Source: Gemmatimonas sp. (GTDB lineage Bacteria; Gemmatimonadota; Gemmatimonadetes; Gemmatimonadales; Gemmatimonadaceae). From it: DNA of 64,000 bases. Shown piece by piece: positions 1 through 64,000 of the stretch. A program made the position numbers and the translations under genes. Below the pieces are notes generated by a model. It was not told where the DNA came from. It did not search any database and was given only the letters and a program-made list of their open reading frames with translations. Location: positions 2,368,001-2,432,000 of the forward strand of contig OZ257156.1 of the NCBI GenBank assembly GCA_965279375.1, given 5' to 3'. Numbering within the stretch: position 1 is the stretch's first letter; each line of letters starts with the position of its first letter.

Positions 1-631
1 TCGCGCCGCGTTGGCGGCGCAGGGAGTGATTGTGGACGGCGCGATTCGCTCCGCGCCCACGCCGCCGACTGCGGCGATGGTCGCCACGCTCCCATCCCCT
101 CCATTGGCTCGTCTCATCTCGGCGATGAACCGCGAGAGCATCAACCTCTACGCCGAGCTGCTGTGGCGCGATGCGGCGCGTGGCGCCGACCGGTCGGCGA
201 TCGGGTCCGCCGAGAACGCGAACGCGACGATGCAGGCGTTTCTGGTGAAGGAAGTGGGGGCGTCGCCCGATGCCGTCACCGCGACAGACGGCAGCGGTCT
301 GTCAGTGTTGGATCGCGTGACGCCTCGTGCGCTGGTGCAGCTGCTCTCGCACGCGCACGACGCGCCGTGGGGGAGCGCGTTTCATGCGTCGCTGCCCGTC
401 GCCGGTGAGTCAGAGCTGCTGCGTCGCCGGATGCGCACGACGCCAGCGCAGGGCAACCTGCACGCGAAGACGGGCACCACCAACGAAGTGATCGGGCTCT
501 CCGGCTACGTGACCGCCGAGAACGGAGAGATTCTCGCCTTCGCATTTTTGTACAACGGCAACGATCGCTGGCACGCGCGCGAAACGATCGATGCCATGGG
601 CCCCACGCTCGCCGCGTTCACGCGCGAGTAG
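1..631 (+). CDS. dacB: D-alanyl-D-alanine carboxypeptidase/endopeptidase (PBP4, peptidase S13), 5'-truncated
   Basis: SxN motif (ESINLYAE), DGSGLS and KTG motif (HAKTGT) typical of S13. The frame runs in from the window edge; the SxxK motif lies outside the window. Confidence 0.9.
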   Translation, partial: RAALAAQGVIVDGAIRSAPTPPTAAMVATLPSPPLARLISAMNRESINLYAELLWRDAARGADRSAIGSAENANATMQAFLVKEVGASPDAVTATDGSGLSVLDRVTPRALVQLLSHAHDAPWGSAFHASLPVAGESELLRRRMRTTPAQGNLHAKTGTTNEVIGLSGYVTAENGEILAFAFLYNGNDRWHARETIDAMGPTLAAFTRE

Positions 632-638
632 TCCGCGC

Positions 639-3600
639 TCAGCGCGAACGACCCACGCGGAACTTGACCGACGGAATCGCCGTGCGTGCATTCGATGTGG
701 CGCGAGCGGCCGAGCTGCCCATGTGACGCTGACGGCGCGCCGCACCATCCGGCAGAGGCGCCGTGGCACGCGAGACCGCACGCGCAGCCGGCTGCGGATC
801 GAGCCCCGTGCGCACCATGGAGCGCGATGCGCCGGCGACATACGGACCTGAGCCATTGCCCGTCACCAGCGTGCTGTTGTAGCCCACCGCGAAGGCGCCG
901 CCCGCGCCGTTCGGCGAACCGGTCATCGACCAGAGCAGATCGGTGGTGCCGGTGGACATGGTCTGCCAGCTCGTGCCGTTGTAGCGGAGCATCGTGCCCT
1001 GATCGCCGGTCACATACAGATCGCTGACGCTCGGTCCCCACGCGGAGGTGAGCACGCGGGTGGTGCCAACCGACTGCGAGGTCCAGGAACTGCCGTTGAA
1101 GCGATAGGCGACGCCCGCCGCACCGGCCGCGTCCGCCCCGACCGTGAGCAGATTGCTGCTCGTGGTTCCCCAGATGCCGATGAACGTGCCGGAGTTGATC
1201 GGTGAGGCGGTGGTCCACCCCGAGCCATTGAAGCGCATCAACGTGCCGCTCTCACCCGTCGCGTAGACCTCGCCGGACGGAATGCCGTAGATGCCCCAGA
1301 GCGGCGCCGCGAACGTCGCGGAGACGAACCAGCTGGTGCCGTTGTAGCGAATAACCTGGCCGCCCGAGGTTGCCGCGTACACATCGTTGCTGCTCGTGCC
1401 CCAGAGCGCCGTCACCGTTGCGGTGGAGGGGAAGCTCATGGCGGACCAGCTGCTGCCGTTGAAGCGCAGCAGCGTGCCGTTCTCGCCGCCTGCGAACGCG
1501 TCGGTGGCACTGGGCGCCCAGACGGTGTTGAGCGTGACCGTGGTGGGCGTGCTCTGCCGAGTCCATGTGCCGCTGCTGAAGCGATACACCGAGCCCAACT
1601 CACCCACCGCAAACGCGTTCGACGACGACGTGCTCCACACATCGAGCAGGTCGGGGGCGAGATTGATCGTGCTCCATGCGCCACCCGCCAAGCGCATGAC
1701 GATGCCGCGCTGACCGGTCGCGTACAAGTTGCCGGCAGCATCGGCGGACACGGCGTACACCCGCGGACGATACGGCGTACTCGGCAACGAGAGCGTGCTG
1801 GCGTCGAGCTGCAGCAATCCGGCATCGCTGGCGATGTACATCCGTCCACCGCTCGCGCTGGTGCCATCGACGGAATACAGGTCGGACGAAGTCAGACTGT
1901 TGTTGACGAGCGTCCAGTTGGTACCGTCGAAGCGAAGCACCGTACCCACCGTGCCGACGGCCACCACGTTCGTGGTCGACGTGCCCGAGACGCCATACAG
2001 CGTTTCGGCCGTTGGCGTGGAGAGCGGCGACCAGCTGCTGCCGTTGTAGCGCAGCACTGTGCCGGCGACACCCACGGCGAAGCTGACGCCGCCGCTGGTC
2101 CAGATTGCGTTCAACTGCTGTGTGGTTCCCGTCGCCGTGGCAGACCAGCCGCCGCCTGAGAGCCGAAGCGCGGTCCCGTTGGCGCCGACAGCGATCGCGG
2201 ACCCCACACCATCCGACCACACATCCATGAGTGCTTGCGTCGTGCCCGACGACATGCCGGACCAGCTGCCGCCGTTGAAGCGTGCAATGATGCCGTTCGT
2301 GCCGACGGCGATCACATCACTGGCGGAAGAGCCGTGCACGGCGAGGAACTGACCGCCGTACGTCGAACCGCGCGCGGCCACCGACCAGCTGCTGCCATCC
2401 CAGCGGAAGACATCACCCACCACGTTCACGGCGAACGCGCTGTTCGCGCCGAAGCCGATCGTGGAGATGACATCCTCGTAGAGCGCACCACCCAGTCGAG
2501 ACGCTGCCCAGCTGGTGGCGAGCTGCGACGAGGCGACGGTGACGGTGACCGTGTCCTTCTTGCTGGCATCCGCCACTGAGGTCGCGGTGATCAGCGTGGA
2601 GCCCGAGGTGACCGCGTTGACCAAGCCGCTCGCGCTGACCGTCGCCACGGCACCTGCCGACGACGTCCATGTGACAGCCGTGCTCACACCAGGATCGGCG
2701 CTGACGGCAGCGTTCAGCTGCTGCGTTTGACCGACGCTCAGCGAGACGGGACGCGGCGAAAGCGAGACGACGATCGGTCGCGCGGTCACCGTGATGGTCG
2801 CGGTGGCGCGCTTGGTGGTATCGGCGGTGGCGATGGCCGTGATCGTGGAGCTACCGGCACCGACCGCCGTCACCAGCCCCGTGGCATTGACCGTTGCGAC
2901 GGCGCTATTGCTCGTACGCAGCGTGTAGGTGGTGGGCAGTCCGCCGTTTGCCGTCACCACCGTGTTGAGCTGCTGCGTCTGTCCGATGAGCAGTGACGCG
3001 CTCGTCGGCGTTACGGTGACGCTACCCACGGTGGGAGCGGCCACGGTGATCGTCGCCGTCGCGCGCTTGGTGGTGTCGGCGTTCGCGATGGCGGTGATGG
3101 TGGAGGTGCCAGCGCCGGTTGCCGTCACGAGTCCCGTGGCGTTGACAGTTGCCACGGCACTATTGCTGGTGCGCAGCGTGTAGGCGGTCGACAGACCACC
3201 ACTCGCGATGACCACGGTGTTGAGCTGTTGCGTCTGGCCAACCAGCAGCGACGCGCTCGTCGGTGAGACAGCGATGCTGCCCACGCCGGGTGCGGCCACG
3301 GTGATCGTCGCCGTCGCACGCTTGGTGGTGTCGGCGTTCGCGATGGCGGTGATCGTCGAGCTGCCAACCGCACCGGCCGTCACGAGTCCTGTGGCGCCTA
3401 CCGTGGCCACGTTCGTGTTGCTCGAACGCAGCGTGTAGCCGTTGGACAATGCACCGGCGACGGTTACCACCGCCGTAAGCTGCTGCGTCTGTCCGGTGAA
3501 GAGCGTCGCGGTCGTCGGCGTGAGCGAGACGCCGGTGACACTCGGCGCGTTGACCGTCACGAGCGCCGACGCGCGCTTGGTAGTGTCGGCGAGCGAGACG

Positions 3601-5453
3601 GCGGTGATGATCGCCTGGCCCAGTCCATTCATCGTCACGTTGCCCAAGGGCGACACGATGGCGACGGCGGTGTTGCTGGTCCGCCAGCTGACCGCAGTGG
3701 AGAGCGAGCCGTCGGCCGTCACCGTCGCCGTCAGCGGTGAGACGTCACCGACGAAGCCACTCAGATTGGCGGGCGTCACCACCACCGAGCGGACCATGCC
3801 GAGCACTGTGATGCTCGAGGTGGCGCGCTTGGTGGTGTCGGCGGCGGCGAGCATGGTGATGGTCGCGGTTCCCATGCCGACACCGGTGACGACGCCATTG
3901 GCGTTGACCGTGGCGATGCTGGCATCGCTGGTGCGCCAGATGAGCGCGGCGCTGACGCCTTGCGCGACCGTGATGCGACCGGTCAGTGGCCGCTGCTCAC
4001 CGATGGAGATGGTGGCCTGCGACGGAGAGACGCCGACGGACGGCGCGGGCTGCACCGTCACCTGCGCCGTGCCGCGCTTGGTGGTGTCCACGGTAGAGAT
4101 GGCGCTGATCGTCGCCGTGCCCACGGAGTTCGAGCTGATGAGGCCCGACGACGAGACGCTCACGACGGTGGGATTGCTGCTGTGCCAGGTAACCGTGGTC
4201 GGCACCGGCCCATCGGTGACAACGTCAGCGAAGAGTTGATCCTGATCGCCCACGAACTCGGTGATTGCGCTGGGGCGCACGGTCACGCCAAGCACGGACG
4301 GTGTCACGGTCACGACGGCGATGGCGCTGCGCGTTGGATCGCCCGCCGACGTGGCGGTGATGGTCGCGACACCAACGCGGTGGCCCGTGACCGTTCCCGA
4401 GGGGGACACGGACACGATCGATGCATCGCTCGTGCCCCACACGACTGCCGCGCTGAGTCCACCATCAATCACGACCGTCGCTGTGATGCTCGCCGATTGC
4501 TGCACTCCCACGGAGAGCGCGGTGGGAGACACGGTTACTCGGCGGGCGGGCAGCACGGTCAACAGCAATTCGTCCTTGGCGCGCGGATCAGCGATGGCGG
4601 CCACGCGAATGAGGCTCGAACCTACGCTCACCGCGGTGATGGTGCCGTTGGCGTCCACGGTGGCCACGGAAGGATTTTCGCTCGTCCAGACGAGCGCACG
4701 CGTTTGCGTGGAGTCCACATCCAGTTCGGCCTGAATCGTCTTCGCATCGCCCACCCACAGTGTCAACGCGCTGAGTCCCGGCGCGAGGGACACGGTGCGT
4801 GCCGGCGCGACGACGACTGTGGCCGTGGCGACGATGTTCGGGTCGGCGCTGGCACTCGCGCGCACCGTGGTGGTGCCCACGCTGACGCCGGTCACGAAGC
4901 CTGACGCGTCCACCGTGGCGATCGACGGATTGAGCACCGCCCAACGCACTGCCTGGGAGGCGCCCGCATCACCATCGACTGTCGCACGCAGCGGCTGAAC
5001 ATCGCCCACGCGCACACCAAGGGACGCCGGTGCAAGCACGATCGCCTTCACGCCCAGCACGCGCACGTCCACGAATGCGGCTGCGTTGCCCGACGACGCG
5101 CGCACGCGCGTGGAACCAGGGGCACGCGCCACGATCGCCGCCGACGTGCCGCTGCCGGCGACTTCGGCCACCGTCGGATTCTCACTCGTCCACGTCACGT
5201 TCGGCGACGCGAGCGTGCGGCCCGAGGCATCGCGAATGGTGGCGGAGATCGTTTCCGTCGAACCAACGCCGCTGAGCGCCACGGCGGGGACGGAGACGTC
5301 GATCAGCGCTGCGGCGCCGGGGCCGGACGGTGTCGTCGGGCCAGGTGCGGTGATGCCATCGCCTGCCGCAGAGCAGGCAGCGAGAAGCAGGAGTGCGGCG
5401 CCGTTGACCGTGCGAACCAGCGTTGCTGGAACACGCGTGACGAATGCATGCAT
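639..5453 (-). CDS. Large lipoprotein: 11 Big_2 Ig-like domains, a 14-repeat beta-propeller head and a basic tail
   Basis: Lipobox LLLLAA-C about 25 aa after ATG 5453 (alternative start 5507). Eleven ~84-aa repeats (V.P....L..G....L.A.V...W.SS...VATV...G.VT....G...ITA). Fourteen ~40-aa repeats (L..VWG.S...aVG..GT.LRFNG.SW). Confidence 0.85.
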   Translation of the reverse strand: MHAFVTRVPATLVRTVNGAALLLLAACSAAGDGITAPGPTTPSGPGAAALIDVSVPAVALSGVGSTETISATIRDASGRTLASPNVTWTSENPTVAEVAGSGTSAAIVARAPGSTRVRASSGNAAAFVDVRVLGVKAIVLAPASLGVRVGDVQPLRATVDGDAGASQAVRWAVLNPSIATVDASGFVTGVSVGTTTVRASASADPNIVATATVVVAPARTVSLAPGLSALTLWVGDAKTIQAELDVDSTQTRALVWTSENPSVATVDANGTITAVSVGSSLIRVAAIADPRAKDELLLTVLPARRVTVSPTALSVGVQQSASITATVVIDGGLSAAVVWGTSDASIVSVSPSGTVTGHRVGVATITATSAGDPTRSAIAVVTVTPSVLGVTVRPSAITEFVGDQDQLFADVVTDGPVPTTVTWHSSNPTVVSVSSSGLISSNSVGTATISAISTVDTTKRGTAQVTVQPAPSVGVSPSQATISIGEQRPLTGRITVAQGVSAALIWRTSDASIATVNANGVVTGVGMGTATITMLAAADTTKRATSSITVLGMVRSVVVTPANLSGFVGDVSPLTATVTADGSLSTAVSWRTSNTAVAIVSPLGNVTMNGLGQAIITAVSLADTTKRASALVTVNAPSVTGVSLTPTTATLFTGQTQQLTAVVTVAGALSNGYTLRSSNTNVATVGATGLVTAGAVGSSTITAIANADTTKRATATITVAAPGVGSIAVSPTSASLLVGQTQQLNTVVIASGGLSTAYTLRTSNSAVATVNATGLVTATGAGTSTITAIANADTTKRATATITVAAPTVGSVTVTPTSASLLIGQTQQLNTVVTANGGLPTTYTLRTSNSAVATVNATGLVTAVGAGSSTITAIATADTTKRATATITVTARPIVVSLSPRPVSLSVGQTQQLNAAVSADPGVSTAVTWTSSAGAVATVSASGLVNAVTSGSTLITATSVADASKKDTVTVTVASSQLATSWAASRLGGALYEDVISTIGFGANSAFAVNVVGDVFRWDGSSWSVAARGSTYGGQFLAVHGSSASDVIAVGTNGIIARFNGGSWSGMSSGTTQALMDVWSDGVGSAIAVGANGTALRLSGGGWSATATGTTQQLNAIWTSGGVSFAVGVAGTVLRYNGSSWSPLSTPTAETLYGVSGTSTTNVVAVGTVGTVLRFDGTNWTLVNNSLTSSDLYSVDGTSASGGRMYIASDAGLLQLDASTLSLPSTPYRPRVYAVSADAAGNLYATGQRGIVMRLAGGAWSTINLAPDLLDVWSTSSSNAFAVGELGSVYRFSSGTWTRQSTPTTVTLNTVWAPSATDAFAGGENGTLLRFNGSSWSAMSFPSTATVTALWGTSSNDVYAATSGGQVIRYNGTSWFVSATFAAPLWGIYGIPSGEVYATGESGTLMRFNGSGWTTASPINSGTFIGIWGTTSSNLLTVGADAAGAAGVAYRFNGSSWTSQSVGTTRVLTSAWGPSVSDLYVTGDQGTMLRYNGTSWQTMSTGTTDLLWSMTGSPNGAGGAFAVGYNSTLVTGNGSGPYVAGASRSMVRTGLDPQPAARAVSRATAPLPDGAARRQRHMGSSAARATSNARTAIPSVKFRVGRSR
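3037..3353. repeat. Intragenic tandem repeat with 255-bp period (Big_2 units 8-10)
   Basis: 3037-3098 and 3292-3353 match at 61 of 62 nt; a third, more diverged copy lies near 2785-2845. Confidence 0.9.
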
Positions 5454-5834
5454 GGGTGAGGGCACCGATACACGCAGAAGCTGCACCAACCGGGACGAGC
5501 GAATCATTGAGCCTCTGTGCGACGGGCGCCGTGCACCCATCAGCCGTATTGCGCGAAACTGGACGACGCGGAGGGCATCCTTCCCTCGCGCGAGCGAGCG
5601 GGCCTCGACATGGGCCGCCCTTCGCGGAGAGGACGTGCGAGTGTGATGCACGCCTGTTTCACAGCGAGCCAACGATGTCTCGACGCCGGTGCGACTGCCG
5701 ATGACGTGACGCGATTGATCCCAGTGCCGGATCGGTTGGTGCGTCATGCACCATTGCGTCGCAGCAATTGGCCGATCAGGGCCGGCATTCCTGCACTGCG
5801 GTTAACGACAGATTGCATTCATCCAGATGCGACG

Positions 5835-5866
5835 ACGGGCCGACTTCCGCGTGGAAGCCGACCCGT
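5835..5866 (-). other. Stable RNA hairpin without a U-tract
   Basis: Minus strand acgggtcggcttcc-acgc-ggaagtcggcccgt gives a 14-bp stem with two G-U pairs that form only on the minus strand. Confidence 0.55.
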
Positions 5867-5921
5867 TCGATCGCCCGTTCGATTTTGCTGCAGTGCGTCT
5901 CTACCCAGCCAACTACCCTGC

Positions 5922-5958
5922 CCGCGTGATGTCCCCGTCCGGGAGGGACATCACGCGG
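5922..5958 (-). terminator. Hairpin just after the stop of 5965..7143 (terminator or mRNA-stabilising stem)
   Basis: Perfect 14-bp inverted repeat ccgcgtgatgtccc / gggacatcacgcgg, 9-nt loop, 6 nt after the stop codon, no U-tract. Confidence 0.6.
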
Positions 5959-5964
5959 TCCTGC

Positions 5965-7143
5965 TTACCGGCCGTTCTTGCGCTTGCTGACAGGGCGAGA
6001 GCGCACACCCGACGTCGTGAGGTCCGCCACCGTGACGAACGCGGAGCCCGAGCGCATCGGATCCGTCACCGACGTCGCCGTCACCGTCGCGTAGCCCGAC
6101 GCAACCGCCGTGACTTCGCCCGTCGCCGAGACAGTCACGACGTTCGTGTCACTGCTGCTCCACGTCACGTCCGTGTTCAGGCCGGGCTCGATAGTCACCG
6201 TGGCCGTCAGCTGACGCGTGCCACCCTGCACGAGCAGCACGCTGTCCGGTGCCACCGACACGCTGCGTGCCGGCAACACGGTCACGACGATCTCCGCAAA
6301 GGCGCGCGAATCGGCCGCCGAGGTGGCGCGAATGATGGCCGTGCCTTCGCCCGTCGCCGTGATCACACCGCTCGGGTCGATCGTCGCGACCGACGTGTTG
6401 CCGCTGCTCCAGATGATGTCCTTCGACTCATTGGCATCGACATCGGCTTCAGCCGCCAACGTCCGTGCATCGCCGTTCCACAGCGTGATCGCCGAGCCGC
6501 CCGGTGCAAACGACACCGCGCGCGCCGGGTTCACCGTCACAGTGGCCGACGCCGACAAACGCGGATCCGCGTTCGACGTGACCGTCACCGTCGTGCTGCC
6601 GGCAGCGATCGCCGTGATGACGCCTTCCGCGCTGATCTTGGCGATCGACGCATTGGCAATGCTGTACTTCACGCCCTGATCGGCGCTGGGATCGGACTCG
6701 ATGATGGCGCCAACCGACTGATCATCGCCGACGCGAAGGGCGACGGCACTCTGCGCGAACGACACGCTGCGCACGCCGAGCACGCGCACTTCGACTTCCG
6801 CCGAGAACGCGCCCGAGGAGGCCTTGATCGTGGTGGTGCCGGCCGAACGCGCCGTGATGGCGCCTTCGCCGTTGACGTCGGCGACCGCCGGATTGGCGCT
6901 CGACCACGCGACCGCACCAGAGGTGGCATTGCCCGCCGCGTCGCGCAGCGTGGCCTTCACCGTCTCGGCCGCGCCGATGCTGGCGAGCGCGATGCCGTTG
7001 CTGCTCAGTTCGAGCTTGGCAGCCGCGCCAGGCCCCTGAGGAGCAACGACGCTGTCGGACGAGGAGCAGGCCGTCAACGCGACGACGGTTACAGCACTGG
7101 CGGCGAGGGCGCGGAGCGACTTCGTCGAAAGCAGGGTACGCAT
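5965..7143 (-). CDS. Lipoprotein with 4 Big_2 Ig-like domains and no propeller head
   Basis: RBS GGAGA before ATG 7143. Signal MRTLLSTKSLRALAASAVTVVALTA-C. Four Big_2 repeats and a basic tail RSRPVSKRKNGR. Confidence 0.85.
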   Translation of the reverse strand: MRTLLSTKSLRALAASAVTVVALTACSSSDSVVAPQGPGAAAKLELSSNGIALASIGAAETVKATLRDAAGNATSGAVAWSSANPAVADVNGEGAITARSAGTTTIKASSGAFSAEVEVRVLGVRSVSFAQSAVALRVGDDQSVGAIIESDPSADQGVKYSIANASIAKISAEGVITAIAAGSTTVTVTSNADPRLSASATVTVNPARAVSFAPGGSAITLWNGDARTLAAEADVDANESKDIIWSSGNTSVATIDPSGVITATGEGTAIIRATSAADSRAFAEIVVTVLPARSVSVAPDSVLLVQGGTRQLTATVTIEPGLNTDVTWSSSDTNVVTVSATGEVTAVASGYATVTATSVTDPMRSGSAFVTVADLTTSGVRSRPVSKRKNGR

Positions 7144-7453
7144 AGAATCTCCGGACAATTCGGAATGGACGACCGAGTGTCGTCGCAACGGGTGTGTCGG
7201 CCTGGGCTCGATTCCAGGCTCGATTGGCTGGGGCGAGAGCGATCGGACTGCGCTCACCTGCAGGTCTCGGCAGCTAGACGACGCCCCGTCCCAACTCACC
7301 CGTCACGCCGCTGGCACTTTTCGTGTCGCTGTCGGTCCTTGTGCCGGTGGTGTGACGGTCCGTGACATGCTGGCACGGCTTCTGATACAATCGCGTGGAC
7401 GAGCGTCGAGACGATCCCGCAGCGGACGATTCCGCAGCGTTCATGCTGTAAGC

Positions 7454-7489
7454 AGAAAGGGCCGGCGCTCGTGGTGAGCGCCGGCCCTT
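7454..7489 (-). terminator. Intrinsic terminator
   Basis: 14-bp perfect stem aagggccggcgctc / gagcgccggccctt with a 5-nt loop, running into TTTCT on the minus strand, about 30 nt after the stop of 7520..10729. Confidence 0.8.
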
Positions 7490-7519
7490 CTCATCCTGCA
7501 GTCGCGATGAGCGCGACGA

Positions 7520-10500
7520 TCAGCGATGCTTGCGCTTCGCGCGCGCGGCTCCGCTGGGAATGGTGCGACGCATCAACGCCGACTTGGAACGGCGAGCGGC
7601 AGCCGACGGCTCGAGCGAGCCCCGGTTGCCAGCAGAGAGCGACGCGAAGAGCGGCGCGGGTCCCTTGGCTCCGGTCACGATCAGGCTGTTGTAGCCCACG
7701 GCGAACGCACCACCCGATGCATCGGGAGCACCCGACACACTCCAGAGCAGATCCGTCGTCGGAAGCGAGACAGGCTGCCAGAGTGCGCCGTCGTAGCGCA
7801 GCAGCGTGCCGATGTCGCCCGTGACGTAGATGTCGTTGAGGCTCGGTCCCCAGATGCTGGTGAGCACACGTCTCGTACCGAGGCTGAGCTGTTGCCATGC
7901 GTTGCCATCGAAACGATAGGCGAGACCCAGGTCACCCGTGGCGTCCGCGCCGACCGCGGTAACGTCGGTGATGCCGCTCATCCAGAGACCGACAATCGTG
8001 CCGTTCGCGGGCGTGGGCAGCTGCGACCACGTCGTGCCGTTGAAGCGCAGCATCGTCCCGCCTTCACCGCCGGCGTACACCTCGCTGGCATTGACGCCGA
8101 AGATCGCTGTGAGCGCGCGCGGCGCGGTCGCCACCACGCTCCAGCTGGTACCGGCGTAGCGCACGATCTCGCCGGCATCGGTCACCGCATACACGTTGCT
8201 GTTGCTGGTGCCCCAGATCGACGTGACGTTGGCCAGCGATGGAAATGCCATCGTGCGCCAGGCGCCTCCCGTCCAGCGCAGGATTGTGCCGTTGTCGCCA
8301 CCGGCGAATGCCTCGTTGGCTGCGGGCGCCCAGACGGCGTTGAGCGCCGCGAGTGTCGGGGTTGTGTCTCGCGTCCACGCGGAGCCGTTCCACCGATAGG
8401 CGAATCCGAATTCGCCGACGGCCCACGAATTCGTACTCGATGTGGTCCACACATCCAGCAGGTCAGGAGCGATACTCAGCGTCTGGAAGGTGTTGCTCCC
8501 TGAGGCAGCGCGCATGACGACGCCGCGCTGTCCGCCGGTCCACACCGAACCGCTGGCATCCATGTGCACGGTGAAGAGATTCGGCGCGTATGGCGTCGCG
8601 GTCGTCGACACGGTGTTGCCGTCGAGTTGCAGCAATCCGTCGTCGCCAGCGATGTAGCTTCGCCCGTTGTTGGCGGTGGTCGCCTGCACGGCCCACATAT
8701 CTCCGCCACGCTCGTTGTTCGGAACGATCGACCAGTTGGTGCCGTCGAAGCGCAGGATCGTGCCGAACGAACCCACCGCGATGATGTTGCTGCTCGACGT
8801 GCCGCTGATCGCGTTGAGCGCCTCGCTTGTCGGTACGCTCACGGTGGACCACGTGTTGCCGGCAAAGCGCAATACGACGCCGGCCGTGCCCACCGCATAG
8901 CTCACGCCGTTCGATGACCAGACACCATTGAGCGTCTCGACCGTTCCCGTGGCCGTACTGGACCAGTTGCCGCCAGCGAGACGGAGCGCCGTGCCGTTCG
9001 CGCCGACCGCGAACGCACCACCCAGTGAATCGACGAACACGTTGTTGAGCACGCGCGTGGTGCCGGACGACATCGTCGTCCACTGCACGCCATCCCATTT
9101 GATGATCGCGCCGTTGGTGCCGACCGCGATCACGTTGTTGAAGGCCGTTCCGTGCACCGAGAGGAAGCGCGTCGAGTACGTGGCCCCCCGAGACGATGCC
9201 GTCCACACGGAGCCATTCCAGAGGAATACGTCGCCGGCGAGGTTGACGGCGAAGGCCGTCGACGAACCGAAGCTGACGATCGACTGGATGTCGTCGTAGA
9301 GCGGGCCATTGAGTCGCGCGGGCGTCCAGTTGGTCGCCAGCACTGGCAGCACGGACACCGTCACGGTGTCGCGTCGTGTGGGATCGGCGACGGCGGACGC
9401 GGTGATGACCGCCGAACCAAGCGCGACGGCCGTGACGACACCACTCGTGTTGATGGAAGCGACGCCCGCGTTGGAGGAACTCCACGTGACACCGGTCGCC
9501 ACACCAGGATTCGCACTCACCGTGGCCGTGAGTGCAGTGCTGCCACCCGGGTTGAGGCCGACAGTGCGCTGCGTGATGGCTACGGTGGTCGTACGCGAAT
9601 TGACCGTCAGCGTGGCCGTGGCGCGCTTGGTGGTGTCTGCGGTCGACAGCACCGTGATCGTCGCCGTGCCGACGCCCGTGGTGGTCACGAGACCGCTGTT
9701 GCTCACCGTAGCCACCGCGGCGTTGCTGGACCGCCACGTCACGGCGTTGCTGATCGTGCCATCAACGGTGACGGTGCTCGTGAACTGTTGCGTGGCGCCC
9801 CAGAACACCGACGCGGTGGTCGGTGCCACGGTGACGGTGCGAACACTCGGCAGCACCGTGACGACGGCGGTTGCGCGAACGAGTGTGTCGGCGACCGCGA
9901 CGGCGGTGATGGTTGCCGTACCATTGGCGACACCCGTGACGACGCCGGCCGCGCTCACCGTGGCCACTGCAGCAGCGCTGGTACGCCAGGTGACTGCGGT
10001 GCTGAGGCCAGCATCCATGCGCACCGTGGGCACGAGCGTGCGCTGGTCGCCGGCCACGATGCTCACCGACGTGGGGGCGAGCGTGACCGACCGCTGCGCG
10101 GTGACGGAGAAGGTCGCGGTCGCGCTGAAGCGCGCATCCCCGACGGAGGTGGCACGAATGGTCGCGTTGCCGATGCTGACACCCGTGACCACGCCGGCTG
10201 CACTCACCGTCGCCACCGCCGGATTGTCGCTCGCCCACGTCACGGTCGTCGGGAGACCCGGATCGGCGGTGACGGCAGCGGTCAACGTTTGCGTATCACC
10301 CACGCGAATCGCGGCCGCCGACGGCGTGACCACGACGCTGCGCACGCCGAGCACCTGCACCTGCACCGGCGCACTGACTCCGCCGGACGTCGCGGTGATC
10401 GTCGCTGTGCCCGGGCTCACCGCCGTGATCGTTGCCGTCGTACCACTCGGACTGACGATCGCTACCGTCGGCGCGCCGCTCGACCACGTCACTGAAGCGG

Positions 10501-10729
10501 AACTGAGCGAGCCTCCCTTGTCGTCCTTCACACTCGCCGTGATGGCGGCAGTGGGAGACGACGGCGAAAGCGAGACGGTTGCGGGCGTGACCACGATGCT
10601 CGCTGCGGCCTTGGGGCCGTCGCTGCTGCAGGCGGCGAGCGCCGAGAGCAACGACACACCCGTGAGCAGCGGCAACCATCCGAACGGCGGCCACGCGGCG
10701 CGAACGATACGACGGGAACGAGAGGACAT
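7520..10729 (-). CDS. Lipoprotein: 5 Big_2 domains and a 14-repeat beta-propeller head (paralogue of 639..5453)
   Basis: Lipobox LSALAA-C. Five Big_2 repeats. The head aligns blade by blade with 639..5453 (LATNW/LATSW, GQRG.VMR, APDLLDVW, GGAFAVGYNS). Confidence 0.88.
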   Translation of the reverse strand: MSSRSRRIVRAAWPPFGWLPLLTGVSLLSALAACSSDGPKAAASIVVTPATVSLSPSSPTAAITASVKDDKGGSLSSASVTWSSGAPTVAIVSPSGTTATITAVSPGTATITATSGGVSAPVQVQVLGVRSVVVTPSAAAIRVGDTQTLTAAVTADPGLPTTVTWASDNPAVATVSAAGVVTGVSIGNATIRATSVGDARFSATATFSVTAQRSVTLAPTSVSIVAGDQRTLVPTVRMDAGLSTAVTWRTSAAAVATVSAAGVVTGVANGTATITAVAVADTLVRATAVVTVLPSVRTVTVAPTTASVFWGATQQFTSTVTVDGTISNAVTWRSSNAAVATVSNSGLVTTTGVGTATITVLSTADTTKRATATLTVNSRTTTVAITQRTVGLNPGGSTALTATVSANPGVATGVTWSSSNAGVASINTSGVVTAVALGSAVITASAVADPTRRDTVTVSVLPVLATNWTPARLNGPLYDDIQSIVSFGSSTAFAVNLAGDVFLWNGSVWTASSRGATYSTRFLSVHGTAFNNVIAVGTNGAIIKWDGVQWTTMSSGTTRVLNNVFVDSLGGAFAVGANGTALRLAGGNWSSTATGTVETLNGVWSSNGVSYAVGTAGVVLRFAGNTWSTVSVPTSEALNAISGTSSSNIIAVGSFGTILRFDGTNWSIVPNNERGGDMWAVQATTANNGRSYIAGDDGLLQLDGNTVSTTATPYAPNLFTVHMDASGSVWTGGQRGVVMRAASGSNTFQTLSIAPDLLDVWTTSSTNSWAVGEFGFAYRWNGSAWTRDTTPTLAALNAVWAPAANEAFAGGDNGTILRWTGGAWRTMAFPSLANVTSIWGTSNSNVYAVTDAGEIVRYAGTSWSVVATAPRALTAIFGVNASEVYAGGEGGTMLRFNGTTWSQLPTPANGTIVGLWMSGITDVTAVGADATGDLGLAYRFDGNAWQQLSLGTRRVLTSIWGPSLNDIYVTGDIGTLLRYDGALWQPVSLPTTDLLWSVSGAPDASGGAFAVGYNSLIVTGAKGPAPLFASLSAGNRGSLEPSAAARRSKSALMRRTIPSGAARAKRKHR

Positions 10730-10734
10730 GGCGG

Positions 10735-12609
10735 TCAGCTCACAGTGCGCGGCGCAGTCATCGCCGCGGGGTTGAGGAGGTCATCCAACTGCGCTCGCGT
10801 GAGCAATCCGCGTTCCAGCACCAACTCGAACACACCGCGGCCGCCATCCAGTGCGGTGCGTGCGATATCCGTTGCCGCTTCGTATCCGATCACCGGCACG
10901 AGTGCTGTGACGATACCTATGGAGTGTTCGACGAACATGCGCATGCGATCTGCATTCGCCGTGATTCCAGTCACGCAGCGCTCACGCAACACGAGACAGG
11001 CGTTGCGCATCATGTCGATGCTGTGCAACAGACGATACACGATCACGGGTTCGAACGCATTCAACTGCAGTTGCCCCGCTTCGGCCGCCATCGTGACGGT
11101 GACATCGCCGCCGATGACATCGAAGCAGACCTGATTGACGACCTCGGGGATGACGGGATTGACCTTGCCGGGCATGATCGACGATCCGGGCTGCATGGGC
11201 GGCAGATTGATCTCCCCGAATCCACAGCGCGGACCCGAGGAGAGCAACCGCAGGTCATTGCAAATCTTCGACAACTTCGTCGACGTGCGCTTGAGGATAC
11301 CGGACAATTGCACGAATGCACCAGTGTCGCTCGTCGCTTCCACGAGATCCGGCGCGGTGATCACGGGCACAGAAGTGATCTCGGCCAATTTCGCTGCCGC
11401 GAGTGCGGCATATCCGACGGGCGCGTTGATGCCGGTGCCGATCGCGGTCGCGCCAAGGTTGATCTCGCGAATAAGCAGCTGCGCCTCGCCCAACCGATCC
11501 ACATCTTCGCGGAGCGTGTTGGCAAAGGCAGTGAACTCCTGGCCGAGCGTCATGGGGACCGCGTCCTGCATCTGGGTGCGTCCCATCTTGAGCAGCGGTG
11601 CGAACTCGGTGCCTTTCTCGCCGAATGCATTGGCAAGGCGCGCGAGTTCCAGCCGGAAGATGCCCAGACTCTGGTGCAGCGCCAGACGCACCGCCGTCGG
11701 ATAGACGTCGTTGGTGGACTGGCTGAGGTTGACGTGGCTGTTGGGCGAAACGGTCTCGTAGTCGCCGCGCGGCTTGTTGAGCAGCTCGAGCGCACGATTG
11801 GCGATGACTTCGTTGGCGTTCATGTTGGTGGACGTGCCGGCGCCGCCCTGAATCACGTCAACGAGAAAGTGTTCGTGATGACGTCCGGCGCGGATCTCGC
11901 GCGCAGCGCGCAGGATCACATCGGCGATGGTCGGCTCGAGGAGACCCAGGTCGAGGTTCGTTTGCGTGCACGCTTCCTTCACGGCGGCCAGGGCTTCGAT
12001 CAGCAGCGGATACTCGCGCAGCGGAATGCCGGTGATCGGGAAGTTCTCGAGCGCGCGCAACGTCTGTACCCCGTACAGCGCTTCGAAGGGCACCTCGCGC
12101 TCGCCCAGCAAGTCTTTTTCCGTGCGCGTGCGATGTCCGCCGAAACCCAGCGTCCGTCCGCGCCCGACGAGCGTGGCGTCGGCGTGGCGCAGGCGGTTGG
12201 AGATCGTGCGGGCGGCGCGGGCGACGAGTGCGGCATAGAGCTGTGGCGATTCGCGCACGATTTCGTCGACGTGCGCTCGCGTGAGCAGCATCGCGCGACC
12301 GGGCATGATCACGCGCGCCGTGGTGCCGTGGCGTGTGTCGTCGAGCAGCAGACCTTCGCCCACCGCGTCGCCGGCACCGAAGGTGACCAGCCGCACGCTG
12401 CGACCGTCCGAGTTCTTCTCGATGGCGACGGCGCCGCTGATGAGGATGGCGAGCTGATGACGCTCGTCGCCTTCGTTGAAGAGCGTTTCGTCGGTGACGA
12501 GGTCGTGCGGCGTGACGTGACGCGACAGCTTCCACAGATGCGAGTCGTTGAAGCCCTCGAGGAAGACAATGCCGCGAAGGGCGTCGGCGATTTCGGCCGG
12601 TGAGGTCAT
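10735..12609 (-). CDS. aspA: Aspartate ammonia-lyase with N-terminal cyclic-nucleotide-binding domain
   Basis: Aspartase motifs GGAGTSTNMNANE, SQSTND, KMGRTQMQDA and GSSIMPGKVNP. The first ~150 aa have a CNB pattern (LFNEGD..LAILISGAV...VGEGLLL). Confidence 0.92.
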   Translation of the reverse strand: MTSPAEIADALRGIVFLEGFNDSHLWKLSRHVTPHDLVTDETLFNEGDERHQLAILISGAVAIEKNSDGRSVRLVTFGAGDAVGEGLLLDDTRHGTTARVIMPGRAMLLTRAHVDEIVRESPQLYAALVARAARTISNRLRHADATLVGRGRTLGFGGHRTRTEKDLLGEREVPFEALYGVQTLRALENFPITGIPLREYPLLIEALAAVKEACTQTNLDLGLLEPTIADVILRAAREIRAGRHHEHFLVDVIQGGAGTSTNMNANEVIANRALELLNKPRGDYETVSPNSHVNLSQSTNDVYPTAVRLALHQSLGIFRLELARLANAFGEKGTEFAPLLKMGRTQMQDAVPMTLGQEFTAFANTLREDVDRLGEAQLLIREINLGATAIGTGINAPVGYAALAAAKLAEITSVPVITAPDLVEATSDTGAFVQLSGILKRTSTKLSKICNDLRLLSSGPRCGFGEINLPPMQPGSSIMPGKVNPVIPEVVNQVCFDVIGGDVTVTMAAEAGQLQLNAFEPVIVYRLLHSIDMMRNACLVLRERCVTGITANADRMRMFVEHSIGIVTALVPVIGYEAATDIARTALDGGRGVFELVLERGLLTRAQLDDLLNPAAMTAPRTVS

Positions 12610-12851
12610 GACGGGTATCGGAACGGCGCGTTCCGCGCCGAAGATGAACTGCGCCGAACGGGCGCAGCGATCAGAAAATCGGGGGGAGGTGCTGCAGAGG
12701 GATCGGCTCGGTCGGCGGGACCCTGTCGAGCCGGTGGTGAAATAGTGGCGTGCTGGACCGTACTCTCGCTACCAGTGGCTCCGGGTGATATGGTGTGCCT
12801 GTCGTTCAATTCGCCCGATCCGTGCAGCCGTCACGTCCTGGAGTGTGTCCC

Positions 12852-13949
12852 GTGTCCGTGTCCGTGTCCCGTCGCGACTTTCTCGAGCGCTCTGCCGCGC
12901 TTACTGCTGCAGGATTCCTGCCGCGTCTGACTACCCCCGACGCAGACGAAGGCGCCCGCGCAATGTTAGGGACTCTCTCCGCTGAGGCACCGGCGCCGGG
13001 AGTATTCCGGGCGCGTCCGATCGTGATCGCCTCCGCCAACGGCATCCGGGGCGTGAAGGTGGCCTACGACCAGATCGTGGCGGGCGGGGATCCCCTCGAC
13101 GCCGCGATCGCGGGCGTGAACATCCAGGAGCTCGATCCGAACGACCAGAGCGTGGGGTTGGGCGGACTCCCCAACGAAGAGGGCATCGTCCAGCTCGATG
13201 CCTCCTGCATGCACGGCCCCACGCGCCGCGCGGGTTCGGTCAGCTGCATCGAGGACATCGCCACGCCCAGTCTCGTGGCCAAGGCGGTGATGGACTACAC
13301 CGACCACGTGATGCTCGTAGGGCCGGGTGCCAAGAAGTTCGCGCTGGCGATGGGCTTCAAGGAACAGAACCTGCTCACGGAAAAGACCCGTCAGGATTGG
13401 ATGCGCTGGAAGGCACGGCTCAACAAGAGCGACGCATGGCTCGATCACGATGACGACATCAAGATCAAGTTCACCACCGGCACGATCAACATGAATGCGG
13501 TCACCGCCAACGGCGACATCGGGTCGGTGACCACCACCAGCGGCATGGCGTGGAAGATCCCCGGGCGCATTGGCGACAGCCCGATCATCGGCGCGGGGCA
13601 GTACTGCGACAACACCGTGGGCGCGGCCGGCAGCACGGGGCGCGGCGAGGCCAACATCAAGGTGTGCGGCGCCTTCCTCGCCGTGGAGTTCATGCGCCAG
13701 GGGCTGCAGCCGCAGCAGGCGCTGCTCAAGGTCGTCGAGCGCGTCATCGCCATGACCGAAGATCGTCTGCTTGGCCCCAACGGCCGGCCGTACTTCGATC
13801 TCGATTTCTACGCCGTCACCAAGGACGGCCGCTACGCCGGCGTGTCGTGCTACGAAGGCAGCCGGTTTGCGGTCTGCGACGAAAAAGGCGCCCGTCTGGA
13901 GACGAGCGCCTATCTCTACAAGGCGAGCGAGCGCCCGAAGCCGAGATAA
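12852..13949 (+). CDS. Tat-exported N4-(beta-N-acetylglucosaminyl)-L-asparaginase / isoaspartyl peptidase family (Ntn hydrolase)
   Basis: GGAG RBS at 12840 and GTG 12852. Twin-arginine SRRDFL. Motifs SVGLGGLPN..G.VQLDAS, G/TIN cleavage site and TTTSGMAWKIPGRIGDSPIIGAG. Confidence 0.88.
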   Translation: MSVSVSRRDFLERSAALTAAGFLPRLTTPDADEGARAMLGTLSAEAPAPGVFRARPIVIASANGIRGVKVAYDQIVAGGDPLDAAIAGVNIQELDPNDQSVGLGGLPNEEGIVQLDASCMHGPTRRAGSVSCIEDIATPSLVAKAVMDYTDHVMLVGPGAKKFALAMGFKEQNLLTEKTRQDWMRWKARLNKSDAWLDHDDDIKIKFTTGTINMNAVTANGDIGSVTTTSGMAWKIPGRIGDSPIIGAGQYCDNTVGAAGSTGRGEANIKVCGAFLAVEFMRQGLQPQQALLKVVERVIAMTEDRLLGPNGRPYFDLDFYAVTKDGRYAGVSCYEGSRFAVCDEKGARLETSAYLYKASERPKPR

Positions 13950-13962
13950 ATCTTACGCGGCG

Positions 13963-14682
13963 CTACTTCGCGATGCCCGCAGGGAGTTCGAACAGCTTGG
14001 GATCGTTCGGCGTGAAGGTGACGCTATTGATCGTGAGTACGACGTCTCCCTGCGCGGTGCCCTGAATCTGCGTGGTCGCAATCAGCTTGCCCTCGAACGT
14101 CTTGTAGTCGCGATAGGTGGCCGTGACTACGCCGTCGGGCGCCTTGATCACCTGCGCGCGACGCAGCCCCGTCGCCACTTCGAAATAGTCGGTCCGGTCG
14201 CGGCCGCCCTTGGTGGTGATCTCGACCTTATAGCATTCGACCCCGTCGAACGGCTCCTTCGCCACCACGGCGGCCTTCGAGAAGCGTGACGGATCGAGGA
14301 ACGCGGCACCCAGCATGTTGGCCTCACCGGCGTCGACTGCTTCGGCGCCACTCACTTTGGCCATCGAGCCGTCGGGCTGCCCGCGCCAGATCGTCGTGCC
14401 GTCGCTTCCTTGCTCAACGCGCCCCATCCCGAAATCGATGATCATGCGCACCTTGCTGGGCGCCGAGCTGTAGCGATCGTACGTGCCTGAGATGTTGGCG
14501 AAGGTGATGTTGGCCGAGCCTTTCTCAGCGCGGTGCTCCACCTTGGCCCACGCGTCGCGACCGCCCACGGCCGCGGCGTACTTGTCATAGACCTGCTGGA
14601 CGGTGGGGAGCTGTGCCTCAGCGCGCGAGTGCATGGCAACGGCGAGAGCAGCGACGGCGGCAACACGACGGACCGGGAACAT
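13963..14682 (-). CDS. Secreted beta-rich protein, possibly LolA-like / lipoprotein-sorting fold
   Basis: Sec signal ending AEA-Q. N-terminus LPTVQQVYDKYAAAVGGRDAW, YFEVATGL and C-terminal DPKLFELP resemble uncharacterised LolA-like proteins; the fold is inferred. Confidence 0.6.
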   Translation of the reverse strand: MFPVRRVAAVAALAVAMHSRAEAQLPTVQQVYDKYAAAVGGRDAWAKVEHRAEKGSANITFANISGTYDRYSSAPSKVRMIIDFGMGRVEQGSDGTTIWRGQPDGSMAKVSGAEAVDAGEANMLGAAFLDPSRFSKAAVVAKEPFDGVECYKVEITTKGGRDRTDYFEVATGLRRAQVIKAPDGVVTATYRDYKTFEGKLIATTQIQGTAQGDVVLTINSVTFTPNDPKLFELPAGIAK

Positions 14683-14713
14683 GACGACTCCGATGTAGGT
14701 GAGTGCCGAACGA

Positions 14714-14739
14714 TACGTGGCCGACCACCGCGTTGTTTC
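14714..14739 (-). promoter_or_regulatory. Candidate ECF-sigma promoter GAAAC-N17-CGTA
   Basis: Minus strand gaaac-aacgcggtggtcggcca-cgta, about 30 nt upstream of ATG 14682. Confidence 0.5.
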
Positions 14740-14754
14740 TCGCTACTTTCTGCG

Positions 14755-15219
14755 ATGCCTCTCTTTCCGTTCGGTTGGGTGCACTATCTTCTCGGCGGCC
14801 TCGCCATCGGGCTGGGCGTGTCGCTGCTGTATCTGCTCACGGGACTCGTGGGCGGCATGAGTTCCGTCTACTCGTCCACCTGGTCGTGGGCGGTGAAGCG
14901 CCCGTTCTTTCAGGAGCCGGGGCTGCTCAACAGCCGTCGCTGGCGACTTGCCTACTCGGCCGGTCTGATCGTGGGGGCCGGCGTCTGGTGGCTGGGGTTC
15001 GGGCACGGCGTACGCGTCGCAGTCTCTGTGCCTGTCGCGCAGCTGTTCGTTGGCGGGATCATCACCGGCTACGGCGCGCGGTTGTCGCGCGGCTGCACGT
15101 CGGGTCACGGCATCTGCGGCATGGCGTCGCTGCGACTGCCGTCGTTGGTGGCCGTGCTCACCTTCATGGCGACGGCCATGGTGACGGCCAACGTGGTCGC
15201 ACGCATCGGGGGGCGCTGA
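14755..15219 (+). CDS. YeeE/YedE family sulfur-compound transporter subunit
   Basis: GG.AIGL start and GARLSRGCTSGHGICG motif; about 4 TM segments. Confidence 0.85.
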   Translation: MPLFPFGWVHYLLGGLAIGLGVSLLYLLTGLVGGMSSVYSSTWSWAVKRPFFQEPGLLNSRRWRLAYSAGLIVGAGVWWLGFGHGVRVAVSVPVAQLFVGGIITGYGARLSRGCTSGHGICGMASLRLPSLVAVLTFMATAMVTANVVARIGGR

Positions 15220-15221
15220 CC

Positions 15222-15644
15222 ATGGCCTCGTCACCGCGGGGGACAATCGCTGCCGCACTTGGCGCAGGCGCGCTCTTTGGCTTCGGGCTCGCCCTGTCCA
15301 CGATGATTCGTCCGGAGATCGTGCTGGGGTTCCTGCGGTTCGAGGACTGGGGGTTGATGCTCGTGCTCGGGGGAGCGGTCCTGGTCACGATGGTCGCCTA
15401 TCAGCTCGTGCCGCGTCTCCTCGAGCGCCCGTTGCTGGGCGGCGTGTTCGGAAAGCATGCCTCACGGCTCGATCGTCCGACGATCATTGGCGCGGCGGTC
15501 TTCGGCATCGGCTGGGGGCTGACAGGCGTGTGTCCGGGGCCCGCGATCGCAGGCCTCGGTGCGGGGAGCTATGAACTGCTCTTTGCGGTGGCCGGTATCG
15601 CGCTGGGCGCACTGCTGCAGGGGCTGATCGCTCGGGAGCCCTGA
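15222..15644 (+). CDS. YeeE/YedE family partner subunit (DUF6691-like)
   Basis: GALFGFGL..S.M..P and GIGWGLTGVCPGP motifs; starts 2 nt after the preceding gene. Confidence 0.85.
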   Translation: MASSPRGTIAAALGAGALFGFGLALSTMIRPEIVLGFLRFEDWGLMLVLGGAVLVTMVAYQLVPRLLERPLLGGVFGKHASRLDRPTIIGAAVFGIGWGLTGVCPGPAIAGLGAGSYELLFAVAGIALGALLQGLIAREP

Positions 15645-15710
15645 GTCGCGCTCCGCGAGCGCGGCTCCGAGCGCGGGTGCGGTCATAGCGGTGGTCGCTA
15701 TCTTTCGCGG

Positions 15711-18152
15711 ATGACGCACCCCGACCAGAGCATTCCCGCGCCCTACGAGCCGTCCACCGTCGAGCCCCGCTGGCAGCAGCGGTGGGCCGAACGTGGCACC
15801 AACGCCGTCGATCTCGACCGCGCCGATCGTCCGTTCTATTCGCTGATGATGTTCCCGTACCCGTCGGCCGAAGGGCTGCACGTGGGGAATCTTTTCGCGT
15901 TTACCGGCAGCGACATTTCGGCGCGCTTCCATCGGCTGCAGGGCCATCAGGTGTTTCAGCCGCTCGGGTACGACGCGTTCGGCATTCACTCGGAGAACTA
16001 CGCGCTCAAGATGGGCGCGCACCCGATGGAAATGACGCCGCGCAATGTCGCGAATTTTCAGCGACAGCTCGAGCGTGCGGGGTTGATGGTGGATTGGCGG
16101 AGCAAGGTCGACACGTCGCGTCCCGACTACTACAAATGGACGCAGTGGGTCTTCCTGCAGCTCTACAAGCAGGGGCTGGCCTACAAGAAGGCGGCGGCGG
16201 TCAACTGGTGCCCCAACGACAAGACCGTGCTCGCCAACGAGCAGGTGGAAGGCGGCTTCTGTGAACGGTGTGGCGCTGCCGTCGAGCAGCGTTTTCTGGA
16301 GCAGTGGTTCTTCCGCATTTCCGACTACGCCGGTCGTCTGCTGGATAATCTCGATACGCTCGACTGGTCGGAGATCACCAAGCACGCGCAGCGCAACTGG
16401 CTGGGCCGCTCGGAGGGCGCCGAACTAACGTTCGCCATCGACGGGCGCGATGAAACGGTTCGCGTGTTCACCACGCGCGCGGACACGATTTTTGGTGCCA
16501 CGTATCTGGTGCTGGCGCCCGAGCATCCGCTCGTCGGCGCCGTCACGACCGACGCGCAGCGTGCGGCGGTGCAGGCGTATCAGGAGACGACCACCAAGCA
16601 GGACCTGATCACGCGGAAGTCGGTGAAGGACAAGACCGGCGTGTTCACGGGCGCGTACGCAATCAATCCGGCCACCGGCGCCAACGTGCCCATCTGGATC
16701 GCGGACTACGTGCTGATGGAATACGGTACCGGTGCGATCATGGCGGTGCCGGGGCACGACGAACGCGACTTCGAATTTGCGCAGGTATTCAAGCTGCCGA
16801 TCGTGCGCGTGGTGGCCGGGCCTGATGACGCAGGGGACACGCCGTTGGGCGACGCGGCCTACACCGACGACACCGGTGGACGTCTGGTGAATTCCGGCGC
16901 GTTCGACGGGCTCGCGGTGCAGGAGGCCAAGAACAAGGTCACGTCGTGGCTGGCCGAGGGCGGTCATGCGACGCCGGTGACTAACTATCGGTTGCACGAC
17001 TGGTGCATCTCGCGGCAGCGCTATTGGGGTCCGCCGATTCCGATCATTTACTGCGACGACTGCGGCACCGTGCCAGTGCCCGAGTCGCAGTTGCCGGTGG
17101 AGCTGCCGTACCTCGAAGACTTCAAGCCGGATGACTCGGGCGTGTCGCCCCTGGCCCGCGCGACCGAGTGGTATCACGTGAACTGTCCGACGTGCGGCAA
17201 GCCGGCGCGTCGCGAGACGGACGTGTCGGACACGTTCCTCGACAGCTCGTGGTACTTCCTGCGCTATCCCAGCAACACGCGCGACGACGTGCCGTTCGAT
17301 GCCACGCGCACCAAGACGTGGCTGCCGGTGAACTCGTACATCGGCGGCAACGAGCACGCCGTGCTGCATCTGCTCTACTCGCGGTTCGTGACGATGGTGC
17401 TGCACGACGGTGGACATCTGGGCTTTGAAGAGCCGTTCACCAAGTTCCGCGCGCATGGCATGATCATTCGCGAAGGCGCGAAGATGTCCAAGTCGAAGGG
17501 GAACGTGATCAACCCCGACGTCTACATGGAAGAGTGGGGCGCCGACGCGTTCCGCATGTATCTCATGTTCCTCGGGCCGTACGAAGAAGGCGGCGACTTC
17601 CGCGACGCAGGCATCAGCGGCGTGCGTCGGTTCCTCGAGCGGCTCTGGAGCTCGGTGCGCGATTGCACGACGGACGGCACGGCCGACGCCGATGTGCTTC
17701 GCAAGCTGCACCGCACGATCAAGAAGGTGGGCGATGACACCGCGCGCCTGAGCTACAACACGGCCATCGCGGCGATGATGGAGTATCTCAATGCGGTCCG
17801 TCGTGGCGAGCGTACCGCGCATCGCGACGAAGTGTTGCCGTTGGTGCAGCTCGCGGCGCCTTTCGCACCGCATCTCGCCGAAGAGTGCTGGAGCACGCTC
17901 GGACACACCGCGAGCGTGTTTAACTCAGGGTGGCCGTCGTTCGACCCGGCCATGCTGGTGGACGATTCCATCGAGCTGGTCGTGCAGGTCAACGGCAAGG
18001 TGCGCGGCAAGGTGACGGTGGCGACCGATGTCTCACAGGACGACGCGATGGCCATTGCGATGGCCGACGCCAACATCGCCAAATTCGTCGTGGGCGAGAT
18101 CAAGAAGGTCATCTTCGTGCCCAAGCGGTTGCTCAACATTGTCGTGGGGTGA
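15711..18152 (+). CDS. leuS: Leucine--tRNA ligase
   Basis: MFPYPS..LHVGN (HIGH-like), GTGAIMAVPGHDERD editing domain, DW.ISRQRYWG, KMSKS and C-terminal VQVNGKVR. Confidence 0.98.
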   Translation: MTHPDQSIPAPYEPSTVEPRWQQRWAERGTNAVDLDRADRPFYSLMMFPYPSAEGLHVGNLFAFTGSDISARFHRLQGHQVFQPLGYDAFGIHSENYALKMGAHPMEMTPRNVANFQRQLERAGLMVDWRSKVDTSRPDYYKWTQWVFLQLYKQGLAYKKAAAVNWCPNDKTVLANEQVEGGFCERCGAAVEQRFLEQWFFRISDYAGRLLDNLDTLDWSEITKHAQRNWLGRSEGAELTFAIDGRDETVRVFTTRADTIFGATYLVLAPEHPLVGAVTTDAQRAAVQAYQETTTKQDLITRKSVKDKTGVFTGAYAINPATGANVPIWIADYVLMEYGTGAIMAVPGHDERDFEFAQVFKLPIVRVVAGPDDAGDTPLGDAAYTDDTGGRLVNSGAFDGLAVQEAKNKVTSWLAEGGHATPVTNYRLHDWCISRQRYWGPPIPIIYCDDCGTVPVPESQLPVELPYLEDFKPDDSGVSPLARATEWYHVNCPTCGKPARRETDVSDTFLDSSWYFLRYPSNTRDDVPFDATRTKTWLPVNSYIGGNEHAVLHLLYSRFVTMVLHDGGHLGFEEPFTKFRAHGMIIREGAKMSKSKGNVINPDVYMEEWGADAFRMYLMFLGPYEEGGDFRDAGISGVRRFLERLWSSVRDCTTDGTADADVLRKLHRTIKKVGDDTARLSYNTAIAAMMEYLNAVRRGERTAHRDEVLPLVQLAAPFAPHLAEECWSTLGHTASVFNSGWPSFDPAMLVDDSIELVVQVNGKVRGKVTVATDVSQDDAMAIAMADANIAKFVVGEIKKVIFVPKRLLNIVVG

Positions 18153-18159
18153 TGGAGGC

Positions 18160-19491
18160 TTGACCCTCCGTCGCTCGCTGGGCACGCTGTCCCTCGCCGC
18201 CGTGATGTTTTTCAACACATCCGGCGGCGCATTCTCGATGGAAGGGTTGGTGCAGTCGGTCGGGCCTGGCGTGGCGCTGCTGTTGCTCGTGCTCGTGCCG
18301 ATCTTCTGGAGCATCCCCGAAACACTGCTCGTCGCCGAACTCGCGAGCATGATGCCCGAAGAGGGCGGCTACTATCGCTGGGTGCGGCGCGCCTTCGGAC
18401 CGTTCTGGGCGTTTCAGAACGGCTGGTGGACGTGGTGCTATTCGCTGGTGGACATGGCGATCTACCCGGTGCTGTTCAATCAGTACCTCGCCTACTTCTT
18501 TCCCGGCCTCTCGCAGGGTGCCACGTGGCTGCTCTCGCTGGCGATGATCTGGGGGGCGACGCTGATCAACCTGCGTGGCGCGGCGCGCGTGGGGCAGGTG
18601 TCGGTCGTCGCGGCGTGCCTCATTCTCGCCACCTTTCTGGGCATCACGCTCACCGCGCTGCCGCGCATGACACACGTGCCGTGGGCCCCGTTTGCGCACG
18701 AGGGGCAAACGTCGGTCGATGCGCTGGGCGTCGGACTCTCCGTCGTGCTCTGGAACTACCTTGGCTGGGACAACGCCAGCACCGTGGGTGGCGAGATCAA
18801 GAACGCCGATCGCACGTATCCGCGTGCACTCGCGCTGGCCCTCGCGACGGTAACGGCTGGTTACCTGCTGCCCGTGACCACCACGCTTGCCGCGACCGAC
18901 TGGACGACGTGGCGCGAAGGCGGCTGGGCGTCTATCGCGCTGAGCAGCGGTGGCGCGGCCGGACCGGTGCTGGCATTTGCGGTGAGTGCAGCCGGTGTGA
19001 TCAGCGCGATCGCACTGTTCAACGCGCTGCTCATGGCGTACTCGCGCATTCCGCTCGCGATGGCACAGGACCGACTGCTGCCGAGTGCGTTGGCGCAGCT
19101 CGATGCGCGCGGCAATCCGAGTCGCGCGATTCTGGTCTCGGCCGTTTGTTACTCCATCTTCGCGTTGCTGCCCTTCGCACAGCTCGTGGTGGCCGATGTG
19201 CTGCTCTATTCGCTGGCGTTGGCGCTCGAGTTCGGTGCGCTCATCATGCTTCGGCGTCGCGAGCCTACACTGCGCGGCTCGTTCCGCCTTCCGCTCGGCG
19301 TTGCTGGCGTGACGCTGCTTGCCGCCTCGCCGATGTGCATTCTGCTGCTGACGGTGTGGCTGGCGTTTCGCGGCGGGGAGCTCGGCGCGACGGCGGTCCT
19401 CGGGGCGGGCGTAGCGGCGGCGCTGGGGCCTCTGCTCTATCGGCTCACGCCGTACGCGCGGGCGCGGACGGCAGCGCTCGACGCGACCTGA
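18160..19491 (+). CDS. APC-family amino acid/polyamine permease
   Basis: About 12 hydrophobic segments; AEL.S.MP.EGGYY.W, WNYLGWD and MAQD.LLP motifs. Start (TTG 18160) uncertain. Confidence 0.85.
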   Translation: MTLRRSLGTLSLAAVMFFNTSGGAFSMEGLVQSVGPGVALLLLVLVPIFWSIPETLLVAELASMMPEEGGYYRWVRRAFGPFWAFQNGWWTWCYSLVDMAIYPVLFNQYLAYFFPGLSQGATWLLSLAMIWGATLINLRGAARVGQVSVVAACLILATFLGITLTALPRMTHVPWAPFAHEGQTSVDALGVGLSVVLWNYLGWDNASTVGGEIKNADRTYPRALALALATVTAGYLLPVTTTLAATDWTTWREGGWASIALSSGGAAGPVLAFAVSAAGVISAIALFNALLMAYSRIPLAMAQDRLLPSALAQLDARGNPSRAILVSAVCYSIFALLPFAQLVVADVLLYSLALALEFGALIMLRRREPTLRGSFRLPLGVAGVTLLAASPMCILLLTVWLAFRGGELGATAVLGAGVAAALGPLLYRLTPYARARTAALDAT

Positions 19492-19492
19492 G

Positions 19493-19518
19493 GAAACCCT
19501 AGGCCGCGGCGCTGTGTC
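19493..19518 (+). promoter_or_regulatory. Candidate ECF-sigma promoter GAAAC-N17-TGTC
   Basis: Located 33 nt upstream of the PDZ gene ATG 19552. Confidence 0.35.
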
Positions 19519-19551
19519 GGATGGTCGTCACCCTCTGAACGAGACCAGACC

Positions 19552-20808
19552 ATGCGATCCACGCTGCATACCACGGCGCTGTCCGCGTCGCTCCTGTTGC
19601 CCACGCTGTTCCTGCCTTCGCTGCGCGCCCTCGACGCGCAGTCAGATTCGTCCCGCACGCGCGAGCCCGCCGACGTCCGCATCGAGCGGCTGCCCACCGG
19701 CGTTTTGTTCAGCATGGGTGCGAGCAACCGCGCGATGCTTGGCGTCACGCTCTCCGGCGATACGCGTGCCGACAGCAATGGCGTACACATCGACGGCGTG
19801 CGAGAGAACGGACCGGCGGCCAAGGCCGGGCTCAAGGTCGGCGATGTGCTCACAGAGATCAACGGTACGAGCCTGCGGCTGAGTGCCGCCGATGCGGCAG
19901 ATCCCGCGCTTGACGGGTTGGCGCAGCGCCGACTGCAGCGGGTGCTCGGCAAGGCCAAGCCGGGCGACGAGATCGAGCTGCGCGTGCAGAGCGGCGGGAG
20001 CTCACGTACCGTCAAGCTCAAGGCGACGTCCTCGGCGGAGCTGGAGGGGCTGACCGAGCGGCGCGTCGGGAGCACGCGGAACTCGCGCGATCGCGCCGCG
20101 ATCGGAGTGTCGGTGGGCGGCAGCGGCAGCATGCGCGACACGCTGGGTCTTTTCATTTCCTCGGTGGTGGCGAAGGGGCCGGCCGAGTCGGCGGGGATTG
20201 TGGAGGGGGAGCGGATCGCCGCGGTGAATGGCGTGGATGTGCGGCTGCCGCGTGAGGATGCGGAGGACGCGCGGTCGGTGGAGGCGCGGGTCGACCGCTT
20301 TGTGCGCGAGGTCCAGAAGGGGGAGGCCGGAGCGACATTGACGCTCCGCGTGTACGGCGGCGGGCGCTATCGCGAGGTGTCGGTGAAGACCGTGGCCGCG
20401 TCCACGCTCCCGTCGCAGGGCTTCCGGTTCAACGTCGGTGATGGTGGGGACGTCCGCGTCTTCTCTGGCCCCGGGCAGATGGAGTTGTCGCGTGTGCCCA
20501 TGCCGCCCCGCTCGCCCGACGCGCCCCGCGCCCCCAATGCTCCCCGGGCCCCGCGACCGCCGCAGGTCTTCGAGTTCGACACACGGGTCGATGGAGGGAA
20601 TGGTCGAGTTCGCATCAATACAGGCGATGGGGTCCGCGAGATCACCATCGAACGTGAGGCGATCGAGCGCGCGATGGACGAAGTGCGCCGGAGCCTACAG
20701 GGGATGGGGCAGGACTTCCGGCTGCGGCTGCGGGAGGATGGCCAGCGGACGTTGCAGGGCTTGCCGCAAGTACGCGTGATGCCGCGCCGGACCGTCACGA
20801 TCCTGTAG
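19552..20808 (+). CDS. Secreted protein with two PDZ domains and no protease domain
   Basis: Signal peptide; two PDZ signatures (MLGV..GPAAKAGLKVGDVLTEING; AIGV..GPAESAGIVEGERIAAVNG); Pro-rich linker. Confidence 0.8.
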   Translation: MRSTLHTTALSASLLLPTLFLPSLRALDAQSDSSRTREPADVRIERLPTGVLFSMGASNRAMLGVTLSGDTRADSNGVHIDGVRENGPAAKAGLKVGDVLTEINGTSLRLSAADAADPALDGLAQRRLQRVLGKAKPGDEIELRVQSGGSSRTVKLKATSSAELEGLTERRVGSTRNSRDRAAIGVSVGGSGSMRDTLGLFISSVVAKGPAESAGIVEGERIAAVNGVDVRLPREDAEDARSVEARVDRFVREVQKGEAGATLTLRVYGGGRYREVSVKTVAASTLPSQGFRFNVGDGGDVRVFSGPGQMELSRVPMPPRSPDAPRAPNAPRAPRPPQVFEFDTRVDGGNGRVRINTGDGVREITIEREAIERAMDEVRRSLQGMGQDFRLRLREDGQRTLQGLPQVRVMPRRTVTIL

Positions 20809-20830
20809 CTCGCGCAGCGATTGCTCCAGG

Positions 20831-20854
20831 CGGGACGACGGCACCGTCGTCCCG
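20831..20854 (+). terminator. Hairpin after the PDZ gene
   Basis: cgggacgacg-gcac-cgtcgtcccg, perfect 10-bp stem, no U-tract. Confidence 0.45.
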
Positions 20855-20997
20855 GGCGGACGCGACAACGAAACCTCGTCTGAGGGCGTTATGTTCACAC
20901 ACGCATAACGCCATCTCCCAACATGGCGCGCCACGCCCCGACCTCTTCTGGAGACGCGGGGCCGGCGCGCTCTTCCGTTCAGACGTTCGCCCCGCGA

Positions 20998-22269
20998 ATG
21001 CCCTTCTTTTCGATCGGGACGCGCCACGTGCGCCTCCCCCATAGATCTTCCCGGTCCGGCCTCGTCGCCGTGTCCGCCCTGCTGGCACTCTCGGCATGCA
21101 AGGAAAAGACGCGTCCACCGCGTCCCGCGCCCGTCGTCGCCATCGATACCGTTGTGAGCGGGCCGCTCCCGTACGTGGTGACGGCCAATGGCGAGGTGGA
21201 GCCCAACCGCACCGTCGCCGTGCAGTCGCAGGTGTCCGGGATGCTCACCCGCGTCGCGATCACCGAAGGCGATGAGGTCTCGGAGGGACAGGTGCTCTTC
21301 CAGATCGACCCGCGTCCCTTCCGCGCCGAAGTCGATCGCGTGTCCAGCACGCTGGCGCGAGACCAGGCCACGTTGGCGCGTGCCCGGGGTGACTCGGTGC
21401 GCTTTGCGGCGTTGGCCAAGGACGGCTACGTGACGCGACAGCAGCTCGATCAGACCTTTGCCGAAGCCACATCGCTTGCGGCAACGGTGGCGGCCGGTAC
21501 GGCGTCGCTCGAAGCGGCCAAGATCGCGCTCGAAAACACGACCGTGCGCGCGCCTATTTCCGGCCGCACCGGTCAGCTCGCCATCAAGGCCGGCAATCTC
21601 GTGCGGGCGCAGGCCGATCCGCCGCTCGTGCGCATCAACGAACTGCGTCCGGTGCTGGTGCGCTTCAGCGTGCAGGAGCGCGATTTCGAGGAAATGCGCA
21701 AGCGCGCTGGACTCGACAAGCCGCTTCCGGTGAAGGTGACGCCGTCCGGTGGAGATTCCACGCGCACGGTGACGGGCACGCTGACGTTCATCGACAACGT
21801 CGTCGATCGAGCGACGGGCACCGTGTTGCTCAAGGCGCGGGTGGCCAACGAATCACGCGCCCTCTGGCCGGGGCAGTTCGTGAGCGTCGGCCTCGAGCTC
21901 AGCGTGGACAGTCAGGCGGTCACGGTCCCCTCGGTCGCGGTGGTGACGACGGCGGCGGGCTCGTTCGTGTACGTGGTGGGTGACAGCTCGAAGGCGAAGC
22001 GTCTGCCGGTGAAGGTGGGGCGTCAGTACGGTCAGCTCAGCAAGATCGACAGCGGGCTGGTGGGTGGTGAGCAGTTGATCGTGGATGGTCAGACGCGACT
22101 CAACGATGGCTCCAAGATCGAGATTCGCGGCATCCCGACGGCCGGCGGTCGCGGTGGTCGCGGTGGTCGGTCGGGACGCGGTGGCAACGGGCAGGCGGGC
22201 GGCAGCGGCGCAGGCCGGGCCGGCAACGGCGCAGGCGGCAAGCGCCCATCAGGAGGAAGCACGCAATGA
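20998..22269 (+). CDS. RND efflux periplasmic adaptor (MdtA-like lipoprotein)
   Basis: Lipobox LSA-C; V.EGQ.LFQIDP, APISGR.G and LWPGQFV motifs. Start uncertain (20923, 20998 or 21028). Confidence 0.88.
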   Translation: MPFFSIGTRHVRLPHRSSRSGLVAVSALLALSACKEKTRPPRPAPVVAIDTVVSGPLPYVVTANGEVEPNRTVAVQSQVSGMLTRVAITEGDEVSEGQVLFQIDPRPFRAEVDRVSSTLARDQATLARARGDSVRFAALAKDGYVTRQQLDQTFAEATSLAATVAAGTASLEAAKIALENTTVRAPISGRTGQLAIKAGNLVRAQADPPLVRINELRPVLVRFSVQERDFEEMRKRAGLDKPLPVKVTPSGGDSTRTVTGTLTFIDNVVDRATGTVLLKARVANESRALWPGQFVSVGLELSVDSQAVTVPSVAVVTTAAGSFVYVVGDSSKAKRLPVKVGRQYGQLSKIDSGLVGGEQLIVDGQTRLNDGSKIEIRGIPTAGGRGGRGGRSGRGGNGQAGGSGAGRAGNGAGGKRPSGGSTQ

Positions 22270-25200
22270 ACCTGAGTGCGATCTGGATCAAGCGGCCGGT
22301 CATGACCACGTTGGTCATGATCGGCATTCTCGTCTTCGGCGTCCTGGCGTACCAGAAGTTGCCGGTGAGCGACCTGCCGACGATCGATTATCCGACCATC
22401 ACGGTTTCGGCCAACCTGCCGGGGGCGAGCCCGGAGGTCATGGCCACCTCCGTTGCCACGCCGCTCGAACAGGCGTTCACGACGGTTTCGGGCATCGACA
22501 ACATCACCTCGTCGAGCTCGCAGGGCAGCACCAACGTCACGCTGCAGTTCAACCTCGATCGCGACATCGACAAGGCCGCGGCCGACGTACAGTCCGCGAT
22601 TTCGAAGACGCTGCGTCAGCTTCCGCAGGGCATCAATCCGCCGTCGTACAACAAGGCGAACGGCGCCGACATGCCCATCATGATGTACAGCCTCAACTCC
22701 GACCAGCTCTCACGCGTCGAGTTGAACGAGTACGCGGAAACCTTCATCGCGCAGCGCCTCTCCACGGTGACGGGCGTGGCGCAGGTTCAGGTCTACGGTT
22801 CGGCCAAGTACGCAGTGCGCGTGCAGCTCGATCCCAACGCCATGAAGGCACGTGGCATCGGTATCGACGAAGTGCAGCAGGCGATTAACCAGGGCAACTC
22901 GAACACGCCCGCGGGCATCCTGATGGGGCCCAACCAGTCGTTCACGCTCCAGGCCTCGGGACAGCTCAAGAACGCGACGCAGTTCCGCGCGCTCGTGGTG
23001 GCCTACCGCAATGGCGCGCCGGTGCGCTTGGGCGACCTCGGCAACGTGATCGACGGCCTGCAGAATACGCGCGGCATGAGTGAGCTCAACGGCCGCTCCA
23101 ACATCGCGCTGGCCATCATCCGGCAGCCCGGCGTGAATACGGTGCAGGTATCGGAAGGCGTGCAGGCGGTCATGGAATCACTGATCCCGCAGCTGCCGCC
23201 CAGCGTGCAGGTCGAGACGATCTTCGATCGGGCCGTGTCGATCAAGCATTCCGTGGACGACGTGAAGTTCACGCTGCTGCTGACGCTCGCGCTGGTCGTC
23301 ATGGTGATCTTCCTGTTCCTGCGCAACGTGCGCGCGACGATCATTCCGTCGCTGGCGCTGCCGTTCTCGCTGGTGGGCACCTGCACGATCATGTGGATGC
23401 TCGACTACAGCCTCGACAACCTGTCGTTGATGGCGCTCACACTCGCCGTCGGCTTTGTCGTGGACGACGCGATCGTGATGCTCGAGAACATCGTGCGTCA
23501 CCTCGAGAAGGGGAAAACGCCGCTGCAGGCCGCACTGGATGGCTCCAAGGAGATCAGCTTCACGATTCTCTCCATGACGCTGTCGCTGGTGGCCGTGTTC
23601 ATCCCGCTGCTCTTCATGCCGGGACTCGTTGGCCGTCTGTTCCGCGAGTTCGCCGTCACGATCGGCGTCGCGATTCTCGTCTCCGGCTTCGTCTCGCTCA
23701 CGCTCACGCCGATGCTCTGCGCGCGTTTCCTGCGCGCTGAAGACGCACACACCGATGCGAACGGCAAGTGGCGCTCGGTCGAACGACTCTACCAGAAGAC
23801 CGAAGGCGGCTACGTTCGTTCGCTCGGTTGGGTGATGAATCACCGCGGGCTGACGATGGCGTTCAGCGCGCTCATGATGGCGCTCACGGTCGGCCTGTTC
23901 ATGTACATCCCGAAGGGCTTCCTGCCCTCGGAAGACACCGGCCGCCTCTCGGGTTCCATCGAAGCGCCCGAGGGCGTGGGCTTCGATGCGCTCGCCGCGA
24001 AAGTCCGCGAAGTCGCGCTGATCGTGCAGAAGGATCCGAACGTGAAGTTCGTGCTCGGCTCCGTCGGTGGCGGTGGTCCGGGCGGCGGCGGTGGCAACAG
24101 CGGCCGTCTTCAGCTCACGCTCAACGATCGCAGCACGCGTCCGCACGTCGATGAAGTGATGCGCCAGCTCACGCGCGCCACATCCAAGGTGCCGGGCGTG
24201 CAGGTGTTCTTCCGCAACAGCCCGCCGATCAACATCGGTGGTCGTCGCGGCAACAGCGCCTACCAGATTTCACTGCAGGCCGCAGACATCGCGTTGCTCT
24301 ACACATCGGCCCGTCAGCTCGAGGCCCGCATGCGCGACCTGCCCGAGCTCGAAAACATCTCGAGCGACTTGCAGGTCGGCAATCCGCAGGTCGGCATCGA
24401 AATCGATCGCGAGCGTGCGTCGGCGCTGGGCGTTACCGCCGCACAGATCGAACAGGCACTCTATAACGCGTACGGCTCGCGTCAGGTCTCCACGATCTAC
24501 ACGCAGACCAATCAGTACTGGGTGATGCTCGAACTCGAGCCGCAGTACCAGACCGATCCGGCCGCGCTCAGTCAGCTCTTCATTCGCTCGAATACGGGCA
24601 ACCTCATCGAGCTCGGCTCGGTGGCGAAGTTCACCAAGGGCGTCGGTCCGCAGACGATTCAGCACAACGGCCAGCTGCCGTCGGTGTCGATCTCGTTCAA
24701 CACGCGTCCCAACGTTGCCCTCGGTACGGCGGTCGACGCGGTGCAGCGTGAAGCGCGCGCCGTGCTGCCGTCGGACGTGAGCACGGCGCTCTCCGGCGAC
24801 ACGCAGGCGTTCGCGCAGGCACAGAGCGGACTGCTCGCGCTGCTCTTCGTCGCGATCTTCGTCATCTACGTCGTACTCGGCATTCTGTACGAGAGCTTCC
24901 TGCACCCGCTCACGATCCTTTCCGGATTGCCGTTCGCCGCGGTCGGTGCGCTGATCACGCTGCTGATCTTCGGCAAGGATCTCAGCGTGTACTCGTACGT
25001 CGGCATCATCATGCTGATCGGTCTGGTGAAGAAGAACGCCATCATGATGATCGACTTCGCCATCGAGGCGGAGCGCGATCACGGCATGTCGGCGCACGAC
25101 GCCATCATGGAAGCCGCGCGCGTGCGCTTCCGTCCGATCACCATGACCACAATGGCCGCGCTCATGGGCACGTTGCCGATCGCCGTTGGCTTTGGTGCCG

Positions 25201-25391
25201 GCGCGGAGTCGCGGCAGCCGCTCGGTCTCGCGGTGGTTGGTGGTCTGGCGTTCTCGCAGCTGATCACGCTGTACGTCACGCCCGTCGTCTACACGTATCT
25301 GGACGGCATCAAGTCCCGCCGCGAACAGCGCGCCAAGCGCAGCGCCACGCAGGGGCAGGGCATCGGCGCGGTTCCCGCACTCGGCGACTGA
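22266..25391 (+). CDS. RND efflux permease (MdtB/MdtC-like)
   Basis: 1041 aa; GFVVDDAIVMLENI, GLVKKNAIMMIDFA and RFRPITMTT motifs; ATGA overlap with the adaptor gene. Confidence 0.93.
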   Translation: MNLSAIWIKRPVMTTLVMIGILVFGVLAYQKLPVSDLPTIDYPTITVSANLPGASPEVMATSVATPLEQAFTTVSGIDNITSSSSQGSTNVTLQFNLDRDIDKAAADVQSAISKTLRQLPQGINPPSYNKANGADMPIMMYSLNSDQLSRVELNEYAETFIAQRLSTVTGVAQVQVYGSAKYAVRVQLDPNAMKARGIGIDEVQQAINQGNSNTPAGILMGPNQSFTLQASGQLKNATQFRALVVAYRNGAPVRLGDLGNVIDGLQNTRGMSELNGRSNIALAIIRQPGVNTVQVSEGVQAVMESLIPQLPPSVQVETIFDRAVSIKHSVDDVKFTLLLTLALVVMVIFLFLRNVRATIIPSLALPFSLVGTCTIMWMLDYSLDNLSLMALTLAVGFVVDDAIVMLENIVRHLEKGKTPLQAALDGSKEISFTILSMTLSLVAVFIPLLFMPGLVGRLFREFAVTIGVAILVSGFVSLTLTPMLCARFLRAEDAHTDANGKWRSVERLYQKTEGGYVRSLGWVMNHRGLTMAFSALMMALTVGLFMYIPKGFLPSEDTGRLSGSIEAPEGVGFDALAAKVREVALIVQKDPNVKFVLGSVGGGGPGGGGGNSGRLQLTLNDRSTRPHVDEVMRQLTRATSKVPGVQVFFRNSPPINIGGRRGNSAYQISLQAADIALLYTSARQLEARMRDLPELENISSDLQVGNPQVGIEIDRERASALGVTAAQIEQALYNAYGSRQVSTIYTQTNQYWVMLELEPQYQTDPAALSQLFIRSNTGNLIELGSVAKFTKGVGPQTIQHNGQLPSVSISFNTRPNVALGTAVDAVQREARAVLPSDVSTALSGDTQAFAQAQSGLLALLFVAIFVIYVVLGILYESFLHPLTILSGLPFAAVGALITLLIFGKDLSVYSYVGIIMLIGLVKKNAIMMIDFAIEAERDHGMSAHDAIMEAARVRFRPITMTTMAALMGTLPIAVGFGAGAESRQPLGLAVVGGLAFSQLITLYVTPVVYTYLDGIKSRREQRAKRSATQGQGIGAVPALGD

Positions 25392-25447
25392 CGCATTCGC
25401 ACGGCAGTGAGCAGGAATACCGCCTGCTCACTGCCCGCGTGTTGGAC

Positions 25448-27814
25448 TCATTGCGCCCTGGTCAGGAGGCCTTGGATCTCGTCCTCGCGACGGACCGTGC
25501 GCGCGACCATGTGGAAGAATTGCTCGGCGCGGAACGGCTTCTGCAGGAAGCCGGCGAGTCCGCTGTCGAGGAAGCGCTGCGTAACCTCGCGCTCGTGGTA
25601 GCCGCTCATCAACAAGACGCGAACGTCTGCGTGAACGGCACGTAGCGCTCGAAACGTCTCCTCGCCATCCATGCCCGGCATTGTCAGGTCGAGCAACACC
25701 AGCGCGAAGTCGTGCGGTGACGCGGTGAAGATGCGCAAGGCGTGCTCCCCGTTCTCCGCCTCATCCACGACAAACCCTTGTCGCTCGAGCAGCGAGCGGG
25801 TCACCGCGCGAATACTCGGCTCGTCATCAACCACGAGTGCGCGCCCCATGCTCCGCGGCTCGACCGCCGGGCCGGCAGGCACTGATGCCGTCCGCCGCTG
25901 ACTGACAGGGAAGTACGCGCGGAATGTGGTGCCTTCGCCGAGCACGCTCTTCACATGGATGGTCCCGTGGTGACTACGCATGATGCCAAGCGTTGCCGCC
26001 AAACCCAGGCCGCGCCCGGTGAATTTGGTCGTGAAGAACGGATCGAAGATGCGCTGCATGGTCTCGGCAGACATACCGCTGCCTGTGTCCCGCACTTCGA
26101 CGAACGTGAAGCGGCCTGGTGTGGCTGGCATACCGGGCGCGCAGGTCGCGAGATACGCCGCGTCCAGATCTCGATAGCCCACCTCAATGCTCACCAGTCC
26201 CGCCGCGTCCCCAAGGGCATCAGACCCGTTGGTGACCAGACTCATCATCACTTGTTGCAGCTGTCTGGTGTCCACGTCGATGTGTGGAACATCGAGCGGC
26301 GTCCCGACGAACATCGAGGTGTTGCGGCTCACCGCCGTGCGCAGCAGCTCTGTCATATCTCTCAATACTTCCGACACGTCGACCGTCTCGACGACGAACC
26401 GACCCTTGCCCGCATACGCCAGCAGCTGACGTGTCAGCTCCGCTGCGCGGAGCGCCGACTCCTCGATTTCCCGCAAGTTGTGCCGCGTTTCGGAGAGCGG
26501 GTCGGCATCCATCTGGGCGATTGATGCATTGCCGAGGATGCCCATCAGCAGGTTGTTGAAGTCGTGCGCGATGCCGCCGGCGAGTATGCCGAGCGATTCG
26601 AGTTTCTGCGCCTGCTGAATCTTCCCTTCGATGGTGGCGCGCTCTTCTTCTGCACGTACCTGATCGGTGATGTCGAGTGCGGTGCCGACGAGACGCGACG
26701 GATCACCCTTGGCATCGCGTACGATCATCGCGTGTGAGAGGAGATGGCGCACCGTACCGTCAGCACGCACGATACGGTGACGAATCGCCTGTTTCTCGCC
26801 GCTCTCTACTGCGCGGGCGTAGGCAGCCGTCACCATCGCGCGATCGTCGGGATGAACGAGGTCGGCGCGCAGCTCTCCGCCGATAGACGTCTGATCAAAG
26901 CCAGACGGATCGATCCCGAAGATGCGCAGGAGCTGATCGGACCACACCGTTTGCCGCGTGCGCAGGTCGCGATCGAAGCTGCCGATGTCTGCGGCCTCCT
27001 GCGCGAGGCGCAGCGTCTTCTCGCTGCGACGCAGATTCTCCTCAGCGCGCAGGCGCTCGGTGACGTCCTGCATCGTACCGAAGACATACGTCGGTACGCC
27101 CTCCGCATTCAGCGACGTTCGCGCCAGCACGTGCAGGTACCCGGTGCGTTCGTGAGGCCACCGCACGGCAATCGTGATCGAGAAGCCTTCACCCGCTCGC
27201 GCGGCGCGGAGCGCCTCCGTCCATCGTTCACGATCGGCACTGTCCGCAATGCGCGCTTCGATCAGCGACAACGTCGGCACCGTCGTGCTCACGTCGTAGC
27301 CGAGAATGCGATAGCTCTCGGCGCTCAACTCCACCGCGTCGGGGAGATACCAGCTCCAACTGCCGATGGCGGCCACTTCCTGTGCTCGCGCCATCGCATG
27401 TTCGCTCTCCATGAGCGCGCGTTCGGCACGGCGTTGCTCGGTCACGTCCTCGAGCACCGCGACGACACCACCATCCGCGGGATACGCGTACACCGATCGC
27501 CACGTGTCATTGTCCGCGCGATGTTCCTCGAAGCGCTGCGGTTTCTGCTCGCGCAGCACCGCCGTGTACGCCTGATGGAAGATCGATCCCTTCAACGCCG
27601 GGTAGCGTTCCCACACATTCTGCCCGACGAGCGTTTCGGGGGACACCATGCCGATCGCCGCGGTCGCGGAATTCAGATAGCGAATCCGGAACTCTTCGTC
27701 GAGCACCAGCACGGGATTTGGGCAGTGCTCGAAGAGCGCTGCTTGCGCCGGCTCGAGTGGCCGGAACGACGTCGAAGCGGGAGGCGTCGCCGCTTCATCA
27801 CCGGAGTTTGACAT
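25448..27814 (-). CDS. Cytoplasmic multi-PAS hybrid histidine kinase (PAS x3-HisKA-HATPase-REC)
   Basis: AHDFNNLL, DTGSGM, FFTTK..GRGLGL; receiver VVDDE...LDLTMP...KPF; no TM segments. Confidence 0.9.
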   Translation of the reverse strand: MSNSGDEAATPPASTSFRPLEPAQAALFEHCPNPVLVLDEEFRIRYLNSATAAIGMVSPETLVGQNVWERYPALKGSIFHQAYTAVLREQKPQRFEEHRADNDTWRSVYAYPADGGVVAVLEDVTEQRRAERALMESEHAMARAQEVAAIGSWSWYLPDAVELSAESYRILGYDVSTTVPTLSLIEARIADSADRERWTEALRAARAGEGFSITIAVRWPHERTGYLHVLARTSLNAEGVPTYVFGTMQDVTERLRAEENLRRSEKTLRLAQEAADIGSFDRDLRTRQTVWSDQLLRIFGIDPSGFDQTSIGGELRADLVHPDDRAMVTAAYARAVESGEKQAIRHRIVRADGTVRHLLSHAMIVRDAKGDPSRLVGTALDITDQVRAEEERATIEGKIQQAQKLESLGILAGGIAHDFNNLLMGILGNASIAQMDADPLSETRHNLREIEESALRAAELTRQLLAYAGKGRFVVETVDVSEVLRDMTELLRTAVSRNTSMFVGTPLDVPHIDVDTRQLQQVMMSLVTNGSDALGDAAGLVSIEVGYRDLDAAYLATCAPGMPATPGRFTFVEVRDTGSGMSAETMQRIFDPFFTTKFTGRGLGLAATLGIMRSHHGTIHVKSVLGEGTTFRAYFPVSQRRTASVPAGPAVEPRSMGRALVVDDEPSIRAVTRSLLERQGFVVDEAENGEHALRIFTASPHDFALVLLDLTMPGMDGEETFRALRAVHADVRVLLMSGYHEREVTQRFLDSGLAGFLQKPFRAEQFFHMVARTVRREDEIQGLLTRAQ

Positions 27815-27949
27815 CTGCTGACCGAGAGGTCTCAGGGCCGTGCGGTGAGCCTGCTGCTGCACGGATCGCCTGCGTCGGCGACTTCGCTCGATGATGATTC
27901 CATCAGGAAATAGCGCGCGGGGCGCACCGCCGACAAGATGCGCCGGCGG

Positions 27950-30082
27950 TCAGAACTCGATCTGCGTTCCCAGCTCTACCACGCGATTCGGCGGAATGGC
28001 AAAGAACTCCGTCGCCGACCGCGCGTTTCGCGCCATGATGGAGAAGATGATCTTCCGCCACCGTGCGATGGTGAACGGGTCGGTGTCGCGTCCCTTGGTT
28101 GGGATGAGACGCTCGCGACCGAGGAAATAGCTCGTCTCCATCGGACGGCAGCGGATCCCCATCTGATCGACGACTTCGAGCACCTGCGGCACGTTGGGTG
28201 ACTGCATGAAGCCGTAGGTGGCGACCACGCGCCAGAAGCCCTGTCCCAACGGGACGACCTTCACGCGTTCGCTCGCACTCGTCTCCGGCGAATCCGACGT
28301 CTTGACCGACACCAGCAGCACGCGTTCATGCAGCACCTTGTTGTGCTTGAGGTGGTGCAGCAACACCGGGGGGACGCCATCGTCGTTGCCGGTCATGAAC
28401 ACCGCGGTGCCGGCCACGCGATGCACCGACGACTTCTCGACGCCATCGAGAAAGAGCCCGATCGGCATGGAGCCTTCAGCCAGTCGCGTATTGAGCAGCA
28501 GGCGCCCGCGCTTCCACGTGAGCATCAGCAGGAAGAGCACGAGGCCGATGGCGAGCGGCACCCAACCGCCGTGCGCGATCTTGGCGGCGTTGGCGCTGAA
28601 GAATCCGATGTCCATCACCAGGAACGCGCTGGTGACGAGCCACGCCTTCCACTCGGGCCAGCGGAACCGCAACCGCGCCACGACGTGGAAAAGCACCGTC
28701 GTGATCAGCATGGTGCCGGTGACCGCGATGCCGTACGCCGCGCCGAGTGCTGCGGTGTTCTTGAACGCGACGACGATCATCAGACACGACACCGCGATGA
28801 ACCAGTTCACCTCGGGGATGTAGATCTGCCCTTCGGATGTCTCCGAGGTGTGGCGAATCTCCATGCGAGGGATGTAGCCCAGCTGAATGCCCTGACGCGT
28901 GATCGAGAACGCACCGGAGATGAGCGCCTGCGACGCGATGATCGCGGCCATTGTTGCGATGACCAGCAACGGAATCAGCAGCGCCTTGGGCGCCAGCAGG
29001 AAGAACGGATTCTCGACGGCCGACGGATCGCGCATGAGCAGCGCGCCCTGTCCGAAGTAGTTGAGCAGCAACGCCGGGAAGACCAGCGCCAGCCATGCGA
29101 CGCGAATGGGGCGGCGACCGAAGTGGCCCATATCGGCGTACAGCGCTTCGCCGCCCGTCACGACGAGTACGACGGAGCCGAGTACGAAGAACGAGAGCGA
29201 GCCGTTCGACTTGGCGAACGCGAGCGCGTACATCGGATTGACCGAGGCCAGAATGGCCGGCGCCTTGGCGATCTCCACGATGCCCAACGTCGCGATGATG
29301 ACGAACCAGACCGCCATCAACGGGCCAAACAGCTTGCCCACGCGGTCGGTACCGACGCGCTGCGCGGCGAAGAGGCCCGCGAGGATGACCACGGCAATCG
29401 GTACGATCGCTGACGCCATATTCGGCAGCGCGATCTCAAGGCCTTCCATCGCGCCGAGCACGGACATTGCCGGCGTGATGATGCCGTCGCCGTAGAGCAA
29501 TGCTGTGCCGAAGAGAGCGAGTGCCACGAGCACGCGTCCCTTCCCGCCGCTGCTGTCAGGCGAGCGTCGCGGGAAGATCAGCGCCAGCAGTGCGAACGTG
29601 CCGCCTTCGCCGCGATTATCTGCGCGCAGAATGAAGCTGACGTACTTGACACTCACCACCAGCGTGAGTGCCCACACCACCAGCGAGAGAATGCCGTAGA
29701 CATTCTCCGCGGTCGGCTTCAGTCCGTAGATGGGGCTGAAGCATTCCTTGATGGCGTAGAGCGGACTCGTGCCGATGTCGCCGTACACGACGCCGAGCGC
29801 CGTGAGCGTCAGAATGCCGAGTCGCTTGCCTGTGGGGGCGCTGTCGTGGCCGTGACCGCGAGGCGCGGAGGCCGCCGGAAACATCCCGGTGTTCGCGTGG
29901 AGCTCGCTGCCCAGCGGGGCGACGCTCGCGTCGAAGCCGACCGCCGGGGTGCCGGAGGGACCCGTCGGATGCCGGTGGGCATCGGACGAGGCGTTCGACG
30001 CGGCGGACTGGCCGCCGGTGCTGCTATCGGAAGAGGCGCCAGCGGGTGAGGCCGGGGCCGACGGAGTGGAATCGGTATCCAT
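27950..30082 (-). CDS. kup: Potassium uptake transporter Kup
   Basis: GVVYGDIGTSPLY, GEGGTFAL, TGGEALYADMGHFG and GQIYIP motifs. Confidence 0.96.
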   Translation of the reverse strand: MDTDSTPSAPASPAGASSDSSTGGQSAASNASSDAHRHPTGPSGTPAVGFDASVAPLGSELHANTGMFPAASAPRGHGHDSAPTGKRLGILTLTALGVVYGDIGTSPLYAIKECFSPIYGLKPTAENVYGILSLVVWALTLVVSVKYVSFILRADNRGEGGTFALLALIFPRRSPDSSGGKGRVLVALALFGTALLYGDGIITPAMSVLGAMEGLEIALPNMASAIVPIAVVILAGLFAAQRVGTDRVGKLFGPLMAVWFVIIATLGIVEIAKAPAILASVNPMYALAFAKSNGSLSFFVLGSVVLVVTGGEALYADMGHFGRRPIRVAWLALVFPALLLNYFGQGALLMRDPSAVENPFFLLAPKALLIPLLVIATMAAIIASQALISGAFSITRQGIQLGYIPRMEIRHTSETSEGQIYIPEVNWFIAVSCLMIVVAFKNTAALGAAYGIAVTGTMLITTVLFHVVARLRFRWPEWKAWLVTSAFLVMDIGFFSANAAKIAHGGWVPLAIGLVLFLLMLTWKRGRLLLNTRLAEGSMPIGLFLDGVEKSSVHRVAGTAVFMTGNDDGVPPVLLHHLKHNKVLHERVLLVSVKTSDSPETSASERVKVVPLGQGFWRVVATYGFMQSPNVPQVLEVVDQMGIRCRPMETSYFLGRERLIPTKGRDTDPFTIARWRKIIFSIMARNARSATEFFAIPPNRVVELGTQIEF

Positions 30083-30147
30083 GGGTTGTTGCTGAACCCG
30101 AAATGTAGCGACTGCGCCGCTCAAGGGACAAAAGCATTCTGCAACGT

Positions 30148-30182
30148 AAAGGCCCCATCGATGCCGGAGCATCAACGGGGCC
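30148..30182 (-). terminator. Intrinsic terminator of the ECF/MacAB operon
   Basis: Minus strand ggccccgttgatgc-tccg-gcatcgatggggcc-ttt; stem with G-U pairs followed by a short U-run. Confidence 0.7.
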
Positions 30183-30264
30183 GCGTCGCCGTGGTGCTGC
30201 GTGGTCGCCGCGTCGCGGACCCGGACGGGTCACGCCGAGGCGCTCACGACTTACGGACGAAACC

Positions 30265-31485
30265 CTACTCGTACCGTAACGCCGTGATCGGGTCCAGACT
30301 GGCGGCACGTCGGGCCGGCCATACGCCGAACACCACGCCGACCACCGCCGAGAAGATGAACGCCAAGGCGACGGACTGAGAGGAGATCTCGGTCGTGAAG
30401 TTGGCGAACTTGCTCAGCGCCATCGCCCCGCCGCTGCCGAGTGCGACGCCGATCGCTCCGCCCAGCAGGCAGAGCACGATCGCCTCGATCAGGAACTGAA
30501 AGAGGATGTTCTTGCTCGTCGCGCCCAGTGCCTTGCGAACGCCGATCTCACGGGTGCGCTCGGTCACCGAGACCAGCATGATGTTCATGATGCCGATGCC
30601 GCCGACGATCAGCGACACGGAGGCAATGCCGGCCAGCAGCGAGCCGAAGACGGCGCTCGTTTCCGCAGCCGTGGTGAGGAAGTCGGCCTGGTTGCGGATC
30701 TGGAAATCATCGTCGCGCTCACGAGGCGTCTTGTGTTCGCGCCGGATGATCTTCTGCACCTCGGCCATCGCCTCGGGGATCTTCTCCTCCGAGACCGCCA
30801 GCACGGAGATGTTGCGCACGCGATCGGTGCCGATCACGCGAAAGCGCGCCGTGTTGAGCGGGATGAGCACCTGGTCGTCGGGGTTCTGGAAGGGGTTGGT
30901 CTGTCCCTTCCCCTTGAGCACGCCGATCACGGTGAACTGAATGCCGCGAATGCGCACCGTCTCGCCGACGATTGCCTCAGGGTTCTCGACGCCAAGATTG
31001 GTGAGCACCTGCGGGCCGAGCACGGCTAACCGCTGCTTGCCCGCGTCTTCCTGCGTCGTGAACATGCGGCCGGCCATCAGCTCGTACTTGCGCACTTCGA
31101 GGTAGTTGGCCGTCGTTCCGACGATCTGCGTGCTGGTGTTCTTCGAGTTGAACTGCACCTGCAACTGCCGCGACATCTCGGGCTGCACGGCGGTGAGCAG
31201 CACCGCCTGATCTTCCAGCGCCTGCGCGTCCGCCATCGTGAGCTTGGCGCGATCCGCTTCAGAGGCGACGCCGCGCGCCTGCACTTGTCCCGGCGAGATC
31301 GACAGCAGCGTGGTGCCCAACGCGGTGATCCGCGCCTTGATGGCGCTCTGCGCGCCGCGGCCGATGCCGTCCATCGCGATCACCGCACCCACGCCGATGA
31401 CGATGCCGAGCATCGTCAGCAGTGAGCGCAGCTTGTTCGCGCGCAGCGCGGTCAGCGCAACCCGGAAGACCTCAGCGTAAAGCAC
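30265..31485 (-). CDS. MacB/FtsX-type ABC transporter permease (no NBD)
   Basis: RSLLTMLGIVIGV, GGIGIMNIMLVSVTERTREIG and LDPITALRYE motifs. Confidence 0.92.
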   Translation of the reverse strand: MLYAEVFRVALTALRANKLRSLLTMLGIVIGVGAVIAMDGIGRGAQSAIKARITALGTTLLSISPGQVQARGVASEADRAKLTMADAQALEDQAVLLTAVQPEMSRQLQVQFNSKNTSTQIVGTTANYLEVRKYELMAGRMFTTQEDAGKQRLAVLGPQVLTNLGVENPEAIVGETVRIRGIQFTVIGVLKGKGQTNPFQNPDDQVLIPLNTARFRVIGTDRVRNISVLAVSEEKIPEAMAEVQKIIRREHKTPRERDDDFQIRNQADFLTTAAETSAVFGSLLAGIASVSLIVGGIGIMNIMLVSVTERTREIGVRKALGATSKNILFQFLIEAIVLCLLGGAIGVALGSGGAMALSKFANFTTEISSQSVALAFIFSAVVGVVFGVWPARRAASLDPITALRYE

Positions 31486-33125
31486 TACCGGCCCCCGGGC
31501 GGGCGTCCGCCACCACCACCACCGGCCGGCGCACCGCCGCCCGCCGCGCCGCCACGCGCCGGCGTCTGCTGCTGCACGCCGGGCACGGTCGACATCGAGC
31601 GGAAGCGATCGTTGGCCTGCTCACGCTTGGCCTGCAATGCGGCCACGGCGAGCGTGGCCACGTTCTCCCCTTCCTTGAGACCGCTGAGCACTTCGGAGTA
31701 GTCGTAGTTCGAGGCACCCAGCCGCACGATACGCGGCTCGAAGGCGCCCGCCGTGTTCTGCACGAACACGAGACCAGAGCGCGCACGGATCGCGCTGCCA
31801 CCGCCACCGTTGCCACCTCCACCGCTGCCGCCCGCGCCGTTGCCGGCAGCCCCTGAGCCGCCGCCGTTGCCAGCTGCGTTGCCGCTGCGCCGACCGCTTC
31901 CGCCGCTCGGGGCACCGCCGGCGGCGATATCGCCCGTGGCGCCTGCGTTGCCGCGACCAGCGCGCGCGTTTGAGCCGGCGCCCTTGTCCGCGCCGCCCAT
32001 CGGTACCGTCTGCGTCGCCTGCGTGTCACCCGAGGGCTGTCCGGATGCTCCACCGCGACCGCTACCCATCTGCGACTGCGCGGTGCGCACCATGGCCACC
32101 ACGGAATCCGGGTTGAGCCCGACGAACGTCGCTGCCGTCGCCGCTTCACGCAGCGTACGCACCGCATCGTTGGCCACCGCCACCACGTTCTCGCGACGCT
32201 CGATGAGCAGCGAGACTTCGCCGTTCATGCCGGGCTTGAGAAAGCCCTCGTTGTTCTGGAGCGAGATGATGACAGGGAACATCGTGACGCTCTGCTGCAC
32301 CACGGCCTGCGGTTCGATCTTCTCGACGACGCCCTGAAACGGACGATCCGGATACGCATCCACGGTAACGCGCGCCGGCTGGCCGCTCTTGACGTTGCCG
32401 ATGTCCGTCTCGTTCACCAGCGCGCGCATGCGCACCTTGCTCAGGTCCGCCATCTGCAACAGCGTCGTGCCGCCACCAAACGCACCCGTGGCCGACGTGA
32501 TCACCGTGCCCAGCGACACCGGCTTGGCGATGACCGTCCCGCCGATGGGCGCCACGACAGTGGCATCTTCGAGACGCTGCTTGGCGAGGTCGAGGTTTGC
32601 GTTGGCGCGAATGAGCGCGCCCTGCGCCTGCGTCAGCGCGAGCGAGGCCGTCTCGAACTCCTGCGTCGTGATGATGCGCGTCTTGTACAGCTCATCGGAG
32701 CGCTTCTTCTGCGCGGCCGCATTCTCGAGGCTGGCTTGCGCCGATCGCTGGTCGGCCAGCGACTGATCGTACTGGTTCTTCACGTCGCGCGTGTCGATCT
32801 GCACCAGCAGGTCGCCGGGCTTCACGGTCGAGCCAATCTCGATCGGCATCTTGATGATGAGTCCCGACGCTCTCGACTTCACATCGACGATGTTGATCGG
32901 CTCGACGGCGCCGGTGGCCTGCGCGTCCACGACGATCGTACGACGATCCACCGCGACGGTGCCAACCTTGGGCGCCGCTTCCTTCTTCGCGCCGCACGCG
33001 GCAAGCAGCGCCACCAACGCCAGCGTGAGTGGTACTCGCGACGCGGCATACGCCACACCGCCATGGGTGCGACGAACGTTCACCGACACGCTCCGGACAA
33101 TCCGAGAAGAGGTGGTCATCATCAC
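31485..33125 (-). CDS. MacA-like periplasmic adaptor lipoprotein with a Gly-rich insertion
   Basis: Lipobox LAA-C; VKPGDLL.QID, VNETDIG.V..GQ and LKPGMN motifs. Confidence 0.88.
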   Translation of the reverse strand: MMMTTSSRIVRSVSVNVRRTHGGVAYAASRVPLTLALVALLAACGAKKEAAPKVGTVAVDRRTIVVDAQATGAVEPINIVDVKSRASGLIIKMPIEIGSTVKPGDLLVQIDTRDVKNQYDQSLADQRSAQASLENAAAQKKRSDELYKTRIITTQEFETASLALTQAQGALIRANANLDLAKQRLEDATVVAPIGGTVIAKPVSLGTVITSATGAFGGGTTLLQMADLSKVRMRALVNETDIGNVKSGQPARVTVDAYPDRPFQGVVEKIEPQAVVQQSVTMFPVIISLQNNEGFLKPGMNGEVSLLIERRENVVAVANDAVRTLREAATAATFVGLNPDSVVAMVRTAQSQMGSGRGGASGQPSGDTQATQTVPMGGADKGAGSNARAGRGNAGATGDIAAGGAPSGGSGRRSGNAAGNGGGSGAAGNGAGGSGGGGNGGGGSAIRARSGLVFVQNTAGAFEPRIVRLGASNYDYSEVLSGLKEGENVATLAVAALQAKREQANDRFRSMSTVPGVQQQTPARGGAAGGGAPAGGGGGGRPPGGR

Positions 33126-34468
33126 AGCTCGCGTCCGAGCAGCGACGAGAGCTGCGCACGCGCGACACGACCGTCGAAACGCGCCTGAATCAGTGCCTGA
33201 CGCGCGACGTTCAGCTGCGTCTGTGACGTGAGCAGATCGAGCAGCGTGGACGCGCCGAGTGCATAGCGCTGCTGCTGCACGCGCAGATCTTCTTCCGCAG
33301 CGGCAATGGCGGCGAGCTGCACCTGCACGCGGGCCTGCGCATTCTGCAGCGAGCGCACGAACGACGTCAGGTTCTGTCGGGCCGCCAGTCGTGCATCGCG
33401 CAACTGCGCTTCAGCGTTGGTGAGCGCCACATCCAGCTGCACAGACTGTGTCTCACGCGCAAAGCCGTTGTACAGCTGGTAGGAGATGTTGAAATTCATC
33501 GTCTGCCGGCTGGCGTTGTTGCCGCCCACGAGCAGCAGATTTCCACCGGTGAATCCGCGGCTGTTCTGGCTGAACGCGTAGTTGTACGACATCGAAAGCG
33601 TGGGCAGATACGTCGACCGCTGCGAGCGCTTGGCTGCACGCGCCACCGCCACATTCGACTCGGCCAGACGCACGGCCGGCCCAGCCACCGCCATCGTCGC
33701 GAGTTCCAATTCTGTCGGCAACGTCAACGGCGTGTCGAGCGAGTCGTCGACAGACGCGGTGATCGTCGCGGTCGATCCGGCCACTCGCGTGAGTGCCGCA
33801 TTGGCGACGCGCAGATCGTTCTCGGCCGTCAGGACGGCCAACTGGGCGTTGCCCACCTGAATGGCGGAACGGAGCGAGTCGGACTTAGTGGCCACACCCG
33901 CCGCCACGCGCGCCGACGATGCCTTGAGCTGCTGCTCCGCCTGCTCGAGCTGTGCCTTGGCCGCTGCTGCCGACTCACGGGCCGCCAGCGCCGCATAGAA
34001 CTGCTGTTTCACCTGCAACGACGCATCGAAGCGCGCCGACACGGCGGAGACATCGGCCACGTCCGCGGTCGCGCGAATACGCTTGATCTCGGAGAACCGA
34101 CGCCCACCGTCGAAGAGTTCGAGGTTCAGTCCGAGTCCGTTGTTGTAGCTCCACGGGTTGCCGGAGAGCGACGTCAGCTGACCATTGAAGTTGTTGATGG
34201 TCGTGCCCTGCGTGCGGCCACTACCGGCCGTCAGGTTCACCGTCGGCACATACGCCCCGACCGCTTGCCGTCGCGCCGCACCGGCCGTGCGATCCAGCCC
34301 GCGCGCCGCGATCGCGGCCGGCGCATTGCGCGCAGCGAGGTCCACCGCCTCACGCAGCGTCACCGGACGCGCGGCGTCATCTCCAGCGGTCTGTGCCGCG
34401 AGCGGCGCGGCGAGCAACACGGCGCCCGCCAGCATCGCCGCAGAGCGGGAAGCAAAGCGCGCGCTCAT
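33122..34468 (-). CDS. TolC-family outer membrane protein
   Basis: Signal peptide; two OEP repeats (LELFDGG; RYALGASTLLDLL). Confidence 0.88.
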   Translation of the reverse strand: MSARFASRSAAMLAGAVLLAAPLAAQTAGDDAARPVTLREAVDLAARNAPAAIAARGLDRTAGAARRQAVGAYVPTVNLTAGSGRTQGTTINNFNGQLTSLSGNPWSYNNGLGLNLELFDGGRRFSEIKRIRATADVADVSAVSARFDASLQVKQQFYAALAARESAAAAKAQLEQAEQQLKASSARVAAGVATKSDSLRSAIQVGNAQLAVLTAENDLRVANAALTRVAGSTATITASVDDSLDTPLTLPTELELATMAVAGPAVRLAESNVAVARAAKRSQRSTYLPTLSMSYNYAFSQNSRGFTGGNLLLVGGNNASRQTMNFNISYQLYNGFARETQSVQLDVALTNAEAQLRDARLAARQNLTSFVRSLQNAQARVQVQLAAIAAAEEDLRVQQQRYALGASTLLDLLTSQTQLNVARQALIQARFDGRVARAQLSSLLGREL

Positions 34469-34863
34469 CGACGGCCGCCCCGCATACGGCGCGTGCTGTC
34501 GGCTTTCTGCAGCCGGTCGATGATCTTGCGGAAATCCGCCTGCTGCTGCGGATCGAGCGACTGCATGAGCAGGACGCGAGCGCTATCGCGCACCGCGTCG
34601 AAGGACGGGCTAACGGAGTCCATGAGTTCCTTGTTGCGCGCACGACGCCAGTCGTAAATCGAATCGACCTTCTGCCGTTGCGCGTCGGAGAGATGCAGTT
34701 CACGCGCGAGACTGTCGCGCATCGCCCGTTCGTCCATGGGACCACGGCGCGGGCGCGAAAGATTGACGGCGCGATCGGCGACAAAGCCGACCGCACCTCC
34801 AGTGAGAAACGCCCCGATCAGAAAGATCCAGGCGAGCGACTTCGTACGAGGGTTGCTGGGCAC
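34465..34863 (-). CDS. Membrane-anchored LTxxQ (Spy/CpxP/ZraP-like) helical protein
   Basis: N-terminal TM; ELHLSDAQ and LDPQQQ motifs. Confidence 0.6.
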   Translation of the reverse strand: MPSNPRTKSLAWIFLIGAFLTGGAVGFVADRAVNLSRPRRGPMDERAMRDSLARELHLSDAQRQKVDSIYDWRRARNKELMDSVSPSFDAVRDSARVLLMQSLDPQQQADFRKIIDRLQKADSTRRMRGGRR

Positions 34864-34875
34864 GGAGATGGCCGA

Positions 34876-35301
34876 CTACCAGTCGAGCGGATTGAGATAA
34901 CGCTCGGGTGCATCAGCCGGCAGACGCCGCCGCGGGCTCGACGTGAACGTCACCGCGTCACCTTCCAGTGCGCGCTGCAGTGCCGCGTCATAGGTGGTGT
35001 CCGCAGCGACGCCATTCGCCACCGACGGCGTGTTGAGATCGAGCGCGCGCTCGCGCACCATCGCCGCACCGGCCAGCAACAGCGCCATCGTCGCCGCCAC
35101 GAGTCCCACCGTGCGCACGTCGGCAAACACCGACCACCACGCCGGCGGCTGCGCTTCGCTGAGTCGCGCCAGCACACGCTGTTCAAGACCCGCCCAGTAG
35201 CTCTCCGACGTCGGAGATGCGTAGGCCGCACGCAGGAGGGCGTTCAGCGCGGGATCTCCCGCGTCGCTCCGCCCGTCGTCTGCCCGATTGAAGTTCGTCA
35301 T
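34876..35301 (-). CDS. Putative single-pass anti-sigma factor
   Basis: ATGA overlap with the sigma gene; N-terminal helix (LEQRVLARL) and one TM; no HxxxCxxC. Confidence 0.6.
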   Translation of the reverse strand: MTNFNRADDGRSDAGDPALNALLRAAYASPTSESYWAGLEQRVLARLSEAQPPAWWSVFADVRTVGLVAATMALLLAGAAMVRERALDLNTPSVANGVAADTTYDAALQRALEGDAVTFTSSPRRRLPADAPERYLNPLDW

Positions 35302-36014
35302 TCGTTGCTCCGCAGGTTGCCCAACAATCGCCGCAGGTGCGATCGGGCATGGTGCAAGTCCGATCGGGCGGTCCCCTCGGGAATTCCGAGCAGGGCGCCG
35401 ATCTCGGCGTGCTTGTATCCCTCGACGTCGTGCAGCACGATCACCGACCGCTGCCGTTCGCCCAGAGTGTCCAGCGCACGCGCCAGTCGCGTGCGCAATT
35501 CTTCCGCTTCTGCCGGATCGCGATGCGGTGACGACAACGTCTCCGGCAACTCGTCCGCGTCACGTACCTTCCGGCGCCGCGCGATATCCAGCGCAGCGTT
35601 CGCCACAATGCGGTGCAGCCACGCGCCGAACGCCTGTTCGGGGCGGAACCGCTCCAGCGCACGGAACGCATGCAGAAAACCTTCCTGCACCGCGTCTTCC
35701 GCGTCGTCATGCGAGAGGACGATCGAACGCGCCACCGCATAGGCCCGACGCTGATGCCGCTGCACCAGACCGGCAAACGCGACGCCGTCGCCGCGCTGGG
35801 CCGCCTGAACCAACGCCCGCTCCTCGAGCACATCCGGGGAAGGGAAGGGCAATTCGCTCACGGGCACCACCGGCACGACGCGCTCGCGGTTTCCAACGCG
35901 CGCCCCGACCTCAACGCTCTGCTCCGCCGCCGCTTCCGAACGCTCGCTTCCCGTGATGGGCCTCGTGGCCGGAACGGGAAGGGCGAGGGAAGTCATGCGG
36001 TCGGGTGGGGTCAT
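35298..36014 (-). CDS. ECF sigma-70 factor
   Basis: Region 2 DAEDAVQEGFL..F.AWL.RI..N; region 4 EGYKHAEIG..LGIPEGTARS.LH.AR. The start may lie further downstream. Confidence 0.93.
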   Translation of the reverse strand: MTPPDRMTSLALPVPATRPITGSERSEAAAEQSVEVGARVGNRERVVPVVPVSELPFPSPDVLEERALVQAAQRGDGVAFAGLVQRHQRRAYAVARSIVLSHDDAEDAVQEGFLHAFRALERFRPEQAFGAWLHRIVANAALDIARRRKVRDADELPETLSSPHRDPAEAEELRTRLARALDTLGERQRSVIVLHDVEGYKHAEIGALLGIPEGTARSDLHHARSHLRRLLGNLRSNE

Positions 36015-36640
36015 CAGGAATACGCGTCTCCGGCGACGGTCGTTGAATCGGGGCCGCTCACCCCGGCGAGACCGAGGGGGCCGGCTATCTCCTGCATGGC
36101 CACCAGCACGATGCCAATGTGCTCGTCCAGCGGCACGCCCAGCGCTTCGGCGCCCTGGACGATGTCGTCGCGATTGACGCCCCGCGCGAACCCCTTGTCC
36201 TTCATCTTCTTCTTCACGCCGGCCACGTCCACATCGGCGATCGCCTTGGACGGCTTCACCAGCGCCGATGCCGTGATCAATCCGGTCAGCTCGTCCACGG
36301 CAAACAGCGCCTGCGCCATGCGGGTGACGCGCGGTACCCCGGTGTAGTTACCGTGCCCCATCACCGCCTCACACACCTCCTCCGGCCACCCCAGCGACCG
36401 CAGGTGCCGCACCCCCTCCGCCGGGTGCTCTTCCGTGGGAGACTGGGCCGCGTTCGGGAAGCGCTCGTAGTCGAAATCGTGGATCAGCCCCGTCACCGCC
36501 CACGTCTGCACATCTTCGCCGAACCGCAGCGCATAGGCGCGCATCGCCGCTTCGACGGCGAGCATGTGCTTGCGCAGCGAATCGCTGGCCGTCCAGGACT
36601 CGACAAGCGCGAGAGTTTCGGCGCGGGTAGGTAGCGGCAC
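36014..36640 (-). CDS. HD-superfamily (HDIG-like) hydrolase
   Basis: KHMLAV...GLIHDFDYE...H...DELTG; TGATG overlap with the sigma gene. Confidence 0.85.
   Translation of the reverse strand: MPLPTRAETLALVESWTASDSLRKHMLAVEAAMRAYALRFGEDVQTWAVTGLIHDFDYERFPNAAQSPTEEHPAEGVRHLRSLGWPEEVCEAVMGHGNYTGVPRVTRMAQALFAVDELTGLITASALVKPSKAIADVDVAGVKKKMKDKGFARGVNRDDIVQGAEALGVPLDEHIGIVLVAMQEIAGPLGLAGVSGPDSTTVAGDAYS
36021..36046 (-). promoter_or_regulatory. Candidate autoregulatory ECF promoter TCAAC-N17-CGTA
   Basis: Lies in the last codons of the HD gene; CGTA ends 6 nt before the sigma ATG at 36014. Confidence 0.5.
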
Positions 36641-36732
36641 GGTCGCAGGGCTTAGGGCTGTCGGTGAACGATCCGCTCGGAGAGACGGTGCCCAAGGTTA
36701 GTCCAATGGGACGGGCCTCGCGACCCAAACGC

Positions 36733-38370
36733 CTAGTGAGCCATGTCCGCGCCGGGCACGCCGGTCGAGCGGCCGGTCCGCCAGATCAGGAGCAAAGGCA
36801 GCGCGACCACCAGCAGAATGCCGCTGATCAGAAACAGCTTGGAGAATGCCAGCACACTCGCCTGCGCGCTGATCTGCCGGTCCAGCATGGCGATCGCCTG
36901 CTGCTTCGCGACGAGGGCATCAGTTCCGCGCGACATCAGGCCGCGCGCCAGCGCGTTCACGCGCTCCATTGTCATCGCATCGTACGACCCCACATGCTCC
37001 GTCAGCACCGCCTTCTCCACCTTGGAGAAGCGGGAAAGTAGCGTCGCCATGATCGCGATGCCCAGCGATCCGCCCAGCTGACGCATCAGGTTGAACAAGC
37101 CCGTGCCCTGCCCGATGGAACGCACCGGCAAGCCAGCCACCGATGCATTCGTCAGCGGCACGAAGATCAGCCCCAGCCCCACGCCGCGCAGAATCAGTGG
37201 CCAGAAGAGCTGGTCGGTGCCCACATCCAGCGTGATCGACGACAATCGCCACATCGACGCGAGAAACAGAAACGAGCCCACCACCACCAACGGTCGCGCA
37301 TCCACCTTGGACGCCATGCGCCCCATGATCGCCATGGTGAAGGCCGACGCCAGCGCGCCTGGAAGTATCACCTGGCCGGTCTGCCATGCGGTGTAGCCGT
37401 GCAGCGATTGCAGAAACACTGGCAGCACGAACACCGACCCGTACAACGCGAGCCCCAGAAACGCCGCGAACAGCACACCCGGCGCCAGCTGTCGCGACTT
37501 GAGCACGCGGAAATCGATGATCGGTTCGGGCGTGCGCAGTTCGTGCCACACCAGCGCCGCCGCCGAGACGGCGCTCGTGACCGCGAGTGCCAGCACGAAC
37601 TTGGACTCAAACCAGTCGAACCGTTCGCCGCGCTCGAGCATCCACTGCAGCGAACCCACCGCCAGTGCCAACAACACAATCCCGGCCACATCGATCGACG
37701 TGGCGCGCACCTGATGCGCCGCGTTGCGCACGAACGTCCACACCATCCACGCCGCCGCGAGTCCGAGCGGCACGTTGATGTAGAAAATCCACGGCCACGC
37801 GTACGCATCCACGATGTAGCCGCCGAGCGTCGGGCCAAGCGTCGGGCCCACCATCACGCCCATGCCGAAGATCGCTTGCCCCATCCCGCGCTCTTCAGGC
37901 GGGAACGACTCGAAGATCGTCGTCTGTGCCGTCGACAGCAGCGCGCCGCCACCCAACCCCTGCACCACGCGCCACACCACGAGGCCCATCAACGACGTCG
38001 CCGCACCGCAGAAGAACGACGCCACGACGAACAGCAGAATCGAACCGGTGAGATAGCGACGCCGACCGAAATACGACGACAGCCAGCTCGACATCGGAAT
38101 CACGATCACGTTCGCGATGATGTACGACGTGGACACCCACGCGATTTCATCGAGCGTGGCGCCGAGCGTTCCCATCATGTGCGGAATCGCGACGTTCACG
38201 ATCGAGGTATCCACCAGCTCGAGCACCGCGGCCAGCGTCACCGCGATCGCGATCAGATAGCGATTCTTGTACGGATCGACGGCCGGCGCCGAACGGCTGT
38301 TCGTCGCAGCGTTTGACCCCGAGGCTCGCGGCGCAGTGGTCCGCGGGCCGGCCAGCACTGACGTGGACAC
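36733..38370 (-). CDS. emrB: DHA2 MFS efflux permease (EmrB/QacA)
   Basis: DTSIVNVAIP, WVSTSY, GPTLGG, WIFYINVP and RQLGGSLG motifs. Confidence 0.92.
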   Translation of the reverse strand: MSTSVLAGPRTTAPRASGSNAATNSRSAPAVDPYKNRYLIAIAVTLAAVLELVDTSIVNVAIPHMMGTLGATLDEIAWVSTSYIIANVIVIPMSSWLSSYFGRRRYLTGSILLFVVASFFCGAATSLMGLVVWRVVQGLGGGALLSTAQTTIFESFPPEERGMGQAIFGMGVMVGPTLGPTLGGYIVDAYAWPWIFYINVPLGLAAAWMVWTFVRNAAHQVRATSIDVAGIVLLALAVGSLQWMLERGERFDWFESKFVLALAVTSAVSAAALVWHELRTPEPIIDFRVLKSRQLAPGVLFAAFLGLALYGSVFVLPVFLQSLHGYTAWQTGQVILPGALASAFTMAIMGRMASKVDARPLVVVGSFLFLASMWRLSSITLDVGTDQLFWPLILRGVGLGLIFVPLTNASVAGLPVRSIGQGTGLFNLMRQLGGSLGIAIMATLLSRFSKVEKAVLTEHVGSYDAMTMERVNALARGLMSRGTDALVAKQQAIAMLDRQISAQASVLAFSKLFLISGILLVVALPLLLIWRTGRSTGVPGADMAH

Positions 38371-38376
38371 GTGCGC

Positions 38377-39522
38377 CTACTTGACGATCACGTTGGCGAC
38401 GACCGACATCCCCGGACGCAGCGGACGTTCGGCACCCAACCCCTTCGTGATCTTGATGCGCACCGGAACCCGCTGCACGACCTTGGTGAAGTTGCCCGTC
38501 GCGTTGTCCGGCGGCAGCAATGCGAACTTGGCACCAGTGGCCGACGCGATGCTCTCCACCTCACCCTCGGCGGTCGCCCCATACGCATCGACTTCGATAT
38601 CCACCTTCTGTCCCACGTGCACACGCGCGAGCTGCGTTTCCTTGAGGTTGGCCGTCACGTACACGCCGCTGTCCGACACGACCGACATCAGCGTCTGCCC
38701 CGGCTGCACCAGCTGACCCAGCTCCACCATCTTCTTGGACACGGTCCCCGACAACGGTGCGCCGATGCTCGTGAACGACAGCTGCAGCGCCGCGTTAGCG
38801 CGCGCGGCTTCGGCCGCCTGCAAGCGTGCCTTTGCCAGTCGCACGCCGGCCTCGGCGTTGGCAATGCCCGACGTCGCTGCGTTTACCTGACGCTGCGTCG
38901 CCGTGAGCGTGGCCGTCGCCGCATCGAAGGCCGCCTGGGCCGCGTCGAGCTGCGCAACACTGATGATCTGCTTGCCCGACAGCTCCTTGGCGCGCGCGAG
39001 ATCGCTCTGCGCCTTCACCAGATTGGCGCGTGCCGCGATCACCTGCGCGTCGCCGACGTCGCGCTGGCTCGACGCCGAGCGCACCATCGCGTCAGCCTGC
39101 CCCTGCACGCCGCGCGCACCGGCGGTGGCGCGAGCCGCCGCGAGATCTGCTTCGGCTTGTGCCAACCGCACCTGATACTCGCGTTCGTCGATGCGCACGA
39201 CCACGGAGTCTGCGGCGACATGACCGTTCTCCGCCGCGTTCACCGCCGTCACGAAGCCACCGACCTTCGCAACGATGGGGACGATATGTCCATCCACCTG
39301 TGCATTGTCCGTGCTCTCGTGTCCCTGCGCGAAGCTCCAGCGCGTGAAGCCCCACCAGCCGGCGCCGGCGAGCAACACGAGCGGAATCGCAATGCGCAGC
39401 GGATTGCCCGATGTCGCCTTGGCTGGCGACGCGCCGCCGCCGGCAGGTGCCGCCGCATGCGCGCCGGTGCTGGCGCTCGCATCCGGGCGCGCAGGAGCAT
39501 TTTCAACAGTGGGAGTGGCCAT
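38377..39522 (-). CDS. emrA: HlyD/EmrA membrane fusion protein
   Basis: STDNAQV, FALLPPDNATGNFTKVVQRVPV and LRPGMS motifs. Confidence 0.92.
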   Translation of the reverse strand: MATPTVENAPARPDASASTGAHAAAPAGGGASPAKATSGNPLRIAIPLVLLAGAGWWGFTRWSFAQGHESTDNAQVDGHIVPIVAKVGGFVTAVNAAENGHVAADSVVVRIDEREYQVRLAQAEADLAAARATAGARGVQGQADAMVRSASSQRDVGDAQVIAARANLVKAQSDLARAKELSGKQIISVAQLDAAQAAFDAATATLTATQRQVNAATSGIANAEAGVRLAKARLQAAEAARANAALQLSFTSIGAPLSGTVSKKMVELGQLVQPGQTLMSVVSDSGVYVTANLKETQLARVHVGQKVDIEVDAYGATAEGEVESIASATGAKFALLPPDNATGNFTKVVQRVPVRIKITKGLGAERPLRPGMSVVANVIVK

Positions 39523-39542
39523 GAGCAGGATCCGATTGGGCT

Positions 39543-39568
39543 GAGAAATCGCGTGGAGAAATCGCGTG
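39543..39568. repeat. 13-bp perfect tandem duplication (gagaaatcgcgtg x2)
   Basis: Read directly in the tolC-emrA intergenic gap. Confidence 0.8.
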
Positions 39569-39606
39569 AAACGAGAGTGAAGATCGATTGCGTTGATCGA
39601 GCGGAA

Positions 39607-41007
39607 CTAAGGGAGCTGCTGCACCGCTCCGGTGGCGCGCGCGAGTGCTACGCGCGCGCTGTGGAACGATGCGAGTGCGTCGTTGCGCAGCGTCCGCGCC
39701 TGGTTCAATGAGAGCAGTGCGGTGATGACATCGGCGTTGCCCGCTACGCCGGCGCGAAAGCGCTCACGCGCCTGCGCCACTTCCTGTTCCGCAAGCTCCA
39801 GCCGTTCCCGAGCCGCGCCTACCTGCTCGCGCGCCGTCGAGAGGTCCAGCAGCGCGGCGCGCACGTCCAGCGCACTTTGTGCGCGCAGGTCGTTCAGCTT
39901 GGTATCGATTTCGCGCGAGCTTGCGATCTGCTCCTGCACGCGCCCGTCACGACGACCGCCGTCGAACAGTCCGACGGCCAGTTGAATGCCCCACGTGTAC
40001 GTCGGCAGCAGGTGATTCCAGCTCTTGCCGAGCTGCCCCTGGTCCGCCACGAGCGAGAGCTGCGGCGTGCGTTCCCAGCGAATCGCCGAGAGGTTGCGCT
40101 GCGACACATCCTGCAGCGCCTGCAGCGCACGCACGTCGGCGCGCGATGAGAACGCGTGCGATAGCGCCGAGCCTTCGTTCGGCACGACGGCGTCCACGGG
40201 CAGGCTGGCCAGCGAATCCGAGAGCGTCAGCGGTGCATCGAAGGCAATGTTGAGCACGCGCTTGAGTTCGAGCGTGCTGCGATCGCGATCACTGCGTGCG
40301 GCGATCAGCTGCGCGCGCGTCGCTGCCAGCTGCGACTGTGCGCGCGTCACATCGAGCGCGATGCCGGCCCCCGCCTGGAGCTGATCGCGCGCGATCCCCA
40401 ACAGGTCTGCCGCCAGTACCGAATCGGCCACGCGCGCCGCGAGCTGGGCGTCGGCGCGGGCCGCGCGTACGTACGCGGCCGCGGCTGTTGCTGCAGCGGC
40501 TTCGGCTTGCGCGTTCACTTCCGCCGTCGCTGCGCGCGAAGAGGACTGCGCCGCGCGCCACTTGGCCACGCTGCCCAGGTCGAGCAACGGCTGCGTGATG
40601 CGCGCGCGGAGGTCCACCGTCGGCACCGGGCCGATCAGCTGCCCGTTCGGGTTGAGCAGCGGCCTGCCGTCGGGACCGTTGAAGGCAAAGCCGAAGGTCG
40701 CCGAGTTGGTGGTGCGCGAGGCCTGCTGGATGCCGGCGACGATGTCGGGCATCAGCGCGCTGCGCTTCTGTGCGACGCGCGCATCGGCCTGCGCCACGCG
40801 CGTGCGCGCCACGTCCACCGCGCCATTCTGCTTGGCGGCCAGCCGCGCGGCATCGCCGAGCGAGAGGACGCTCTGTGCGCTCGCGCGTGCGACCGGCGCC
40901 AGGGTAGCAACCGTCAGCATGAGCGCCAGCAACGAGCCACGCGTGATTTGCGTCGGCAGGAAGTTCGATCGATCAGAGCGCATGAGTTGGAGCATGGAAG
41001 CCTTCAT
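39607..41007 (-). CDS. TolC-family outer membrane protein
   Basis: Signal peptide; OEP repeats (GLFDGG; ERFRAGVA...DV). Confidence 0.88.
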   Translation of the reverse strand: MKASMLQLMRSDRSNFLPTQITRGSLLALMLTVATLAPVARASAQSVLSLGDAARLAAKQNGAVDVARTRVAQADARVAQKRSALMPDIVAGIQQASRTTNSATFGFAFNGPDGRPLLNPNGQLIGPVPTVDLRARITQPLLDLGSVAKWRAAQSSSRAATAEVNAQAEAAAATAAAAYVRAARADAQLAARVADSVLAADLLGIARDQLQAGAGIALDVTRAQSQLAATRAQLIAARSDRDRSTLELKRVLNIAFDAPLTLSDSLASLPVDAVVPNEGSALSHAFSSRADVRALQALQDVSQRNLSAIRWERTPQLSLVADQGQLGKSWNHLLPTYTWGIQLAVGLFDGGRRDGRVQEQIASSREIDTKLNDLRAQSALDVRAALLDLSTAREQVGAARERLELAEQEVAQARERFRAGVAGNADVITALLSLNQARTLRNDALASFHSARVALARATGAVQQLP

Positions 41008-41804
41008 GAATTCGCACGCGTTGCGTCCGCCACGGCCGAATCGGGGCGGAGGGCGTGCAAGTAGAAATCGAGAATTTCATTGCGAATCCCGTCATCGGAT
41101 GCCGACAACGTCGGGAAGAACTGTCGCCGACCGCACCAGATCGAGTGCATCATCGTGAGCGCCGAGAGCATGCGCGCAGCCGCGTCGGGTTCGATCTGGC
41201 GGAACTCGCCACGAGCGGTGCCGCGTGCGACCACGGAACCCACGAGTCGCTTGCCGCGTGCGACCACTTCGTCGGCGTAGAACTGCATCAGGTCCGGGAA
41301 ATGGTGCAGCTCGCCCAGCACGAGGCGTTGCACGACCTGAAAGCGATCGGAGCGGAGAAAGGCCCACCAGCCGTAGCTGATGCGGCGGAGCTGCGTTTCG
41401 GCGCTCTCGCCATCGGCCTCTTCCAGCCGCTGCTCCGCGGTTTCGATCGCGGCGATGGTTGTGTTGCGCACCATCTCGCGGAAGAGCGCTTCCTTGTTGG
41501 GGAAGTAGAGGTAGATGGTGCCCTTGGCCACGCCGGCCCGCTTGGCGATGTCGTCGAGTCGTGCGCTAGCCAGTCCGCGTTCGCCGAACTCGTGGAACGC
41601 CGCGTCGATGATCTGCTGCGGGCGCTCCTCGGGGGCGCGCCGTCGGCGATGCTCTCCAGCTTCCGGCTCACAACCCAACGGCTCGCAGAGCACCGGATCG
41701 CACGCGGTCGCCGCCAGGGCGGTCGCCGCCAAGGCGGCGTCGACGCCGTCGGGCGTGTCGCCCGGGGCGATCGGGTCGGGGAGCGGGTGCGAATGGGATG
41801 ACAT
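41004..41804 (-). CDS. TetR/AcrR transcriptional regulator with a Cys-containing N-terminal extension
   Basis: HTH DDIAKRAGVAKGTIYLYFPNKEALF; first gene of tetR-tolC-emrA-emrB. Confidence 0.92.
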   Translation of the reverse strand: MSSHSHPLPDPIAPGDTPDGVDAALAATALAATACDPVLCEPLGCEPEAGEHRRRRAPEERPQQIIDAAFHEFGERGLASARLDDIAKRAGVAKGTIYLYFPNKEALFREMVRNTTIAAIETAEQRLEEADGESAETQLRRISYGWWAFLRSDRFQVVQRLVLGELHHFPDLMQFYADEVVARGKRLVGSVVARGTARGEFRQIEPDAAARMLSALTMMHSIWCGRRQFFPTLSASDDGIRNEILDFYLHALRPDSAVADATRANS

Positions 41805-41852
41805 TGCAGCAAGCACTCGTTTCGTAGGGCAAATCTGGCGTGTTTTACTACT

Positions 41853-41868
41853 GACTGACTGGTCAGTC
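41853..41868. promoter_or_regulatory. TetR-type operator palindrome GACTGAC-TG-GTCAGTC
   Basis: Perfect 7-bp inverted repeat in an AT-richer patch about 50 nt upstream of tetR. Confidence 0.75.
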
Positions 41869-41990
41869 TATAAACAGTCACGCCAAACGACAAGCGCGGT
41901 CGGCATTCCGTGACGGAACACCGACCGCGCTTCGTACCTGTGCACGTCCTGCGCCGAAGGCCGCTCGGGCGGCCTCAGCAACCCGCTCGG

Positions 41991-42197
41991 TTAGACCAGG
42001 CGAGCCGTAACCGGGGCCGACACCAACGACGTCTTCTCGCCGCCCTTCTCGCCCGCTTCCGCCTTCTCGCTTTCAAAGTGGCGGTTGGTCAGTACTACGA
42101 TGCCGAACAGAATCGCGCCGATGAACACGGCGCCTCCGATCAGCCCCATGAAGGCGGCGCCCATGTCGCTGCCGGCTGCTTCGTGATGCTGGCTCAT
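41991..42197 (-). CDS. Small single-pass membrane protein (68 aa)
   Basis: One clear TM (FMGLIGGAVFIGAILFGIVVL); high GC3; 19 nt downstream of the PPIase gene. Confidence 0.6.
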   Translation of the reverse strand: MSQHHEAAGSDMGAAFMGLIGGAVFIGAILFGIVVLTNRHFESEKAEAGEKGGEKTSLVSAPVTARLV

Positions 42198-42216
42198 GCG
42201 ATGCCCTATGGTGGGA

Positions 42217-42687
42217 TCAGTCTGCGTCGGCGACGCGCACGGAAATCATGCCGTCGTTCGCGACGATGGTCGGGAGGATCTCGAGGCCGGTCGTCACCTG
42301 ACCGAACACCGTGTGAACCCCATTGAGATGACGCGTGTTGGCCTCGCTCAGCACGAGAAAGAACTGGCTGCCGCCCGTGTTCTTGCCGGCGTGCGCCATC
42401 GAGAGCGCGCCCACCTTGTGCTTGTGCGGGTTACCCGCCGTCTCGCACTCGATCGTCCAGCCAGGGCCGCCGGTGCCAACGCGACGGTCGCCCGCCGGAA
42501 GCTCCTTGGAGAGCGGATCGCCGCCCTGCACCACGAAGTCCGCGATTACACGGTGGAACTTGACGCCATCATAGAAGCCGGAGTTCGCCAGCTTCTCAAA
42601 GTTTGCAACGGCCTTGGGCGCCTCCGCCGGAAACAGCTCGACGGTCAGGGTCCCCTTGTTCGTTTCGATAGTGGCCAGCTTGGGCAC
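42217..42687 (-). CDS. Cyclophilin-type peptidyl-prolyl isomerase
   Basis: FYDG..FHRVI..FV.QGGDP, SMAH.G..TGGSQFF and HTVFG motifs. Confidence 0.95.
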
Positions 42688-42778
42688 GGAATCCTCGGGT
42701 GCGATTGGTACAAGTGAATCGGAAACGTAGCGCAGGGGCGTCCGGGGCCGCTACGCCGGACCCGCCCATGCCCCGCCG

Positions 42779-43501
42779 TTAGCCCTCGGGCAGCTCCACC
42801 GAGGGACACACATCGGCCAACAGGCACTGGCCGCAATCCGGCTTCCGCGCGAAGCAGCGCCGCCGGCCGTGCCAGATCAGCAAGTGCGACAGGAGCGCCC
42901 AGTCTTCCCGCGGAAACAGCGCCATCAGCGCCTGCTCGATCCGGATCGGGTCCGGCTCCCGCGTCAGGCCAAACCGCCGCGCCAGTCGCTGGACGTGTGT
43001 ATCCACGACGACCCCTTCGTTGATGTCGAAGGCGTTCCCCAGGATCACATTCGCCGTCTTCCGTCCGACGCCAGCCAGCGCGGTCAACTCGTCGATCGTC
43101 CGCGGCACCTCGCCGCCGTGCGCGCGCTCGAGCGACTGCGCCATCGCCACCAGGTTCTTCGCCTTGGCGCGATAAAAGCCCGTGGAGCGCACGATCTCCT
43201 CCACAGCGGTCAGCTCCGCCGCCGCCAGCGCGGCGGCGTTCGGATAGGCCTCGAACAGCGTCGGCGTCACCATGTTCACGCGCACGTCGGTGCACTGCGC
43301 GCTCAAAATCGTCGCGCACAGCAGCTCGAACGCATTGCGGTGATCCAATTCGCAGTGCGCATCAGGATACTCGGCCTTCAGTCGCTCGAGGACCACGGCT
43401 GCGAGCTCCCGCTTGGCTGCCATCGTACGCGGCGACTTGGCCACCAGCGGCGCCCTCTGCGACAGCTTCTGCCCCGCGCTCTTGTTCGCCCGACGCGCCA
43501 T
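42779..43501 (-). CDS. nth: Endonuclease III
   Basis: LSAQCTD.RVN, HhH GVGRKTANV, VDTHV and the 4Fe-4S motif C-x6-C-x2-C-x5-C. Confidence 0.95.
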   Translation of the reverse strand: MARRANKSAGQKLSQRAPLVAKSPRTMAAKRELAAVVLERLKAEYPDAHCELDHRNAFELLCATILSAQCTDVRVNMVTPTLFEAYPNAAALAAAELTAVEEIVRSTGFYRAKAKNLVAMAQSLERAHGGEVPRTIDELTALAGVGRKTANVILGNAFDINEGVVVDTHVQRLARRFGLTREPDPIRIEQALMALFPREDWALLSHLLIWHGRRRCFARKPDCGQCLLADVCPSVELPEG

Positions 43502-43511
43502 CAGACGCTGC

Positions 43512-45287
43512 TCAACGGCTCGCGGCTCCGCGCACGACGGACAGCGGTCGGCCACTCCGGCGTGCGCGCGCAAACGCCAGCACGTCGTCGGCACTGCGGC
43601 TGTTGAGGACGTCCGCCGCCTCTAACCATCCCTTGCGCGCCACGGCGACGCCCATCTCCAGGTGCTCGAGCCCTTGCGGCGAATGCGCATCCGGCCCGAT
43701 CGACACCAGCGTGCCCGCCGCACGCGCCAGCTTGCACGCGCGCCAATCGATGTCGAGACGATGCGGATCGGCATTCAGCTCGATCGCGACGCCCACCTCG
43801 CCCGCCTTGGCGATCACCGCCGCCATGTCGATCGCGTAGGGCTCGCGCGTCAGCAGCAAGCGCCCGGTCGGATGGCCCAGAATCGTCAGATGCGGATCGT
43901 CGAGCGCCTTGAGTACCCGATCGGTCATCTGCCGCTCGTTCATGCCATAGCGCGTGTGCACCGAGCCGATGACGAAATCGAAGCGATCCAGGAACGTCGT
44001 GTCGTAGTCCAGTCGACCGCACGGCAGAATGTCCGCCTCGATCCCCTTGAGCACGCGGAAGTCGATCCCTTCCGATGCGAACTGCGCGTTCAACGCATCG
44101 ATCTCCGCATGCTGCTGCACGATCGCGTCGCGCGAGAGTCCCCCCGCGTACGTGTTCGATTGCGAGTGATCGGACACACCCAGATAGCGCAAGCCGCGCG
44201 CTCGTGCCGCGGCCGCCATGTCAGCGATCGTGGCGCCGCCGTCGCTGTAGTGCGAATGGCAGTGCAGCGCACCCACCAGCTCGCGTTCGGTCAACAGCGC
44301 ATCGAACGAACGGAGCGCCGCTTCCTCCACCTCGCCCGCGCCTTCCCGCTGCTCGGGTACGACGTACGAGAGTCCGAGATGCGCATACAAATCACGCTCG
44401 TGCAACACCGGCAGCAACGCTCCATCGGCACCGCGCAGTTCGTCGCCGGCCAGCACGAGGTCGCGGGCCGCCGCACGCTCGGTCATCTGCTTCACGTGCG
44501 CCGCGCTTCCGGTCGCTCTCCAGAACGCCAGCGGAAACTGCTCGGGGCGCACGCAGGTGATGTCCACCTGCACGCCGTCATCGAAGCGCAGTGTCATCGA
44601 TCGACCGCCGCCGCCAAACGCCGTCTGCACGCCGCGCAAATGCGCGAGTGACGCCGCCACGACCGACGGCGCACCACGCACGGCCGCGACCAAGTCGATG
44701 TCGCGGACCACTTCGGCGCGCCGATGAATCGAGCCCGCGATCTCCACCTGCAGCACATCAGGATGCGCCGCGACCGCTGCGCGTACTCGGTCGGCCTCGG
44801 CGCGCGCGTGCTGCCAAAGCACGAATGCGCCAGTCGCGCGCAGATCGGCGATCCCCTTGAGAATCTTTTGCGCCGTGCGCTCACCAAAGCGCGGGAGCGT
44901 GGCCAAGCGACCGTCACGTGCGGCGGCGTCGAGCTCCTGCAGCGACTCGACATGCAGCCCGTCATGGATCTGTCGGATGCGTGCCGGACCAAGGCCGGGA
45001 ACGCGCAACATCTCGAGCAGTCCTTCGGGGGTTTCTTCCTGCAAGCGCTCGAGCAGCGACGAGGAGTTCGTGTCGGCGAGTTCTCGCAGCAGGTCGAGTG
45101 CAGCGGGGGCAAGCGCGTTGCTCGCGAAGCGGTCCTCGCGAAGCGCTTCGTCGAGCGGCGATGAGCCCTGCGCCGCCGCAGCGCGCGCGGCCACCTGCAT
45201 CGCGCGAACACTGAATCGATCCTCGCCGTGCAACTCGAGGAGCGTGGCCACCTGCGTCAGTGCGTGCGCCGCGCCTTGGCAATCCAT
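43512..45287 (-). CDS. polX: DNA polymerase X with PHP exonuclease domain
   Basis: VPGLGP HhH, GS..R...DID and a third Asp (QVD), TGS; PHP motifs HCHS..SDG, SDH, GHPTGR and DAH. Confidence 0.92.
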   Translation of the reverse strand: MDCQGAAHALTQVATLLELHGEDRFSVRAMQVAARAAAAQGSSPLDEALREDRFASNALAPAALDLLRELADTNSSSLLERLQEETPEGLLEMLRVPGLGPARIRQIHDGLHVESLQELDAAARDGRLATLPRFGERTAQKILKGIADLRATGAFVLWQHARAEADRVRAAVAAHPDVLQVEIAGSIHRRAEVVRDIDLVAAVRGAPSVVAASLAHLRGVQTAFGGGGRSMTLRFDDGVQVDITCVRPEQFPLAFWRATGSAAHVKQMTERAAARDLVLAGDELRGADGALLPVLHERDLYAHLGLSYVVPEQREGAGEVEEAALRSFDALLTERELVGALHCHSHYSDGGATIADMAAAARARGLRYLGVSDHSQSNTYAGGLSRDAIVQQHAEIDALNAQFASEGIDFRVLKGIEADILPCGRLDYDTTFLDRFDFVIGSVHTRYGMNERQMTDRVLKALDDPHLTILGHPTGRLLLTREPYAIDMAAVIAKAGEVGVAIELNADPHRLDIDWRACKLARAAGTLVSIGPDAHSPQGLEHLEMGVAVARKGWLEAADVLNSRSADDVLAFARARRSGRPLSVVRGAASR

Positions 45288-45373
45288 GCCCCAATATAAG
45301 GGGCCGGAGCGCACGCGCGTGCTATGCCATCAGCATCGCGTCAGCGGAACTTCAGCGGAGCTTGAGCGGAGCT

Positions 45374-45829
45374 TCAGCTTTCGACGCCGGCCAGCATGCG
45401 GGCCTGACGTACCAGCTCCACCATCTGCTCCTCGGTCAGCACCATCTCCTGCATTGCCGCGTCTCGGTCGAGCAATCCGGTACGCATGCTCACCGCCACC
45501 TGATTCAGGTAGCGGATCTTCGCGAGGACCTCGAGCGTCAGCTGGCGCAGGCCGTGAAAGCGACGCTTCTCGGCGTTGGCGCGGCGATACCGACGGAGCA
45601 GCTCCTCCGGCGTCATGCGCTGGGCGAGCGCCAGCACTTCGTCTTCGGTACGCCCGGGCAGCACCCCGCGATCAGGGATGCCGTTGTTGGCCCAGGCCAG
45701 GTCGGCGAACCAGAGCCGTCCCACGAACTCCACACCGTCGTGCGAGGTGCGCACCGTCACCGTGAACGGACGTCCATCCACGTCGAGCGTGGCGATGGCA
45801 TTCTGCGTGACGCTGCCGAAAGGGATCAT
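45374..45829 (-). CDS. Hypothetical cytoplasmic protein
   Basis: Coding-like codon usage; fills the gap between the hydrolase and polX on the same strand; beta N-terminus and helical C-terminus. Confidence 0.7.
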   Translation of the reverse strand: MIPFGSVTQNAIATLDVDGRPFTVTVRTSHDGVEFVGRLWFADLAWANNGIPDRGVLPGRTEDEVLALAQRMTPEELLRRYRRANAEKRRFHGLRQLTLEVLAKIRYLNQVAVSMRTGLLDRDAAMQEMVLTEEQMVELVRQARMLAGVES

Positions 45830-45860
45830 GATGGAGCGAAGTGGGACAGCGGAAACACCC

Positions 45861-46751
45861 TCAAGTCGGCTCGAAGCGCGCCATGGCCTCGAACAACGCC
45901 TGCGGCTGCTCGACGTACGGAACGTGGCCACAGCTGGGCAATTCCACGAACCGTGCCTGCAATGCCTCCGCGACTGCTTGCGCCGACGCGAGCGGGATCG
46001 GATCCGCTACGCCATGTACGACGAGCACCGGCAGCCGAACGGCACGGGTGAGCGCGCTGAGCGCAGGACGCAGGTCGAAATCGCCCAGACTGTCCCAGAT
46101 CGACTGCTGCACACGCCCGGTCACGCGAAACGGTGTCAGCGCCTCAGCACGGGACGGATCGGCGAAATAGCCAGCCACGCTCAACTCGAAGCTGCGCTGG
46201 CGATACGCCACGGGGTCGCTCTCGCGCAGCCCCGAGGCAGCCAGCTCTGCACGCAGCGCCTGGATCTCCGGGCCACGCAACCGCGCCGCCAGCTCCGTCT
46301 CGAAGTCGTTGCGCCACGCCCGCGTGATCGGCGCCGGCGAGATCAGGATCAGCCGTTCGGGCATGGGCATCGCACCGTCGCTTTGGCTGGCCTCGATGCA
46401 ATAGAGCATCGCCAGCAATGCGCCCCACGAATAGCCGACCAAGGTCGCGGTGCCCATGCCAAGCTCCCGCCACACGAGCGCGAGATCGTCCACCTGCGTC
46501 CGCCAGGTGATCGGCGCCGGGTCGTCCGTCTTGGAGCGACCGCCTCCACGCTGGTCGTAGGTGACCACGCGATGACGGTCGGCCAGTGCCAGCAGCTGTG
46601 GATACAGGTAGTCGTGGTGCGCACCCGGACCACCGTGCAGCAACAGCATCGACGCGCCGAGTTCCGGCCCGTCCTCACGCCAATAGAGCGGCACAGGCGT
46701 GGTCGTCGTCATGCCATCACGACGCGCGGCAGGAATTGCGGGGGCGGCCAT
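45861..46751 (-). CDS. Alpha/beta hydrolase (proline iminopeptidase-like)
   Basis: HGGPG, YDQRG, GYSWG nucleophile, G..D and GH catalytic residues. Confidence 0.85.
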   Translation of the reverse strand: MAAPAIPAARRDGMTTTTPVPLYWREDGPELGASMLLLHGGPGAHHDYLYPQLLALADRHRVVTYDQRGGGRSKTDDPAPITWRTQVDDLALVWRELGMGTATLVGYSWGALLAMLYCIEASQSDGAMPMPERLILISPAPITRAWRNDFETELAARLRGPEIQALRAELAASGLRESDPVAYRQRSFELSVAGYFADPSRAEALTPFRVTGRVQQSIWDSLGDFDLRPALSALTRAVRLPVLVVHGVADPIPLASAQAVAEALQARFVELPSCGHVPYVEQPQALFEAMARFEPT

Positions 46752-46803
46752 CAGGCTATGCTCGTGCGCGGAAATGGAGCGGACATCGAGACGATGCAGC
46801 GAT

Positions 46804-47706
46804 TCAGGCGAACTCGTTGGCGATAGCCACCGTACCGACATGCACGCTCACCGTATCCTCGATGTCGCGGCCGTACCCACCGGCGATGACGATCGCGACC
46901 GGCAGGCCGATTTCGCGACATTGCGACAAGACCAGATGATCGCGACGTCGCAAGCCAGCGAAGGTGAGCGATAGCCGCCCCAACGCATCGCCCTCGTGGG
47001 GGTCCGCGCCCGCAAGATAGAACGCGATATCCGCGCGCGCTTCCCGCAGTACGCGCGGCAACGCTTCGGCGAGCAGCGCGAGATAGGGCTCGTCCGTCGT
47101 GCGGTCGGGCAGCTCGATGTCCAGTGTGCCGGGCACTTTGCGAAACGGAAAGTTCTTCGCGCCGTGCATGCTGAACGTGTAGGTGTCGGCATCCTGCGCG
47201 AAGATGGCGTGCGTTCCGTTCCCCTGATGCACGTCCAGATCGATGACCACGGCGCGTCGAATGCGCTGCGTCGCGCGCAGTGCGCGAATCGCCACGGCGA
47301 CATCGTTGAACAGGCAGAACCCTTCACCGTGCGCAGCGAAGGCATGATGGGTTCCCCCCGCCAGATTCATCGCCACACCGGCCTGCAGCGCATGCTCGGC
47401 GACGGCCAGCGTGCCTCCGACGGCGCGTGCGGCGCGCTCCACCAATGCAGCGCTCCACGGGAAGCCCAGTCGCCGCACCGCCGCGTCGTCGAGCGTACCA
47501 GCGCGCACCGCCTGCAGATATGCGGCGTCGTGCACGCGACGCAGCGCCTCCTCGGACGCCGCCTCTGGTGCGTGCACCTGGTCAGCCGCGACCAACCCGT
47601 CGGTTACGACTCGCTCGGCCAAGCGCGTATACTTGGTCACGGGGAAGCGGTGGCCCGGCGGCAATGGGTAGCTCCACGCCGCAGGCGACCAGAGCGAGAG
47701 ACTCAT
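46804..47706 (-). CDS. Histone deacetylase family Zn hydrolase
   Basis: HRFP, GGTHHA...GFC.FND, DLDVHQGNG, GAD..D.LG and GGY motifs. Confidence 0.93.
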   Translation of the reverse strand: MSLSLWSPAAWSYPLPPGHRFPVTKYTRLAERVVTDGLVAADQVHAPEAASEEALRRVHDAAYLQAVRAGTLDDAAVRRLGFPWSAALVERAARAVGGTLAVAEHALQAGVAMNLAGGTHHAFAAHGEGFCLFNDVAVAIRALRATQRIRRAVVIDLDVHQGNGTHAIFAQDADTYTFSMHGAKNFPFRKVPGTLDIELPDRTTDEPYLALLAEALPRVLREARADIAFYLAGADPHEGDALGRLSLTFAGLRRRDHLVLSQCREIGLPVAIVIAGGYGRDIEDTVSVHVGTVAIANEFA

Positions 47707-47768
47707 GGGCAGCCGATGCGAAAAGGATGAGGCATGAAGTCTAGCGCGACGAACGTCCTCTCGTCGAC

Positions 47769-49382
47769 ATGAGCCGGCTCGGCGCGCCGACTCGCGGAAC
47801 GCCGACGTCGCGCACGCCGGACACCGAAGCGCTTCGCGTGGCCAGCGATGCGCGTGCCTCGCACGCGGTGGCGCGCGCGCTCGTGCAACTCGTGCTCCGA
47901 CTCGACGCGCTGGCCAAGGCCTCGACCATCACGGAGCCACGCGCGCGCGTGGCGGTGCGCGATGCGTTGCGACAACTCACGGCACGATCTCGCGATGGAG
48001 CGCTGCTGTGCCGTGTGGTGGACGGGGAGCTGCTGCTTGAAGGGGTGCCCGTGGGCACGGGGCAGGACGCGGACGATCTCCCGCTCTCGGTGTTGCTCGA
48101 ACGCCTGCTGGCGATCGGCGCAGGCGCGCTGACGGTGCGCGAAGGAGCGTCGCCCGGCGAACTGCTCACCCTCGGGCGCCTGCTGTCGCCGCAGCCGTCT
48201 TCGGGGGCGGCCGTGTCGTCGCCCTTCAGCGATACGCCGACGACCGTCCGCGTCTTCGGGCTCGCCGACGATGCCCCGCTCGAGTTGCTGCGAAGCTGGA
48301 GCGTCTTGGTGTCGCCTGCGGCCACCGTACGCCCTGATGCGGTCTCCACCACGACCGCCGGCGTGGCGCTCGCGCGGCTCGCCGCAGCCCGCACGGACGA
48401 CGCGGCATCGAGCGCCGTGTCCACGCTCGTCGCGCTGCTTGATGAGGCACAGCGTCGTGGCGACGCGCTGGCAGTGGAGGGAGTCGCGCGCGGTTGCATG
48501 GCGCAGTTGCAGATCGTGGGCAGCGGAGGGGGACGGCTGGCCCTCGAGGGCGCGCTGCGGCATCTACTGCGACCGCCGCTGCTTACGCTCGTTGCGCAGC
48601 GTCTACCGCTCAGCGCTGACCGCGCGTCGCTGCTGCAACTGCTTTCGCGTGCGGGTGACCTCGGCGTGGAAACACTGCTCGAGCAGATGCTCAGCACCGA
48701 TGATTCGGTCGCGCGTCGCGCCTACTTCGATGGCATCGTGGCGATGGACGTGGGCTCCCCGCTGCTCTTCGATCTGCTCAACGATTCGCGCTGGTTCGTG
48801 GTGCGCAATGCGGCCGCGTTGCTGGGCGAGATGCGTGTGGAGCACACCGACGATGCGTTGTTGCCGCTGCTGCAGCACGCCGATGAGCGCATTCGCATCG
48901 CCGTGGCGCGTGCTCTCGTGCGCGTACGTAGCGTGAAGGCGTTGCAGGGGCTTCACGCAGCGGTTGACGACAGCAACGCGGAAGTTCGGCGACTCGCCGC
49001 GGCCGCTTTTGGTATCGCCGGGCCGTCCACGGGCGGCATGCGTCCGCCGGCGGCGCGGCTATCCGTGGCATTGGAACGCGAGACCGACGAAGACGTCGCG
49101 CTCGAGATGCTCGCCGCGCTTGGACGACTGGGGAGCGCGGACGCCGTGCAGCGGCTGCTCCGCATCGCGCTGCCCGCATCACCGGAGCCGGGCACGGGCG
49201 CGCGAGCGACGTCGGCGCGGGATTCGTGGCAGCGCATTGCCGCACTGGAAGCGCTGGTGCGGGCACGTGGCAACGCCGTCGTGCCCGCCATTGAACTGCT
49301 GCAAAACGACACCGACCCCGATGTAGCGGCGGCGGCCACGCGGCTGCGGGCCACCGTCCGCGCTGGCGTCAGCGAGCAGTAA
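47769..49382 (+). CDS. HEAT-repeat protein
   Basis: Repeated helical units (DSRWFVVRNAAALLG; DERIRIAVARAL; NAEVRRLAAAAFG). Confidence 0.78.
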   Translation: MSRLGAPTRGTPTSRTPDTEALRVASDARASHAVARALVQLVLRLDALAKASTITEPRARVAVRDALRQLTARSRDGALLCRVVDGELLLEGVPVGTGQDADDLPLSVLLERLLAIGAGALTVREGASPGELLTLGRLLSPQPSSGAAVSSPFSDTPTTVRVFGLADDAPLELLRSWSVLVSPAATVRPDAVSTTTAGVALARLAAARTDDAASSAVSTLVALLDEAQRRGDALAVEGVARGCMAQLQIVGSGGGRLALEGALRHLLRPPLLTLVAQRLPLSADRASLLQLLSRAGDLGVETLLEQMLSTDDSVARRAYFDGIVAMDVGSPLLFDLLNDSRWFVVRNAAALLGEMRVEHTDDALLPLLQHADERIRIAVARALVRVRSVKALQGLHAAVDDSNAEVRRLAAAAFGIAGPSTGGMRPPAARLSVALERETDEDVALEMLAALGRLGSADAVQRLLRIALPASPEPGTGARATSARDSWQRIAALEALVRARGNAVVPAIELLQNDTDPDVAAAATRLRATVRAGVSEQ

Positions 49383-50436
49383 AGTCCGTTTCGTTGGTCA
49401 CGGCACGGCACGCTTCGGCAATCACATCCGCTGCGCGATCCAAATCTTCCAGCGAGACCATCTCGTTGGGAGAGTGCATGTAGCGGTTCGGAATCGAGAG
49501 CAGCGCGGTCGCCACGCCTTCGCGCGTCAGATGCATCGCGTCGGCGTCGGTACTGGTGAAACGCCCTGCGGCGTGCACGCTGTACGGCACGTTCAACTTC
49601 GTGGCCGCGTCGCGCAGCAGGCGGAACGCAACCGGGCTCACCACCGAGCCGCGCGTCAGCACCGGTCCGCCGCCGACGGTGTGTTCACCCAGCTCTTCTT
49701 TCTTGACGCCCGGATGATCGGTCGCGAAGGTCACGTCCACCGCGATGGCCATTTTCGCGTCGAGCGACTGCGCGGCCACGCGTGCACCGCCGCCGGAATA
49801 GCCGATCTCTTCTTGCGCCGTTGCCGCGGCCACCACGCGCGCTGCACCCGGGGCCGCCGCGTAGCGACGCAGCGCTTCGAGCACCACGAACGCGCCGATG
49901 CGATCGTCGATCGCGCGCGAGACGATGCGTCCGTTGGGCAGTTCGAGCAGTCGCGCGTCGATCACGCCAGCGTCGCCGATTTCGAGATGCTCGAGTGCTT
50001 CCGCCTTGTTGCGCGCGCCGATGTCCACCCACAGATCGGTGATCTTGGATGCTTTCTCGCGCTCCTCGGGCTTGATCAGGTGAATCGGCTTCTTGCCGAT
50101 CACGCCGAACACGTCGCCGTTGCGACCGATGAAGCGCATCCGCTGCGCGACCAGAACCTGCGGGTCCCAGCCACCGATCGGTTCGAAATACACGAAACCG
50201 TTCTCGTCGATGTAGGTGACGATCACGCCGATTTCGTCGATGTGCCCGGCAAGCAGAATCGTCGGGCCGCCTGAGCCCTCGACCGTGGCCAGACTGTTGC
50301 CGACGACGTCGGCGCGAACGGATGCGAAAGTGGCGGCTTCGTCACGCCAAACACGAGCGGGCGCGGCTTCGAACCCGGACGGACCGGGCGTGTCGAGCAG
50401 GCGCTTCAAAAACGAGATCGAGGAGTCGGTAAGCAT
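49369..50436 (-). CDS. M42 family aminopeptidase
   Basis: GPSGFE, HIDEIG, DDR.G, QEEIG, DVT and YMHSP.E motifs. Confidence 0.93.
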   Translation of the reverse strand: MLTDSSISFLKRLLDTPGPSGFEAAPARVWRDEAATFASVRADVVGNSLATVEGSGGPTILLAGHIDEIGVIVTYIDENGFVYFEPIGGWDPQVLVAQRMRFIGRNGDVFGVIGKKPIHLIKPEEREKASKITDLWVDIGARNKAEALEHLEIGDAGVIDARLLELPNGRIVSRAIDDRIGAFVVLEALRRYAAAPGAARVVAAATAQEEIGYSGGGARVAAQSLDAKMAIAVDVTFATDHPGVKKEELGEHTVGGGPVLTRGSVVSPVAFRLLRDAATKLNVPYSVHAAGRFTSTDADAMHLTREGVATALLSIPNRYMHSPNEMVSLEDLDRAADVIAEACRAVTNETDFTAR

Positions 50437-50491
50437 GGAGGCGAAATATACGCTAGAATTCCGTGGCGTCCCGCCCTCCTCTCGCGTAGCT

Positions 50492-50851
50492 ATGTCGACT
50501 GTCGTGTTGCTTGTGATCGGCCTCGCCGCCGGTGTGTTGTCCGGAGTCTTCGGAATTGGCGGAGGCATCATCGTCGTCCCCGCGCTGATCTACATCGCGA
50601 AGATGCCGCCGCAGCAGGCGGCGGGTACCTCGATCGCGGCGCTCGTGCTCCCACTTGGCGCAGCCATCGCCGCCGTCACGTACTACCGCGCCGGCCATTT
50701 GCAGGTTCGGGACGCGCTCATGATCGCCCTCGGCATGGCCGTCGGCGCATGGCTCGGCGCGCTGGTCTCCACGCACGTCGATGCGGTCGTGCTCAAGCGC
50801 GCCTTCGCCGTACTGATGGTGGCGATGGCCGTGAAGATGTGGGTCAGCTAG
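50492..50851 (+). CDS. Half-size TauE/SafE (TSUP) membrane protein
   Basis: GL.AG.LSG.FGIGGG..VP and A.GTS motifs; 119 aa. Confidence 0.82.
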   Translation: MSTVVLLVIGLAAGVLSGVFGIGGGIIVVPALIYIAKMPPQQAAGTSIAALVLPLGAAIAAVTYYRAGHLQVRDALMIALGMAVGAWLGALVSTHVDAVVLKRAFAVLMVAMAVKMWVS

Positions 50852-50859
50852 GCTCGCCC

Positions 50860-51762
50860 TTACAGCACCCGCTGTGCGTGGCGCGGATCCAGCGCGCTGA
50901 ACAACATCGGATTGAAGATGCGCGCCATCGTTTCGATGCCATCCACCACGCGTGGCCCCGGTCGGCTCACCAACGCATTCGCGTCCAGCGCCCATACCTG
51001 CCGGTTCTTGAGCCACGCCCACTCCGGGAGCGTGAGCAGGCGACGCGCCTCCGCCACTGAGGCGGCGAGCCCGTAACCACACGGCGCAATCAGCACGAAC
51101 TCCGGCGACGCCAATTCCAGAGCGGACATCTCCACCGTGGCGGAGTGCTCACCGGCCGTGCCCAGCACGTCCACGCCACCGGCGCGCTTGATCTGTTCAG
51201 GGCCCCAGTGCCCCGCGATGTACACCGGCGCGGTCCACTCGATGAGCGCCACGCGCGGCCGCGGCGCCTTCGCCGCGTGCAACGTGTCGTGCACATGCTT
51301 CACGCGATCGCGGAGCCCAGCCAACAGCTCCTCGGCGTCGCTCTCCTCGTGCATCGCATCAGCCACCGCGACGATGTCGGCGTAAATGCCGTCGAGCGTC
51401 GTCCCGCCAAGCGTCACCACGCGCGGCGTCGGCGACAATCGCGTGGCCAGTGCTTGCACATCGGTCTCGCGCACGGCGCACACGTCGCACAGCGCCTGCG
51501 TCAACAGGACGTCGGGATGCAGCGCACGAATCCGTGGTTCATCGAGTGTGAAGAGCGCGTGTCCTTCGCCCGACTGCGCCTTGACGGCCGCATCGATCTC
51601 GGCGGGATCGGCGCTGTGCGGAATGGCGCTGTGCGTGACGCGCGCACGCGACGCGACGACCTCGGGGTAGTCGCACTCGTGCGTGATACCGACGAGTGAT
51701 TCGGAGGCGCCAAGAAACGCGACGATCTCGGTGGCAGCCGGAAGCAGTGATACGACTCTCAC
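50860..51762 (-). CDS. BtuF/Fe-siderophore-type binding-protein homologue without a signal peptide
   Basis: GTG start overlaps the upstream stop; RVVSLLPAATEI, GITHECDYP and SRPGPR motifs. Confidence 0.82.
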   Translation of the reverse strand: MRVVSLLPAATEIVAFLGASESLVGITHECDYPEVVASRARVTHSAIPHSADPAEIDAAVKAQSGEGHALFTLDEPRIRALHPDVLLTQALCDVCAVRETDVQALATRLSPTPRVVTLGGTTLDGIYADIVAVADAMHEESDAEELLAGLRDRVKHVHDTLHAAKAPRPRVALIEWTAPVYIAGHWGPEQIKRAGGVDVLGTAGEHSATVEMSALELASPEFVLIAPCGYGLAASVAEARRLLTLPEWAWLKNRQVWALDANALVSRPGPRVVDGIETMARIFNPMLFSALDPRHAQRVL

Positions 51763-53459
51763 GGGTGGTAAACCTCTTTGCCGCCTACGTACGTGGACAG
51801 GACCTTGGTGCGCAGTACCAGCTCGGCCGGCACGCGCATGATGTCCTGATCGAGGATCACGAAGTCCGCAAACTTGCCGGCCGTGATGGAGCCCATGTCC
51901 TTCTCCTGAAATGCGGCGTAGGCCGGCCACAGCGTCATGCTGCGCAGCGCCTCTTCACGTGTCATGCGCTGCTCGGGGAACCAGCCGCCCGCTGGCCAGT
52001 CGTTCGCGTCCTGTCGCGCGATGGCCGCATGGAACGAGATCAGCGGATTCACGAGTTCAACCGGAAAATCGCTGCCGTTCGGAATCACGACGCCGCTGTT
52101 GATGAGCGAGCGCCACGCGTACGCACCAAGCACACGCGTTGACCCCAGCCGCTTGCCGATCCAGTACATGTCGCTCGACTGATGGCTCGCCTGCATGGAG
52201 GGAATCACGCCCAACTGTGCGAAGCGCGGAATGTCGTCGTAGTTGAGGATCTGCGCGTGCTCCACGCGAAAGCGATGATCGACCGTCGGTACCGTACGCA
52301 GCGCGGCTTCGTACGCATCCAGCACCACGCGATTGCCGCGATCGCCGATCGCGTGCGTGTTCACCTGGAAGCCCGCCTTGAGTGCGCGTTCGGCGACCTC
52401 GCGGATGTGCGCCGGTGCACTGAGCAACAGCCCGGTGTTGTTGGGGTCATCGGAGTACGGCTCGAGCAGCGCTGCGCCGCGCGAGCCCATCGCGCCGTCG
52501 GCGTAGAGCTTGATCGCGCGCACCCACAACTGACCGTTGTAGAGCGCCGAGCGCGGGCCGACGTTGAGGTAGTGCGCGACCGCGGCGGAGTCATCGCCGA
52601 TCATCACGTACAGTCGGAGATTGAGATCTCCCGACTTGGCCATCTCCTCATAAAGGTCGATCGCGCTGCGCGACGCGCCCGCGTCGTGCACGCCCGTGAG
52701 TCCCCAGCGATGAATCTCGCTGACCGCATCAACTAGAGCGGCGCGGAACTGCGCCGTAGTCGGCGCTGGTACCTTGCGCGTCACCAGCTCGTTGGCGTTG
52801 TCCACAAGCACACCGGTGGGCGCGCCCTGCGCATCGCGCAGAATCTTGCCGCCGCTTGGGTCTTTCGTGGCTGACGTGAGTGCGGCAATGCGCATCGCTG
52901 CGGCATTGGCCAGCACTGCGTGTCCGTCCACGCGTTCCAGCACGACAGGATGGTCAGGGAGGGCGGCCGAGAGTTTGTCGTGCGTGGGGAAACGCGTATC
53001 GCCCCATGCGTTCTGATCCCAGCCACGTCCCTCGATCCAGCTGCCCTTCGGAATCGACCTGGCGCGCTCCACCACGCGTGCGATGACTTCGTCGTAACTG
53101 CGCGTGCCCACCAGATCGACACTGCGCAGCTTCTGCGCGAGGCCGCCGAAGTGCGCGTGCGCGTCTACCATGCCGGGAATGACTGTGCGTCCCTGTGCGT
53201 CAACCACACGCGTGGCCGCCCCCTTGAGCACCGCCGCCTCGCGCTGCGATCCCACGAACACGATCCGTCCGTCGCGCACGGCGAATGCTTCCACCTGTGG
53301 GCGCGACTCATCGGCAGTGTAGACGCGCGCGTTCGTGACGATGAGGTCGGCGGGGGGCGTGCGCTGCGCCGCGAGCGGCAACGAGAGCAAAGCGTTCGCA
53401 GCGGTCAGTGCGCCGAGTCTGACGGCGGAACGGACGATTGGACGAAGTGAAGCGTGCAT
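51759..53459 (-). CDS. Secreted amidohydrolase (Amidohydro_3, YtcJ-like)
   Basis: PG.VDAHAH, K.YADG..GS, HAIGD, R.EHAQ and GSDFP motifs; signal peptide. Confidence 0.9.
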   Translation of the reverse strand: MHASLRPIVRSAVRLGALTAANALLSLPLAAQRTPPADLIVTNARVYTADESRPQVEAFAVRDGRIVFVGSQREAAVLKGAATRVVDAQGRTVIPGMVDAHAHFGGLAQKLRSVDLVGTRSYDEVIARVVERARSIPKGSWIEGRGWDQNAWGDTRFPTHDKLSAALPDHPVVLERVDGHAVLANAAAMRIAALTSATKDPSGGKILRDAQGAPTGVLVDNANELVTRKVPAPTTAQFRAALVDAVSEIHRWGLTGVHDAGASRSAIDLYEEMAKSGDLNLRLYVMIGDDSAAVAHYLNVGPRSALYNGQLWVRAIKLYADGAMGSRGAALLEPYSDDPNNTGLLLSAPAHIREVAERALKAGFQVNTHAIGDRGNRVVLDAYEAALRTVPTVDHRFRVEHAQILNYDDIPRFAQLGVIPSMQASHQSSDMYWIGKRLGSTRVLGAYAWRSLINSGVVIPNGSDFPVELVNPLISFHAAIARQDANDWPAGGWFPEQRMTREEALRSMTLWPAYAAFQEKDMGSITAGKFADFVILDQDIMRVPAELVLRTKVLSTYVGGKEVYHP

Positions 53460-53580
53460 AGGCAGGGCGGAAGGGCAGGGAGCACAGCGCCGCATTCAGT
53501 CGTTCCGGCGCATACCCGTGCTAATAAACAGCGCGCGTGCCAATACGCGACCCATCACGGCGCATCACACCCAGAAATGC

Positions 53581-53613
53581 AAACCGCCCCCGCCGATTGC
53601 TCGACGGGGGCGG
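53581..53613 (-). terminator. Intrinsic terminator after the fasciclin gene
   Basis: ccgcccccg / cgggggcgg stem followed by TTT on the minus strand. Confidence 0.7.
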
Positions 53614-53635
53614 CGCGACCTGCGGTTGCTGCGAC

Positions 53636-54130
53636 TTACTTCTTGGTCGGCGGCAGGAGCACTGCGTCGATCACGTGGATCACGCCGTTCTTCGCCACGA
53701 TGTCCGTCTTCACGACGTTGGCCTGGTTCACCATCACCATCTTGCCTTCAGCCATGATCTTCACGTCCTGACCTTCGGCGGTCTTGGCCGACTTGCCGTT
53801 CAGCTTCATGACGTCAGCGGCCATGACCTTCGAACCGATGACATGGTACAGGAGCACGTTCTTGAGCGCGGCCTTGTCCTTGCCCAGCGCGGCCAACTGC
53901 GCGGCCGGCACCTTGGCGAACGCTTCGTCCGTCGGCGCGAAGACCGTGAACGGGCCCGGGCCCTTGAGCGTCTCGATCAGGCCAGCGTCCGTGAGGAGCT
54001 TGGCGAGCGTCTTGAACGAACCGGCGGCAACCGCCGTCTCCACGATGTCCTTCTCCTGCGCCTGCGCAGCACGCGGGGCGGCGAACGCGATCACGGCAGC
54101 ACCAGCAACCAGCATCGACAGCTTACGCAT
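53636..54130 (-). CDS. Secreted fasciclin (FAS1) domain protein
   Basis: [16 protein letters not shown] and NGVIHVID motifs; signal peptide. Confidence 0.95.
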
Positions 54131-54192
54131 CAGAAAGCTCCAAAAGTCGGTGTTCGTATGTGAGTAGGACCGGTCGGTCCATACGATCATTG

Positions 54193-54217
54193 AACACGTT
54201 GCCAGACAAGGAGTTCC
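54193..54217 (-). promoter_or_regulatory. Candidate ECF promoter GGAAC-N17-GTT
   Basis: Minus strand ggaac-tccttgtctggcaacgt-gtt, about 60 nt upstream of the fasciclin ATG. Confidence 0.45.
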
Positions 54218-54268
54218 AGTGACATGGACTCGTTACGTTCTGGACTTCACGGTCCGATCAGACCCGCA

Positions 54269-56467
54269 TCACACTTCGCGCTTGGGCCCGCGCGCCACGT
54301 ACCAGAGCGGCAGCAAAACACCCAGCACGAAGGCCGCCGCGGCGAACCAGGCCGCTTCGCTCAGCTCGCCCATCGACTTGGCCAGACTGATGGCGTCCGC
54401 GTACGAGTCGCCACTGGAGAGGCGCGCGACCGCCAGGCCGGCCAGCACCAACCCCGTGATCGCACCGCCCGCGATCAGCCCCGAGGAGAAGAGCACTCCC
54501 GGGCCCGAGTCGGCGTCGCCATGCCCATCCCCCGCCGACTCCGCCTTGGGCTTGCCCGCCCGGTCCACCAGCCAACGCACCATGCCACCGGCAAAGATGC
54601 CGGCCGAGGTCGAGATCGGCAGGTACACGCCGACCGCGACGGCCAGCGACGGAAGTCCCAGCAGCTCCATCGCGATCGCCAGGAACGCGCCGATCAACAC
54701 GAGCCCCCACGGCAGACGCTGCGTGAGGATGCCGTCCACCACCAGCGCCATGATCTGCGCCTTGGGCGAGTCTAGTTTGCGCACCTCGCGCCCCGTGTAG
54801 TCCACCGGCTCGCGCCCGCCAATGCCGGGATCGACCAGATACTGAATGGTGCCCGCCGCATCCACGAGATACTTGCCCGCCGGTGCATTCCCCTGCGCTT
54901 CGTACAGGTGCGCCACGTTGTAGGTCTTGCCGTCGCGCAGCGTCTCCGTGACGCCCGCTTCCATCGCGTCCACTTTCACGCCAGGAAAGTCGCGCTTCAC
55001 AATCGTCTGCCCGCTCACGTTGAGCGCGTTGATGATGAACCCCACGAGAATAGCACTCGTGGTCACACCCGCGAACAAGCCGATCTGCTGACGCGCAGGC
55101 GTCGCGCCGACAAGAAATCCGGTTTTGAGATCCTGTGAGGTGGCGCCGGCCACCGCGGCGGCGATGCATACCACGCCGCCAATCGAAAGCGCCAACACGC
55201 GGTGCTCGATCTTGGTCCAGCCGACCGCCAGAAAGATCAGCGATGTCATCAACACCGCCGCCACGGTCATCCCCGAAATGGGATTCGCCGAGGCGCCGAT
55301 CTGTCCGGTCACGCGACTCGATACGGTGACGAACAGGAAGGCGAAGAACACTGCGAGCAAGGCGCCAACGAAATTGATGCCGATCTGCGGCAACGCCACC
55401 ATCGCAATCACGCAGCCGACCACACCGAGCAACACCACGCTCATCGGCAAGTCGCGCATGGTGCGCAGCGTGGATGCCGCCGTCGACGCGTCGTTGCGCT
55501 TCCCCATGCCGCCAACGCCCGCCACCAGCGCGCCCAAGATCGTCGGCAGTGCACGCGCAAGGTTGATCAAACCCGCCGCCGTCACTGCGCCTGCGCCGAT
55601 ATAGAAGACGTAGTTGGAGCGCACCTGACCGGCGCTCATCTCGGAGATCTTGATCGTCGCCGGAAAGATCGTCTCCGTCAGCCCAGCGCCGAACAACTTG
55701 ATGGCGGGAATGAGCACGAAGTACGACAGCAGACCGCCGCCAAACAGATAGCCCGCGATCCTGGGGCCGATGATGAATCCGACACCCGTCAACTCGGGAC
55801 TCACTTCGACCTGCATCTCGCCGATGAACTCCTTCTTCCCACCGCCGATCAATCGTTCGAACGTGCGCTTGGGCACCTCGGCCCACAGATGCAATCCGGC
55901 GTTAAGGAACTTGTAGAGCGCGCCCAAGCCAAATCCCATAAACACCGTGCGTGCCTGCGCGCCGCGCTCTTCACCAACGATCAGCACCTCTGCGCACGCC
56001 GTGCCCTCGGGATAGGTGAGCGACCCGTGCTCCTCCACGATCAAGTTGCGTCGCAGTGGAATCATCAGCAGGACGCCGAACAGTCCACCCACGAGCGCGA
56101 TCGCCGCCACCTTGGTCCACGGCAGCGCGTAGCCGAGCAGCAGCAGCGCGGGCAATGTGAAGACGGTGCCCGCCGCGATCGACTCGCCGGCTGATCCCGT
56201 CGTCTGCACGATGTTGTTGCGCAGGATCTGCGGGCCGGTCGCGCCCATTGCCTGCTGCACCGCGCGGAAGATCGTGATGCTCAACACCGCGATCGGAATC
56301 GAGGCGCTGACGGTGAGTCCGACCTTGAGCGCCAGATACACACTCGATGCCGCGAAGACGAGCCCGAGCAGCATGCCGAGCAGCACGGCCGACACGGTCA
56401 GTTCAACGGGCTCGCGATCGGCGGGGATGTACGGCTGATAACTCTGCTGATTGCTCGGCGCAGACAT
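54269..56467 (-). CDS. OPT-family oligopeptide transporter
   Basis: LKVGLTVSASIP, YPEGTACAEVL, NPISGMT and QDLKTG.L.GATP motifs. Confidence 0.93.
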   Translation of the reverse strand: MSAPSNQQSYQPYIPADREPVELTVSAVLLGMLLGLVFAASSVYLALKVGLTVSASIPIAVLSITIFRAVQQAMGATGPQILRNNIVQTTGSAGESIAAGTVFTLPALLLLGYALPWTKVAAIALVGGLFGVLLMIPLRRNLIVEEHGSLTYPEGTACAEVLIVGEERGAQARTVFMGFGLGALYKFLNAGLHLWAEVPKRTFERLIGGGKKEFIGEMQVEVSPELTGVGFIIGPRIAGYLFGGGLLSYFVLIPAIKLFGAGLTETIFPATIKISEMSAGQVRSNYVFYIGAGAVTAAGLINLARALPTILGALVAGVGGMGKRNDASTAASTLRTMRDLPMSVVLLGVVGCVIAMVALPQIGINFVGALLAVFFAFLFVTVSSRVTGQIGASANPISGMTVAAVLMTSLIFLAVGWTKIEHRVLALSIGGVVCIAAAVAGATSQDLKTGFLVGATPARQQIGLFAGVTTSAILVGFIINALNVSGQTIVKRDFPGVKVDAMEAGVTETLRDGKTYNVAHLYEAQGNAPAGKYLVDAAGTIQYLVDPGIGGREPVDYTGREVRKLDSPKAQIMALVVDGILTQRLPWGLVLIGAFLAIAMELLGLPSLAVAVGVYLPISTSAGIFAGGMVRWLVDRAGKPKAESAGDGHGDADSGPGVLFSSGLIAGGAITGLVLAGLAVARLSSGDSYADAISLAKSMGELSEAAWFAAAAFVLGVLLPLWYVARGPKREV

Positions 56468-56531
56468 GCGGGGCTGCCGGAGAGGAGAGGAGGGCAACGC
56501 GCCGGCGACGCCGGCGCGTCGACAGGCGAGG

Positions 56532-57128
56532 CTACACGACGGAGAGGATCAGCCCTTCGAGAATCTGCAGACCGAAGTAGGCGACGATCACCGTGATGTC
56601 GATCATGCCGATCGTCGGGATGACGCGGCGCAACGGCGCGAGAATCGGCTCAGTGATCACGAACGCCCAGCGCCACCACTTGGAATACGCCGAACCACCC
56701 ACCCAGCTCGCGATGACACGCGCGAAGAGCGCGATGCGCAGGATGCCGAAGGTCCAGCGAATGAGCATGCCGATGATTCCGCCCGGACCCGAGGACGTGG
56801 CAAAGGCCATCATCGCCAGCTGGTCACGCAGGAACTGCACGCCGGAGAGCAGGACGAGCCCGCCGAGCACCACGGCCGCAAGCGTCCACCAGGGCGCGGA
56901 ATAGGGCGTCCCACCAGCTCGGAGCAGCTTCCGCTCCATGGGCGCGATCAGCCACGGGTCCACGCGTTCACGCATGAAGCGCGCGACGGGTGAGAATGGC
57001 TGGATACGGCGCGTGCGAACGCTGTACGAGAGCGCGGCCGCGAGCGCGGTGAAGGCGCCTGCCGCGAAAACGACCGGGCGCAGGACGCCAACCAGCAGAT
57101 CAAGAATTCCGATGACAGGTCCGAACAT
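56532..57128 (-). CDS. YggT family membrane protein
   Basis: ITEPILAPLRRVIP..G.ID motif, plus a degenerate N-terminal copy. Confidence 0.85.
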   Translation of the reverse strand: MFGPVIGILDLLVGVLRPVVFAAGAFTALAAALSYSVRTRRIQPFSPVARFMRERVDPWLIAPMERKLLRAGGTPYSAPWWTLAAVVLGGLVLLSGVQFLRDQLAMMAFATSSGPGGIIGMLIRWTFGILRIALFARVIASWVGGSAYSKWWRWAFVITEPILAPLRRVIPTIGMIDITVIVAYFGLQILEGLILSVV

Positions 57129-57166
57129 GCGGGAAAGATACCCGCAGAGCGCCGCCAGCGTTCAGC

Positions 57167-59320
57167 CTACCACCCCGCGGAACGCCGAACGAACGGCGCG
57201 AGTGTCTCCGCGACACGGCGACTGCCCGCGAGGCTCAGGTGGTTGTTGTCGGAATACAGCAGGGCGCCGTCCCACATGCCACGGCATTCCCGGGTATCGC
57301 AGAATGCACCGCTCGCGTCGAACTGCTGCACGCCGGGGTGCGCGGTCGCCAACTGCTCCAGTAGCGTCCAATAGTCGGCGTTGCGCTTCGCGAACGCAGT
57401 AAGCGGAACGCTGCACGGTGACCGCTTCTCCCGGAGCCCGAGAGGCCGGCCGGTCACGCAGTCACTCGGTGTGAAGCCGAGTTCCGGCACGTCGCGCACG
57501 AGGATCACGCGCTTGCCCGCATCCTCGAGCGCGCGGATGGTTCGCGACAGTCCGGTCTTGAACAACTCTTCCTGCGACGCGGAAGTCGACGCCTCCGGTG
57601 CGACGGAACGCAGCGTCCATCGCACTTCGGATTCGACCCGCCCAAAGCCGAGACCCTTGGTGTAAACCGGGCCGCGCGAAACGAGAAGCACGGTCCTGAC
57701 CTCTGGCAGCCCCGCGAGATAGGCGATCGATGCGCGTGTCGACGCGGTGCACTTGGGATCGTACTTGGCGTTGATCGCCTGGATGTCGAGCAGCGGCGCG
57801 CATCCTGACTGTCCGATCATCAGCACGCTGCGATCGGGCATCGACTCTGCAAGCCCGGGGTAGAGGACCTCGGCGTGACTGTCGCCGAAGACCGCCACCT
57901 CAGCGGGAGCCAACTTGCTACGGTAGCACCTCGCGGGCTGCACGCGATCATCGGCGAATGTGCACGCTTCCCGCACGGCCGGATGGTCGCGCATTGCTTC
58001 CCGAGATGCGGCTGCGAGCACCGCGACTTCGTCGACGGAGTCGGTTGGCGCGTAGCGCGACGGGATCCCGCGCATCGCGACCGTCGACACGCCGGCGCCC
58101 ACGATGAGCAGGAGTGGCAACAGCGCGAGTCGGATGCCCCGAAGTTGTAGCGTGCGATTGCTGTTGAAGCGCTTCCCCATTCGCTGCGCGGGACGCTCGA
58201 TGAACTCGTACGTGAGATACGCCAGCAGGATCGAGAGCATCGCGATGGGCAGCTTGATCAGTCGCATGTCCGCCGTCGACAGGCCGAGATCGGTGCCCAC
58301 GATGCGGAAGAACGAGAGCAGAGGCCAGTGCCAGAGGTACAGCGGATAGCTGATCAAGCCGAACCACACGGCAATCGGATTGCCGAGGACGAATCGCCCG
58401 ATCACAGTGCCGGAACCGGCAGCCAGCAGCAGCACCGTCGCGCTCACCGGCAGCAGCGCCCAAAAGCCCGGGTATGCGGGCGACTCCTTGATGAAGACGA
58501 AGCCGGCGACCAACAGCAGCAACCCGATCACGGACATGGCTTCCCGCACGCCACCCGATGGCTGCGTCCATGCACGGTGCTCACTCGCTCGAGACCGGTG
58601 TGGCGAAAGGAAAACCGCCAAGGCACCGCCAGCCAAAAGCTCCCAGAAGCGCGACGACAGCAGGTAGAAGCCAGCGCTCGGGTTTGCCGTTGCCAGCCAT
58701 CCGCTCAGTCCCAGCGAGACCGCACCCATGCCGAGCATCCACGCCAGCATATGCCGTCGCTTCGCCAGCAGCGCCACGGCCGCCGGCCACACGAGATAGA
58801 ACTGCTCTTCGACGCCGAGCGACCACAGGTGGAGCAGCGGCTTGAATCCTGACGCCGTGTCGAAGTACCCGACCTCTCGCCAGAGCAGCAGGTTGGACGA
58901 GAATAGTCCGGCCGCGACGATATGGCGGCCGAGCGAAACGAACTCGGGGCCGGTTAGTAGCAGTGCGCCCAGCAGCCACGTGCCGGCGAGCGTAACGACG
59001 AGCGCGGGGACGATGCGGCGGCACCGGCGCCAGTAGAACTCGACGTACGAGAAGATGCCCTTTGCGATCTCATCATTCACGATGCGCGTGATGAGGAAGC
59101 CGGAGAGCACGAAGAAAATGTCGACGCCGATGAAGCCGGCCGGAAACAACGCCGGATACAAGTGATTGCACAGGACAGCAATCACGGCGATCGCGCGCAG
59201 CCCGTCGATGTCTCGCCGATGCACGCTCACTACCGACTTCGACAGCGCGGGCCATGGGCTGGCCGCGCGCGTCGGTATCGGGTCGCTGAGCGGAACTGCG
59301 GTCGCGTTCGTGAGCGTCAT
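57167..59320 (-). CDS. Acyltransferase-3 / SGNH fusion O-acetyltransferase (OafA/OatA-like)
   Basis: DIDGLRAIAV, GVDIFFVLSGFLI, HLWSLGVEEQFY and SYPLYLWHWP; SGNH GDSHA and DNNH. Confidence 0.92.
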   Translation of the reverse strand: MTLTNATAVPLSDPIPTRAASPWPALSKSVVSVHRRDIDGLRAIAVIAVLCNHLYPALFPAGFIGVDIFFVLSGFLITRIVNDEIAKGIFSYVEFYWRRCRRIVPALVVTLAGTWLLGALLLTGPEFVSLGRHIVAAGLFSSNLLLWREVGYFDTASGFKPLLHLWSLGVEEQFYLVWPAAVALLAKRRHMLAWMLGMGAVSLGLSGWLATANPSAGFYLLSSRFWELLAGGALAVFLSPHRSRASEHRAWTQPSGGVREAMSVIGLLLLVAGFVFIKESPAYPGFWALLPVSATVLLLAAGSGTVIGRFVLGNPIAVWFGLISYPLYLWHWPLLSFFRIVGTDLGLSTADMRLIKLPIAMLSILLAYLTYEFIERPAQRMGKRFNSNRTLQLRGIRLALLPLLLIVGAGVSTVAMRGIPSRYAPTDSVDEVAVLAAASREAMRDHPAVREACTFADDRVQPARCYRSKLAPAEVAVFGDSHAEVLYPGLAESMPDRSVLMIGQSGCAPLLDIQAINAKYDPKCTASTRASIAYLAGLPEVRTVLLVSRGPVYTKGLGFGRVESEVRWTLRSVAPEASTSASQEELFKTGLSRTIRALEDAGKRVILVRDVPELGFTPSDCVTGRPLGLREKRSPCSVPLTAFAKRNADYWTLLEQLATAHPGVQQFDASGAFCDTRECRGMWDGALLYSDNNHLSLAGSRRVAETLAPFVRRSAGW

Positions 59321-59504
59321 TCAGCAGCGCATTGAGAGCTTGGGAAAGCGAACCTCACCCATCAGCTCTCACATACTGCAATTGCCGGCCCGCGCGCCGC
59401 GGCGCCAATCACACACGCATTCGGCGGTGGTGATCTGGCGCACCAACCTCTGCTGCGTGCTCAGCTCGTCAGAGTGTGCACGCCTGTGCTACATGCCCTG
59501 CGTT

Positions 59505-60671
59505 CTACTTCAGCACAGCCTTGGCAATGGTCTGCAGCTGCATGTTGCTCGTGCCTTCGTAGATGGTGCCGATCTTGGCGTCACGATAGAACTTCTCCAC
59601 GGGGTACTCGCGCGTGTAGCCGTATCCGCCGAAGAGCTCCACGCACAGCGACGTCATGCGCTCGCACATCTGCGATGCGTACAGTTTGGCCATCGCGCCC
59701 TGCCGCGCGATGTCGTGTCCCGCGTCTTCGAGTCGCGCCGCGTTATAGACGAGCAACCGCGCCGCTTCGAGTTCGGTGGCGACCTGGGCGATCTGAAACT
59801 GGATGCCCTGGAACTCGCTGAGCGACTTGCCGAATTGCTTGCGCTCCTTGAGGTACGCCTTGGTCGCATCCAACGCGCCCTGAGCGACGCCGATCATCTG
59901 CGCGCCGATGCCGATGCGTCCCTTGTTCAGCGTATCGATTGCGATCTTGTACCCGAGTCCGACAGTGCCAAGCACGTTCTCGTCCGGCACGAACGCGTTG
60001 TCGAAGTGCAGCGCGGTGGTGCTCGAGGCACGAATGCCGAGCTTGTCTTCCTTGCGTCCAACCGTGAAGCCGGGTGCGCCGCGTTCCACCACGAACGCCG
60101 TGATGCCCTTGTAGCCGGCCTGCGGATTGGCGTTCGCGAAAACGACGAAGATGTCGGCTTCACCGCCGTTCGTGATCCACGCTTTCGCTCCGCTCAGATT
60201 CCATCCACCGTCGGCGCGCGCCGCCTGCGTGGACAAGCCGAACGCATCGGAGCCCGACCCCGGCTCCGAGAGCGCGTACGCGCCGATCGTTCCCGACGTC
60301 AGGCGCGTGAGGAAGCGCTCCTTCTGCGCCGGCGTGCCGTACCGATTGAGGGGATAGTTCACGAGCGTGTTCTGCACGTCGACCTGAATTGCGGCCGACG
60401 CATCGACCTTGCTCAGCTCCTCGACGGCGAGCGTGACCATCATGAGCGAGCCACCGGCGCCACCGTACTCCTCGGGGAGTTCGATGCCCATCAGACCGAG
60501 CTCGACGAACTTCGCCGTCAGCGACGCTTCGATCTTCCCTGCCTCCTCCATGGCCCGAACGCGGGGACGAACCTCTGACTCGGCGAGCTCGGCCACAGCG
60601 GCGCGAAAGAGTTCCTCTTCTTCGGAGAGCAGCGTGAGCGGGGGACGGGCGGCATCCGGCGTACTGGTCAT
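59505..60671 (-). CDS. Acyl-CoA dehydrogenase (short/branched-chain-like)
   Basis: ALSEP.SGSD, K.WITNG, KLGIRASST, R.QFG, GGYGY and IYEGT motifs. Confidence 0.95.
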   Translation of the reverse strand: MTSTPDAARPPLTLLSEEEELFRAAVAELAESEVRPRVRAMEEAGKIEASLTAKFVELGLMGIELPEEYGGAGGSLMMVTLAVEELSKVDASAAIQVDVQNTLVNYPLNRYGTPAQKERFLTRLTSGTIGAYALSEPGSGSDAFGLSTQAARADGGWNLSGAKAWITNGGEADIFVVFANANPQAGYKGITAFVVERGAPGFTVGRKEDKLGIRASSTTALHFDNAFVPDENVLGTVGLGYKIAIDTLNKGRIGIGAQMIGVAQGALDATKAYLKERKQFGKSLSEFQGIQFQIAQVATELEAARLLVYNAARLEDAGHDIARQGAMAKLYASQMCERMTSLCVELFGGYGYTREYPVEKFYRDAKIGTIYEGTSNMQLQTIAKAVLK

Positions 60672-60859
60672 GGCGTGCAGCGACTGGGAGGCGGTGACGG
60701 TCAGGCGAGGGAGTGAACCTCCAATCTTCGATAAGGACCGCCCTGAGGCCAGCGGCAAGGGGGCGGTTGACGGTCGATTGGTAAGGCTGAGTTCGGCATG
60801 CGACTTGCTTCCTTGCCGGGGGTGTGCAGGTTTGTTCTCACCCCGTGACGGTGACCGAC

Positions 60860-63475
60860 ATGTCCCGAATTCCTTCCCGTTCATCGACTTACCGCGTCAC
60901 GCGACGATTTTCGCGTGCGACGTGTGCTGCAGCGGTGACGGTATGGAGTTTGGCGCTGCTGCAGGCGTGCAACGGTGGTGAGGCGACGGCTCCCACGGTT
61001 CCATCAGGAGCGAAGTCGGCCAACACCGGGGTGCCAACGGGAACGGTTGGCGCCACACTTCCGACGCCGATTCGCTTGCTCGTCACGGGAAGCGATGGTC
61101 GCACGGTGCGGGGCGTACGCGTCACGTGGACGGCGAGCGAAGACGGAAGCGTCAACGCTGCAGAAGCAATCACCGACGGCAACGGCGCTGTCTCCGCGCG
61201 TTGGACGCTCGGGACAAGCGCTGGCCAGCAGACGCTGACCGCGCAGGTGCCGGGACTCGCACCGGTCATCTTCCGCGCGATTGCGACGGCCGATCGCGCT
61301 GCATCGATCAAGCTGCCAAACGCGGCGCCCCGCTTCTCCGTCATCGGCGACACGTTGCGCTTCGATCCAATCGTCTCGGACAAGTTCGGCAACGCGGTCG
61401 CCGACTCGCCGGCGATCGCAATCGAGAGCGGGAGCGAGTTCGTTTCGCTCGCTGGCAGCGCGCTGGTCGCTCGCGCGCGCGGGGTCGCGACGCTCAAGCT
61501 CTCCCTTGATACGGCGAGCACGCGTGTCAACATCACGGTCGATCCGGCGACGCCCATCATCGAGCGCATCGCACCGGACACCATCGTACCAGGCGCCGCC
61601 TTCTCGGTGGACGGGCGGAACTTCGCGTGGCTCGCCGATGCCGTCGAACTTACGGTGGGAGGCGTCAAGGCCACGGTGCTGCGGGCCTCGCCTACACGAG
61701 TGGACGCGATTCTTCCGCTGGGCGCGCTTCCCTGTCAGGCTGTTGGACCACTGCCGGTTAAAGTCACCGTCGCGGCTCGTGCCGACCAGAAGGCGGCAAC
61801 GGTGCAGGTCGCCAATCGCATCGCGCTGGCGCGCGGTGAGTCCGCCAACGTGCTCGACGCCGAACAGGTGCGATGCACGGAACTGCTGCCGCCTGCGGGC
61901 GGGACCCGAGTCAAGTACGTCGTAGCGGTCATCAACACGAGCGTTTCGGCCGCGGCCACGTCGGGCTTCGAGCTGCGTGGCGCGGGCACCGGAGCACTGG
62001 CCGGACAGACCGCCATTTCGCGCGCGCCCTCCGCCTCGCTGCGCAACACGCTCAATCCGACGCTGCTGTCGGCCGTGCAGGGCATCGGCGGGGCGCCACA
62101 GCTATCGGCCCTCGAGCGCACCGCGGAAGCGCAGCACGACGACTATCTCGAGGCACAACGCGCGTTGACGAATCGCGTGGGATCGCCGGCCGCTGCGTGG
62201 CGCGCGCTCCAGTCGGCTCGCGGTGCGATGCGCGCGGCCGCTCGTGCGCCGAGCAGGGTCGGCGACACAGTCATGGTGAAGGCGCTTTTCACCAGCTGCA
62301 GCGCAGGGCGTGACATCAAGGCGCGCGTCGTCTATGCCGGCTCGAAGGCACTGGTGCTCGAGGACCTGCAGGCAACCCGCGCCGGCCAGCTCGACGCGCA
62401 GTACCGGCAGTTGGGCGATGAGTTCGATCGCGTCATGTATCCGCTGCTGCAAAGCCGCGTCGGCGATCCGCTGGCGATGGACGCCAACCTTGGTGGCGAC
62501 GGGCGCGTGACGATGCTTTTCACGCGCTACGTGAACGACTCCCTGCCGGGCATCGCGGGCTATGTCTCGGCGTGCAACTTCTACCCGAAGGGGACGTTCG
62601 CCGCGAGCAATGAGGACGAAGTGTTCTATGCGCGCGTCGCGTCCGCCGCTGAGTCCCCGTCGGACTGGCGTCGCACGATGCGCAGTACCGTCATGCACGA
62701 GGCCAAGCATCTCGCGTCCTTCGCAGAGCGCTTCGCGCGGAGCACGCCGCTCGAGGAGGCGTGGCTCGAGGAGTCCACGGCGCGCATCGCCGAAGAGTTG
62801 TACTCGCGCACGTTTGCGAACGGCGGCAGCTGGAAGGGGAACGTCGGTTTCAGCACGACCGTGCGCTGCGAGGTGTATCAGTGCGATGACCGCCCGCTCA
62901 TGATGTGGAAGCACTTCTCGGTGCTGCAGCAGTACATGCGCGGCGTGGATACGCTGACGCCGATCGGCGCGGCGGCGTCCGGCGACTTCACGTACTACGC
63001 GAGTGGCTGGTCGTTGGTGCGCTGGGCGGCCGACCAGTACGCGGGCGACGAATCGCAGTGGCTCAAGGCGCTCGTGCGCGGCAGCGCGGCCACCGGGCTG
63101 GCGAACCTCTCGCAGCTGACCGGACGCTCGGCGGTCGAGATGCTCGCCGACTGGGCGCTGGCGAACGCGGTGGACGATCTGTCGGGCTTCACGCCGATGC
63201 GGAAGCAGCTGACCTTCCCGAGCTGGAATGTGGCCGACGTGATGAGTGGACTCGCCGGGACGTATCCGACCAGCTTCCTGGCGGCGCCGCTGAAGGCCAG
63301 CGCCATGAGTTTTGGGACTTTCGCCCTGCCGGTGGCTCGCTTGCGGGCCTTTTCCAGCAGCTATTTCAGCTTCGAGGGGCCCCAGTCGGGGAGCCAGCTG
63401 CTGGAGCTGCGTGGGGAAAATGGCGCAGCGTCGCCCCCTGGAACGTTGCGGGTGGCCATCGTGCGCGTCGAATAG
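60860..63475 (+). CDS. Lipoprotein with Ig-like and IPT/TIG domains and a C-terminal HEXXH zinc metallopeptidase domain
   Basis: Lipobox LQA-C; TDGNG..S.RWTLG Ig; P.I..I.P..G..F...G.NF IPT; MHEAKH...EAWLEES. Confidence 0.8.
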   Translation: MSRIPSRSSTYRVTRRFSRATCAAAVTVWSLALLQACNGGEATAPTVPSGAKSANTGVPTGTVGATLPTPIRLLVTGSDGRTVRGVRVTWTASEDGSVNAAEAITDGNGAVSARWTLGTSAGQQTLTAQVPGLAPVIFRAIATADRAASIKLPNAAPRFSVIGDTLRFDPIVSDKFGNAVADSPAIAIESGSEFVSLAGSALVARARGVATLKLSLDTASTRVNITVDPATPIIERIAPDTIVPGAAFSVDGRNFAWLADAVELTVGGVKATVLRASPTRVDAILPLGALPCQAVGPLPVKVTVAARADQKAATVQVANRIALARGESANVLDAEQVRCTELLPPAGGTRVKYVVAVINTSVSAAATSGFELRGAGTGALAGQTAISRAPSASLRNTLNPTLLSAVQGIGGAPQLSALERTAEAQHDDYLEAQRALTNRVGSPAAAWRALQSARGAMRAAARAPSRVGDTVMVKALFTSCSAGRDIKARVVYAGSKALVLEDLQATRAGQLDAQYRQLGDEFDRVMYPLLQSRVGDPLAMDANLGGDGRVTMLFTRYVNDSLPGIAGYVSACNFYPKGTFAASNEDEVFYARVASAAESPSDWRRTMRSTVMHEAKHLASFAERFARSTPLEEAWLEESTARIAEELYSRTFANGGSWKGNVGFSTTVRCEVYQCDDRPLMMWKHFSVLQQYMRGVDTLTPIGAAASGDFTYYASGWSLVRWAADQYAGDESQWLKALVRGSAATGLANLSQLTGRSAVEMLADWALANAVDDLSGFTPMRKQLTFPSWNVADVMSGLAGTYPTSFLAAPLKASAMSFGTFALPVARLRAFSSSYFSFEGPQSGSQLLELRGENGAASPPGTLRVAIVRVE

Positions 63476-63672
63476 AACGTCGGCGCGGCGGACCGTTTGG
63501 CGGCGATTCCGGTCCGTCCGAACGACCGTTGCCGCGATGGCGGTACACTTTGGAGGGGCCGGGGTACGTCTCCACGGCTCCCCCCTACCGAGGCGTGATA
63601 GCTTACAGCTGACACGCGAGTCGCCGCCGCGAGGCGCGGTTCGCAACGCCCAGAGACATCTGAACGACGACC

Positions 63673-64000
63673 ATGCGAAGTCCTGCCACTGCAAGAGCGC
63701 GACCCGTCTCCCGCAACACGTCCATCGGCGTGCTGGCAGAGTTGCTGTGGGGCGTGGAGTGGTCGCCGCCGCTGATCGCGTTCATGTACTACTTCTTCGT
63801 CGTCACCACCTTTTTCCTCAAGGCGGCGGACGCGGCGATCATCATCGCATTGGTGACGCTGCCCATCCAGCGATATCCGCTGCGCATCGGGCGCGTGATC
63901 ACGCTCTTCGGCTTGTTCCTAGGCTGGGTGTGGATCACGCAGACAGGATCCAGCGAACCTCAAGTCTCGTTCGACGCCGCGTGGTTGCTGACCAAGGTCT
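63673..64000 (+). CDS. Membrane protein, 3'-truncated (possibly O-antigen ligase/polymerase family)
   Basis: Not in the ORF track because it has no stop in the window. Translates as MRSPATARARPVSRNTSIGVLAELLWGVEWSPPLIAFMYYFFVVTTFFLK..., with at least 3 hydrophobic segments. The family call is a guess. Confidence 0.5.
   Translation, partial: MRSPATARARPVSRNTSIGVLAELLWGVEWSPPLIAFMYYFFVVTTFFLKAADAAIIIALVTLPIQRYPLRIGRVITLFGLFLGWVWITQTGSSEPQVSFDAAWLLTKV

Follow-up and report, generated by a model that had tools for sequence, protein, structure and literature searches.

A widespread fusion of a CRP-type effector domain to aspartate ammonia-lyase, with a non-canonical pocket

Introduction

Aspartase converts aspartate to fumarate and NH4+, and so links the nitrogen of amino acids to the TCA cycle. 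Why would such an enzyme carry a cyclic-nucleotide-binding (CNB) domain, and what might that domain sense? The question is raised by a gene in a 64,000-nucleotide stretch of a Gemmatimonas sp. genome (contig OZ257156.1), the whole of which we call the window. We find that this CNB–aspartase fusion is real, old, widespread and apparently uncharacterised, and that it is built from known parts; we then consider what its unusual pocket could bind.

A complete aspartase behind a CRP-type effector domain

The gene and its parts are laid out as follows.

10735..12609, minus strand: CNB–aspartase fusion gene (P0001), one open frame 12609→10735, 624 aa, three Pfam domains
12163..12609, minus strand: N-terminal CNB/CRP-type effector domain with a long C-helix and without HTH, residues 1-149 (Pfam PF00027, AF2 model and fold search)
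12133..12162, minus strand: short linker, residues 150-159, modelled with low confidence
10738..12132, minus strand: complete aspartate ammonia-lyase of the Gln type (GRTQ), residues 160-624 (profiles and active-site residues)
11158..11187, minus strand: catalytic SS-loop GSSIMPGKVN (Ser476, equivalent to AspB Ser318; Met479, Lys482, Asn484), placed by alignment, with residue roles from PMC11744663

A preliminary description of this gene had proposed a complete aspartase in frame behind some 150 CNB-like residues, and both halves of that proposal are borne out by Pfam and NCBIfam matches above their cut-offs. In the profile comparison that it had suggested, cNMP_binding (PF00027) matched residues 39-120 (48.4 bits, cut-off 27.5, E 9e-13), Lyase_1 residues 169-500 and FumaraseC_C residues 566-618. 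These are the only three Pfam families at E ≤ 0.1, with no HTH DNA-binding domain among them, and the lyase comes after the C-helix of the CNB domain; CRP/FNR transcription factors have a C-terminal HTH. The AF2 model of residues 1-160 (pLDDT 92) has the CNB fold, a β-roll with hinge and C helices, the C-helix being formed by residues 122-149 (28 residues). Its best structural matches are CRP, PKA-R and the PycTIR CNBD, with four entries tied at Z 18.4, 8jsk (PycTIR; rmsd 2.6, 141 aligned) among them; NtcA and CooA are absent from the best 50 structural matches listed, which excludes neither. In the full-length model residues 145-158 fall below pLDDT 50, so that the placement of the CNB domain relative to the lyase is not fixed, and covariation between the two domains was no better than phylogenetic noise (398 sequences, Neff 127).

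Is the enzyme itself intact? The fusion protein scores 715.6 bits against the NCBIfam aspartate ammonia-lyase profile PRK12273 (cut-off 510) and 447.7 bits against fumC_II, far below the cut-off of 664.75; against TIGR00839 it falls slightly under the cut-off (648.6 versus 681.2), which its relatives P0293 and P0286 pass. The closest solved relatives are stand-alone aspartases of the AspA/AspB kind (PDB 6wng; E. coli, 1jsw; Bacillus YM55-1, 1j3u; NCBIfam PRK12273), which match only residues about 160-622 and whose catalytic and substrate residues are kept in the fusion; what sets the fusion apart from them is its extra 159-residue N-terminal effector domain. No listed solved aspartase chain aligns to the CNB part; the preliminary description had named characterised aspartases as having no sensor domain. 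Using residue roles given in PMC11744663, we found 14 of 15 active-site positions invariant in all 101 fused members compared, and S477 in 96/101; S476, M479, K482, N484, T259, S298, T299, N300, T345 and Q346 are each present in 101/101, the last being the Gln of the E. coli AspA type (GRTQ). From these residues we may safely infer that the aspartase part is catalytically active. The same genome also encodes an unfused His-type paralogue (L002, 46% identity), which likewise passes the aspartase cut-off, and a class I fumarase; the fusion is thus not established as the only aspartase, and we rejected the idea that it is the sole one in this genome.

Distribution of the fusion

An assembly artefact can be ruled out, since the same three domains recur in all 120 top matches listed and in 120/120 distant matches listed, and 79 of 80 metagenomic loci are fused, the remaining locus being cut by a contig end. 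Close relatives bear the names Gemmatimonas or Gemmatimonadaceae. Within the phylum, the CNB query matched 59 of 301 genomes, and translation of the 59 matched loci gave 54 in frame with an aspartase (including G248, with a break near the CNB start, and the unpublished G154), one frameshifted (G086) and four other CNB proteins. Further afield, a search with a profile of 17 diverse fragments gave 1091 long proteins at E ≤ 1e-20, and the 120 listed, all of them fusions, come from sources named as FCB group, Ignavibacteriales, Zixibacteria, Aminicenantes, Bacteroidota and Acidobacteriota. Tenuifilum, Desulfobacterales and Pirellulales are further source names, and Atlas clusters indicate Ignavibacteriota, Gemmatimonadota and Verrucomicrobiota as carriers.

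The preliminary description knew of no characterised example of this fusion, and our literature searches, with most subscription journals outside their scope, likewise found no publication on it. Two CNB/CRP surveys are without mention of it in the portions available, one of them being PMC2246266, whose supplements could list minor architectures. Databases already list these proteins as 'aspartate ammonia-lyase' with precomputed Pfam domains, and this is not a new kind of system: CNB domains, aspartases and CNB-gated enzymes are all known. The mycobacterial acetyltransferase Pat, for instance, is gated by cAMP through its N-terminal CNB domain, and gives a weak NCBIfam match to the fusion protein.

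Origin and loss of the CNB domain

Seven Gemmatimonadaceae genomes carry an aspA that is 70-74% identical and has no CNB within its 7-kb locus; all seven loci carry leuS, and three of them also the asparaginase gene found upstream in the window. In an aspartase tree of 53 rows chosen from 124, six of these seven CNB-less genes were included and form one clade (92/90) within the fused Gemmatimonadaceae (100/100). A second, independent loss is seen in G314, a genome of another family (f4). Domain-less orthologues therefore nest inside the fused clade, and the CNB domain has been lost at least twice. Four aspartase residues that track the presence of the CNB domain (M472, R557, E577 and M617) were considered as a domain interface and not accepted, since they are mostly kept in the CNB-less Gemmatimonadaceae clade.

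Did ordinary aspartases outside this phylum also once carry the domain? A fused protein stands as sister (100/99) to the unfused enzymes of Azospirillum, Paracoccus, Massilia, Streptomyces and Rhodococcus, and with Gemmatimonadota these fall in a 26-row clade (100/99). The 53-row tree used rows of the His-type aspartase group, and in a rerun rooted with true E. coli FumC the SH-aLRT support for the clade was 99; the nesting of this unfused group was not resolved in a 28-row tree. AU tests reject a monophyletic grouping of the fused proteins with their Gemmatimonadota losses (p 0.0017, p 0.013), and so some ordinary stand-alone aspartases probably descend from the fusion. We could not establish the same for E. 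coli AspA, which nested inside the fusion in one tree (83/97) and was without resolution after FumC rooting; its placement outside the fused group is not rejected (p-AU 0.44).

The two domains have travelled together. The main groups of the aspartase tree reappear in the CNB tree, the 34 CNBs cluster to the exclusion of four outgroups (95/93, with the bootstrap not fully settled), and the CNB and aspartase distance matrices correlate with a Spearman coefficient of 0.78, reached in 0 of 2000 permutations. One old fusion followed by repeated losses is the simplest account, and it is moderately supported given a thin sampling of unfused enzymes.

An altered pocket

Three features define the pocket, which we compared across 398 full-length fusions (Gemmatimonadota, FCB group, Acidobacteriota and others; one from the unpublished G154).

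12316..12360, minus strand: phosphate-binding cassette (PBC) GEGLLLDDTRHGTTA, residues 84-98; Gly84-Glu85 kept, Gly86 for Leu/Met, His94 for Arg, Thr96 for Ala
12460..12462, minus strand: Arg50, in the β2-β3 loop, at the position of PKA Gly169 and E. coli CRP Ala36; 398/398
12193..12195, minus strand: Arg139 of the C-helix, which the RL motif matches to CRP Arg123 and NtcA Arg129; 398/398

Arg50, Gly59, Glu85, His94 and Arg139 are invariant in this set, whilst CNB identity to the query drops to 22% among diverse members. The cassette is of canonical length and retains the ribose-binding Gly-Glu pair (G84 in 383/398, E85 in 398/398); G86 is present in 391, H94 in 398 and T96 in 367. The preliminary description had placed His at the conserved Arg of the cassette, and this holds both in alignments of P0001 to E. 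coli CRP and to the genome's own CRP, and in alignments of a relative (P0179) to solved PKA and PKG chains: the canonical Arg (PKA R209, CRP R82) is replaced by His in 398/398, and the suggested survey of homologues thus finds fusion and His94 conserved alike. The neighbouring Arg93 was ruled out as a shifted canonical Arg, with Arg in only 4 of the best 120 matches; among 100 diverse representatives, 84 have Pro at position 93.

The loss of the canonical Arg does not come alone. According to PMC2246266 (Kannan et al.), cAMP binders conserve Gly169 together with Arg209, whose guanidinium it contacts; in every one of the 398 fusions this Gly is replaced by Arg. With Arg and Gly both substituted, the two cAMP hallmarks have been replaced together, and the description of the cassette as non-canonical stands, extended to the β2-β3 loop. 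We scored the pairing of positions 50 and 94 on 300 CNB domain matches, leaving out those gapped at either site. Arg50 occurs with His94 in 41/41 and never with Arg94, and is confined to the fusion family or its fragments; His94 without Arg50 is seen in unrelated multi-CNB proteins, and His or Tyr are common substitutes at the Arg position in degenerate CNBs. His94 by itself is a common degenerate state, so the signature of the family is the set Arg50-His94-Gly86. His94 is not distinctive alone; the family-specific feature is the invariant Arg50, which the preliminary description had overlooked. Two incomplete sequences depart from the pattern: a truncated metagenomic member (L159) has Tyr at the His94 position, and a fragment (P0189) is without Arg50. 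The Arg50/Glu85/His94/Arg139 pocket defines a CNB subfamily.

Could the His serve as a heme ligand? His occupies this site in FNR, CooA and PDZ-GEF as well, and CooA ligates heme through His at the Arg209-equivalent position (both from PMC2246266), so that His94 might be an axial ligand in a heme or gas/redox sensor of the CooA/DNR kind, tying fumarate production to O2, NO or CO. The Tyr of the truncated L159 would be compatible with this. However, a canonical-length cassette with several invariant charges is unlike the short FixK/CooA motif described in PMC2246266, no conserved Cys was found in the CNB domain of diverse members, and no heme-related genes were found around the fusion loci; we regard heme sensing as very improbable.

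A second possibility, absent from the preliminary description, is that the domain binds no ligand at all. Salt bridges among Arg50, Glu85, Asp90, His94 and Arg139 would then fill the cavity, and the domain would be a structural or interaction module for dimerisation, stability or partner docking. A cavity filled by salt bridges is a known state in the CRP family (SdrP, HB099 and DdrI; PMC12937710), His stands at the Arg position in the FNR motif (Table 1 of PMC2246266), and the frequency of His and Tyr in degenerate CNBs, together with the losses of the domain, fits such a module. Position 87, at the PKA Ala202 site, is moreover variable and often bulky (L181, A116, S53, I26 and V14 of 398, these five making up 390/398). 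On the other hand, ordinary aspartases need no such structural part, the cassette keeps its canonical length and Gly84-Glu85, and a ligand-free module is a poor explanation for the retention, in many phyla, of an entire effector domain whose pocket does not vary. We therefore hold it possible but doubtful.

Cyclases and gene neighbourhood

A third possibility is a cyclic nucleotide. Arg50 could be a relocated phosphate-binding Arg, with His94 perhaps adding pH dependence, and cAMP or cGMP would then gate aspartate catabolism. The ribose-binding Gly84/Glu85 is retained, the genome encodes an FHA-GAF class III cyclase as a potential source together with a CRP with a canonical cassette, and the C-helix of that CRP ends (RLRQAD) much like that of the fusion (RLRHAD). 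Within family f1, 45 of 46 fusion genomes had a detected class III cyclase and none of the seven with CNB-less aspA did, in a survey that searched class III broadly and CYTH in five genomes only, and whose genomes are mostly incomplete and, as kin, not independent. Three further genomes of genus g5 are also without a class III cyclase, and the CNB-loss clade of Gemmatimonadaceae has neither a CRP orthologue (0/10) nor a class III cyclase (0/10); no canonical-Arg CNB was found at the 12 loci inspected in these ten cyclase-less genomes. A class III cyclase is present in the other 12 of the 15 f1 genomes that have no copy of this aspA.

Whilst this co-loss fits a cyclic nucleotide, it is confined to a single clade and counts as one event, and family f4 shows no such association. 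Among its 60 genomes a class III cyclase is missing from 13/40 fused and 5/20 unfused (12/39 and 5/18 when the unpublished G339, G341 and G342 are set aside), and although absence from MAGs is weak evidence, some of the cyclase-less fused genomes are 98-100% complete. G016 and G103 keep an intact pocket with no class III cyclase detected; conversely, G314 has lost its CNB domain and yet has five cyclase matches. Fused genomes without a cyclase and a loss amongst plentiful cyclases argue against obligatory cAMP, and the PBC Arg is what the known cNMP binders rely on, PycTIR and its cUMP among them (as reported in PMC11224242 and PMC10187061). Co-occurrence, strong in f1, failed in f4 and contradicted by G314, is thus rejected as proof of cAMP. 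On balance the cyclase evidence is mixed and a cyclic nucleotide is not obligatory for the domain; a cAMP or cGMP sensor seems to us unlikely. The preliminary description had proposed gating by a second messenger or by a non-cNMP ligand: it is the first branch that is weakened here.

Gene context gives no clue to the ligand. The gene upstream in the window is the following.

12795..13949, plus strand: divergent Asparaginase_2-family gene (Pfam) with a weak TAT-signal match

Such a gene lies upstream in at least 43 of 82 Gemmatimonadota loci examined, and leuS is present at at least 26 of them, the flanks being short and the loci partly redundant; the asparaginase is a possible source of aspartate. 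Ig-repeat, cytochrome oxidase and QRPTase-domain genes are other repeated neighbours within the phylum. A set of 94 neighbouring ORFs, taken for the most part from distant metagenomic loci, contained no recurrent pathway or cyclase, leuS being the only repeated neighbour at distant loci (in four). A promoter and terminator scan found nothing.

A metabolite sensor in cis?

Where, then, does the fusion stand amongst the CNB proteins already known? With CRP/CAP (M. tuberculosis CRP 3i54/3d0s, C. glutamicum GlxR, E. coli CRP) it has in common the fold, the long C-helix, the cassette Gly-Glu and the C-helix Arg; it differs in having no HTH and an enzyme as output, in its PBC Arg→His and β2-β3 Gly/Ala→Arg exchanges, and in being without the RS and TS cAMP signatures (PMC10187061). 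PycTIR (8jsk, cUMP) resembles it in placing the CNB N-terminal to a catalytic domain, but this is a different catalytic domain, the PBC Arg is kept (R97; PMC11224242), and, compared with PycTIR, no cyclase gene was found next to the fusion at the loci examined. In NtcA a carbon/nitrogen metabolite occupies the same pocket, 2-oxoglutarate being bound via Arg88 and Arg129 (PMC12937710, PMC6243067), and the C-helix Arg is common to both; however, NtcA keeps the PBC Arg88 and has Val for the cassette Glu (PMC2246266), whereas the fusion is the reverse, with His and Glu, and at the site of NtcA Glu134 an acidic residue (Asp) is found in only 213/398 fusions, unlike an NtcA-type 2-oxoglutarate site. 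Trypanosomatid PKA regulatory subunits have likewise lost the PBC Arg and kept Gly-Glu, and nucleosides are bound in the same pocket (PMC10959531), but the Glu at the Ala202 site that is decisive there has L/A/S/I/V as its counterpart in the fusion. Judged by its residues and domains, then, the fusion appears to be neither a canonical cNMP binder nor a CRP transcription factor, and to have neither the NtcA site nor the kinetoplastid nucleoside site.

The explanation that we prefer, tentatively and as something close to evenly balanced, is that the CNB domain is an in-cis allosteric sensor of a common metabolite, an amino acid or a non-cyclic nucleotide, and not of 3',5'-cAMP. An aspartase tetramer would carry one CRP-type effector domain per subunit as a built-in sensor, in which His94 would empty the canonical Arg site and Arg50 bring positive charge from the adjoining β2-β3 loop. 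A small anion could then span the cassette and the C-helix, moving the helix as in CRP or NtcA, and the short linker would relay this shift to the lyase, perhaps by biasing closure of the SS-loop, a closure that a neighbouring domain affects in AspB (PMC11744663). We would prefer an amino-dicarboxylate (Glu, Asp or Gln, reporting nitrogen status) as the ligand class, with a non-cyclic nucleotide or nucleoside about as likely, each of the two being unlikely when taken singly. For an amino acid, Arg139 might grip one carboxylate, as NtcA Arg129 does, Glu85 the α-amine, and Arg50/His94 the distal carboxylate; indeed, with Glu85 kept beside Arg139 the pocket would suit an α-amino acid. A nucleotide or nucleoside would instead be held by Gly84/Glu85. 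There is a precedent for control of the aspartase reaction by nitrogen status, as the nitrogen sensor GlnB stimulates E. coli AspA (bioRxiv 10.1101/2021.03.01.433382, citing Schubert 2020).

Several observations bear on this metabolite sensor. In its favour are four polar pocket residues that stay invariant amid such sequence divergence, and the joint replacement of both cAMP hallmarks, with an Arg50 found, among the CNB domains scored, only beside His94 and only in this family or its fragments. The retention of the domain in cyclase-less fused genomes, and its loss from cyclase-containing G314, count for it too. Against it, the invariant charges could instead pair up as buried salt bridges in a cavity that takes no ligand (PMC12937710), the joint loss of CNB, cyclase and CRP in the Gemmatimonadaceae clade fits a cyclic nucleotide, neither the full-length model nor covariation ties the two domains together, and several lineages manage without the CNB domain.

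Going further, we could speculate that a single fusion event close to the root of the Gln-type aspartases produced this architecture, that many stand-alone aspartases (the Azospirillum/Paracoccus/Streptomyces group, perhaps even E. coli AspA) descend from it and have shed the CNB domain, and that the pocket, with the Arg moved from the cassette to the β2-β3 loop, accommodates an amino acid, glutamate or aspartate for example. This combined scenario is rather improbable. If true, it would add a new ligand class to the CNB fold and a carbon/nitrogen switch contained in one protein, and an ancestral fusion would change the view of how a textbook, industrially used enzyme family evolved.

The natural domain-less orthologues are ready controls for the function of the CNB domain. 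A dedicated sensor on aspartase, retained in Gemmatimonadota, the FCB group and further abundant bacteria that are for the most part uncultured, would amount to a so far undescribed means of controlling the enzyme after translation.

Class III cyclases, aspartase-superfamily genes and possible partial fusions

Nearly all of the Gemmatimonadales genomes tested encode a class III cyclase domain, but in three genera (g5, g9 and g21) we found neither this domain nor the CRP orthologue. In the genome containing the window, two genes outside the fusion locus are relevant here:

G000:C1:4601611-4603152 (L198:4612-6150), conserved FHA-GAF class III cyclase
G000:C1:4100750-4102120 (L002), second and unfused aspartase/fumarase-superfamily gene, of the His type (GRTH)

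The latter scores above the aspartase profile cut-off and below that for fumC, and genes like it are common across the phylum Gemmatimonadota.

Two sequences carry the family-type CNB domain without a complete aspartase: in P0153 (210 aa) it is joined only to a C-terminal aspartase-like tail, and P0148 (159 aa) ends after the linker. Both are the sole members of their clusters, and either may have genuinely derived from the fusion or have been created during assembly. The frameshifts within the fusion gene in three MAGs, at L089 (G086), L079 (G248) and L227 (G308), may reflect either assembly error or decay. A further CNB-domain fusion, P0254, combines two CNB domains with what appears, by eye, to be a hydrogenase small-subunit-type Fe-S domain.

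Genomic neighbourhood of the fusion gene

Downstream of the fusion gene, and on its strand, three genes encoding Big_2 Ig-repeat proteins (Pfam) stand in tandem, the first starting just 5 bases beyond the fusion stop codon, whilst a membrane-protein gene pair and leuS lie upstream:

7520-10729, minus strand, Big_2 Ig-repeat protein
5965-7299, minus strand, Big_2 Ig-repeat protein
639-5747, minus strand, Big_2 Ig-repeat protein
14533-15644, plus strand, Sulf_transp/DUF6691 membrane-protein gene pair, between the asparaginase gene and leuS
15711-18152, plus strand, leuS, divergent from the fusion gene

Big_2-like genes occur downstream of the fusion in 25 of the 82 Gemmatimonadota loci compared, all of them close kin. 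In Gemmatimonadaceae, leuS lies upstream in divergent orientation, as it also does beside the orthologues lacking the CNB domain. It directly precedes the fusion in four distant FCB-type loci (L100, L102, L104 and L111), and its pairing with the fusion in both settings hints at an ancient synteny.
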